A stretch of DNA of 63,685 nucleotides, filler included, from Lophium mytilinum (taxonomy: Eukaryota): the NCBI GenBank assembly GCA_010093605.1. It is 19 parts of 5 records of this genome, joined end to end, with 100 filler letters (N's around TTAATTAATTAA, not from the genome) between each part and the next. Parts side by side here need not be neighbours in the genome. Positions count along the whole stretch, not along the records: positions 20,177 to 23,168 come from MU004192.1; positions 23,269 to 24,699 come from MU004192.1; positions 24,800 to 26,087 come from MU004192.1; positions 26,188 to 35,798 come from MU004192.1; 15 more parts are not named here. One strand, given 5' to 3'. The position numbers were made by a program, and so were the translations under genes. Below the pieces are notes generated by a model. The model was not told the DNA's origin and ran no database searches. It was given only the letters and a program-made list of their open reading frames with translations. Positions 1-63,685 of the stretch are shown piece by piece (positions within the stretch are counted from its first letter, which is position 1; each line of letters starts with the position of its first letter).

Positions 1-2331
1 CTTATATAATAAAATAAATAAGTAAGAGATTAGAGCTATAGAAAAAGTTAAAAAGAATATAAGAGTTATATAAAAGATAAGAGTATAGAACTATAAAAAA
101 TAGAGAACTTAAATAGCGCAAGAGTCTATATACCTAGCTAACCTAATTTATAATTAGACTATTCTATAGCCTATCTTACTAAGGGAACTAGACTAAAACT
201 ATACTACTCTAAGGCGGGGCCTTATTATAACCTTATACTATCTTACTAGACTAGAATATAGATAGCTTAATATCCCTACGTATAGGTAGTATAGAGTTAT
301 CTAAACTATAGCTATTATTAGAACTAAAAGTATAGCTATATAGCTAAATATTCTAACTAGATATATAGATTCTATAGGGGGGGAATTTACTACTAGTAGA
401 CTACCCTTCTATTCTTCTATCTAGGGACCTCTCTACTATAGAGGAGTACCCTATAATATAGTATATAACTACTTATAGCGTAGTAACTAATAGAGGGCTA
501 GAATTATAAAAAGAAGGCCTAAATAGTAGTAAAGAGAGTATTTTAAACTAAGAGAGAGAAGAATGCAATAGCTTAAGGTTGCGTAATTTAGTTAGTAAAG
601 GTAGAGGCGTTTATTATAGATAATATAGAAGAGGGATATATACTATAGCTAGAGAAGATAGCTAGCGGGTTATTTACGCCTAAGTAGGTTACCTAACCGG
701 GGATAAAGTTAGTAATAAGGGGATAGCTATATATTATAATATTAATACCTCTATTAAAGTCTCTAACTTAGCTAGCCATCTATCTAATAATATAGAATGT
801 AAAGTCTATAATCTTTTAACTAACTACTATTTTAATAGTATAGAAGATGCTATCTAGAAATAATAGTAGAAGGTAGTAGCGCGCGTATAGTAATTAGTAG
901 AAGTTAATATAAGTATATAAGTATAAGCTCTAGTCTAAGGTAATATAATAGAAAAGGTAATTATATAGATAGAAGTATTTAATTATATAGAATAATAGGG
1001 CTTTATTAAGAGGGGGATAGAGAAGAGGTATATAACTAGCTAAAGACACTAAGTTAATATATATAGACTGCATCTAGCTAGCTCTATTATATTCTATTAT
1101 AATAAATGCGCAACTTACTTCTTTTTTATTCTTTTCTCTCTATACTACTTAATTATAATTTACTTTACTTCTCTTTATAGTTATTATTCTTATACTCTAC
1201 CTTAAGAAATAAAATATTTTTTTACTATACGCCCCCTATCTATTATTTAGTAAGGCTTAATATTACCTACTTAAATATAGTAAAAGGTAATATAGAACTA
1301 TCTCTTTCTACCCTAAATAGAGACTTACTATATAACTTAAATATACTATACTATATACCCTATCTATAGTATATATTAATATATATATAGCTAACGCGTA
1401 TAACTATAGATAGTAAAGAAGTAAAAATACACTGCCTTAAAACTAATTAATATAGTAACGCGCCTAGCTCTCTTAACTTTAACGCCTGCTAACTAATAAT
1501 AAATATATAGAACTTAATAAGTAAAAAAGAATACACTACTAGAATATTTTAAGATAGTAATGCTATATTATTTTAGCCGTCTAGCCGCACCTTATCTCTT
1601 ACTAGAAAGAGAAAACGCGGTATAGAGAATAAAGATAGGCACGCGCCTATCTTTTAATCTAGTAATACTAACTTCTATATATAAATAGACTTTAAGTATA
1701 AAATTAGCTTATATATATATTATAGCTACTCTACTAAGTAGTATATACTAATAAATACCTATTAGGGTGCCGCTGTAGTCTAAGATAAAATAGCGGCTAG
1801 AATAGAAGCCCGCAGGGCTATTAACTAAATAACTAGGTCTAATACCTTTGCGTTAAATAGTTTACTATTCTTCTCTTTTACTAGCTACTTTTTAGGTATA
1901 GGTAGAGGCACACCCGTCTATAACTATATTAGCTCTCTTAGTATAAAATAATATAGTAAAATAATTTAAATATAGAATAGTATAGATAGGCATGCTAAAG
2001 TACTAACTATAGAGGTAAAATATATAGTAGTAAAAGAATAAATAAGATACTAGATACTTAGAAGTATAGTATTAGGTACTAATATAATTAGGGAATATAG
2101 TAATAACCTTATAGCCTAGACTAAGAGTATTAGGCTAGATATATTTTAGTAAGTACTAATATAAATATAGGTAGATATTTATAAAAACTAACTATTCTAT
2201 ACTTAAGCTAACGTCCCTACTACTCTAGACCCTTTTTACGTATAGAAGGTATATTACCCTCTTTCTACTTCTATAACCTTATATAATAGCTAATTATAAT
2301 ATATAACCTAGATTTATAATACTTTTAGTTA
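1..2331 (+). repeat. Partial copy of block C of the SNF2 element (= 28788-31118)
   Basis: Collinear alignment by eye at an offset of ~28787; differences are transitions. Confidence 0.93.
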
Positions 2332-2431
2332 NNNNNNNNNNNNNNNNNNNNNNNNNNNNNNNNNNNNNNNNNNNNTTAATTAATTAANNNNNNNNNNNNN
2401 NNNNNNNNNNNNNNNNNNNNNNNNNNNNNNN

Positions 2432-5400
2432 GAGCTATAGACTAAATAGCTATAGTAGAAGAGGCTAGTAAGCCTACTTCTACTTCTATTCTAGATCTAT
2501 TTCTAATTATCTTTAAAAACTCTAGAGGTCTTTCTAGTATAAATATTAGAGCCCCTTATTCTACCCACCCTGCGCCTATACTCTTTTAATAACTAATTAT
2601 ATTTTAGAAGCCTTTAGAGGAAACTATTATATAACTTATAATTAGTATATCTTTTATAATCTTCTAGTATTTATAGTTAGATTCTAATAAACTTAAGTAG
2701 AACCTATTTTAATAGAAGAATTATTACCTTCTACCTCTACTTAATTTATATAATATACTTCTCTATAGTAGTCTACTTATAGTAGTATTTATTCTACTAT
2801 TTCTTCTCTATTTATTTAACCTATATAATCTATATAATATACTTCTCTATAGTAGTCTATCTATAGTAGTATCTATTTTACTACTTCTTCTCTATCTACT
2901 AAACCTACCTAATATTCTACTCTAGGGCGGGCTACTTATAGTAGTACTTATTCTCTTACTTCTTTAACCTTTTAACCTACTTAACTAATATAACTTTCTT
3001 ATACCTAGTAGTCTACTAGCAGTAGTATATACTCTAGTAAGTTAAGAGCAGCCTAATATATACCTAAAATTTAAAGTAATATAGAATTAACGGAAGCTAT
3101 AGAGTAAGATTAAAGTAATAGTAGTAAGTATACTATTATATAGACTATTAAGAAAGCAGCAGTTAAAGAAGAAGAAGAAGCGGCTAAAGAAAGTAAAGTA
3201 AATAAAGAAGTAGCCTAAGTAGATAAAGAAGTAGAAGAGGTAGTATTAGAGTTACTATTACCTATATCTTCTATATTATCTTTTTATATACCTATATTAC
3301 TACCGCCTCTAAATACTAGAGAGGTATTACTCTCTCTATTACTACCTTATAGTATAGAAATACCTTAGTAAGCTATAAATAATAATAATAGAGCTTTAGG
3401 CTAGGTTCTACCCGCTTTACACTATCTCTATAAAGCGTTTCTTAAATCTATAGCTATACTATATATATATATAGATATATATACTATTCTTACCCTCTAG
3501 AATACTCTATAGATAGCTATAATACTATATATAAGTTTATATACTTAATAAACTATAGTAGCTTCTACTTCTATATAACTAGAACTAATAATATAATACT
3601 AAATACTAGCCCTTATTACTATATTACTACTCTATATACTTATATAAATAACTAATAAAGAGATTATAGTAGAATTATTCTTAGCGTAATAAAATAAGGC
3701 TATAAAAGTACTCTCTAGAATAGATACTATAGAATAAATAAATAAGAAGAAAATACTAGCTAATATAAGTTAGTTTATATAACTAGTGTATAATAATAGT
3801 TAGGTTTAAATAGAGTAGTATACTACCTTATTATCTCTCTACCTAACGCTAGTAACTAAGGTTATAGAAGAGGAATTTATCTAACTTAAGAATAAGATAG
3901 AAGTAGGTATAGATATAGATAAGGTATTAAATAATAGAGTTAAAGAGAGTAGAGAAAATATATATATATAAGAATAGTAAAATACTATAGATAAATTACC
4001 GGGTTTACTTAATAAAGTTACGCTAGAGAATTAAGGTAGTAGGGTATATAATACAGCCTTAAATAGTAAAGGTAATAGTAAGATTATAGATAAAGTTATA
4101 GATAAGATAGACTCTAATAGGTAAGTATTATAAGCTCTATAGTTTATATAAAGCTAATATATATAGGTATAATAATCTATTAGTAAATACTCTATATATA
4201 GTAAGCATAATCTAATTAGCATTAGAAGTCTAGTATACTTACTATATATCTTAACTCTTTCTATTTAGATAATATAGTAGCTAATATTATAATATAGTAA
4301 GTAACTATATAATAGTTCCTTAGAGCAGATCTCTTAGCTAAGTTACTAGCTTTCTTCTAGCTTAGAACCTTTCCTTCTAATAAGAGCCTATTACAGCTAA
4401 TATAGCCTTCTATTTAATAAGCTAACTAGAGCTATTATAGAGAGAGGATAATCCTAATAACTTTAATAATATCCTATAGAAATTAATATTAAGCAGAGAA
4501 ACTAGTAATATAGAAACTCTAAGGCTTAGTTTTATAAGGTCTAAAGCTAGCTTTATAGTAAATAAAGAGATTAAAATCCAGTAAGTATATAATATTAATA
4601 GTGTTATTATTAGTATCTCTACTTTAGCGGCCTATAATTTATACTTCTTACTATCTCTATAACTATCCTTCCTCTAAAGTATTACTTAAAACTAACATAT
4701 TATAATACGCGGCTATAAGCTCTATATAATAAAGCAGCTTTATATAGAGTATAGGTATAAGCATTAATTTAAAACTTATATATTTTTCCCCTAGATGCTA
4801 ACACTAAATAAGTAGAAGGGCGATACTTTACATCTACTAGATATAATGCAAGCAGCTTAGCTTAATAATATTATCTTACCTGTAGTAAAGTATACTCTAA
4901 TACCTAATAAGTAGTAGTATATACTATATAGTTTTAATATTATATAGAGTAAAGTAAGCGTTAAGAAAGAAAAATATATAATATTATCTAGAGACTCTTA
5001 TATTAATACTAAGTATATAATTCTATAGTATTAACTCTAAGAATTCTAGGACTAAGTTCTTTATAATGTAGAAAACTTTGCAGGAATAGATACTATACCC
5101 GAAGATTTATTTAAAGGAGTATTCCTAGTAGTCTCGGGTTATAATCTAAAAATAGCATATAAGTTCTTAAGTATAATTTAAAGCAGGAATTAGCTACTAT
5201 ATACTTTAACTACTACTTTTAATAAAAACCTAATTAATATGCTAGATAAGGGGATATAGGTTAACTATAGATATAAAGATGTCCTAACTACTAATTAGCT
5301 AGATACCGGGGTTACCCTTCTATATAAAACTAGCTATAATAACTACTAGGCTACTTACTTCTATAATAGCGGAAAAGAAAAGATTTATATAATATTGTAC

Positions 5401-5743
5401 CCCTACTATCTTACCTAGGGCGCGTTATCTCTAATAGTAGAGCTCTAAGTAGGTAACTATAGCTGTATTAGTAGTATAGTATATAATAAAATCTATAATA
5501 GTAATAAGATTATACTTAAGTTACCTATTAAGAATATTACGCCCTTTTATAATACTTAACTAGAAGCTCTTGCGTTCTTAACTAAAATAATTAAGCGGTG
5601 GTTTAAAGCGGTAGATAGCTCTAGAGGATTATTAAAAAGAAAATAGCTTTAGGATAGTCTTACTACTATTCTCTAACGCCACTATACTATACTCTAGAGA
5701 GATAGATACTTATTCTATAGAGTTTAAACTAAGTTCTAAGTAC
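2432..5743 (+). pseudogene. RIP-degraded unidentified coding relic (block D), probably from another repeat family
   Basis: E/K/A-rich frame at ~3150-3250 and a long frame at ~5070-5743 (...LYPYYLT...YNSNK...PFYNT*LEALAF...KRWFKAV...). Heavily RIPed although single-copy in the window. Confidence 0.45.
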
Positions 5744-6884
5744 NNNNNNNNNNNNNNNNNNNNNNNNNNNNNNNNNNNNNNNNNNNNTTAATTAATTAAN
5801 NNNNNNNNNNNNNNNNNNNNNNNNNNNNNNNNNNNNNNNNNNNATTATACTAAACTCTTTAAGTAACTTCTATTATTTAGAATCTTACCTCTATATATAA
5901 CTGCTACTACTACTATAGTCTATATATTAATTCTAAGTTAATAGATTACTATTATATTATATATTATATATAATCCTTTATATATTTCTTCTATACTATA
6001 TTATAGTAGTTATATATAGTAGTAGTTATACTAATTCTTAAGTATAAGGCTATTCTTATACTAAATCTTTTAAGTAATTTCTATTCTATACCTGCGCACC
6101 CTACGGCCTCTCTATACCCACCTTAAGCCACTACTACAGCTTATAAATTAAATTAAAGTTAATAGAACGCTATTATATTATGTTCTAAGTATTATTCTTT
6201 ATATATATACTCTATTTTACGTTATTATAGTTAAATGCGGCGGTATAAGGTTATACTGCACGCAATTCTTAAAGGTTAATTTTCTCTATATTAAACTTGC
6301 TTCTCCCTACCTAACTCTAACCCTCTAGCCCCTATAATAGATTTATATTACCTATAAGTATATACTCTACCTTTTTATATAGTATAGAAAGTAGTATAGC
6401 TATAATTCTATATAGCTTTAGATTATAAATATTATAAATTTAAATATCCTCTCTTCTAGCCTAGAGAAAGAGGGTAATAAGGTCTAGTAAGTAGTACTCT
6501 ATAGTCTATTAGTCTAGGTTTAGGTACTTATTAATATATATATATATTCTAGCGTTTAGGCTTTCTTTATATAGTAGGTAGTATAATTTTATATATAGTA
6601 AAATATATTTCTAGGTATTTTTCTATAGTTCTTATATAGCTAGTACTAATAGCTAGAGCTAGGCCGCCTCTACCTTCTTAAGAAACTTTCTTTAGGTCTT
6701 TTAGCTCTTATTAATATTATACTATATAATAGTAAGTATATTAAATTATTCTAATATTAGGTATCTATAGAGTCTTTAGGGTTATTTATTATAGCCTAGC
6801 TAGCCTTAGTATAGAACTAATAGCTTACTACCTCTTCTTTCTAGGTAGATAGTACCTAAGTTATATTAAATTATAATAGTCTAG

Positions 6885-9800
6885 TATTATTACTATAGGT
6901 TATTATTTAAGAGTAGTATAGTATTTTTATTATAGATAGTAAGATATAGAGGTATATAGAATAAGAAGTAGAATTATATTATAAAATATACTATAAGAAG
7001 CTAGAGTATAAGGCTACTTATAATCTATCTAGAGAGGCATATTAGTAGCGGAATAATAATATTTCTAGTAAGTATATAATAGCTAGAGAAAGAGGCCTAG
7101 ATCTATTATACTACCCCCCCTTTTAAGAGAAAACCCCCTCCTCTAAATAAGAGTTATATAAACTATAGAAATAAAGTAACTATAGGCTTTAGAGCTATAG
7201 AGAGGATATAGAAAATAGCTATAACTAAAGGGCTAATTATAATAGAAGGGCTAATTATAATAAAAGGGCTAATTATAATAGAAAGGCTAATTATAATAGA
7301 AGAGCTAATTATAATAGTTATAGAGTTAAATATTAGTAAGCGTTTACCTATATATTAGTAGCCTTATAACCTTAGTATACTTAGCTAGAGTTATTAGTAT
7401 ATACTATACTATAACCTATAATTATAGATAAACTTAAAATCTTATAGCGGCGTACTTATAGCGTTACTAGGTAATAACCTCCTCTAATAACTTAGTAGAA
7501 ACTATGCGGCGGAGAATCTAATTCTATAGTAAAGAGTTTAGTTTTACTTTAATTAGCTAGCTAACCTTATAGCTTATATTATTATAATCTTTAAGCTATT
7601 AACTTTAACTAATTCTAGCTATAGGGCTATAAATTATATAGCTAGTTACTTAGGTATATTATTTAAGTTCTTATCTTTCTTATATTACTATTCTACTAGT
7701 AGTTTTAAAAAGTTTAGATATAGCCCGTTCTTTTATAGGTATAGTTAATAGAATTTCTATATAAGTTTACATGCTTCTTAAAAAAATTTCTAGTTTTTCT
7801 AATTATCTAGTACTATATAGCCTATCTACTATAGTTTATATTATAGCTTATAATATTATCCGCGGTTACGCTAGTAGCTAGTAATAATATCTTTAATTAG
7901 GTATTCTATCTTCTTCTATTCTTTATTATCTAGAACTATAATTAGTAGTAGCTCTAGCTATCTTTATTCTAGTATAGAAATAGAGTTATCTAGGTAGAGT
8001 AAATATAGTAAGAATACTAGCTAAACTCTTTTATTAATAAGATTCTATAGTAGCTTAAGCTTATATATAGCTCTATAATTAATAATACATTTAATCTAAT
8101 AAAGGCCTATATTTTTATAGTCTAAGAACTTATTTCTTTATTCTATTTTAATATTTCTTATATTAAGCTAGACCTTATTATTTACCTTTATTAAAGGCGG
8201 TAGATTATAGTATTAGTTAGTAAATTTAGCTTACTTATTTTTTACCTAGGTTATGCGCTACTATTCTTCTATAAGAACTTTCTAGAGGTAAGTAATATAC
8301 TAGTCTATACGTACTAGGTTTATATAAGTATAGTAGGCTAATTCTTACTATATAGAGACTAGGGGTTTAATACTATATTATAGATAGAAGCTATAGTTAA
8401 AGAAAAATAGTAAGAAACCTATAGACGCGTTAATAGTATTATTTACTATAAATTTACTAATTAGTAATTAGTTAACCTAATTATTCTATTAATAGTTTAT
8501 AAATAGCTATAGAAAGGCTTTTATAAAAGAATTAGTATTCTCTATTTATCTATTAGTCTCTAAATAGTATACTATTAATATCTAAGAATTAACACCTAGG
8601 CATATATATACTCTACGCTAAAAATTAGATATAAAGTTTATATCTAGATTACTAATAATCTATTATAGAAGACTATATAGCTGGAAAATCTCTTAAATAA
8701 ATATATCTATAATATTCTTTACTATTATACTAGCTATTAAAATATAATAATATTATTTAGATATATAATTAATTACTATAAGAATTAAGATATATTTAAT
8801 ACTATTTCTAGTATATAGAGGAAGGTCTATAATAAAATTAAATATAATATTAGTCTAATAGTACTTACCTACGCGCAAGCTATATAGTAGACCTTATTTC
8901 TTACTTCTAAAGGCTTTAGCTTAGCGGCAGCTATAATAGGCTTAGGTAAATTACTTAACTAAGTCTATTATTTTAGGCTAGAAGTAATATTTCTAGAGAA
9001 GCTTATAAGTACTATATTTTTCTAGGTAACTACTTATAGGTACTATATAGAAGACTTATAGTAACTATAGTTATAGTACTATATAGTTAGGTATATATAG
9101 CCTACTATAATAGTATAAATAGCTATCTACTCTATTACTAAGGATTTTAAAAGCTTTTATATCTAGATTTTTTAAAAGCTTTTAGAAGTTTATAGGTAAT
9201 ATATAAGCTTTCTTTTATACTAGTTTTATTAGAGAGTATATAGTAGGGTTTATAGGCTCTTCTAGTTCTAGTAGAAGCTTATATATATTATTAATTAAAT
9301 TACTAAGTAATTATTCTAGCTTAGTGCCGGGCTATAGTTTTTAAGCTAGTAGAGCACTATTCTTTTAAATAGTGGCGGGTATAAGTTAGAAAAAGTTTAA
9401 ATATAGACTTATAGCGGGTAGTAGATTAAGTATAATATAATATAGTAATTTCTTAAATAATAAGCTAGGTATAGAGTTAGCTAATAGGCTACTTATTATA
9501 TAGCTTATTTACTTAGTAAGTTTATCTATATCCGCGTTCTTATTTTTATTATTTAGTTTAGTATTACTATTAATTAGCGCTATACCTAGGCCTAACTAAT
9601 AGCTCTTAAGTATTATCTATTACTAGAATTAGTTATAGGGGTCTTCCGGCCCTTTAGATAGATTCTATAAGCGCCTAGTAAGGCTATTAGGCTTAATACT
9701 AAAGATACTAGATCTATAGATAATTTTAAAATTAAATCTAGCTAGAAACTTAGCCTAGTAAGCTTAGTACTAGTTAAGCTATTTAGTTATTATAAACTAT

Positions 9801-11174
9801 TTAAAATTATAGTAGTCTATAAGAATCTCTATAGAGTTCTTAAAGTTAGTACTAGCTAGCTCTAATTACTATTACTTAAAGGCCTTAATAATAGTAAGTA
9901 GTTTCTTATTATATATCTTATAATTTATTCTTATAGTATTATCTTAGTAGAGAAAAAGTTAACTAGGTAGAGTAGGCTATTCTTGCCTATTTAGAATATA
10001 ACACCTATAATAATATAGTTAGACGCGTCTATTTCTATATAAACCTTCTTTCTATACTAGAAGTAGATAAGAATAGAAGCAGTAGTAAAAGCGTTCTTTA
10101 GTATTTAAAAAGCTATTTTATAATTATTTATCTACTAGAATTATAGCTATAGCGTCCCCTTTTTATTTTTCTTAATAGAGCTATCTTCTATTATCTATAT
10201 TATAGATATAAGAGGATATATAATATAGAAGAATCTATATATAAAATAGTAGTAGAAGTTAGCTAGGCTAAAAAAAGCCTATATATTCTTAATATATATA
10301 GGGGTCTACTAGCTTATAATAGCTTTAACTTTCTTCTAGTTTATCTAAATTCCTTTTATTATAATAATAAGGCTAAGGTACTTTACTTATTTTATACTAA
10401 ATTTAGATTTCTTAATATCCGCTTATAATCTATATTTATATAGATATTAAAGAACTTTCTTAATATATACTTTATACTCTATCTTACTAGTAGAGTATAT
10501 AAGAATGTTATTAAGGTATATAGAGTAGAAATTATTAAGATAGTTATATAAAGTATTATTAATATAGCCTTAAAATATTGCTAGTCCCTCTATAAGTCTA
10601 AAGGAAAGAACCTTTAATTTAAAAGTGCTATAATATATAGTAAATTCTATAAGGTATTTATCTTCTAGTCTTATATAAATTTAATTAAAAGCTTCTATAA
10701 TATCTAACTTAGTAAACTATTTTATATAGCTTAGCCGGTTTATAGTCTCTTAGATAAGTAGAATTAAATATTATAACTTAACTATAAGAGTATTAATAGC
10801 TTAGTAGTCTATATAGAAATATACTTCTCTACTAGGCTTTTAGACTAAAAGTATAGGTAAGAAAATATCTAATTATATAGGCTCTATAAAACCTTTAGCT
10901 AGGTTATTATTAATCTACTTCTTAATAACTTATAATTCTTCTTTAGATATTAGATATAGGCATGCGTATAGAAGCTTTACTTCTATATTAAATAATAGAT
11001 ATATTTTATAATTAACTTCTAGGCGATTTAGTAGTAATAAGTTAGTATTATACTAATTAAAAATATCTATATATTAATAATATATCTTAGAGAGTTTATA
11101 GAGTATTTCTTTCTTAGTTATATATATTTTAGTATAGAGAAACTTATTAATATCTATTATTATAATTGCGTTTA
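6885..11174 (-). mobile_element. pol: Ty3/Gypsy chromovirus-like LTR retrotransposon, 3' part (RT-RNaseH-IN-chromodomain, PPT, 3' LTR)
   Basis: On -: RT YLNNILIYS (=YLDDILIYS) at ~10490-10530. RNase H ETDAS...HPV..FS.K....NY.IYDKELLAI.KAF at ~9860-10040. Integrase GLL.SL..G..W..I..DF..DLP at ~8820-8900. Chromodomain-like LQYKLQW.GY at ~7810-7850. Polypurine tract at 7111-7143. LTR ~6885-7110 (left end approximate). Confidence 0.92.
7228..7317. repeat. Tandem repeat, 5 x 18 bp (AAGGGCTAATTATAATAG) in the Gypsy 3' region
   Basis: Directly visible units at 7228, 7246, 7264, 7282 and 7300. Confidence 0.92.
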
Positions 11175-11274
11175 NNNNNNNNNNNNNNNNNNNNNNNNNN
11201 NNNNNNNNNNNNNNNNNNTTAATTAATTAANNNNNNNNNNNNNNNNNNNNNNNNNNNNNNNNNNNNNNNNNNNN

Positions 11275-13852
11275 AATATAGCATCTCTACTATATAGTTA
11301 GTATTACTAACGCTATATTTAATTTTCTCTAGTTTACTATTCTATAAATTGCCTAATATAAATATAAGAAAGTTAGAGAATATACTCTTAAGGTAGATAT
11401 TATTAAGTAGCAGGTTAATATTATTCTTAGTATAGCTAATCTACTAAAGCTATAATATAAAAGTATAGTTAAACGCTAATTAGAATAGATAGAAGGGGGA
11501 TTAGTCCCTATAATAGAGTAACTAGTTAGTAAGCTTTAATACCGCCTTTATAGGTAGGGGGGATAGTAGTTTCTAATAATACTTATATCTACTATCTAGT
11601 ATTAGCCTATCTAATAAACGCCCCTGCAGGCATGCCTAATTTAGTAGAGGGATATACTTTCTCTTATAGTAATAATATAGATAATATTATTAGTTAGCCT
11701 TATTAGTATAGAATATAGAATTTAGTAGCCTCTAGCGGGTTATTATATATTAAGCTTATAGAGCCTCTATTTATAAAAGGCGGACTCTAGTACTTTTTTA
11801 GTTTACTAGAGATATATAGCTCTATTTTATTTATTTTATACTCTATCTTATTATAGGGGTTAGCTAGTAGGGGTAGACTTACTAGTAGTAATCTAGGCGT
11901 TTTAAATAATATTCTATCTATTATTTAAATAACGCAGAGCATATAAGACTAGATTATAAATCTAGTAGTTCTAGTATTAGTAAGCGGAACCCGCTATAGT
12001 ATTTTAAAAAGCTTTTTATAGCATAGTATATATTTATTTAGGGTACTAAGTATTTAGAATAACTTATAGTAGTATCTATATTTAGTAGAAGATATATACT
12101 CTATTTCTAGTTAAATTTAGTTAGCCCTATATAGAAACTTATAGATTATAAGTAATTATTATAAATTATATTAGATTATAGGCTAGTATATAGTACTTAT
12201 TATTCTTTAATAGCACGCAACGCGTTCTAATAGGGGGCGGGCTATTTTATTAGCCTAGAACCTTAACGCATCTATATATTAAAGACTATAGCTTACTCTT
12301 TTAAACTATAACTCTAAAGCCTATATATAATTATTTCTATTATTTCTATATTTTTTATAGCTAGTATAAATCTTTATAGTAGGTATAGTTTTAAGCGTAT
12401 ACTAGTAGTTATATCTAGTTTCCCTAGTTCTAATAGTATAGTATATATTAAAAGTAAATATTACCTCTTACTAATTTCTAGTATCTAACTTTCTACTATA
12501 GTTACTAGCTATAGTAAAGAACTTTTAACTCTAGGTAAGTACTATCTAAGTAATATAGAAGAAGATACTAAGTCTAAGTATATTACTCCCTTTTATAAGG
12601 CGAGCGCTAGGCGGTAATATATTACTAGTCTAGTAGAATAGAGTTAATAGGCATCTACTAAAAGTACCGGCGTTATTAAGAAGATAGCTACTAGAGTAAG
12701 TACTAGTTATAGAATAGCTATAAGATAGTAATATTAGATATATATTAAGTAGCCTAGATTAAACTCTACATTTCTCTTAGCCGGCGTAAAATTAGATAAT
12801 AGCTAGAAGGTGCTAGTTAGGTAGAGAGTTTTATAATATTACTAATTTAGCTACTTAAGCCTCTTATATATAGTAGAATTAGCGGTATATATATTAGTAA
12901 TAACTACACTTAATAAGAATAAAGTAGATAGAGAGTAGATAACTTATAAAAACTAGTAAGTAGTAAGGGCGGAGAACTATCTTCTTATAAATTATAAGAG
13001 TACTTAAGCCTTTCTTTAATAGTCTATACTGCGCTATTAAAAGTAGGTTAAGTTCTTTAGCTACTTTTATAATAATACCCCGGTAAAACTCTAGGCCCTA
13101 TTCTATACTAGATTAATAGAAAAGCTAAAGAATTATTAAGCCCTTATTAATAGTACTAGAAATTAGGCTAGTAGATATTTAGCTCTAGAAAGATATTAGC
13201 TTATAGGCTATATATATTACTATCTAGTATTTATATATATAATCTATAGTAAATATAATAATAACTTAGTATTTTAAATTAAGTATATAGATATAAAAGA
13301 CTTCTAAATTACTAATACCTCTAAATTAGTAGCGGGGATGCTACCTTCTATCTAAGTTACCGGCGCCTATAACTAGTGCTAGTAGTAACTCTTATACTAT
13401 AGTCTACCTAGGCCGCCCGCAGGATATTTAATTATTTTTAATTATTATTAATTATTTCTAATTATAGTAGCCCTCTACTACTTACTATATTTTAGCTAAT
13501 ACTTTAGCTATATAGTTCTATATTCTCTAGCTAAGCTTATCTTTATATAGATTCTATAGTCTATAATTATCTTACGCATTTAAGTTATTACTACTATTAC
13601 TATCTCTATTAAGAAGCCTAGTATAGTTCTTAAGGTCTAGAATAGCCTTATAGATATAATCTAAAATAGTTAGCTGCTAGTATATTAATTTATTATTGCC
13701 TAAGTATAGTATATAGGTACTATCTTAGTTAGTATTATTATCTTTACTAGTATTATACTTAGAGTAGAAGTTATTACTTCTATTATAGCTAAAGGCGGAG
13801 TAGTAATAGCTAACTACTAGATAGCTACTTACTTTATAATAGTTAATAGTGC
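11275..13852 (+). repeat. Block A repeat (unidentified coding relic), possibly the left part of the SNF2 element
   Basis: Reverse-complement copies at 41561-44176 and 44187-45508. It has the same relative orientation as the adjacent block B/C copies. Confidence 0.85.
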
Positions 13853-13952
13853 NNNNNNNNNNNNNNNNNNNNNNNNNNNNNNNNNNNNNNNNNNNNTTAA
13901 TTAATTAANNNNNNNNNNNNNNNNNNNNNNNNNNNNNNNNNNNNNNNNNNNN

Positions 13953-16900
13953 TAATCTACCTCTACTAATTTTAAGCTATACTTAAGAATTAGCCTTATA
14001 GTATACTATAATAGGTAAACCTAAGTATTACTAACCTATATATATTCTAGAGGCGTAGCCTATAAAATATAACTATATAATTCTACTACTTCTAGAAAGG
14101 CTAAATCTATAAAAAGAAGCGCGCTAACCTAGTTATTAAAGCGCAAGCTATAAGAAATAGAGAGAGAGTAGAAACTACTAAGTAGAGCCTCTAGAAAGCG
14201 CTACCTAGAGTAGTAAAGAGCTATAAGAGAGAGAGATATATAGGCTAGTTAAATATAAACTATAGTTAGCCTAGCACTAGTAGAGGTAAGTAAGTAGATA
14301 AGAAATATAATAAATATATAGGTAGATAATACTAGTCTTTCTAGATAGATTAAAGTAGGCATTCTCTATATAAAGGCGGTGTGCGCGCTAGTAGAGGGGC
14401 TAGAGGGTAAGAGTACTTATTTAGTAAGAAAGAGAGTAGATAAGTAAGCTATTCTATAGTATAAGCTAAATTAGTAATACTTATAAAAAGGGTAGATAGT
14501 AAAAAGATATATAAACTAGTACTACTATCTACTAGCTTATAGGGCGCAACTTTAGTAGATAATAAGCTACTATTAAAGGTAGAGAGGCGCGTAGTAGCTT
14601 AGATAATAATAAGTAGTATAGTACCTTCTTAGATAGCTATAGCTAACTTCTCTTTCTATTCTAAGAATCTTAATCTATTAGCTACTAATCTAGTAGAGCT
14701 TATAATACTAACTTAAATAATAGAGGGGGGCACCTATATATAGAAATTAGCCTTTCTCCCTATATTAACTAACCTAGGTAAGTAGAAAGTAATATTAGAT
14801 AGAAGTTATTACTAGTCTATTAAGTATTACTAAAAGCTAATAGGTGTAAATAAATATTAAGGTAGAGGCTAATTAATACTAATTATTAGGTAGTAGAGTT
14901 TTTTAAGCTATATAACTCTTTACTTCTATTATATTATAATATAGCCTATTTACTAATTATATACTTAATTATGCGCCACTTTAAACTTTATCTTTTATCT
15001 AGCCTTTTAATTCTAATTCTTATCTACTATTCTTACCTATTTTTTCTTTCTTATTCTCCTTCTTCTCTATCTCTCTCTTTTCTCTCTTTCTTCTTTTTCT
15101 TCTCCCTTTTTTATATACTAACTTTTTTCTCTATACCTTAGGCTTACCTATACTTACTATATTTCTAGTACTACTCTATAAGTACTTCTTTAATAGATAT
15201 TATACCTATTTAAAAGTATAACTAAAAGTAGCTACTTCTATTACTAGCGCGCGCGGATTTATATATCTTCTACTATAGTTACCTTATTTTTTAATATGCG
15301 TAATTTTAAGGTTAATTATACTATAAGTAGTATCTACTATTATAACTTTATAAATAAGTAACTACCTTACTTATTACTTACTATTACTATTTATCTAATA
15401 TTATTAGCCTTCCGCCCGCCCTNNNNNNNNNNAGCTATTATTATAGAAGGTATAAGTTACTATAGTAGTAGCTACCTTCTAGAGGGTTAGAGTTAAGGCT
15501 AGTATAATATTAGGCTAATAATTAGATTAGAACTAAGTACTATTATATCTAGTAAGATATTAGTTATATTAAGAGGCTTTTATTTAAACGCGCATTTAAT
15601 AGCTAAATTACCTAGTAGAATATAGGTACTATATAGTAGTTAGTAATTAGTTCCCTAAATATTTAAGTATTACCCTATTATCTTTTTTATCTACTTTTAA
15701 TCTACCTCTACTAATTTTAAGCTATACTTAAAAGTTAGCCTTATAGTATACTATAATAGGTAAACCTAAGTATTACTAATCTATATATATTCTAGAGGTA
15801 TAGCCTATAAAATATAACTATATAATTCTACTACTTCTAGAAAAGCTAAATCCGCAAGAAGAAGCGTACTAACCTAGTTATTAGAGCGCAAGCTATAAAA
15901 GATAGAGAGAGAGCGGAAACTACTAAGTAGAGCCTCTAGAAAGCGCTATTTAGAGTAGTAAAGGGCTATAAAAGAGAGAGATATATAGGCTAGTTAAATA
16001 TAGACTATAGTTAGCCTAGCACTAGTAGAAGTAAGTAAGTAGATAAGAAGTATAATAAATATATAGGTAGATAATACTAGTTTTTCTAGATAGATTAAAG
16101 TAGGCGTTCTCTATATAGAGGTAGTATGCGCGCTAGTAGAGGGGCTAGAGGGTAAAAGTACTTATTTAGTAAGAAAGAAAGTAAATAAGTAAGCTATTCT
16201 ATAGTATAAGCTAAATTAGTAATACTTATAAAAAGGGTAGATAGTAAGAAGATATATAAATTAGTACTACTACCTATTAGCTTATAGGGTGTAACTTTAG
16301 TAGATAATAAGCTACTATTAAAAGTAAAGAGGCGCGTAGTAGCTTAGGTAATAATAAGTAGTATAGTACCTTCTTAGATAGCTATAGCTAACTTCTCTTT
16401 CTATTCTAAGAATCTTAACCTATTAGCTGCTAATTTAGTAGAGCTTATAACGCTAACTTAAATAATAAAGGGGGGCACCTATATATAGAAATTAGTCTTT
16501 CTCCCTATATTAACTAATCTAGGCAAGTAGAAGATAATATTAGATAGAAGTTATTACTAATCTATTAAGTATTACTAAAAGCTAATAGGTATAGATAAAT
16601 ATTAAAATAGAGGCTAATTATTACTAATTATTAGATAGTAGAGTTTTTTAAGCTATATAACTCTTTACTTCTATTATATTATAATATAGCCTATTTACTA
16701 ATTATATACTTAATTATATACTACTTTAAACTTTACCTTCTATCTAGCCTTTTAATTCTAATTCTTATCTACTATTCTTACCTATCTTTTCTCCCTTATC
16801 CTCCTCCTCCTCTATCTCTCTCTTTTCTCTCTCTCTTTTTTTTCTTCTTTCTTTCTTATATACTAACTTTCTTCTCTATACTTTAGACTTACCTATACTT

Positions 16901-19900
16901 ACTATATTTCTAGTACTACTCTATAAGTACTTCTTTAATAGATATTATACCTATTTAAAAGTATAACTAAAAGTAGCTACTTTTATTACTAGCGCGCGTG
17001 GATTTATATATCTTCTACTATAGTTACCTTATTTTTTAACGTGCATAATTCTAAGGTTAATTATACTATAAGTAGTGTCTACTATTATAACTTTATAGGT
17101 AAGTAACTACCTTACTTATTACTTACTATTACTATTTATTTAATATTATTAGCCTTCTACCCGCTCTTGCCTATATTACTATATAACGCTATTCTATCTA
17201 CTAACTCTACCCTCTTTTATCTATCTTTCTTATACCTTAACTTCTTATCTTATTTACCTAATATAGCTAAAGAATTAAGTTAATATACTAGTTACTAATA
17301 ACGCCTTTCTAATAATTAAAATAATAAGAAGTTTAATCTAGATAAATAGTTATTAAGTATAGACTTTAGTTAAGTAGACTATAATAGTAATTTAGAGCTA
17401 AATAAGCTAAATAACTACTATAGCCGCTAGCCTTTCTATAGTAGCTACTAACGCTCTAAACCTACTTAAAGAAAGGCTATAATACTTCTAATAGACCTAC
17501 TATATAATATATCTATATAGAGTAAGGCGGTATCTAATTTTACTAAGAATTCTAAAGGCTACTTAAGTTAAATAAATATTATAGCTAGCTTAGGTCTAGC
17601 TTCTAAGGTATAGCGCTAAATAGAAGCTAACTTATTTATATTAATAGAAAACTTTAAAGCGTATCTATAGATAAAATATCTCTTATAACTAGGCTAAAAT
17701 AACTATAGTAAGAATAACATCTACTTAAATACTTAGTCTAAAATATATATACTTTTTATAGATATATAAAGTTATATATTTAAAAAGTCTTCTATATTAG
17801 CTAAGTAGAAGTAAGTATATTAAATATTAATCTAGTATAAAGTCTATAAAAAATATAAGATATAGGGTAGTATTATTAAAAGTAATAAGAAGTAAAAGCG
17901 GTTTAAGTTAGCCTTATCTATAAAGTTAGTTATATTAGTAGGCCTTAGCTCTCTAATAAAATCCCTAGATATTACTACCTAAAATACTCTATTTAAGCCC
18001 TAGCTATTATATATAGTTCTTACTATAATATACTAGCTACTATAGTAGAAAAGTACTAGACGCCTTTTTACTCTCTATTTTATAAGGTCTAGTAGTAAAG
18101 GCCTAGAGCTAGAAGACTATAGCTTTATAAAGTTTCTAGAAGCTATTAATAGAACTTTTATAGACTNNNNNNNNNNNNNNNNNNNNNNNNNNNNNNNNNN
18201 NNNNNNNNNNNNNNNNNNNNNNNNNNNNNNNNNNNNNNNNNNNNNNNNNNNNNNNNNNNNNNNNNNNNNNNNNNNNNNNNNNNNNNNNNNNNNNNNNNNN
18301 NNNNNNNNNNNNNNNNNNNNNNNNNNNNNNNNNNNNNNNNNNNNNNNNNNNNNNNNNNNNNNNNNNNNNNNNNNNNNNNNNNNNNNNNNNNNNNNNNNNN
18401 NNNNNNNNNNNNNNNNNNNNNNNNNNNNNNNNNNNNNNNNNNNNNNNNNNNNNNNNNNNNNNNNNNNNNNNNNNNNNNNNNNNNNNNNNNNNNNNNNNNN
18501 NNNNNNNNNNNNNNNNNNNNNNNNNNNNNNNNNNNNNNNNNNNNNNNNNNNNNNNNNNNNNNNNNNNNNNNNNNNNNNNNNNNNNNNNNNNNNNNNNNNN
18601 NNNNNNNNNNNNNNNNNNNNNNNNNNNNNNNNNNNNNNNNNNNNNNNNNNNNNNNNNNNNNNNNNNNNNNNNNNNNNNNNNNNNNNNNNNNNNNNNNNNN
18701 NNNNNNNNNNNNNNNNNNNNNNNNNNNNNNNNNNNNNNNNNNNNNNNNNNNNNNNNNNNNNNNNNNNNNNNNNNNNNNNNNNNNNNNNNNNNNNNNNNNN
18801 NNNNNNNNNNNNNNNNNNNNNNNNNNNNNNNNNNNNNNNNNNNNNNNNNNNNNNNNNNNNNNNNNNNNNNNNNNNNNNNNNNNNNNNNNNNNNNNNNNNN
18901 NNGAGAAAGCGCTAGTAGAGAAAGCGCTAGTAGAAATAGTAAAAGTAAAGAAAGAAAGAAAGAAAAAAGAGATAAAAAAGAAAGAGATAAAGAAGAGAGA
19001 GCTAGTAGATATAGTAATAGTGGAGAAGGCTAAAAAGTAAATAAAATAGAAGAAGAGAGAGCTAGCTAAAACCGCAACTAAAGAGAAAGTAAAGAGGTAG
19101 AAATAGCTAGAAGAGATAGCGGAGTAAAAGAAATAAAGAAAGTAAAAACTACTAGTAGAGAAGAAGATATAGAAGCTATAAATAGAGAAGAAAGTATAAC
19201 TAATCTAATAAATACTTAATATTATCTAGCTATATACTAAGTTAATATATAATTCTATTTAGTCTAGTATTATCTATAATAAGGTTATATAGTAGCTTAG
19301 AGCGCTTAGGCCTAAAACTACTTAGTATTTAACTACCTAAAAATAACTCTATATACTTATAGTTACTATAGAGAGTAGCTAGACTATCTCTAGTAATACC
19401 TAAGTTATAGAGGATATAGTAATTAGTAGTATTAATATTATAGCTATGCTTAAATTTAATATATATAGTCTTAGTAAGACTAAACCCTCTATAGATATAA
19501 ATAAGATAATTATAGCTAATATAGAAAAGGTAGATGCTATTAATATTACTACTATAATAGCCCTAATATTAAGCTCTATAAAGAATATCTTAGTAGTAGT
19601 ATTTAAGAAGGTGCTATAGTTTTTTAGTTTATCTCTAATATATAGGAATTTTTCTAGTAATATAATCTTTAAGCTGCTAGAAATAACTACTAATTTAAAA
19701 ATATATATAGCTCTATACTAGATAGCCGGAATATATAGTATTATCTAAGGTCTTACTAGTAGAGTATATAGGCTAATTCTTATAGACCCCTCTAGAATAG
19801 AAAAAACTCTATAAATATTAATAGTATTTACTACTTATACTAGAAAGGCTAGTACTAATACTCTATATTCTAGTAGTATTAAAGGCTGCATTATTTAGCT

Positions 19901-20076
19901 TACTAAGAAGAGTCTACTAAATTAGACCTATAAGAAGGTAAAATACTAGCTAGATATTAAATATAAGAATAAGAATTTTAAGGTCTCTAGTAGAAGACTT
20001 TATATCTAGCGTATATATAAAAGTATTATAGAGGGTAACCTTACCCCTAAAGACTAGAAGAACCTTAAGCTTATCT
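13953..20076 (+). repeat. Additional direct copies of block B: 13953-15422 (~20636-22102), 15433-18166 (~20373-23105), 18903-20076 (SNF2 N-half, ~23408-24582)
   Basis: Near-identical collinear sequence with copy-specific transitions (compare 14101-14130, 15845-15874 and 20782-20812). Confidence 0.92.
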
Positions 20077-20176
20077 NNNNNNNNNNNNNNNNNNNNNNNN
20101 NNNNNNNNNNNNNNNNNNNNTTAATTAATTAANNNNNNNNNNNNNNNNNNNNNNNNNNNNNNNNNNNNNNNNNNNN

Positions 20177-21990
20177 TATTAGCCTTTACTATTCTAGACT
20201 ATATATTACTATTAGGCCTAATATATTTAAATAGTTAGTTAGTATTAGTATAGGTAGATACGCTTATATTCTAAATAAAATAGTTAGGGTTAGAAGAGAG
20301 GCTATAATTTAATAGTAAGTAGGTTATTAGAAGAGTTTAGGGCTTTAGTCTAATATACGCTGGTGGTATATTAGCTATTATTATAGAAGGCGTAAGTTGC
20401 TATAGCAGTAGCTACCTTCTAGAGAGTTAGAGTTAAGGCCGGTATAATATTAGGCTAATAATTAGATTAGAACTAAGTACTATTATATCTAGTAAGATAT
20501 TAGTCGCGTTAAGAGGCTTTTATCTAAATATATATCTAACAGCTAAATTACCTAGTAGAATGCAGGTACTATATAGTAGTTAATTAGTCTTCTAAATATC
20601 TAAGTATTACCCTATTATCTTTCTTATCTACTTTTAACCTACCTCTACTAATTTTAAGCTATACTTAAGAGTTAGCCTTATAGCATACTATAATAGGTAA
20701 ACCTAAGTATTACTAACCTATATATATTCTAGAGGCGTAGCCTATAAAATATAACTACGCAATTCTACTACTTCTAGAAAGGCTAAATCCGCAAGAAGAA
20801 GCGCGTTAACCCGGTTATTAGAGCGCGAGCTGTAAGAGATAGAAAGAGAGTAGAAACTACTAAGTAGAGCCTCTAGAAAGTGCTATCTAGAGTAGTAGAG
20901 AACTATAAGAGAGAGAAATATATAGGCTAGTTAAATATAGACTATAGTTAGCCTAGCGCTAGTAGGGGTAAGTAAGTAGATAAGAAGTATAATAAATATA
21001 TAGGTAGGTAACGCTAGTCTTTCTAGATAGATTAAAGTGGGTGTTCTCTATATAGAGGCGGTGTACGCGCTAGTAGAAAGGCTAGAGAGTAAGGGTACTT
21101 ATTTAGTAAGGGAGAGAGTAGGTAAGTAAGCTATTCTATAGTATAAGCTAAATTAGTAATACTTATAAGAAGGGTAGATAGTAAAAAGATATATAAATTA
21201 GTACTACTATCTACTAGCTTATAAGGCGCAACTTTAGTAGATAATAAGCTACTATTAGAGGTAGAGAGGCGCGTAGTAGCTTAGGCAATAATAAGCAGTA
21301 TAGTACCTTCTTAGGTAGCTGCAGCTAACTTCTCTTTCTATTCTAAGAACCTTAACCTATTAGCTGCTAATCTAGTAGAGCTTATAATACTAACTTAAAT
21401 AATAGGGGGGGGCACCTATATATAGAAATTAGCCTTTCTCCCTATATTAACTAACCTAGGCAAGTAGAAGGTAATATTAAATAGAAGTTATTACTAATCT
21501 ATTAAGTATTACTAAAAGCTAATAGGTATAGATAAATATTAAGATAGAGGCCAATTATTACTAATTATTAAATAGTAGAGTTTTTTAAGCTATATAACTC
21601 TTTACTTCTATTATATTATAATATAGCCTATTTACTAATTATATACTTAATTATGCGCTACTTTAAACTTTACCTTCTATCTAGCCTTTTAATTCTAATT
21701 CTTATCTACTATTCTTACCTATCTTTTTTTCCTTATCCTCCTTCTTCTCTATCTCTCTCTTTTCTCTCTCTCTTCTTCTTCTCCTCCCTCTCTTATATAC
21801 TAACTTTCTTCTCTACGCCTTAGGCTTACCTATACTTACTATATTTCTAGTACTACTCTATAAGTACTTCTTTAATAGATATTATATCTATTTAAAAGTA
21901 TAACTAAGAGTAGCTACTTCTATTACTAGCATGCGTGGATTTATATATCTTCTACTATAGTTGCCTTATTTTTTAACATGCGTAATTTTA
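20177..21990 (-). pseudogene. Degenerate unidentified ORF, divergent from the SNF2 gene, with a K/E/R-rich tract
   Basis: The pyrimidine-rich + strand at 21715-21800 reads as EKKRERKERDREE on -. It is conserved in the three block-B copies. No domain recognised. Confidence 0.45.
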
Positions 21991-22199
21991 AGGTTAATTA
22001 TACTATAAGTAGCGTCTACTATTATAACTTTATAGGTAAGTAACTACCTTACTTATTACTTACTATTACTATTTATCTAATATTATTAGCCTTCCGCCCG
22101 CCCTTGCCCGCATTACTGCATAACGCTATTCTATCTACTAACCCTACCCCCTCCCATCTACCTTTCTTATACTCTAACTTCTTATCTTATTTACCTAAT

Positions 22200-25100
22200 A
22201 TAGCTAAAGAATTAAGTTAATATACTAGTTACTAATAACGCCTTCCTAATAATTAAAATAATAAGGAGTTTAACCTAGATAAATAGTTATTAAGTATAGA
22301 CTCTAGTTAAGTAGACTATAATAGTAATTTAGAGCTAGATAAGCTAGATAACTACTATAGCCACCGGCCTTTCTATAGTAGCTGCTAATACTTTAGACCT
22401 ACTTAGAGGAAGACTATAATACTTCTAGTAGACCTACTATATAATATATCTATATAGAGTAAGGCGGTATCTAATTTTACTAAAAACTCTAAAGGCTACT
22501 TAAGTTAAATAAATATTATAGCTGGCTTAGGTCTAGCTTCTAAGGTATAGCGCTAGATAGAAGCTAACTTATTTATACTAATAGAGAACTCTAAAGCGTA
22601 CCTATAGGTAAAATATCTTTTATAACTAGGCTAAAATAACTATAGTAAGAATAATACCTACTTAGATACTTAGTCTAAAATATATATACTTTTTATAGAT
22701 ATATAGAGTTATATATTTAAGAAGTCTTTTATATTAGCTAAGTAGAAGTAAGTATATTAAATATTAATCTAGTATAAAGTCTATAAGAAATATAAGATAT
22801 AGGGTAGTATTATTAAAAGTAATAAGAAGTAGAAGCAGTTTAAGTTAGCCTTATTTACAAAGTTAGTTATATTAGTAGGCCTTAGCTCTCTAATAAAATC
22901 CCTAGATATTACTACCTAAAATACTCTATTTAAGCCCCAGCTATTATATATAGTCCTTACTATAATATACTAGCTACTATAGCGGAAAAGTACTAGACGC
23001 CTTTTTACTCTCTATCTTATAAGGTCTAGTAGTAAAGGCCTAGAGCTAGAAAACTATAGCTTTATAAAGTTTTTAGAAGCTATTAATAGAACTTTTATAG
23101 ACTTTAACCCTCTAGAGCACGTTATTATAGTTAATAGAACCTAGAAGTTAATAGAGAATAACTTCTATNNNNNNNNNNNNNNNNNNNNNNNNNNNNNNNN
23201 NNNNNNNNNNNNTTAATTAATTAANNNNNNNNNNNNNNNNNNNNNNNNNNNNNNNNNNNNNNNNNNNNAGAAGTAGAAATAGCTAGTAGATATAGTAAAA
23301 GAAGAGAAAGAAAAAAAGAAGAAAGAGCTAGCAGAAATAGCGAAAGTAGAGAGAGAAAAGAAAGAGAAAGAGAAGAAGGAAAAAGAGTTAGCGGAGAAAG
23401 AGCTGGCGGAGAAAGTGCTAGTAGAGAAAGCGCTAGTAGAAATAGTAAAAGTAAAGAAAAAAAGAAAGAAGAAAGAGATAAAGGAGAAAGAGATAAAGGA
23501 GAGAGAGCTAGTAGATATAGTAATAGCGGAGAAGGCTAAAAAGTAGATAGAATAGAAGGAGAGAGAGCTAGCTAAGACCGCAACTAAAGAGAAAGTAAAG
23601 AGGTAGAAATAGCTAGAAGAGATAGTAGAGTAAAAGAAATAAAGAAAGTAGAAACTACTAGTAGAGAAGAAGGTATAAAAGCTATAAATAGAGAAGAAAG
23701 CGTAACTAATCTAATAGATACTTAATATTATCTAGCTATATACTAAGTTAATATATAATTCTATTTAGCCTAGTATTATCTATAATAAGGTTATATAGCA
23801 GCTTAGAGCGCTTAGGCCTAGAACTATTTAGTATCTAACTACCTAAAAATAACTCTATGCGCTTATAGTTACTATAGAGAGCGGCTAGACTATTTCTAGT
23901 AATACCTAAGTTACAGGGGATATAGTAATTAGCAGCATTAATATTGCGGCTACGCTTAAATTTAATATATATAGTCTTAGTAAGACTAGACTCTCTATAG
24001 ATATAAATAAGATAATTATAGCTAATATAGAGAAGGTAGATACTATTAATATTACTACTATAATAGCCCTAATATTAAGCTCTATAAAGAATATCTTAGT
24101 AGTAGTATTTAAAAAGGTACTATAGTTTTTTAGTTTACCTCTAATATATAGGAATTTTTCTAGTAACGTAACCTTTAAGCTACTAGAAATAACTACTAAT
24201 CTAAAGATACATGCGGCCCTATACTAGATAGCTAGAACATATAGTATTATTTAAGGTCTCGCTAGTAGGGCGCGTAGACTAATTCTTATAAACTTCTCTA
24301 GAATAGAAAAAACTCTATAAATATTAATAGCATTTACTACTTATACTAGAGAGGCTAGTACTAATACTCTGCGTTCTAGTAGCGTTAAAGGCTGTATTAT
24401 TTAGCTTACTAAGAAGAGTCTACTAAATTAGACCTATAAGAAGGTAAAATACTAGCTAGATATTAAATATAAGAATAAGAATTTTAAGGTTCCTAGCGAA
24501 AGACTTTATATCTAGTATATATATAGAAGTATTATAGAGGGTAACCTTACCTCTAAAGACTAGAAGAATCTTAGGCCTATCTACTAAGAAATAAATAGTT
24601 AGGTATAGTATAAGCTAAATCTAAGAGTAAAAACCTACCTTATTATTATAAGCGCGGAGACCTTTAATAAAAAATATAATAAGAATTTAAACTTGCTAGN
24701 NNNNNNNNNNNNNNNNNNNNNNNNNNNNNNNNNNNNNNNNNNNTTAATTAATTAANNNNNNNNNNNNNNNNNNNNNNNNNNNNNNNNNNNNNNNNNNNNA
24801 GTTCTACCTAGAATTTAATAATATATCTCTATATATTATAGCTTTTAGCTATATTAAGTCTATATAGTGTTAGCATGCATTCCACCTAACTATATATAAA
24901 TAGGTAAATATTAACTATATACTTAATTAGGTTTATTAGGGCTAGAACTTAGAAGGGTTTAATAAGGCTACTAATCTATATAGCTACCCTAGAGGCTTAT
25001 TTTATAGTAGGACTTCTTTTCTCTATGGCCCTAAAACTCTATTATATCTAATAGTTATACTATATAGAGGTTTATAGATACTAACTTAGATAGTAGATCT

Positions 25101-26550
25101 AACTAACTTAAACGCTAATATTAAAGACAACCTAGATAATACTCTTCTAGATAAGGAGTTAGAGGAAGAGAATATAGATAAAGGGGATAAGTTTAATATT
25201 CTTTATTAAGGCCCTACCCTCTAGCGTATTAATTAAGAAGACCTTATAGGGGCTAGAGGTTACTACCTTATCTTAAAAATAGAGAAAGAGCGGCAACTAT
25301 AGAATAATTCTAAATTATCTAGGCGTCTCTAGAGAGTGTTAAATATAATTACAGCTATAAGTATCCGCAGAACGCTAATAAGCCTTAGCCTAAATAGCCT
25401 TTCCTTAGGGGATATACTACTCTATATTATATAGTAGATAATAGTTAGTATACCTAACCGCTTTAAACCCTTTATTAAGGAGTACTATATAGTTATTAGA
25501 GAGAGATACGTAGACCTTAAAAAAGAGTATAAAGAATAGCTAAGGCATAGAGTAGTAATTAATAAGCTACTGCCTTTCTTTAGCCTAGGCGCCTTTCTAA
25601 TAGGCTTAGGTAAGGGGAGGCTACCCCGGATTTTTATATTAATTTCTAGGCTAGCTAAGTTAAAAATATAATAGAAAGAGCTTAGCTTAATAAGTAACCT
25701 AATCTTTACTCTAGAAGATATTAAAAATGCGGGCTAGATAGATTATATAGACTTAGAGAGTACCCTTGCTAAATAGTATACTAACCTACTAGCTAATTTA
25801 GGAAAGCTAAAGAAGATTAGAAGCATAGTTTAATATATTTAAGCTAAGAAGAAAAAGATACTAATTATTAGCGAGAAGCCTATAGTTAATTTAGTTATCT
25901 ATATTATAAGTTGCCACCCATCTCTATCTATAATTAGCGATTATTATCTAATAAACTAATATAATTAACACTAGATAATTATAAAGACTATGCTAACTAA
26001 AAAGCTTATATAGTTATATTTATTACTAATAGTTAAGTAATAGAAGTAATTTAATACTAGCTTTAAGCGTAATTAAGATAATCTAGCNNNNNNNNNNNNN
26101 NNNNNNNNNNNNNNNNNNNNNNNNNNNNNNNTTAATTAATTAANNNNNNNNNNNNNNNNNNNNNNNNNNNNNNNNNNNNNNNNNNNNAGTAATTTAATAC
26201 TAGCTTTAAGCGTAATTAAGATAATCTAGCAGCTGTTAATATTCTAGTTATAAACTAGAAGACTAGAAGAGTAGAAGGCTTTAACTTTACTTTTTAATAT
26301 ACGTGCATAATAGTTGTAGAGCTATAGACTGCATCTAGCCTTAAGGTATAAATTATATCTAGAGTATAGTAGAAGAACTAGAGGTCTAATAGAATATATA
26401 GTATTATTCTTACCTATATAGAGGGTAATAACCTAGTAGATACGCTAGCTTAGTTCTATATAGTTAATAATAATAAGTTTATATATAAGATTATATAAAG
26501 TGTACTAAAAAAGAAGAAAAACTAAGGAACTATTAGTACTAAGGTAACTA
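22200..26550 (+). pseudogene. RIP-inactivated SNF2/SWI2-family (SF2) helicase-ATPase with N-terminal K/E-rich coiled coil
   Basis: Motif I de-RIPed from several copies as GLILxDPPGxGKTLQ (~24270-24320; the copy at 61455-61495 on - reads ILIDPPKIGKTL*). Motif II FFNKFY = FFDEFH, seen in the - copy at 36947-36965. IRRT...LP at ~25360-25420. (S)GKL...KMLIISEKP at 25798-25880. GGxEGFNF...VEP...E.Q..SR..R.NQ at 26255-26380. Probable intron ~25905-25974. K/E-rich tract 23269-23700. Start position is approximate. Confidence 0.85.
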
Positions 26551-27099
26551 CTAAATGCACTAATTATATAGTGTATATAGTTCTATAGTAGACATTATAA
26601 AATAAACTATTTTAACTTCTACTTCTATAATATACCTGTAATTACCGCGTTAATAAGTATACTATATCTATAGTAGGTCTACTATAGACTGCCTATTTTT
26701 AATATTAATATAATCCACTTAACTATATACTCGCCGCAAGGCTTAGGTATTAGTAGTGTAAGCCTTAAATATAATTTAAGGCCTAAGTATTAGTAATATA
26801 AACTATAGTATTATATAGGTAAATATCTATATAGCGGCGCTAATACTCTATAGGCCCGCATATATTATTAGTAATATTCTTACACGTTATAAGGTATAGA
26901 AAGGTTATAAGAACTCTCTATTCTACTATTCTAATCTAGACTATAGAATATTAGTAGATAGTATATATCTAATCTTACTTATATTTCTAATAAAGAAATT
27001 TAAATAGAGCAGCCTATAAATTAGAGTATACTATAGGCCCGTAGTAGTATAATTTAGTGCCGTATACACGTACTAGCTAAAAGAAAATAGGTAGAAAAG

Positions 27100-30000
27100 T
27101 ATATACTTACTAATACTAAGCCCTTTCTAGCTACCTATATTTTAATATACTACTAACACTACAGCTAATTAAATATAGAGATAAGTTAGGTTAGTTTTAA
27201 GATAGTATAATATATTTATATGCCACTCTATAGCTAATTTAGACGCTATCTATTTATAACCTTTCTACTTAATTTAGAAAATACTCTAAAATACTATTAT
27301 ATTTATTACGCTTCTTAATATATTTAAGTTGCTAGAGAAAGTATATATCCCTAGTTCTAGCTATTATATAAATTAAATAAGAGTATCCTAAAATAGGCGT
27401 ATAGGCCTATACTTTTATAATATTAGTATCCCTATACTATATATAATTAGCTAAAGCCCTAAAGCATTATAACAGCGCCCTATAATAATATTAATAATTA
27501 TAAAAAAGAAAGCACCGCCTAAGCATATATTTAGATAAATAAACCGGGCTGTTATATAGTAATAGTTAATAATAGAGTATTATTTATAATTATCTCTAAT
27601 ACTTAAGTATATAAATATATTAGGCAGCAGCATAAAATATAGAATTTTTAGCCTAATACTAAACTATCTAGATCTTACACTAATAACTTAATAAATGCTA
27701 GGTTGCTATTAATATAAAGGGGCTTTAGTTCCTTTTTAAGAGAAGAGGCAGTATAGGTATTCTATTAATTACTATAAAATAGTTACTACTAAAGTAGCTA
27801 ATTTAGTTATATAGACGCGATAAGAGTCTAGTCTTAGTACCCTATTATCTAAATATATATATAAACTAACTCTAACTTTATCTTTTCTACCCCTTCTGCA
27901 CTCTAAGAATTATTAAACTATTATATTATTAGATAAATAAGGCTAGTCCCTAATACCTAATAACCTTAAGCTGGACTCTAGGAGTAAGCTTATATAGGGC
28001 CTTAATATTAGCGCCTATAAATATAATACGCTATATACTGTAATAGAGACTAAGATAAGGTTAGTAGACCTACTAGGTAGATTTCTCCGCTTAAAGATAA
28101 TTAGGGGGACAGTATAATCTATAATAATAGATATTATAAAGAAGTTCCCTAAGATACTTTTACGCGTTCTACTTAAAGAAGAATATAAGTAGATATTAAA
28201 ACTTGCATAGTAATATAACTATAATAAGAAAAGATAAGATTATATTAATATATCTTATTATTCTAATTCTATAGATACTCCGCCTGCTAAATAAAATAGA
28301 ACTTTACCGCACTTTAAATACTACTGCAGTTTAGCGCATATAGAAATAATATTAATATTAGTAAAGTAGCTAGGTAGTAAGGCCGCCCGCATTATACTAG
28401 TATATAAACTTGCACCATCTACACTACTAAAGAGTATACTAGTAATACTAGCCCCTAAATTTAGTATACTTATTACTAGGTTAAATATAATATTTAGTCT
28501 TAATATAGAACATAAAACTATATATTACTATATTATAGATAATCTTAAGTTTCTAGTTAAGAATAAAGTAGACTAGTATATAGTAATAGTGCATTAGAGT
28601 TTATTAAGAGAACTAGACTATATTACTCTAATTATTAAGCCTTAGCTAAATAGTATATTAGATACATGTAATAATTTTAATTAATATAGCTAACGTAAAT
28701 AGATAACACCCCTATACCTATCTACTCTAGCTAGTACTATGCTATTCTTCTATCTATACCTATATTAGCCTCTACTAGTTGCAAATGCCTATATAATAAA
28801 ATAAATAAGTAAGAGATTAGAGCTATAGAAAAAGTTAAAAAGAATATAAGGGTTATATAAGAGATAAGAGTATAGAACTATAAAAGATAGAGAACTTAAA
28901 TAGCGCAAAAGTCTATATACCTAGCTAACCTAATTTATAATTAGACTATTCTATAGCCCGCCTTACTAAGGGAACTAGACTAGGACTATACTACTCTAAG
29001 GCAGGGCCTTATTATAACCTTATACTATCTTACTAGACTAGAATATAGATAGCTTAATATCCCTATATATAGGCGGTATAGAGTTATCTAAACTATAGCT
29101 ATTATTAGAACTAGAAGTATAGCTATATAGCTAAATATTCTAACTAGGTATATAAATTCTATAGGGGGAAAATTTGCTGCTAGTAAACTACCTTTCTATT
29201 CTTTTATTTAGGAACCTCTCTACTATAGAGGAGTACCCTATAATATAGTATATAACTACTTATAGCATAGTAACTAATAGAGGGCTAGAATTATAGAAAG
29301 AAGGCCTAAATAGTAGTAAAGAGGGTATTTTAGGCTAAGAGAGAGGAGAATGCAATAGCTTAAGGTTATATAATTTAGTTAGTAAAGGTAGAGGCGTTTA
29401 TTATAGATAATATAGAAGAGGGATATATACTATAGCTAAAGAAGATAGCTAGCGGGTTATTTGCGCCCGAGTAGGTTGCCTAACTAGGGATAAAGTTAGT
29501 AATAAGGGGATAGCTGCGCGTTGCAATATTAATACCTCTATTAGGGCCTCTAACTTAGCTAGCCATCTATCTAATAATATAGAACGCAAAGTCTATAATC
29601 TCTTAACTAACTACTATTCTAATAGTATAGAAGATGCTATCTAGAAATAATAGTAGAAGGTAGTAGCGCGCGTGCAGTAATTAGTAGAAGTTAATATAAG
29701 TGCGTAAATATAAGCTCTAGTCTAAGGTAATATAATAGAAGAGGTAATTACGTAAATAGAAGTATTTAATTATATAGAATAATAGGGCTTTATTAAGGGG
29801 GGAATAAAGAAGAGGTATATAACTAGCTAAAGATACTAAGTTAATGCATATAGACTGCATCTAGCTAGCTCTATTATATTCTATTATAATAAACGCGTAA
29901 CTTACTCCCCCTTTATTCTCTTCTCTCTACGCTGCTTAATTATAATCTACTTTACTTCTCTTTATAGTTATTATTCTTATACTCTACCTTAAGAAATAGA

Positions 30001-32100
30001 ATGTTTTTTTACTATACACCCCCTATCTATTATTTAGTAAGGCTTAATATTATCTACTTAAATATAGTAAAAGGTAATATAGAACTATCTCTCTCTACCC
30101 TAAATAGAGACTTACTATATAACTTAAATATACTATACTATATACTCTATCTATAGTATATATTAATATATATATAGCTAATATATATAACTATAGATAG
30201 TAAAGAAGTAAAAATACGCTGCCTTAAAACTAATTAACACAGTAACGCGCCTAGCTCTCTTAACTCTAACGCCTGCTAACTAATAATAAATATATAGAAC
30301 TTAATAAGTAAAAGAGAATATACTACTAGAATATTCTAAAATAGTAATGCTATATTATCTTAGCTATCTAGCTGCACCTTATCTCTTGCTAGAAAGAGAA
30401 AACGCGGTATAGAGGATAAGAATAGGCACACGCCTATCTTCTAATCTAGTAATACTAACTTCCGCGTATAAATAGACTTTAAGCGTAAGATTAGCTTATA
30501 TATATATTACGGCTACTCTACTAAGTAGTGCATGCTAATAAATATCTATTAGGGTGCCGCCGTAGTCTAAGATAAGACAGCGGCTAGAATAGAAGCCCGT
30601 AGAGCTATTAACTAAATAACTAGGTTTAATACCTTTATATTAAGCGGTCTACTATTTTTCTCTTCTACTAGCTGCTTCTTAGGTATAGGTAGAGGCATAC
30701 CTATCTATAACCGCATTAGCTTCCTTAGCATAAAATAATGTAGTAAAATAATTTAGATATAGAATAGCGTAGATAGGCATGCTAAAGTACTAACTATAAA
30801 GGTAAAATATATAGTAGTAGAAGAATAAATAAGATACTAGATACTTAAAAGTATAGTATTAGGTACTAATATAATTAGAAAATATAGTAATAACCTTATA
30901 GCCTAGACTAAGAGTATTAGGCTAAATATATTTTAGTAAGTGCTAATATAAATATAGGTAGACATCTATAAAGACTAACTATTCTATACTTAAGCTAATA
31001 TCTCTACTACTCTAGACCCTTTTTACGCGTAGAAGGTATATTACCCTCTCCCTACTTCTATAACCTTATATAATAGCTAATTATAATATATAACCTAGAT
31101 TTATAATACTTTTAGTTATTTCTATAATACTATAATAAAGGTTGCTTATAATATTATATAAGAATACTATAGTCTTAGTTCTATAACTCTAGATATTACT
31201 AGCACCGCGTTAACGCTAATAAAGAATTAGAACTATCTCTTTAGGGCAGATAAAGACTAAGCTAAGGTTAGTTACTAACCTAGTATTAGATAGTATTCTA
31301 ATAGATTATAGGGGCCACCGGCAATCTTTATAGCTAAGGCTATCTAGATAGTAGTTATAGATCTACTCTTTATAGAATAGTCTATAAACGCCTTAAAAAT
31401 ATAAAGATACTTAAAAGAGTTTTTTAACCCCCTCTTAGGTAATACTATTATATATATATATACTTACCTCTACTACGCTATTAGTAAATATACCTTAGGC
31501 TAGAAGCGCATAAACCTAATTTATAGGGTTGCCGCTACTAGTATTAACTACCGCCCCCCTTATATAAGACTATGCTAACTATAAGCTAGGGTAGTAAATT
31601 ATAATAAATATCTTACCTAATAGCGGGTACTTAGCTTACACTGTAAGTACTAACTATTATTCTACTAGTAAGAATTTATTATAAAACGGGTAGGTCGGTA
31701 TATAAACTATAAAGAAGATAATAATAAAAATATATATAATAACCCTAACTGCTATAACGCATTAAATTTAACTAAAGATATAATACTAGAATAATAATAG
31801 GCCTTTACTGTAAGGGTGGCGAGAATAGAAGTAAAGAAGCGGAATTAGTAGTAGAACCTTATTAACTAACGCAAGAAGATATATACGCTAATAAAGTGTA
31901 TTAAGAGCGAAGTATAACTATTTAACTCTAGATACTTATCCTTACTGCGTTTAATTCTATCTAGCCCCCCCCTTAGGGATACTTTATTAGATATTATAGA
32001 TAGTATAGGTAATTATATAAGGTAGAGAGCTAAAGTATAATATACTAATTATATTAACTATAGAATAATAAGATTAATAATATAGAGCCCCTTACTAATA
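27100..32100 (+). pseudogene. Two or more degenerate unidentified ORFs of block C
   Basis: Long frames interrupted mainly by RIP-type TAA/TAG stops (~27870-29130 and ~30330-32100). Intron-like GTAAGT..CTAAC..TAG at ~31643-31667. Possible Cys-rich segment at ~31560-31755. No family recognised. Confidence 0.45.
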
Positions 32101-35100
32101 ATAACTTATACTACTTAGCTCTAATTTATAGGAAGGCTAAAAAGAGTATTAAGATAAAGGACTACTAGAAGCGGTGCCCTCTTAATCTCTTATTTATATA
32201 ATTTAGGCAGCGGTTCTATATAAAGAAAGATAAATATAGCTAGTATAAAAATAACACTATAATTATATCTAATAAGAACTAATATTAAAAGTTTATAGCT
32301 GCCTACATTAAGGCACAGGATTCTAGAGAAGAAAGCCTACGGCTAGTTATTAAGTCGCTTAAGAGTATTAGGGACAAGAAATAGTAGTATAGAATTAGTA
32401 AATAGGGTATAAGTAGGCTCTATCTTACGCTTAGCGTTATCTTTCTATTTTATAATATATATACCATAATTAGATGCATTCTAAATTACTATATAGTCTA
32501 CTATCTAACGCGCAATATATATATTATATGCTATTCCCTAGCCCGGATATCTAGCGCATGCGTTACTAGCTCTAATAGTCTACTAGGATATTAAAATTAT
32601 TAAGATTAGTAATAGTTACGCAATCCTTAGAAATATATATAGGTATTACTATTTATATAATACGTAAAGTCTATAATATATATAAAGTTACTATAAACTA
32701 TAAAGCCCTAGCGGAGGTAGTAAGAAGGGATAACTAGATATACTAGTGCAACTTTAAATTTCCTACTATACGCGATAATTATATATTTAGTATATAAGGC
32801 CCCATCTATATTATTATCTATCTATCTATAACCTAGGCGGATTAGGCAGTTTTAGAAGGTTAGATAGAGGAGGTAGATAGCTATATTTATAAGGACTATA
32901 AAGTAGTTATTAACTATAATAATTGCCTATAATGCTAGATTATCTATAATTAAGAATTGTCTATACAGCCTGCGTGTAAATTTTATACAAGAAGTAGGTA
33001 AACTTTTATAGAGTAGCGTAAAGCCTGCGGAGTAGTAAAATATATAGTCTTCTAGAAGGTTACGTAAGTAACTAGTATTCTCCGCGCGTTTCTTAATTTA
33101 GAAATTCCTAATAAAGTAGATAAAATAAGTATTTATTAATACTTCTTAAATAGCCTACTTTAATCTAGACCTAGAGATATAGGTAGAATATAATATATCT
33201 AATACTATTATAGCTACTATACTATTCTAAATATAAGATAGTATTCTCTACCCGGTTATATTTATATTCTATTAAATAAGCATAGCCTAGCTTAACTATT
33301 AAATCTATAATAAAGAACTTCTAGTAATTATCTACGCCTTTAAAAAATAGTATATAGAACTTACTAGCTATAGGTATAGTAACTCTATTAAAGTCCTTTT
33401 AAATTACTAGACCCTATAATACTTTATAGAAACTAAGTAGCTTAACTAATAGTAGGCTAGATAGGCTAAATTTCTCTCTAAGTTTAACTTCTAGATTATA
33501 TATAGGCTAGGTAAGAATAATAGTAAGGCTAACTTACTAACTAGGCGCCTAGGTAATATACTAGATAAAAATAATAAGCACTATAAGATTTAGTAATAGA
33601 CTATTTTAAAAGACTATAATCTTAAACTAGAAATATATTATACTATTAAACTAGCTTATATTATAACTAACAGCGTAACTTATAATATAGTCTCCCTTAT
33701 AGTAATAATATATAACCTTAGTAAAGTAGAACTTAATTAAGGAAAGTCTTAGAGTAACCTTAATAATAAACTATAGAAGTTACTAGGTAGGTAGAGGGAG
33801 TTATAGAATAGCCCTACTAATAGTACTATAGAGTAAGATATTATAGATTATATATAAGAGGCCCTTACTAATAATACTATTACTAACGCTATTAAAGACG
33901 CTATTAGAGCTAAGCTACGCCGCCTACCTACTAATATAGTTAAAAATTATAGCATTAAGCTTAAACTCTATAACTATATAATCTATAATAGCCTTATCTT
34001 TATTTAGAAGGACCGCTTATACATTTCTACTAAAGAGAAACTTAGATTAGCTATTATTAAAAGCCTATATAAACCCCCGCTAGTTAGTTATAGTAGAACT
34101 ATATCTATCTATAACTGTATTTTAATATACTATTTCTAGCTATAGATAATAAATAATATTAATAGATATATTAAGGCTTATTAGCCTTATAATTATATTA
34201 AGCACGCGCGTAAAGTAAAGTAAGGCTTTCTAAAACTACTACTAATTTCTAAATAATACTAGACTAATCTTATAGTTAACTTTATTAGGCCCCTGCCTAA
34301 GTATACGCGATTTAGACAAGACTACTAATATATTATAGTAGTTATTAATAGACTCTCTAAAATGCGTAAGTTTATTTTAATAGTAATAACGGACGCTAAG
34401 AAAGTCGCCTAGGCCTTTCTAGAATAGGTCTAGCGCACTAAAGAATACCTAGAGTCTATTATATCTAATTAAGGGTTATAATTTATATTAACTTTCTAGT
34501 CCCGCCTATATAAGTATATTAGAATAAAGCTAAAACTCTCTACTATATTCTATTCTAAAATAGATAGATAAATAGAAATTACTAATATAGGTCTAAAGTA
34601 ATACCTTAGAGTATATATTAACTACTAGCAGGATAACTAGTATAACTTCCTTACTGTTACTAAATTTAAGGCTAACTTAGTAAAGAACACCTTAACTAGT
34701 ATAGCACTCTTTATAGCTACTAAGGGCTATATTTCTAGTATAGGCACCGCGCTAGCTATATAGCTACCTAAGAATATAAATATAAATATACTAGCGGTTC
34801 GTCTTATAAAACTTATAGATAAATTTATTACTAGAATAGATAAGTTACGCGCATTCCTCTATATAGAAATTAAGTAGGCCTAAGCTAAGTAAAAGAAATA
34901 TACTAATATAGAATAATAACTAGCTTATATATATTACCTAGGTAACTATATTATACTTAATAGATAATTTATTAAAATAACCTATCTAAATAAGAAACTT
35001 AACTTTAAAAAGCTAGGCCCCTTTAGAATTCTAGAAAGCTATAAAAATAGTAGCATATATAAGCTTAAGCTATTTAAGAGTATAGAAAACCTATACTCTA

Positions 35101-35685
35101 TCTTCTATTCTTAGCTACTCTACCCGGCTAACGCGGTCTCTATAAAAGAATAGTATAATTCTAAGCCCCTACCTATATAGATAACACTAATATATTAGAA
35201 AGAAGATACTAAAAAGGTTATAGATAGCTACCTAGATAAAAGACGTCTTAATTCTACTACTAGTAAAAGGGGTATACTATAATATAAGATTAAGTTTATT
35301 AGATAGAATAATAAACTCTAATAGAATAACTATAATTACGCTAACGGCTGCCTATACCTTATTATAGATTTTTACTACTAATACCTAAAGAAACTAGGCC
35401 CTTATTTATTATTCCAACTACTATTAGACTAGAAGCTAACCTTAGCTACTATTCTTACTACTATAGACCTCTATATAACTAATACTATAGAAGCTATATA
35501 AGTTAATTACTAGACTAGCGGTTAAATTAATTTATTAAGAAGGCCTAACCGCGGACGTGTATAATAATTAATATAATATAATAGCATAGATTATTATAAG
35601 TACCTAGTAGTAGACTAGTAGCTATAAAGGCTATATAGCTTCTTATAGCCCTATTATAGCTAGCCCTAGTCTAAATAAATAATAT

Positions 35686-35798
35686 AATAGTAATACTATA
35701 TATAGTAATACTATATATAGTAATACTACGCATAGTAATACTATATATAGTAATACTATATATAGTAATACTATATATAATAATACTATGTATAGTAA
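35686..35798. repeat. Tandem repeat of ~7.5 x 15 bp (TATAGTAATACTATA), running into a gap
   Basis: Directly visible. One junction retains C/G (TACTACGCATAG), and the motif resumes at 35899. Confidence 0.9.
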
Positions 35799-36151
35799 NN
35801 NNNNNNNNNNNNNNNNNNNNNNNNNNNNNNNNNNNNNNNNNNTTAATTAATTAANNNNNNNNNNNNNNNNNNNNNNNNNNNNNNNNNNNNNNNNNNNNTA
35901 GTAATACTAATAGACTAATAAAGTAGCTATATAATACTATACTAAATAGTAAGGCTGCAGAAGGCTATATAAAAATAGAAAGGATAAATAATTCTATATA
36001 AATTAATTTATTTCCTTTATTTACTTACGGCTAGAATATAATTTAGCACTTTATTTAATAGATATTTAAGCGGTTATAAATACTCTAGTATAAAAAAGAC
36101 CCTCTCTTATAAAAAGCTTTAATTAGGGGGCTTCTTTAGAGGGGGGAAACG

Positions 36152-36351
36152 TATTATAGCTATATAATTACGCATAATATATAACTAGAGGTTACGTAAT
36201 AGAGGCTTTATAAAATAGGTAAATATTACTCCGCCCTTTAGGTTATTATAACGTCCGCCCTAGAAACCTCTTTCTCTCTTATATTTATCTTTTATTAATA
36301 TTAATACTATTTAATCTAATAATTCTAACATTCTAACCTTAAGCCCTAATA
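36152..36351 (+). mobile_element. 200-bp 3' LTR
   Basis: Follows the PPT and has TA...TA ends (RIPed TG...CA). It is the reverse complement of the solo LTR at 60699-60898. Confidence 0.9.
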
Positions 36352-37733
36352 AAGGCTATCTAGGCTAAGGCTTATTAGCGTTCTATAGATGCTTATAGCT
36401 ATAATTATATCTAATACTTTCTAGAAACGCCTAGATAATTTAGAATTATTCTATAGTTACTACTCTTTCTCTATTTTTAAGGTATAGTAGTAACCTCTAG
36501 CCTCTATAAGGTCTTCTTAATTAATATACTAGAGGGTAGAGCCTTAATAAAGAATATTAAACTTATCCCCTTTATCTATATTCTCTTTCTCTAACTCTTT
36601 ATTTAGAAGAGTATTATCTAGATTATCTTTAATATTAGTATCTAAGTTAGTTAGATCTACTATTTAAGTTAGCGTCTATAAACCTCTATATAGTATAACT
36701 ATTAGATATAATAGAGTTTTAGGGCCGTAGAGAAAAGAAGTCCTACTATAGAATAAGCCTCTAGAGTAGCTATATAGATTAGTAGCCTTATTAAACTCTT
36801 TTAAGTTCTAGCCCTAATAAATCTAATTAAGCGCACGGTTAATATTTACCTATTTACGCGTAGTTAGGTGGAATATATACTAATACTATATAGACTTAAT
36901 ATAGCTAAAAGCTATAATATATAGAGATATATTATTAAATTCTAGGTAGAACTTATTAAAAAAAATAGCCCTATATATATATATAGAGGTTACTTTATTA
37001 CTATATAATAGATTATAAAATATTATAAAGGTCTCTAGTAAGTTTAAATTCTTATTATATTTTTTATTAAAGGTCTCCACGCTTATAATAATAAGGTAGG
37101 TTTTTACTCTTAAATTTAGCTTATACTACACCTAACTATTTATTTCTTAGTAGATAGACCTAAGATTCTTCTAGTCTTTAGAGGTAAGGTTACTCTCTAT
37201 AATACTTCTATATATATGCTAGATATAAAGTCTTCTACTAAAGACCTTAAAATTCTTATTTTTATATTTAATATCTAGCTAGTATTTTACCTTCTTATAG
37301 GTCTAATTTAGTAGACTCTTCTTAGTAAGCTAAATAATATAGCCTTTAATACTACTAGAATATAGAGTATTAGTACTAGCCTCTCTAGTATAAATAGTAA
37401 ATACTATTAATATTTATAGAGTTTTTCCTATTCTAGAGAAGTTTATAAGAATTAGCCTATATACTCTACTAGTAAGACCTTAGATAATACTATATATTCT
37501 AGCTACCTAGTATAGGGCTATATATATCTTTAGGTTAGTAGTTATTTCTAGTAGCTTAAAGATTATATTACTAGAAAAATTTCTATATATTAGAGGTAAA
37601 CTAAAAAACTATAGTATCTTCTTAAATACTACTACTAAGATATTCTTTATAGAGCTTAATATTAGGGCTATTATAGTAGTAATATTAATAGTATCTACCT
37701 CCTCTATATTAGCTATAATTATCTTATTTATAT
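36352..37733 (-). repeat. Inverted copy of the SNF2 gene middle (~24001-25401), abutting a Gypsy LTR
   Basis: Reverse complement of the SNF2 region. Contains the 64-aa ORF 36886-37080 with the RIP-altered DExH box. Confidence 0.92.
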
Positions 37734-37833
37734 NNNNNNNNNNNNNNNNNNNNNNNNNNNNNNNNNNNNNNNNNNNNTTAATTAATTAANNNNNNNNNNN
37801 NNNNNNNNNNNNNNNNNNNNNNNNNNNNNNNNN

Positions 37834-40800
37834 GTTATTACTATATTTCCTAATTATATTAGTACCTAATACTATACTTCTAAGTATCTAGTATCTTATT
37901 TATTCTTCTACTGCTATATATTTTACCTCTATAGTTAGTACTTTAGCATGCCTATCTACACTATTCTATATCTAAATTATTTTACTATATTATTTTATGC
38001 TAAGGGAGCTAATGCGGTTATAGATAGGTGTGCCTCTACCTGTACCTAAAAAGCGGCTAGTAGGAGAGAAGAATAGTAGACTACTTAATATAAAGATATT
38101 AGACCTAGTTATTTAGTTAATAGCCCTGCAGGCTTCTATTCTAGCCGCTATCTTATTTTAGACTATAGCGGTACCCTAATAGGTATTTATTAGCATGTAC
38201 TACTTAGTAGAGTAGCTATAATATATATATAAGCTAATCTTATACTTAAAGTCTATTTATACGCGGAAGTTAGTATTACTAGATTAGAAGATAGGCGTAT
38301 GCCTGTCCTCGTCCTCTATACTGCGTTTTCTCTTTCTAGTAAGAGATAAGGTGCGGCTGGACGGCTAAGATAATATAGCATCGCCGTCTTAGAATATTCT
38401 AGTAGTATATTCTCTTTTACTTATTAAGTTCTATATATTTATTATTAGTTAGTAGGTGTTAGAGTTAAGGGAGCTAGGCGCGTTACTATATTAATTAGTT
38501 TTAAGGCAGCGCATTTTTACTTCTTTACTATCTATAGTTATACGCATTAGCTATATATATATTAACGTGTACTATAGATAGGGTATATAGTATAGTATAT
38601 TTAAGTTATATAGTAAGTTTCTATTTAGAGTAGAGAGAGATAGTTCTATATTACCTTTTACTATATTTAAGTAGGTAATATTAAGCCTTACTAAATAATA
38701 GATAGGGGGCGTATAGTAAAAGAATATTCTATTTCTTAAGATAGAGTGCAAGAATAATAACTATAAAGGGAAGTAAAGTAGATTATAATTAAGTAGTATA
38801 GAGAGAAGGGAATAAAGGGGAAGTAAGTTGCGCGTTTATTATAATAGAATATAATAGAGCTAGCCGGATATAGTCTATATATATTAACTTAGTGTCTTTA
38901 GCTAGTTATATGCCTCTTCTCTATCCCCCCCTTAATAAAGCCCTATTATTCTATATAATTAAATACTTCTATCTATATAATTACCTCTTCTATTATATTG
39001 CCTTAGACTAGAGCTTATACTTACGCACTTATATTAACTTCTACTAATTACTGTATGCGCGCTACTACCTTCTACTATTATTTCTAGATAGCATCTTCTA
39101 CGCTATTAGAATAGTAGTTAGTTAAGAGATTATAGACTTTATGTCCTATATTATTAGATAGATAGCTAGCTAAGTTAGAGGCCCTAATAGAGGTATTAAT
39201 ATTATAATATATAGCTGTTCCCTTATTACTAATTTTATCCCCGGTTAGATAACCTACTTAGGCGCAAATAACCCGCTAGCTATCTCCTCTAGCTATGGTA
39301 TATGTCCCTCTTCTATATTATCTATAATAAACGCCTCTACCTTTACTAACTAAATCGCGTAACCTTAAGCTATTATATTCTTCTCTCTCTTAGCCTAAAA
39401 CACCCTCTTTACTACTATTTAGGCCTTCTTTCTATAATTCTAGCCCTCTATTAGTTACTACGCTATAAGTAGTTATATACTATATTGCAGGGTACTTCTC
39501 TATAGTAGAGAGGTCTCTAGATAAAAGAATAGAAGAGTAGTCTACTAGTAGTAAATTCCCCCCCTATAGAATCTATATATCTAGTTAGAATATTTAGCTA
39601 TATAGCTATACTTCTAGTTCTAATAATAGCTATAGTTTAGATAACTCTATACCACCTATATATAGGAATATTAAGCTATCTATATTCTAGTCTAGTAAGA
39701 TAGTATAAGGTTATAATAAGGCCCCGCCTTAGAGTAGTATAGTTCTAGTCTAGTTCCCTTAGTAAGGCGGGCTATAGAATAGTCTAATTATAAATTAGGT
39801 TAGCTAGGTATATAGACTCTTATACTATTTAAGTTTTCTATCTTTTATAGTTCCGCACTCTTATCTCTTATATAACCCTTATATTCTTTTTAACTTTTTC
39901 TATAGCTCTAATCTCTTACTTATTTATCTTATTATATAGGCGTTTATAACTAGCAGAGGCTAATATAAGTATAGGTAGAAGGATAGTATAGTACTAGCTA
40001 GAGTAGATAGGTGCAGGGGTATTATCTATCTATATTAGCTATATTAATTAAAATTGTTGCATATATCTAATATACTATTTAGCTAAGGCTTAATAATTAG
40101 GGTAATATAGTCTAGTTCTCTTAATAAACTCTAATATACTATTACTATATACTAGTCTACCTTATTCTTAACTAGGAACTTAAGATTATCTATAATATAG
40201 TAATATATAGTTTCGCATTCTATATTAAGACTAAATATTATATTTAACCTAGTAATAAGTATACTAAATTTAGGGGCTAGTATTACTAGCATACTCTTTA
40301 GTAGTATAGGTAGTGTAAGTTTATATACTAGTATAATATAGGCAGCCTTACTACCTAGCCGCTTTACTAATATTAACTTTATTTCTATATGCGCTAAACT
40401 ATAGTAGCATTTAGGGTGCAGTAAAGTTCTATTTTATTTAGCAGGTAGAGTATCTATAGAATTAGAATAATAAAACGCATTAATATAATCTTATCTTTTC
40501 TTATTATAGTTATATTACTATGCAAGTTTTAATATCCACTTATATTCTTCTTTAAGTAGAACGCGTAAAAGTATCTTAGAGAACTTCTTTATAATATCTA
40601 TTATTATAGATTATACTATCCCCCTAATTATCTTTAAGTAGAGGGATCCGCCTAGTAGATCTACTAACCTTATCTTAGTCTCTATTGCGGTATATAGCGT
40701 ATTATATTTATAGATACTAATATTAAGGCCCTATATAAGCTTACTTCTAGAGTCTAGCTTAAAGTTATTAGGTATTAGGGACTAGCCTTATTTGTCTAAT

Positions 40801-41460
40801 AATATAACAGTTTAATAATTCTTAGAGTATAGAAGAAGTAGAAAAGATAAAGTTAGAGTTAGTTTATATATATATTTAGATAATAGGGTGCTAAGACTAG
40901 ACTCTTATTGTATCTATATAACTAAATTAGCTACTTTAGTAGTAACTATTTTATAGTAATTAATAGAATACCTATACTGCCTCTTCTCTTAAAAAGAAAC
41001 TAAAGCCCCTTCGCATTAATAGTAACCCAGCATTTATTAAGTTATTAGTATAAGATCTAGATAGTTTAGTATTAGGCTAAAAATTCTATATTTTATGCTG
41101 CTGCCTAATATATTTATATACTTAAGTATTAGAGATAATTATAAATAATACTCTATTATTAACTATTACTATATAACGGCCCGGTTTATTTATCTAAATA
41201 TATACTTAGGCGGTGCTCCCTTTTTTATAATTATTAATATTATTATAGGGTGCTATTATAATGCTTTAGGGCTTTAGCTAATTATATATAGTATAGGGAT
41301 ACTAATATTATAAGAGTATAGGCCTACACGCCTATTTTAGAATACTCTTATTTAATTTATATAATAGCTAGAACTAGGGATATATACTTTCTCTAGTAAC
41401 TTAGATATATTAAGAAGCGTAATAAATATAATAGTATTTTAGAGTATTTTCTAAATTAAG
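37834..41460 (-). repeat. Inverted copy of block C (= 27268-30894)
   Basis: Reverse-complement alignment matches at both ends and internally. Confidence 0.92.
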
Positions 41461-41560
41461 NNNNNNNNNNNNNNNNNNNNNNNNNNNNNNNNNNNNNNNN
41501 NNNNTTAATTAATTAANNNNNNNNNNNNNNNNNNNNNNNNNNNNNNNNNNNNNNNNNNNN

Positions 41561-44500
41561 ATAAATAGAACGCTACTAAAGTCTACTATATTAATAGTCT
41601 AACCTTCTATATAGACTACTATATAGCTAGAGGTTTTACTATATTTATTTAAAAACTAATTATTAATAGTACTATTAACTATTATAAAGTAAGTAGCTAC
41701 CTAGTAGTTAGCTATTACTACTCCGCCTTTAGCTATAATAGAAGTAATAACTTCTACTCTAAGTATAATACTAGTAAAGATAATAATACTAACTAAGATA
41801 GTATCTATATACTATACTTAGGCAATAATAAATTAATATACTAGCGGCTAACTATCTTAGATTATATCTATAAGGCTATTCTAGACCTTAAGAACTGCGC
41901 TAGGCTTCTTAATAGAGATAGTAATAGTAGTAATAACTTAAACGCGTAAGATAATTATAGACTATAGAATCTATATAAAAATAAGCTTAGCTAGAGAATA
42001 TAGAACTATATAGCTAAAGCGTTAGCTAAAATATAGTAAGTAGTAGAGGGCTACTATAATTAGAAATAATTAATAATAATTAAAAATAATTAGATATTCT
42101 ATAGGTGGCCCGGGTAGACTATAGTATAAGAGTTACTACTAGCACTAGTTATAGGCGCTAGCAACTTAGATAGAAGGCAGTATCTCTACTACTAATTTAA
42201 AGGTATTAGTAATCTAGAAGTTTTCTATACTTATATACTTAATTTAAAATACTAAGTTATTATTATATTTACTATAGATTATATATATAAATACTAGATA
42301 GTAATATATATAGCCTATAAGCTAATATCTTTCTAGAGCTAAATATCTACTAGCCTAATTTCTAGCACTATTAATAAGGGCTTAATAATTCTTTAGCTTC
42401 TCTATTAACCTGGTATAGAATAGGGCCTAGAGTTTTACCGGGGTATTATTATAAAAGTAGCTAAAGAACTTAACCTACTTCTAATAGCATAGTATAGACT
42501 ATTAAAAAAAGGCTTAAGTACTCTTATAATCTATAAGAAGATAGTTCTCTACTTTTACTACTTACTAGTTCTTATAAGTTATCTACTCTCTATTTACCTT
42601 ATTCTTATTAAGTATAGTTATTACTAATATATATACTACTAATTCTACTATATATAAGAGGCTTAAGCGGCTAAATTAGTAATATTATAAAACTCCCTAT
42701 CTAACTAGCGCCTCCTAGCTATTATCTAATTTTGCGCCAGCTAAGAGAGACGCGGAGTTTAACCTAGGCTACTTAATGCGCATTTAATATTACTATCTTA
42801 TAGCTATTCTATAACTAATACTTACTCTAGTAGCTATCTTCTTAGTAATACTAATACTCTTAGTAGATACCTATTAACTCTATTCTACTAGACTAGTAAT
42901 ATATTACTATCTAGCGCTCGCCTTATAGAAGAAAGTAATATACTTAGACTTAGTATCTTCTTCTATATTACCTAGATAGTACTTACCTAGAGTTAAGAGT
43001 TCTTTACTATAGCTAGTAACTGCGGTAGAAAGTTAAATACTAGAAATTAGTAAGAGGTAATACTTACTTTTAATATACGCTGTGCTATTAGAACTAGGGA
43101 AACTAGATATAACTACTAGTATATACTTAAAACTATACCTACTATAAAGATTTATACTAGCTATAAAGAATATAGAAATAATAGAAATAATTATATATAG
43201 GCTTTAGAGTTATAGTTTAAAAAAGTAAGCTATAGTCTTTAATATATAGATATATTAAGGTTCTAGGCTAATAAAATAGCCCGCCCCCTATTAGAACGCG
43301 TTGCGTGCTATTAAAGAATAATAAGTGCTATATACTAGCCTATAATTTAATATAATCTATAATAATTACTTATAATCTATAAGTTTCTATATAGGGCTAA
43401 CTAAATTTAACTAGAAATAGAGTATATATCTTCTACTAAATATAGATACTACTATAAGTTATTCTAAATACTTAGCGCCCTAAATAAATATATACTATAC
43501 TATAAAAAGCTCCTTAAGATACTATAGTAGGTTCTACTTACTAATACTAGAACTACTAGATCTATAATCTAATCTTATATACTCCGCGTTATTTAGATAA
43601 TAGATAGAATATTATTTAGAACGCCTAGATTACTACTAGTAAGTCTATCTCTACTAGCTAACCCCTATAATAAAATAGAGTATAAGATAAATAAAATAGA
43701 GCTATATATCTCTAGTAAACTAGAAGAGTACTAGAGTCTACCTTTTATAAATAGAGGCCCTATAAGCTTAATATATAATAACCTACTAGAGGCTGCTAAA
43801 TTCTATATTCTATATTAATAAGGCTAACTAATAATATTATCTATATTATTACTATAAGAGAAAGTATATTTCTCTACTAAATTAGGTATACCTATAGGGG
43901 CGTCTATTAGATAGACTAATACTAGATAGTAGATATAAGTATTATTAGGGACTACTATTCCCCCCGCCTATAAAGGCGGTATTAAAGCTTACTAACTAGT
44001 TACTCTATTATAGGGACTAATCCCCCTTCTATCTATTCTAATTAGTATTTAACTATGCTTTTATATTATAGCTTTAGTAGATTAGCTGCACTAAAAATAA
44101 TATTAACCTACTATTTAATAATATCTACCTTAAGAGTATATTCTTTAACTTTCTTATGTTTATATTAGGTAATTTANNNNNNNNNNTAGGTAGACTATAG
44201 TATAAGAGTTACTACTAGTACTAGTTATAGGCGCCGGCAACTTAGATAGAAGATAGTATCCCCGCTACTAATTTAAAGGTATTAGTAATCTAGAAATCTT
44301 CTATACCTATATACTTAATTTAAAATACTAAGTTATTATTATATTTACTATAGATTATATATATAAATACTAGATAGTAATATATATAGCCTATAAGCTA
44401 ATATCTTTCTAAGGCTAAATATCTACTAGCCTAATTTCTAGTACTATTAATAAGAGCTTAATAATTCTTTAGCTTCCCTATTAACCCGGTATAAAATAGG

Positions 44501-45508
44501 GCCTAGAGTTTTACTAGAGTATTATTATAAAAGTAGCTAAAGAACTTACTCTACTCTTAATAGCGCGGTATAGACTATTAAAAGAAGGCTTAAGTACTCT
44601 TATAATCTATAAAAAGATAGTCTTCTACTCTTACTACTTACTAGTTCTTATAAGTTATCTACTCTCTATCTACCTTATTTTTATTAAGTGCAGTTATTAC
44701 TAATATATATGCCGCTAATTCTACTATATATAAGAGGCTTAAGCGGCTAAATTAGTAATATTATAAAACTCTCTATCTAACTAGCGCCTCCTAGCTATTA
44801 TTTAATTTTGCGCTAGCTAAGAAAAATATAGAGTTTAACCTAGGCTACTTAATATATATCTAATATTACTATCTTATAGCTATTCTATAACTAGTACTTA
44901 CTCTAGCGGCCGTCTTTTTAATAACGCTGGCACCCTTAGTAGATATCTATTAACTCTATTCTACTAGACTAGTAATATATTACTACCTAGTACTTACCTT
45001 ATAAAAAAAAGTAATATACTTAGACTTAGTATCTTCTTCTATATTACCTAGATAGTACTTACCTAGAGTTAAAAGTTCTTTACTATAGCTAGTAACTATA
45101 GTAAAAAGTTAAATACTAGAAATTAGTAAGAGGTAATACTTACTTTTAATATACACCGTGCTATTAAAACTAGAAAAACTAGATATAACTACTAGTACGC
45201 GCTTAAAACTATATCTACTATAAAGGTTTATACTAGCTATAAAGAATATAGAAATAATAGAAATAATTATATATAGGCTTTAGAGTTATAGTTTAAGAAA
45301 GTAAGCTATAGTCTTTAATATATAAATGCGTTAAAGTTCTAGGCTAATAGAATAGCCCGCCCCCTATTAGAACGCGTTGCATACTATTAAAGAATAATAA
45401 GTGCTATATACTAGCCTATAATCTAATATAATCTATAATAATTACTTATAATCTATAAGTTTCTATATAGGGCTAACTAAATTTAACTAGAAATAGAGTA
45501 TATACCTT
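41561..45508 (-). repeat. Two inverted copies of block A (41561-44176; 44187-45508 duplicates ~42111-43432)
   Basis: Reverse complement of 11275-13852. The two copies differ by transitions. Confidence 0.88.
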
Positions 45509-45608
45509 NNNNNNNNNNNNNNNNNNNNNNNNNNNNNNNNNNNNNNNNNNNNTTAATTAATTAANNNNNNNNNNNNNNNNNNNNNNNNNNNNNNNNNNNN
45601 NNNNNNNN

Positions 45609-48600
45609 TAATAGTTAGACTATAACCTACTAAAGCCTTTTAATCTAGAGGACTTTTAGCACTTAGTTAATCTATATATAATAGAACTTACTAACTATAG
45701 AACTAATTTAGAGATAAGTAAAGTATTTAAGTTAGAATTTAAGCCTAATGCGGATAATATAGAGAAGAAGAATATAGAGATAGAGGTAGATAAGATAGGT
45801 AATATTAAAGTAGAGATAGAGGTAGATAATATAGAGATAGAGAATAGCAGGTAGAAGGCTTCTCTTAAGTATACTTAAGTTATATAGTAGGTAGTATATA
45901 TAGTTAGTCTAGACCTCTAAATATAGTAGTTTATTCTATAATAGCGTTTATATTTAAGTATAAGATATAATAGGGTTTTAAAAATATTAATATATAAGTT
46001 AATTACTAGTAATTTAATTTTTCTTACTATCTATATACTTAACCCTTCTTTTTTATAGATTATTAATTATAATTAGAGATTATATATATCTCCCTTTTAT
46101 AATTAGAGTTAGCCCGCTACTTATATTATCTTACCTATCTTAATTCTATTATACCCCTTCTTATTAAGTAGGGCTACTACTTATTTAAATACTACGCAGG
46201 TATATATAAGTTAGTTATACTAGTTAAGATTTACGCCCTATAAACTATTTAAAGTAATACCTAGAGTAGCTAATATTAGGGGCTACATTCCTAATAATAT
46301 TAAAAGGTATTCTATTAGTAGACCTACTACCCCGTTTAATAGACCTAAATTCTTCCTCTAATTCTAAAGTAATATATATTATTCTTTACCTTTAGGCCCT
46401 AATACTAGAAGACTACCCTTTATAGAGCCTAGTATTATCTATAGCTTCTACTCTATTACCTTTAATACTTAATATAATTAATTATAATTAGAGATTATCG
46501 CCCTCTTATAATAGTATAAAGTCTATCTTAACTATCTAACTTTTTAGACTATATAGTATTATCTATTACCTAAGCTAAGGCTATAAATCTACTTTACCTA
46601 GTAGGCGCGTATTATATTATAGCTAGTAAAGACCTTTACCTTCTCTACTAATAACTAAGTAGGCTAGTAAGTAAAACCTAACTCTAACCTTACTCTTATA
46701 TATAAGCCTTACTATACTCTTTCTTACTATATTATTAATAGCTTAATAGCCTAAGTTACTATAACCCCGCTACTATAATAGAGTAGATAGTAGTCTACTA
46801 GAATAGACTAGTAGATCTTACTATTACTATCTATATTAATAGCTATATAGACTACTTTAAAGCGCTATATACTATATATAGTAGAGATAACCTAGAGAAA
46901 GCTACTATATTCTTCTAGCGCCCTTAGAAAGATATTACTAACTTTAAAGTTAAATATAATATACTTATCTAGTCTATATATAAGTATTTATTATATCTAG
47001 TTTTAAGTTAAAAATTAGGTAATATAAAGGGCGGCTAGTCTAATAAGCTAGAGATAAANNNNNNNNNNNNNNNNNNNNNNNNNNNNNNNNNNNNNNNNNN
47101 NNTTAATTAATTAANNNNNNNNNNNNNNNNNNNNNNNNNNNNNNNNNNNNNNNNNNNNTACTAGAGGTAGTAAAGAAGGCCTATAGAAATAGCTCTAAAA
47201 GCTTCTTTATTAAAAATTAGGCCTATATAAGTCTATCTACTACTTTTCTACCTATATCTACTAACTATTTACTAGTATAAGAAGCTTATAGTACCTATAG
47301 TTCTAGATAAGAGCGGCTTTAAATACTCTAGAGGTAAAGAAGATATAGTAGTATAGCTATATAAGAGCTATAGACTCTAAGTTAATATATCTATAAATAT
47401 ACTTAATATTACTAGTAGTATAGCACTAATTATATATATAAGCTATACTTTAATATCTACTCTACTAAGTATATTCTAATCTATAATTATTAATATAGAT
47501 ATTAAAAAGACCTTCTACTACTACTAAGATTTAAAATATACGCTACTACTATATATAAAAAGATTATATATTTACTAATCTATATTTAGTTCTCTTACTA
47601 ATATATACCTACTTTATTAACTCTAAAGATAGTTCTATATTTAAAGTTAGTCTTATAAACCTAATATTATTCTACTTAAATTATACTACCTTAGATAAGA
47701 CTATTAGCTGCTATGCAGCTATATATAGGGAGAAAGGGAAGAAAGATAACTATAATCTCTAACTAGAAGTCTAAATTTATACTAAGTATATTCTTATAGT
47801 TAAGCTATAGATCTTAATATTCTAGAAGACTAGAAGTATATAAGCAGCGCTATTATTACTAGAGACCTATATTTTTATAGATAAGCTATAGACCTTAATA
47901 TACTAGAAGACTAGAGGTATATAAGAGGCGCTATTATTACTAAAGACCTTAGTAATAGCTAAGGCTAAAGAAAAGAACTTAGAAATAGTAGTATTAGGAT
48001 AAAAGACTTAAGGTGCAACCTTAAAGAATAAATATAAAGCACTACCTAATAAACTAGAGCCTATAGACTTTATAGAAGATAAAGATAAATTAGATATATA
48101 CTACTTTAATAATAGAAAGAACTAGATAGAGAAAGTTAACTAGAATAAAGAAAATACTATAAAGGAGGTATTATCTATAGAAGACCTAGATAGCTTAAAG
48201 GTAGTAGAGGCGGCCTTATATAAGGCTAAAATAGGCCTAATTATAGCTTAGACTAGTATTAAGAAGGCCTTAGAAATTATATATACTTATATAGTAAAAG
48301 ATAAAAAGAAGAATACTAACTCTACTATCTTCTACTCCCCTAATATTATCTAAAAGACGCCTAAAAGTAGATATAAAAGGCGTATATACTTAGTATAGTA
48401 AGTATTTTCTTAAGAAATTACTAATTTTCTAGTATATATATAGATAGAAAGCGGCCTTAAATAGAACTATATAAGTCTATCTATATATACTCTCTATATA
48501 TCTTCTATACTCTTATACTACTACTAAGTTAACTTTTAATAGATGCATAGTATATATATATACTTTATATCTTAAAGCCTATCTCTACTCTAAGCTTTAA

Positions 48601-49717
48601 CTTAGAAACTACTTATCTACCTACTTTTAATATAAACCCTCTAAACTATATATACTTAAAAATACTACTAGTCTTATAATACCTATTTAGAGATATTCTA
48701 TAGTTATAATACCTAGTATATTAAGCTATAATATAAGGAATTAAACCTAAAGCTAATTAAAAATAACTATTAGTAATAATAGTATACTACTATAAAGATG
48801 CACTTATATAAGATTTTAATAGTATACTTAAGAAAAAAGTATATAGTAACTATTAGTTAAAATATATACGCCTAAGCCTTAAATTTCTAGCGCCTACCTA
48901 TATATATAATAGAACTATTCTTCTCTATTCTATAGATATAAAAGCCTGCCCTATATCTCTTTCTCTATACTATAGAATAGTAGAAGGTAGTAAGAGTTAA
49001 AAAGATAGAAGAGTTATAGTAGAGATTAACTTAAGGCTAACTATTTAGAATATAGTAGGTATTAAAATTATATATACTAATAAATTATAGTAAAGACTAA
49101 AGCTAGTAGAAACTTATTTAAAAAGCTAGAATATAGAGAATAAAAGGTAGTGCGCAGGTATAGCTTACTAATAGTATTTACTATAATAGAAAGCTAATAG
49201 CACACTAATATCTAGATTAGTAGTTAGACTAGTATAATTTTATAGAGCTATATTAGGTAAAGATAATATACTCTAGTATTACTAGCTTATATTATCTACT
49301 AAGCTTCTCTATTTTTTCCGCTCTACTTTATAAGCTTTTTTATCTACTAGGTTTCTCTATTTCTTCTACTCTACTCTATAGAATTTTTTTTCTACTAAGT
49401 TTTTCTATTCCTCCCGCTCTACTCTATATAATAGTGCCTTAGTTCTAGTATAATCTTTTATATATATAGCTTTTAATCTTTCTAACTACTATATGCAACT
49501 ATATATCTATATTTTCTACTAGCTTTTAACTCTACTCTAACTACTACTTCTCTAGCTCTACTTTCCTTAGAAAATAAGCGGGTAGATAGAATATATACTC
49601 TATTACTAGCGCTAGATATACTTTAATCTAGTATTATAGGGATAACCTAGCCCTTATATATACTAGTAATAGATAACTATCTACTATATAATAATATAGT
49701 AGAGAGAGGGAAAATAA
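45609..49717. other. Unclassified RIP-degraded coding relics (probable TE fragments)
   Basis: Same RIP composition, with short internal duplications (47802-47950, period ~81; 49286-49425, period ~50). No diagnostic motif recognised. Confidence 0.35.
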
Positions 49718-50379
49718 NNNNNNNNNNNNNNNNNNNNNNNNNNNNNNNNNNNNNNNNNNNNTTAATTAATTAANNNNNNNNNNNNNNNNNNNNNNNNNNN
49801 NNNNNNNNNNNNNNNNNCTATTAACTATTTTATCTTATTTAAGTAGTCTTCTATAGTTAAAAACTTAGATAAAATAGTATTAAATAGTTCCTTATAAATA
49901 AGGAATTTAGAACTAAAGCCCTTTAGGCTATATAGCTTCTTTAGTAGCTTCTAAGCTTCTATTATAGTAGTAGAATACTATAATTGTAATAGAGGGCCGT
50001 CCTCTATAGTAAGCCTAATAGTGGCTAATACTTTTGCATTGTTTTCCTTATTAATAGGAATAGTAGTGCTGCTAATAGTATTACTACAACTTTTTTCTAC
50101 TAAGAGAGATTGTACTCTTAGAGCCTAAACTTTATAGTTAGATTAACTAACTAGCTTAGTAATACTAATTTTATCCATTTTAGATTAAATAGATAGATAG
50201 ATAGCCCGTTAGGTAAATAGATAGATAGATAAATAGATAAATAGATGGATTTCTATATATCTATAGATTTTTGTTTAAATAGATAGATTTCTAGCTATCT
50301 ATGTATTTAATGAATAGATAGATAGATAGAAAGAGAAATATTTCGATTTTTAATCGATTTATCTTCTTATATTAGATAA

Positions 50380-50800
50380 GATAATAGGATAAAAGGTTAT
50401 AATCTAATCTAGAGTATCTAGATTTAATACGTAATAGATAATAGAGGTTGAAAGGTTAATTGCGTGGTTTATAATGTAATATAAGCTTATAGAAGCTTTA
50501 TAATAGTAAATATAAATTTCTTTAGTCTGATTTTATTTGTAATGGATTTGTAATTCTAGATCGCGTTCTAGCTGTTATATAGCGGGTTTATAGTTAATAA
50601 CTTTGTCTTCTTCTTTAATTTTAGCTTCGTTTTTGGCTATTTCGGCTTCGTTTTAAGCTTGAAACCACTTGTACGGTGGTGTAGTAGGTTTGTATGCTAG
50701 TAATAGTAAATAAGATAATAAACGGCGTTGTTTTTGTCCAATATTTAGTCGATTTAGATGATTCTCGTCGATATTTTGTTGATTTTAAGATGGAACCTGC
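50380..50800 (-). pseudogene. Lightly mutated unidentified coding exon relic
   Basis: The - strand has CTAACAG (branch/acceptor-like) at ~50801-50807, then a frame NQQNIDENHLNRLNIGQKQRR...PPYKWFQA*NEAEIAKNEAKIKEEDK... with few CAA->TAA-type stops. CA/TG dinucleotides are retained. Confidence 0.5.
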
Positions 50801-50854
50801 CTGTTAGTGCTTTGTATAGCTGTAGATTGCGTGGTGCAATCCGGGCTTATAACC

Positions 50855-52119
50855 TATTAAAGGTATAGAGTTAATGGGAGAATAGATAGATAGATAGATA
50901 GATAGGAATTATATTACTTAAGTTCTATTCTATATTAACAGTAATAGAGTTGTATATATACAGCAATTAATGCATTATAAAACATTTCTCTAACATTCTT
51001 ATAATGTTATCTAACGTTCGTTGTATTACGTTTAAACGCTTACGGTTTCGTCCTGTTTAAAGGCTTTTAAGCCTATTATGCGTAAGGATATAACGCTTAT
51101 GCTATTGTAATCCTTATATATATAAGTTTAGACTACTTATCTTTTTTATTAATACACCTATTGCGGCGCGGCCTTAGTTAGATAGAGTCCGTATATAAAT
51201 AGATAAATAGATGGATAGGAATTATATTACTTGAGTTCTATTCTATACTAATAGCAATGGAGTTGTATATATACGCTATTTAAAACATTATAAAACGCTT
51301 CTCGAACGTTTTTATAATATTATTTAATGTTTATTATATTATATTTAAACGCTTACAATTTTTTTTCCGTTTAAAAGCTTTCAAGCCTATTATGCGTAAG
51401 GATATAACGCTTATACTATTATAAAACTTACTTATATTATATAGTATAGCTTAAGTTTTATCTAATTGCAGTTAGACGTACACTATTCTATTTAACTTAA
51501 TAAGCTATATATAATGCGCCTAATACTAGACCATCTAATAGATTCTAAAATAAAAGCTAGAAAAGAAAATCTATTTTCTTATCTATGTAGAATAGATAGA
51601 TAGATAGATAGATAGTTAGACTATAAGTAGATAAATAGCAAGTAGAAAGATAGCAAGTAGATAGGTAGTAAGTAGATAGATAGTAAGTATATAGATAGTA
51701 AGTAGATAGATAGTAAATAGATAGATAGATAGATAGTAGAGAGCTATCTAATATACTCTTTCCTTTTTTCACGTATATTTACTATAATCTATGCTAGAAA
51801 CTTTTATAAGTACTTTACTTAAAATTTAATAAGGTAATAAATCTATTTAATATATCTTTTAAGGCTTATTAGAGTATATAACTATAAGGATTAAAATAGC
51901 ATAAGCGTTATATCCTTACGCATAATAGGCTTAAAAGCCATTAAAGGGAACGAAACCGTGAGCGTTTAAACGTGATACAATAAACATTAGAGAAACGTTT
52001 TATAATGCATTAAATGCTGTATATATACAACTCCGTTGCTATTAATATAGAATAGAACTCAAGTAATATAATCTATCTATCTATCTATCTATTCTCCTAT
52101 TAACTCTATACCTTTAATA
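50855..52119. mobile_element. Non-coding element with ~240-260-bp terminal inverted repeats (foldback/MITE-like)
   Basis: 50855-51118 is the reverse complement of ~51883-52119. A third, direct, diverged copy lies at ~51200-51425. Flanks read ATAACC / ATAACT. Confidence 0.65.
51585..51740. repeat. Degenerate (AGAT)n / AGTAGATAGATAGTA microsatellite
   Basis: Directly visible. Related (AGAT)n tracts at 50189-50330, 50882-50904 and 52071-52091. Confidence 0.88.
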
Positions 52120-52849
52120 ATAACTACTTCTATACTCTTATAAAGCTTTGTTACTATAAAATTGCTTTACTAACTCTTATAGAGAATATATATATATAGA
52201 GAGAGAGAGAGATAGCCTAGCTTAGGAATAACTTAAGATATAATATTAAAATAGCTTATTCTATAATAGATATAATAGATCTACTACTTGTCCCTAATAG
52301 CTATATAAAGATATAAAGACTACATAGCGCTATCTTATATACTACCTTATAGCCTTTACCTAGTTTTTTAAGCTAGGGATTAGCATAAAGTAATCTAATT
52401 TTTATATTTAGCTTAAGTTTACTATTAGAAGGCTCCTACTATTTTAATGTAGTACTATGTCTTTTACTAGAGCTTTCTATTAAAGTGCATGAATACTATT
52501 AAGATAAAAGTATAAAATTATCTAGTTAAGAAAGTTTACCTAGGCCGCACCTTATATAGTGTAGTATACTGTCTTCTCTAAGATTATATATACGCTACTC
52601 TTAGTAGAGCTACTAAGTAAGGAAGGCGGTGGCAGAATAATTACATTAACTTATAGCTAATTCTCTTTACACCGTTGCATGTACTAATAACCTTACTATT
52701 AAAAACGTTGTATTTTTCTATTATATATATAATAAGAGTTATAGAGCTTATAATTTTCTATTAATCGCGCTTAAAATCTTTAAATTTAGAGTTATTTTAA
52801 GTTATAGAGCCTAGGTATTAAATTTACTTTTAGGGAAATATACTGCTAG

Positions 52850-55800
52850 CGTATAGATATATTAATAATAATAAACCCCTTTTCTATTATAACTTAACTC
52901 TCACGCCTTAACTCTATTAATTTTCTTCTAATTTACTTAATTTTTATTATCTCTTCTTACTGCCATGCCTCTTAAATAGCTAGACTCTAATACTATTAAT
53001 AGAAGGTCTTATATCTATCTATTTAAGTTAGAAATTCCTTTAAAGGGGCTAAAAAGAAAGCTAATTAAGAAATATTCTATTAAATAAACTTAGCCTATTA
53101 AAAAGATTAGAAGATTTTTTAGTATATAGAAAAAGCTAGAAATTCTTATCTAGTAGCACTAATACTATATAGAGGTATAGCCTAGTAAGCTAGGCTATAT
53201 TACTCTAGGCTCTCTTCTCTAGCGCCTAGAATTAAACTATTATTCTCTAATAGTAATTAAGATAGCTACTTTTTAAAAGGTTTCTTCTAGCACTATATAC
53301 TTCTAGCCTAAATAGTAAGAGGCCCTTTTTAATACTTTACGCAGCAGCCGTATAGTAGGTAGAACTATCTAGCTAGATAAGTAGAAGAAGCTAGAGGAAC
53401 GCCTATATACTAGATTTATAGAAAAAAGAATAAAAAAGCTTTAGATTTAAGTATATTAGTTTTAATAGTATTTTAAGGCTATATTTAAAGAGCTATATCT
53501 AGAGCTTATTATTATAGACTATAAAAGGTAAGATATAGAGTATAGTATTAAATAAGAAATAGGGTATATTTATAAAGATAAAGTTATATAGAGGTAGAGG
53601 TTCTATATAGTATAGGCTAAATATAGGCTAGAGGTATAAAACTGCGCTAGTATATAGGCTTATATAATATAGCTAAGGGTATATAATATATATAGAGCTA
53701 GATCTATTATACTATTTTTCCTAAATAAAAAAGAAAGGCTATAGAAAGAAAAGGCTATATAGTAAGACTATAGACTAAGAAAAATAAAATACTAAGAAAA
53801 TATAGTTATAAGTAATTAAATAGAAATTATATAAGAAAGGGGCGTACTTATAGCGTTATAAAGGTAGGCGTTCCTATTAAGATAGCTTAGCTAGCTAGAT
53901 ATAGTAGAGAATTTAGGTTTTAGTTAAGTTATAAATAATATTATAATATTACTGCGCAAGATATATATATAAAGTTAGAGTTAATAGGTACGCGCATTAT
54001 AGAGGTTAAGCGCGCGCTTATTAAGAACTTACTACTAATTAGNNNNNNNNNNNNNNNNNNNNNNNNNNNNNNNNNNNNNNNNNNNNTTAATTAATTAANN
54101 NNNNNNNNNNNNNNNNNNNNNNNNNNNNNNNNNNNNNNNNNNAGAGTAACTAGTAATAGAAGTATTATAAGAGAGACTAAGTAGCTTAGTATATAGCTAG
54201 TTATAGGCTAGTATATATAAATAATTATAATAGTATAGTTAGTTATTCTATACTTTAAATCTATTAATATTAAGGTTACTAATAAGGTTATAGAGAGCTT
54301 TTAAAATAGAGTAGGCCCCGCTCTAGATAAGGTCTATAAGTTTATAGAGTATAGAGTTATATAGAGGTTTAGATTAAAAAGAGTATATATAGGCCTTATT
54401 AATAAGGTATTATAAATTATTATTATTATAGTTAATATTATTGCTATTATTATTACCTTAAGCTAGCTATACTATAATAATCTTATTAGCGGCTATAATA
54501 TCCTTATTAGTTAATAGAGCTATAAAAATCTTATTAGCATTACTAGGTAGCGCTGTAAAGTTCTTATTAGCGCTTCTATTACTATTACTATTATTACTAG
54601 TATAGTTATAGCTATATAGCCTAGCGGGGGCAAGTTATAGAAATAAGAGAAAGAGAAAATATATTTTAAGAGAGAATTATAGTAAGGTTATTAGAAGAGG
54701 TTTAAGCTCTTTAGTATAAGAAAGTAATCTATTTTAGTAAAGTATATAGAATAGCCTAAGAGGGCTAGACTTACTTAGCTTAGTATTATTTAGTAAGAGT
54801 AAGGCTAATTTACTATTTAGTATAACTTTTAGTCTAAGATTATAAGACTTAAGTACGGTTTAATATTAAAATTAATTTTATAGATTATTAGGCCCGTAAG
54901 GTAGATCTTATAAGTAGCGCGTAAGGCTATTAGGTTTACCTTCTAGTACGCCGGGGCGGTATATAATCTTAAAGTTAAACCTAGTAAGAAATTTAGCCTA
55001 ATAGGCTTAATATTAATTAAGCTTCTTAGTAGTTATAAACTATTTAAGATTATAGTAGTCTATAAGAATATTAGTTAGATCTTTAGAGTTAGCGCTAGTA
55101 AGCTCTAGCTACTATTTTTTAAAAGCTTTAATAATAGTAAGTAATTCTTTATTATAGATCTTATAGTTGTATTTAGCTAGTAATATTTTAAAGAAGAAGT
55201 AGATAACTAGATATAGAAGGCTATTAGGCCTAATTTAGAATATAATGCTAGCTATTATATAGTTAGATGCGTCTATTTTAAAGAAAACTTTCTTACTATA
55301 TTAAAAGTATATAAAAATAGATACTTCTATAAATACTTTTTTAAGCGCGCGGAAGCCCTTTTTATAGGCTTCTATCTATAAGAAATATAGTTTCTTCTAT
55401 TCTTTTTAGAGCTTTATTATATTAGTAAGAGGCTTAATAATTTATAAGAACCTATAGATAAATTATTAGTAGAAATTAGATAGTCTAATAAAGGCTTAGA
55501 CGTTCTTAATATAATTTAGTATACTCTATTTAAGAATAGTAGTAACTTTCTCTAGATCTATATAAATTCTGTTTATAGAAATAATTAACCCTAGGTAGGC
55601 AACTTTCTTTTAATTAAACGCGTACTTAGATAAGTTAATATATAGACCTACTACTTTTAGGCATTTAAAAATAGTAGCTATATAGGCCTTATAATCCTCT
55701 TTTAAACCTTCTATATAGATAAGAATATTATCTAGATATACTATATAGAATTTATTAAGAAAATTATATAGCGTATAGTTAATAAAAAACTAGAAAGTTC

Positions 55801-58800
55801 TAGGGCCCCCTATAATACTAAAGGGCATAATAAGTAATTTATATTTACTATAGTATATTATAAAAGCTATTTTATACTTATAGCCTAGGGCTATATAGAC
55901 TTTATTAAAGGCGGTAATAATATCTAGCTTAGTAAACTATTTAGCTTTACCTAGTTAATAGAGGGTTTTCTAGATAAGTAGAATTAGATATCTTATTTTA
56001 ATAGTAAGGGTGTTAACAGCTCTATAGTTAATATAGAACTAGATACCGCCCCCTAGCTTATAGATAAGAAGGATAGGTAAAGAGACTTATAATTATAATT
56101 ATCTAATATAGCCCTTAGCTAGATTATTATTAAGCTATTTCTTAATAATATAAAGTTTATTAGTAGATATAGAGTATAGGCAGGCTTTAGATAACTTACT
56201 TAGGTTAATACTATTAACCTAGTTAATTTTATAGTCTATACCTAGTCTATATAGTAGTAAACTATCTATATTAACTTAGTTAAAAATATAGATATATTTA
56301 TAAAGGCTAGAAGAAAGCTAAGTAAATATTTTCTTCTTAGTATAGTATTACTTAACTTCTATAAACTTCTTAATATTACGTATAGCTAATTTATAGAGAT
56401 AGATAGGTATATTACTTATTTATATAGCTATAACCTAGAGGTAATTTAAATAGATTAGAAAATTCTTACGGGTATTAGTAAGGTCGGCTGCAATATATTA
56501 AGGTAAGTTATTAAGCTAGTCTCTCTTAATAGCGGCTATATAGTCTATAGTAAGGTAGGCTATAACGCCTATATATTATATAGAGTCTATAGAATTAGAA
56601 GAGTATATAATATTATAATTATATATAAAATTAAATAGTGCTAAACCTTTTATATAGGTAGTAGCGCTGCTAGTATTATTTATATAGTAATAATAATATA
56701 GATAGAAAATTCTATTATATTTTTCTTTTATAAAGTTAATCTTACTAGTAACCTAGTCTATAGCTAGGTTATAGCGCTAGAACTAGCGCAGACCTAAGAT
56801 AATATTATAGTCGCTAAGGTTAGTAATATAGGCCTATTCGCGGCTCTAATATTCTTAAATAGTAATAGAAATAAGGGCTTTATAGGTAATCTTTTTAGTA
56901 ATAGTAGAGCTATTAGCTAATTTAAGTATTTATAATTTAGGTAAAGGGTAGATAGAAAAGTTTATTTAGTATATATAAGTAGTATCTATAAATTTATTAG
57001 TTACTCTAGTATTACTATAAAGGTATTCTTTAATTATATCTAGTAGTTNNNNNNNNNNNNNNNNNNNNNNNNNNNNNNNNNNNNNNNNNNNNTTAATTAA
57101 TTAANNNNNNNNNNNNNNNNNNNNNNNNNNNNNNNNNNNNNNNNNNNNATAGTTATATAGTTAATAGATCTTAGCTTTATATAAATAGGTTAATTTAAAG
57201 GCTATTACCTTATTTTTAGTAATAAAGTCTATAAAGGCTTTAGCGTCTAGAACTTTATATATAATAGGAGCTTTATTAGTATCTTACTTATTAATAGTGG
57301 AATAATTAATAAGCTTATTTACTTTAAGAATAGAAGTTTTAAAGGCGCCGGGTATCTTAGAGTAGTAGATATAGCTACTAGAGTTAGATTAATTAGAGTG
57401 TTTCTAAAGCTTATTATCTTTAAAAATAGCGTCGCCTTTAGTAAGGCCTTTAGTAAGGTTGTCTTAGGTATTATTATTATAGCTTTACGCGCGCTGCAAG
57501 TTTCTAGTAATTATCTAGGATTTCTTAGCAGTATTCTAGAAATCTTAAGTTAAGGCCTAGAAGTCTAAGAGTATAAGAATAGTGCGCTATAAAAGAAGGT
57601 TATATAGCTTCTATATACTAGTTATACTAAGAGAATTAAAGTTATTAGCTATAGTAATAGCTATATAGAGTATTATAGTTTACTAGTAGTAGGTTTTATA
57701 GTTTAAGAACTTAGTAGAATAGTAGCTAGATAGAATAACTTTATAGTATTATAGACTATAAGAGGTAAGATATAGAGTATAGTATTAAATAAGAAATAGA
57801 GTGTATTTATAAAGATAAAGTTGCGTAGAGGTAGAAATTCTACGCGGCGTAGGCTAAATATAGGCTAAAGGTATAAAACTGCGCTAGCGCATAGACTTAT
57901 ATAATATAGCCGAGGGTATATAATATATATAGAGCTAGATCTATTATACTTATTACTATTAACCCTAATATATAGAACTTCTTAAAGGGGTAGTTTAAAG
58001 GCTTTTTTTTATACTCTAGAATCTCTCTTTATATAGTAACTAAGAAGGTATTAAAACCCCCTAAATTACTATAAAAAGAAGTACTTTCTTAGTTACTTTT
58101 TAACTAGAAAATTACTTAGCTAATTTATATATTAGCTATCTTCTAGAGCACTATAATAGACTAGCTACTAGCCTAAATAGATAATACTAATTACTAGATA
58201 TATAGGTAATAGTTTCCTCTCTTATAAATTATAAATATAGATAAGACTTTTATTTCTTTTAAGTAGGTTAATTACTATACTTATAACTTTATAGGCGCTA
58301 TTAAGGTTACCTCTAAGGTAGTTAAGTTAGGTAATAATAAGTACTAAGCTACTCTAATCCTCTATATATATATAGATAGAGTAGCTAAATATAACTTTAT
58401 ACTTATATTTAAGGGGTTATTAAAAGAGAATAGAACTATATTAAAAAATAAGTAAGATTTATATATAAAAGGGGTAGAAGTATATATTAATAAGACTACC
58501 TATAATAATAAGGCGCTATTCTATAATTAGATAAAGAGAGTATATCTTCTAGCTAATTAGAATACTAATAAGTAGCCGCTAGAGTCTCTTCTTTTACTTA
58601 ACGCTGCGGCGTTTTATAAAACTAAGGCTATTAAGAATCTTCTTATAGAAAATTAGGTATTTATATTAATAATTTCTAGAGGCTATATAGGCTACCTATA
58701 GCCTCTTAATATAGCTATTAATAAGCCCTTTAAGAAGTAGATTATAGAGAAAGTTAATAATAGAATTAATAAGAAAATTAAGGTAGAAGAAGATACTAAG

Positions 58801-59510
58801 AATAATATTCTATATAATAAGAGAATTCTTACTACTATAGTAGTTATAGAGGCGTAAAAGAAGCTTATAGCTAGGCCTAAGCTTATAATTAAGGCCTTTA
58901 AGAATATAGGCCTCTTACTACTAGCTAATAGTAGTAAGAACTATAAAATTTATATTAAAATATTTACCTATAGAGAATTTAACCTTTCTAGATAAAGGAA
59001 TACGCTAGAAGTACCTCTATATATTAAATAGAAGCTTAATATTAATAATAATAAGCTTAAATTTATAGATAGAGATAATATACTATATAATTAGAGCTAA
59101 TATAAGGGCGCTATAAAGACTACTCTATTAAGGCTATATAAAAAGAGAAACTTACCTAGTATAGCTACTAGAAAGTAATAGCTTATTAAGAGGCTTCTAG
59201 TATATAATATAAAAAGAGTAGAAGAATTAAATTTAGGCGGCTATTTAAATACTCTAGATAACTCTATTAATTTAACTATTACGCCTTATAATAGCTTTAT
59301 ATCTTCTAGTATTATAGCTAGTAGCTTAAGTAATAACTCTATTATTTTAGAATCTAGATATAACGCTTTTTAAAGGAGTTATAGTAGTTTAGAATTATAG
59401 GGTAGATATGCTAAGTAAATAGAGGGCGCCTAAGAGGGGCTAGAGTTATAAAAGGAAGGGGGGCTAATTTTTTATCTATTTTATTATAAATACTAATCTT
59501 AATCTATATA
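52850..59510 (+). mobile_element. pogo/Fot1-type Tc1/mariner DNA transposon relic, split by the Gypsy insertion
   Basis: ATG at 52965. CENP-B-like HTH (RRxFS.QKKLEIL; LEERLY..F...R; WF) at 53105-53509. The frame resumes at 57954 with (S)KGWF.GF and de-RIPed DDE_1 motifs NMDETP, DKRQATLIL....DG....P.LIFKG, LLDAAAFHKT, PGGCTGYLQPLD.AINKPFK (58230-58740). Termini/TIRs not identified. Confidence 0.88.
53510..57948 (-). mobile_element. pol: Ty3/Gypsy retrotransposon bounded by two 202-bp LTRs, TSD CTTAT (internal gaps)
   Basis: LTRs at 53510-53711 and 57747-57948. CTTAT at 53505-53509 and 57949-57953. RT YLDNILIY at ~55715-55740 (-). RNase H TDAS / IYNKELL at ~55140-55275. Protease/gag-region relics at 56600-57700. 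Integrase not seen (probably lost in the gap at 54043). Confidence 0.94.
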
Positions 59511-59901
59511 CTATATATTTTCTACCTAGAGTTATAGCTAATTAATTATAATATATTCTACCTTATTCTATCTAAAAGTGTATTCTAATCTATCTAATAT
59601 TAGCTATTCTATATTCTTTAGTAGTAGCTACTAAGAGTATATTATAAGGAAATAGAAAGTCTATAGAAGGGCTGTGCAGCCTTACTATAAATCTACTTAA
59701 GAGTAATAACTTAATTAAATATTTATTAATTCTTATATACTTTTTATAGGTTAATAGTATATATATAGGTAAATAGCATGCTTAATTATAGCTAGACTAT
59801 ANNNNNNNNNNNNNNNNNNNNNNNNNNNNNNNNNNNNNNNNNNNNTTAATTAATTAANNNNNNNNNNNNNNNNNNNNNNNNNNNNNNNNNNNNNNNNNNN
59901 N

Positions 59902-62548
59902 AAGCTCTTTCTATTATATTTTTAACTTAGCTAGCCTAGAAATTAATATAAAAATCTAGGGTAGCCTTCTCTTACCTAAGCCTATTAGAAAGGCGCCTAG
60001 GCTAAAGAAAGGTAGCAGCTTATTAATTACTACTCTATACCTTAGCTATTTTTTATACTCTTCTTTAAGGTCTATATATCTCTCTCTAATAACTATATAG
60101 TACTTCTTAATAAAGGGTTTAAAATAGTCTAGTATACTAACTATTACCTACTATATAATATAGAGTAGTATATCCCCTAAGAAAAGGCTATTTAGGCTAA
60201 GGCTTATTAGCGTTCTATAGATACTTATAGCTATAATTATATTTAATACTCTTTAGAGATACCTAAATAATTTAGAATTATTCTATAGTTACTGCTCTTT
60301 CTCTATTTTTAAGGCGCGGTAGTAACCTCTAGCCTCTATAAGGTCTTTTTAATTAACACGCTAGAGAGTAGGGCCTTAATAAAGAATATTAAACTTATTC
60401 TCTTTATCTATATTCTCTTTCTCTAACTCCTTATCTAAAAGAGTATTATCTAGGTTATCTTTAATATTAGTATCTAAGTTAGTTAGATCTACTATCTAAG
60501 TTAGCATCTATAAACCTCTATATAGTATAACTATTAAATATAATAGAGTTTTAGAGCTGCGGAGAAAAGAAGTCCTACTATAGAATAAGCCTCTAGGGCA
60601 GCTATATAGATTAGCAGCCTTATTAAACCCTTTTAAGTTCTAGCCCTAATAAACCTAATTAAGTATATAGTTAATATTCGCTTATTTATATATAGTTATA
60701 TTAGAGCTTAAGGTTAAAATATTAGAATTATTAGATTAAATAGTATTAATATTAATAAAAGATAAATATAAGAGAGGAAGAGGTTTCTAGAACAGACGTT
60801 ATAATAACCTAAAGGGCGGAGCAACGTTCGCCCGTTCCGCAGAGCCTCCATCACGTGACCTCTAGTCACGTGTTATGCGCAATTATATAGCTATAATAAG
60901 TTAGGTAGAATGTATACTAATACTATATAGACTTAATATAGCTAAAAGCTATAATATATAGAAATATATTATTAAATTCTAGGTAGAACTTATTAAAAAA
61001 AATAGCCCTATATATATATATAGGGGTTACTTTATTACTATATAATAGGTTATAGAATATTATAAAAGTCTCTAGTAAGTTTAAATTCTTATTATATTTT
61101 TTATTAAAGGTCTCCGCGCTTATAATAATAAGGTAGGTTTTTACTTTTAGATTTAGCTTATACTACACCTAACTATTTATTTCTTAGTAAATAGGCCTAA
61201 GATTCTTCTAGTCTTTAGAAGTAAAATTACCCTCTATAATACTTCTATATATATACTAGATATAAAGTCTTCTACTAAGAACCTTAAAATTCTTATTCTT
61301 ATATTTAATATTTAGCTAGTATTTTACCTCCTTATAGGTCTAATTTAGTAGACTCTTCTTAGTAAGCTAAATAATGCAGCCTTTAACACTACTAGAACAT
61401 AGAGTATTAGTACTAGCCTCTCTAGTATAAGTAGTAAATACTATTAATATTTATAGAGTTTTTCCTATTTTAGGGGGGTCTATAAGAATTAGCCTATATA
61501 CTCTACTAGTAAGACCTTAAATAATACTATATATCCCGGCTACCTAGTATAGGGCTATATATATCTTTAGGTTAGTAGTTATTTCTAGTAGCTTAAAGAT
61601 TATATTACTAGAAAAATTCCTATATATTAGAGGTAAACTAAAAAACTATAGTACCTTTTTAAATACTACTACTAAGATATTTTTTATAGAGCTTAATATT
61701 AGGGCTATTATAGTAGTAATATTAATAGTATCTACCTTCTCTATATTAGCTATAATTATCTTATTTATATCTATAGAGGGTCTAGTCTTACTAAGACTAT
61801 ATATATTAAATTTAAGCGTAGCTATAATATTAATACTACTAATTACTATATCCCCCGTAACTTAGGTATTACTAGAGATAGTCTAGCTACTCTCTATAGC
61901 AACTATAAGTATATAGAGTTATTTTTAGATAGTTAAATACTAAGTAGTTCTAGATTTAAGCGCTTTAAGCTACTATATAACCTTATTATAGATAATACTA
62001 GGCTAAATAGAATTACGCATTAACTTAGTATATAGCTAGATAATATTAAGTATCTATTAAATTAGTTATACTTTCTTCTCTATTTATAGCTTCTATATCT
62101 TCTTCTCTACTAGTAGTTTTTACTTTCTTTATTCCTCTTACTCTACTATCTCTTCTAGCTATTTCTACTTCTTTACTTTCTCTTTAGTTATAGTTTTAGC
62201 TAGCTCTTTCTCCTTCTATTTTATCTACTTTTTAGCCTTCTCCGCTATTACTATATTTACTAGCTCTCTCTTCTTTATCTCTTTCTTCTTTATCTCTTTC
62301 TTCTTTATCTCTTTTTTCTTTCTTTCTTTCTCTACTTTTACTATTTCTACTAGCGCTTTCTCTACTAGCGCTTTCTCCGCCAGCTCTTTCTCTACTAACT
62401 CTTTCTCCTTCTTTTCTTTCTCTTTCTTTTCTCTTTTTACTTTTACTATTTCTACTAGCTCTTTCTTCTTTTTTTCTTTCTCTTCTTTTACTATATCTAC
62501 TAGCTATTTCTACTTCTTCCCTTTATTCTACTCTATAGTAGAATTAAC
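59902..62548 (-). repeat. Inverted copy of the SNF2 gene (~23269-25680) interrupted by a solo LTR
   Basis: Reverse complement of the SNF2 region, including motif I (61455-61495) and the K/E tract (62090-62520). Confidence 0.92.
60699..60898 (-). mobile_element. Solo LTR (200 bp) with 5-bp TSD AGTTA, inserted in an SNF2 copy
   Basis: AGTTA at 60694-60698 and 60899-60903. The empty site is visible in the other copy (36852-36856). Homologous to 36152-36351. Confidence 0.93.
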
Positions 62549-62648
62549 NNNNNNNNNNNNNNNNNNNNNNNNNNNNNNNNNNNNNNNNNNNNTTAATTAA
62601 TTAANNNNNNNNNNNNNNNNNNNNNNNNNNNNNNNNNNNNNNNNNNNN

Positions 62649-63685
62649 ACTTTATAATTAATAATAAAGCTATAGCTATAAATAATAAGCTTTATAGCTA
62701 GTAGGCGTATATAAAATATAATAAGAAATAGACTATCTTTCTTCTCTAGTTCTAGAAAATAGTATCTATAGACTCTAATAAGAATATAGACTTTATTAAA
62801 TAGAAAGAATAGCTTAAGTACCTTATTACCTCTAAACTTAGAAGTTAGATCTTTAGAGCCGCTAATAACTATATAAACTAGCTAGAACTTATTACTACTA
62901 TTAACTATGCAGTCTTCTATTTTACTAGTAAGTATAAATGCGCCCGTAAGCAGTAATATTCTAACAGCCCTATCTAGAATAATAGTAATAGCTTAAAATA
63001 TACTAATAAGCTATTTACTAATAAGTCTAATTATAGCTTCTAATAGAACTTTAACCGCAACTTAAAGATATATTTATTACGCTCTATTATAGATAATACC
63101 TTATACTACTATAACTATAATAGTAATATATACTATATTTATCTTCCTTCTATAGTAACTAAAGTATTAAGTAAATAAACTTAAGACGTCTACTATAACT
63201 ACCTTAAGATAGAATATTATATATTAGACTGCAACCGCCCTTATATAAAGAACGCCCCTCCTTCTAAAGAGATAGTTTAATAATATCTTATCTATTTCTA
63301 GAAAGAACTAGATTTAAAGCTCTCTATAATCTACTATATAGATAATTCTATATCTAATATTAAGTTTAGTAACACTCTAGCTACTATTAACTATAATAGT
63401 AGCAATAATAATACTACTTATAATAATTAAGACTTATTTAATAGTAAGAATTTTCTCTAGACTCTAACTATAGTTATAGTTAGAGTCTAGTAGATATTTA
63501 TCTAAGTATACTAGTTGCCCGCATTTAAGAACTAGAGTAACTATCTTCTAAGCTAGATAAACTCTAGCTTTCTATTTATACTATTAACTCTTCTAAAGAA
63601 GTTATATAAGGTAAATAACTTAACTTTAAATATAGAATTTATACCTCTAGTACTACTACTACGCTAGCTACTATTATAAATAGTT
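62649..63685. other. Unclassified RIP-degraded sequence
   Basis: RIP composition. No match to other blocks found by eye. Confidence 0.3.

Follow-up and report, generated by a model that had tools for sequence, protein, structure and literature searches.

A probable RIP-degraded repeat family of unassigned class, with no detectable SNF2 sequence, in Lophium mytilinum

The segment at 20177–33200 of a 63,685-nt stretch of Lophium mytilinum DNA (the window) is, on balance, probably a real but ordinary repeat family of unassigned class that has been degraded by RIP and in which no SNF2 helicase is detectable. A preliminary description had placed here an autonomous giant element, encoding an SNF2 helicase and having no recognisable transposase. 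Comparison of the copies within the window delimits a multi-copy unit that spans at least 13 kb, from 20177 to approximately 33200, and is made up of four contigs whose order (c6-c7-c8-c9) is indirectly supported. The part of the description that concerned a large multi-copy unit without a recognisable transposase is borne out over this length, as no Pfam family of transposases, Rep helicases or tyrosine recombinases was found in the unit or its copies at the limited sensitivity that RIP allows.

Make-up of the window and extent of the unit

The window consists of approximately 19 contigs placed end to end, with 18 artificial 100-nt spacers between them, and also includes three ordinary N gaps. 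The region originally delimited (20177–32750) comprises four contigs and three of the spacers (Table 1), with 12,310 non-N bases. It had been presented as 12.5 kb of collinear sequence; it crosses the three spacers and is not continuous, and what stands is the contig order, for which there is indirect backing. Sequences resembling c7 and c8 are contiguous in both c10 and c18, separated by 81 extra nt and in frame, while c8 and c9 overlap exactly over 43 nt at their adjoining ends (26045–26087 and 26188–26230). In the c5 scaffold, c6-like sequence is joined to c7-like sequence across a gap of 736 N, and the link between c6 and c7 is provided by this single gap. Junctions seen more than once were always identical (c7/c8 in three copies and c6/c7 in two), and 27268–31118 is unbroken in three copies.

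Nearly all of the ends of the repeated blocks coincide with a contig end or a gap rather than with the terminus of a repeat, and no unit termini, TIRs, TSDs or empty sites were found in the window. The orientation and neighbourhood of the contigs are arbitrary, and recurrence "in both orientations" or "in this window" is therefore uninformative about the genome. Windows of this type may be strings of contigs with a spacer that carries stops in six frames, so that apparent collinearity, orientation and local copy number in the raw sequence are possibly artefacts.

Recurrence of kilobase blocks within 20177–32750 is far above chance in this sequence, in agreement with the earlier account. At least one other copy, with 91–95% identity, was found for 8,897 of the 12,310 non-N bases (72%); counted within the one 64-kb window, the number of other copies is one for 3,507 bases, two for 4,808 and three for 582. 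The c6 contig includes a CT-rich tract (approximately 21668–21814, with a tandem array at 21741–21794 detected by TRF) that mirrors, in inverted orientation, the GA-rich tract of c7.

Sequences affected by RIP have a TpA/ApT ratio above approximately 0.89 and a (CpA+TpG)/(ApC+GpT) ratio below approximately 1.03. In all 19 contigs both indices were extreme, at 1.5–2.0 and 0.04–0.40, respectively, and the mismatches between copies were almost all C/T or A/G (252 of 253 in a pair of 3,627 nt), which confirms that RIP has acted on this repeated DNA. When C/T and G/A were merged, the copies were 99.9–100% identical (99.9% for c6 and 99.97–100% for c9), with no indels over 2.1–3.6 kb. The GC content of the unit copies is approximately 28%, stop codons occur in all frames and no intact ORF of at least 80 aa is present. 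The de-RIPed consensus that had been suggested, built from the window copies only, altered 1,440 sites and restored no frame longer than 163 codons. Local correction regains no long frame because RIP is near saturation in every copy.

Table 1. Features of the unit, its copies and adjoining sequence in the window
Feature	Position	Strand	Remarks
Artificial spacer N44-TTAATTAATTAA-N44, c6/c7 border	23169–23268	.	
Same spacers, c7/c8 and c8/c9 borders	24700–24799 and 26088–26187		
c6, left part of unit	20177–23168	+	copies c5b 15433–18166 (92.8%) and c5a 13953–15422 (93.7%)
c7	23269–24699	+	GA-rich low-complexity tract 23275–23700, then ORF-A relic; copies c5c 18903–20076, c18 (reverse) 62517–61072, c10 (reverse) 37733–37035
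c8	24800–26087	+	ORF-A continued
c9, unit portion	26188–33200	+	multi-copy block 27268–31118, ORF-B, ORF-C; copies c11 (reverse) 41460–37834 (93.0%), c1 3–2331 (92.7%)
ORF-A relic, c7 part	23721–24698, codon phase 0	+	4–8 stops per 120 codons
ORF-A relic, c8 part	24802–26085, phase 1	+	5–8 stops per 120 codons
ORF-B relic (tentative)	27599–29938, phase 2	+	periodicity p=0.04 and 0.07, marginal
ORF-C relic	29938–31797, phase 1	+	periodicity p=2.5e-5; approximately 600 codons
Ty3/Gypsy pol fragment, 5'-truncated (RNase H, integrase, Tf2-type SH3)	33255–35126	+	adjoins unit, outside 20177–32750
c1	1–2331	+	copy of 28788–31118
c5 scaffold	13953–20076	+	c6-like 13953–15422 and 15433–18166 (overlapping, joined by 10 N), then, after the 736-N gap, c7-like 18903–20076
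c10	36344–37733	-	copy: c7 24001–24699, 81 nt, c8 24800–25410
c11	37834–41460	-	copy of 27268–30894
c18	59902–62548	-	copy: c7, 81 nt, c8 (to 25683)

Searches for other kinds of sequence were negative. There were no Rfam matches at E≤0.1 that would indicate rDNA or another RNA origin, a subtelomeric reading was dropped as no TTAGGG-type repeats are present, and the six frames of c2, c4 and c13 had no Pfam matches. When metagenome contigs were scanned for exact occurrences of two TpA-free anchors, neither anchor was matched. Five sequencing runs from two studies had matches, with a best share of 0.38 and no RNA run among those listed.

Coding relics and the search for a helicase

Several ORF relics had been reported, and this was supported by RIP-invariant purine periodicity combined with stop density, which point to at least two long ORFs on the plus strand; ranking by stop density by itself did not tell the strands apart. 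The purine periodicity of ORF-A was 0.67/0.47/0.45 in c7 (p=6e-9) and reached p=0.009 in c8, compared with p=5e-7 for a known pol relic. With the true 81-nt gap restored, the c8 phase is in frame with that of c7, and in c10 and c18 no stop is met on reading through the c7/c8 junction. ORF-A would have approximately 1,000 codons and a Glu/Lys-rich start. The "divergent gene pair" of the preliminary description was reduced to a weak signal at 20800–21400 in c6 (p=0.057), a contig with no Pfam match, no significant periodicity and weak coding signals only.

None of the three relics could be assigned to SNF2, reverse transcriptase, integrase or another known family. Neither the c7 part nor the c8 part of ORF-A matched any entry in the PDB or Pfam, and no homologues were found among 3,362 candidates for ORF-A ("longer" lengths), 7,998 candidates for ORF-B or, in an exhaustive search, 1.84e9 representatives for ORF-C. 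A weak Pfam match to DUF6532 (31093–31506, E=0.016, below the cutoff) is a faint lead only; in the literature searched, a single account (PMC8955403) mentions this domain, listing it alongside KDZ, Plavaka and CxC2 domains. Weak Pfam matches to TcpE, Arm_3, PSK_trans_fac, CoA_binding_3 and InlK_D2 were judged to be noise.

The SNF2 motifs I, II, IV, V and VI that had been read from the sequence were not recovered by Pfam, by phmmer against the PDB, or by scans for intact or RIP-compatible motifs, and visual recognition of helicase motifs in translations scrambled by RIP is unreliable. The Pfam domains SNF2-rel_dom (PF00176) and Helicase_C (PF00271) were absent from the six frames of 19001–33003 at E≤0.01, from 54 pieces of c9 and 30 pieces of c6–c8 at E≤10, and, at E≤1, from 21 frames on the coding strand of the other copies. 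Together the six-frame Pfam scans span 19001–35798, at a sensitivity lowered by RIP. As they did not detect the integrase core of known Gypsy relics, or any RT in them, a transposase or helicase with heavy damage could escape notice. Searches of the PDB with four ORF-relic queries returned no SNF2 chain, and those with 20177–33201 returned no SNF2 ATPase in all three plus frames and two of the three minus frames. In the same search an equally RIP-damaged Gypsy pol relic, the positive control, matched Ty3 with E=7.5e-10.

Motif patterns for I, Ia, II, III, IV, V and VI found no intact SNF2 motif in six frames. When RIP was allowed for, motif I had no matches and motif II none in 20–33 kb, while the remaining motifs were near the reversed-sequence background and formed no ordered set in one frame. 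Escherichia coli RapA, used as a RIP-aware probe, scored 45.7 against a null maximum of 52.6, which is weak evidence given that the probe is distant. An isolated motif-like string, GLGKG, is present in a translation of c8, and a RIP-compatible string resembling motif V lies at 25202–25240 on the minus strand, in a stop-rich frame.

Retroelement sequence beside and within the unit

The right boundary of the unit is formed by the 5'-truncated Ty3/Gypsy fragment, in which RNase H, integrase and SH3 follow in that order on one strand. Pfam detected RT_RNaseH_2 (33114–33353, E=5.9e-9, above the cutoff), RT_RNaseH (E=1.2e-6) and SH3_Tf2-1 (34956–35126, E=1.4e-5), and the PDB match was the Ty3 Gag-Pol structure 7q5b. 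A search with the pol query gave one hit among 7,999 candidates (E=7.8e-4), a Gypsy protein from Cyclocybe aegerita (P0001) that then served as the probe. In a RIP-aware alignment, residues 1013–1476 of P0001 fell on 33255–34586 with a score of 270, against a null of at most 44, the alignment in c9 running from RNase H onward only. Plain tblastn with P0001 gave approximately 31 bits only and the RIP-aware aligner was used instead; blastn with a collapsed alphabet (reward 2, penalty -3) was degenerate, the reversed control scoring equally, and was dropped.

With this probe no RT was found upstream of the c9 fragment, whereas RT was detected in the control copies in c3 and c16, with scores of 190 and 240, and protease, gag and LTRs are likewise absent from the fragment. 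P0001 remained at null level (at most 46) on c1, c5–c8, c10, c11, c18 and on c9 before 33255, the sole higher score among the unit contigs being 56 in c10. When c9 was compared with c3 and c16 in a MAFFT-based breakpoint profile, no sharp break was seen below 33.2 kb.

Two copies of the unit are interrupted, and these are the only departures from the common junction order. The copy in c10 is broken at the left by an LTR element (3' LTR at 36152–36351, polypurine tract at 36140–36151), and that in c18 includes a 200-bp solo LTR (60699–60898) flanked by a 5-bp duplication. At both positions the inserted sequence is a 200-bp LTR belonging to some retroelement.

Origin of the unit and comparison with known systems

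As an ordinary RIP-degraded repeat, the four neighbouring contigs c6–c9 would represent one destroyed family whose unit is at least 13 kb long and occurs in at least three to four copies. These appear to have been virtually identical before RIP, and the unit may therefore have multiplied in a short burst, after which each copy would have become riddled with C-to-T and G-to-A transitions. One strand would carry at least two long gene relics (ORF-A and ORF-C), with ORF-B as a possible third. Our best guess is that the unit derives from a mobile element of large size, or one associated with transposons, or from the cargo of such an element, mobility being suggested by copy number and pre-RIP identity alone. 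It may have spread in a transposon-rich compartment, with LTR retroelements inserted later, and now adjoins a truncated Gypsy element. RIP-mutated DNA in Neurospora is prone to heterochromatin formation, and by analogy the unit, presumably inert today, would serve only as AT-rich, heterochromatin-prone filler.

It is rather unlikely that the unit began as an endogenous gene cluster that was amplified, or segmentally duplicated, in the manner of X3X3R8, with host genes, perhaps DNA-repair helicases among them, multiplied by recombination, not transposition, and then mutated by RIP. There is a precedent of the same kind in Stagonospora nodorum (PMC3017866), and several ORF relics with neither transposase nor termini would fit, as would the two overlapping copies that lie side by side on each of the c5 and c12 scaffolds. 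However, these side-by-side copies are joined by 10-N scaffold gaps only and may be assembly artefacts, Rad5/SNF2, UBC and any other host-gene domain are undetectable, and the unit sits among Gypsy relics and has itself been hit by LTR elements.

Less likely still is a mosaic of unrelated, ordinary TE fragments that were co-amplified as neighbours or mis-joined by the assembler, in which case there would be no 13-kb element in any biological sense. The artificial spacers between the four contigs, the blocks that end where contigs end, the variation by block from one to three other copies, and the nested LTR insertions and Gypsy fragment of a TE graveyard are compatible with this. However, the contig ends account for the block-wise differences in copy number, every junction present in more than one copy is identical, and Gypsy pol signal and other TE domains are absent from all blocks.

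We are also doubtful that the unit is a multi-gene mobile element of undescribed class, at least 13 kb long, with an ORF-A and ORF-C that have no detectable relatives and a burst before RIP. Were a less mutated copy present at another site in this genome or within the species, the unit might yet turn out to be a large element of a new kind, a result that would bear on the origin of gene-carrying giant repeats in fungal accessory compartments. As it is, the unit is of little importance, RIP-degraded repeats of obscure origin being common in AT-rich ascomycete compartments. An autonomous giant DNA transposon of undescribed class, with an SNF2 ATPase acting in mobilisation or chromatin remodelling, is highly improbable: a large, multi-copy, multi-ORF unit lacking a known transposase would suit it, as would the isolated motif-like strings and a RIP-limited sensitivity at which Pfam missed the Gypsy integrase core, but the SNF2 domains are absent even at E up to 10, five of six frames gave no SNF2 ATPase in a PDB search that recognised the control relic, the motif scans and RapA probe stayed at background and no termini were found.

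For the ordinary repeat family that we favour, the closest precedent is X3X3R8 of S. nodorum SN15, described by Hane & Oliver in 2010 (PMC3017866) as a 26-kb pattern with Rad5/SNF2-like helicases, Rad6/UBC and unknown ORFs, in which R8 is present at 48 copies and there is no transposase. The claim of an unclassified or poorly described class is weakened by this published precedent. By that description, both are large, multi-copy, multi-gene and RIP-degraded, with no transposase recognised; the X3X3R8 ORFs are likewise broken into short pseudogene pieces, and the repeat came to light only through RIP-aware analysis. Unlike the unit, X3X3R8 is described (PMC3017866) as having clear blastx matches to Rad5/SNF2-like helicases and Rad6/UBC, with functional genes in some copies; in the unit no helicase, UBC or other domain is detectable, and UQ_con had no Pfam match in six frames at RIP-limited sensitivity.

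The 3' end of c9 is a RIP-mutated fragment of the same kind as yeast Ty3, with further copies in c3 and c16, whereas the RIP-aware probe gave no signal for RT, RNase H or integrase in the unit from 20177 to approximately 33200, in which LTR-like direct repeats are also absent. Starships are mobile elements of tens to hundreds of kb, usually low-copy, with cargo genes and a tyrosine-recombinase captain containing DUF3435. The unit resembles them in being large, multi-gene and fungal, with no classical transposase recognised, and differs in that DUF3435 or a tyrosine recombinase was not matched by Pfam. The literature searched held no work joining Starship, SNF2, cargo and tyrosine recombinase. 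RIP-degraded, AT-rich blocks of ascomycetes have a GC content of approximately 25–30%, an excess of TpA, depletion of CpA/TpG, transition-only divergence and nested TE relics. The window is such a block and does not differ from others of that kind.

Contig structure and copies of the repeat unit

The window is AT-rich throughout its 63,685 bases (GC 16–31% in 2-kb windows) and is broken by 39 N runs. Of these, 36 pair up into 18 identical 100-nt spacers, each consisting of 44 N, TTAATTAATTAA and a further 44 N with a stop in all six frames; the remaining three are normal gaps (10, 736 and 10 N). The window thus comprises about 19 distinct contigs or scaffolds joined end to end, numbered here c1 to c19 in order, and features that span a spacer are no genomic fact. 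The region 20177–32750, which the preliminary description took as 12.5 kb of collinear sequence with blocks recurring 3–4 times in both orientations, crosses three spacers and covers c6, c7, c8 and two-thirds of c9. As contig orientation and neighbourhood are arbitrary, neither the orientation nor the copy count in the window is a genomic fact, but the kilobase matches are real. Nearly all ends of the repeat blocks coincide with contig ends or gaps.

Despite the spacers, the order c6–c7–c8–c9 is probably collinear, on indirect evidence. An exact 43-nt overlap is shared by c8 and c9, and sequences like c7 and c8 are contiguous in both c10 and c18, where the junction includes 81 extra nt that keep the reading frame open, with no stop codon. 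Sequences like c6 and c7 are linked in scaffold c5 over a 736-N gap, and wherever a junction occurs in more than one copy it is unchanged. Two secondary insertions account for all true structural differences among copies. The one in c18 is a 200-bp solo LTR flanked by a 5-bp target duplication, with ends corresponding to RIP-altered TG...CA. In c10, the same 200 bp was found inverted directly after a polypurine tract; here it forms the 3′ LTR of an inserted retroelement, which breaks up that copy. Between the two LTRs there are 27 differences, all of them transitions.

Comparison of the window with itself revealed kilobase matches at 91–95% identity. At least one other copy was found for 72% of the 12,310 real bases of the region, and three for 582 bases. 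RIP signatures were typical in all 19 contigs (TpA/ApT 1.5–2.0; (CpA+TpG)/(ApC+GpT) 0.04–0.40), and mismatches between copies were nearly all transitions (C/T and A/G), including 252 of the 253 between a 3,627-nt pair. In a collapsed alphabet that treats C and T as one letter and G and A as another, the copies were 99.9–100% identical with zero indels across 2.1–3.6 kb, indicating that they were essentially identical at the time of RIP.

Other repeats were also present. A second multi-copy RIP-mutated family of about 2.5 kb (93–94% identity) in c4 and c12 is adjacent, in contig order, to copies of the unit, and Pfam detected nothing in its c4 copy. Scaffolds c12 and c5 each hold a pair of overlapping copies of a single repeat with just 10 N between them, reflecting either a tandem array or an artefact of scaffolding. 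The least RIP-mutated contig, c15 (index 0.40), contains internal repeats, both direct and inverted, of about 240–270 nt and has a 204-nt stretch in common with c17, identical in the collapsed alphabet.

Features of the repeat unit and other repeats in the window
Feature	Contig	Position	Strand	Details
Artificial spacers (four of 18 places)		2332–2431, 5744–5843, 20077–20176, 62549–62648		Identical sequence
Contig	c6	20177–23168		Matches two pieces of c5
CT-rich tract	c6	21668–21814		Inverted counterpart of GA-rich tract
Contig	c7	23269–24699		Matches end of c5; reversed, c18 and c10
GA-rich tract	c7	23275–23700		Periodicities 15, 45 and ~105 nt
ORF-A	c7, c8	23721–24698 (phase 0), 24802–26085	+	In frame through 81-nt gap; p=6e-9 (c7), p=0.009 (c8)
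Contig	c8	24800–26087		Matches c18 and c10, reversed
Contig	c9	26188–35798		
Repeat block	c9	27268–30894		Matches entire c11, reversed
Repeat block	c9	28790–31118		Matches c1
ORF-B	c9	27599–29938	+	Marginal, p=0.04 and 0.07
ORF-C	c9	29938–31797	+	p=2.5e-5
RT_RNaseH_2	c9	33114–33353	+	Pfam E=5.9e-9, above curated cutoff
RT_RNaseH	c9	33168–33485	+	Pfam E=1.2e-6
Tf2-type integrase SH3	c9	34956–35126	+	Pfam E=1.4e-5
15-nt tandem array	c9	35678–35798		8 copies, 89% matches
3′ LTR	c10	36152–36351		With tract, 36140–36351
Solo LTR	c18	60699–60898		
Ty3/Gypsy relic, RIP-mutated	c3	8531–11049	−	RT, RNase H, integrase
Ty3/Gypsy relic, RIP-mutated	c16	54950–56044	−	RT, RNase H
Second family	c4	11345–13850		
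Second family	c12	41671–44176, 44187–45508		
Internal repeats	c15 (49818–54042)	50854–51437, 51883–52120		
Stretch shared with c15	c17	57747–57950		

A truncated Gypsy relic at the right boundary

One coherent Pfam signal, in a single frame, was found when c9 was searched in short pieces, and this pol relic matched the yeast Ty3 Gag-Pol polyprotein in a search of PDB sequences (E=7.5e-10). It was examined further with a RIP-aware aligner, in which each codon is converted to a probability distribution over pre-RIP amino acids and a probe is aligned to the resulting matrix. The probe was P0001 from Cyclocybe aegerita, the sole Gypsy polyprotein retrieved. On c9 it scored 270 (null 37–44), with only residues 1013–1476 aligned, to 33255–34586. 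No match was detected in c9 upstream of 33255, or in c1, c5–c8, c10, c11 and c18, whereas the same probe detected RT in the Gypsy relics of c3 (score 190) and c16 (score 240). The c9 Gypsy is therefore 5′-truncated, and the unit, from 20177 to about 33200, is judged from these alignments not to be Gypsy-derived. In the collapsed alphabet, the c3 and c16 relics show about 83% similarity to each other; their relationship to the c9 fragment is confined to the RNase H region. The tandem array at the end of c9 is probably the reason for the assembly break there.

Coding relics and the search for an SNF2 helicase

No ORF of 80 aa or longer survives in the unit. As RIP produces only transitions, it leaves the purine/pyrimidine pattern unaffected, and coding relics were sought using stop density and RNY periodicity, with the pol relic as calibration (purine fractions of 0.59/0.51/0.44 and p=5e-7 there). 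On the plus strand, ORF-A, ORF-C and, marginally, ORF-B emerged as relics. A GA-rich, low-complexity tract coding for Glu and Lys lies just upstream of ORF-A, and its CT-rich counterpart is about 1.5–2 kb away. The divergent gene pair previously proposed, which involves c6, is only weakly supported (p=0.057).

The SNF2 helicase that the unit had been said to encode was not recovered. SNF2-rel_dom and Helicase_C were absent from Pfam searches of six frames of 19001–33003 (E<=0.01), of c9 in 54 overlapping pieces and c6–c8 in 30 (E<=10), and of 21 coding-strand frames of other copies. Many fungal SNF2 ATPases are present in the PDB. A phmmer search of all PDB sequences, using four pieces of the ORF relics and the whole unit in all three plus frames and two of the three minus frames, returned no SNF2 chain and no match below E=0.07; the equally damaged pol relic, recognised by the same search, served as the positive control. 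Intact SNF2 motifs were not seen in any frame of the window. A permissive scan that accepted any RIP-compatible ancestor gave no match to motif I and none to motif II within 20–33 kb. Matches to the remaining motifs hardly exceeded, if at all, the background from reversed sequence, and nowhere did a single frame hold them as an ordered set. Escherichia coli RapA, a distant and hence weak RIP-aware probe, scored 45.7 against a null maximum of 52.6. No homologues were found for ORF-A among 3,362 candidates, ORF-B among 7,998 or ORF-C among 1.84 billion representatives. Isolated look-alikes do occur, for instance GLGKG in c8 and, in a minus-strand frame rich in stops, a string resembling motif V; these are probably the source of the SNF2 call. 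A very badly damaged domain could still hide, since neither the integrase core nor any RT was detected by Pfam in the known Gypsy relics.

Pfam searches of the neighbouring c2, c4 and c13 gave zero matches, and the anchors 22088–22113 and 23390–23418 had no exact match in public metagenome contigs. An rDNA or other RNA gene origin was rejected (no Rfam matches), as was a subtelomeric location, no TTAGGG-type telomere repeats being present.

Origin of the unit and comparison with known repeats

The region is a real RIP-killed repeat family, for which we moderately favour an origin as a large mobile or transposon-associated element. Its unit is at least 13 kb, was present in at least three to four copies that were identical before RIP, and bears what is left of two or more long genes that match no recognised family. 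It lies in a transposon graveyard, adjoining the truncated Gypsy and struck by LTR insertions, and mobility or association with transposons may account for its multiplication. A host gene cluster amplified in the manner of X3X3R8, a RIP-degraded repeat family of S. nodorum, is a less likely alternative. Somewhat less probable is a mosaic of unrelated fragments, which the crossing of three spacers would allow and the c8/c9 overlap, the c10 and c18 read-through and the c5 linkage argue against. An SNF2 transposon is very improbable. The large multi-copy unit of the preliminary description stands, and no SNF2 helicase was found in it. No paper in the library searched ties SNF2 to Starship cargo, nor did a wider search combining SNF2 with DNA-transposon superfamilies find such an element described, judging by the listings.

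The closest precedent for the unit is X3X3R8, a 26-kb RIP-degraded multi-copy cluster without a transposase that contains Rad5/SNF2-like helicases, Rad6/UBC and unknown ORFs (PMC3017866). The unit behaves like an object of that kind, but the helicase and UBC, the sole features by which membership could be judged, are undetectable in it. It belongs with the already known RIP-degraded repeats of unrecognised origin.
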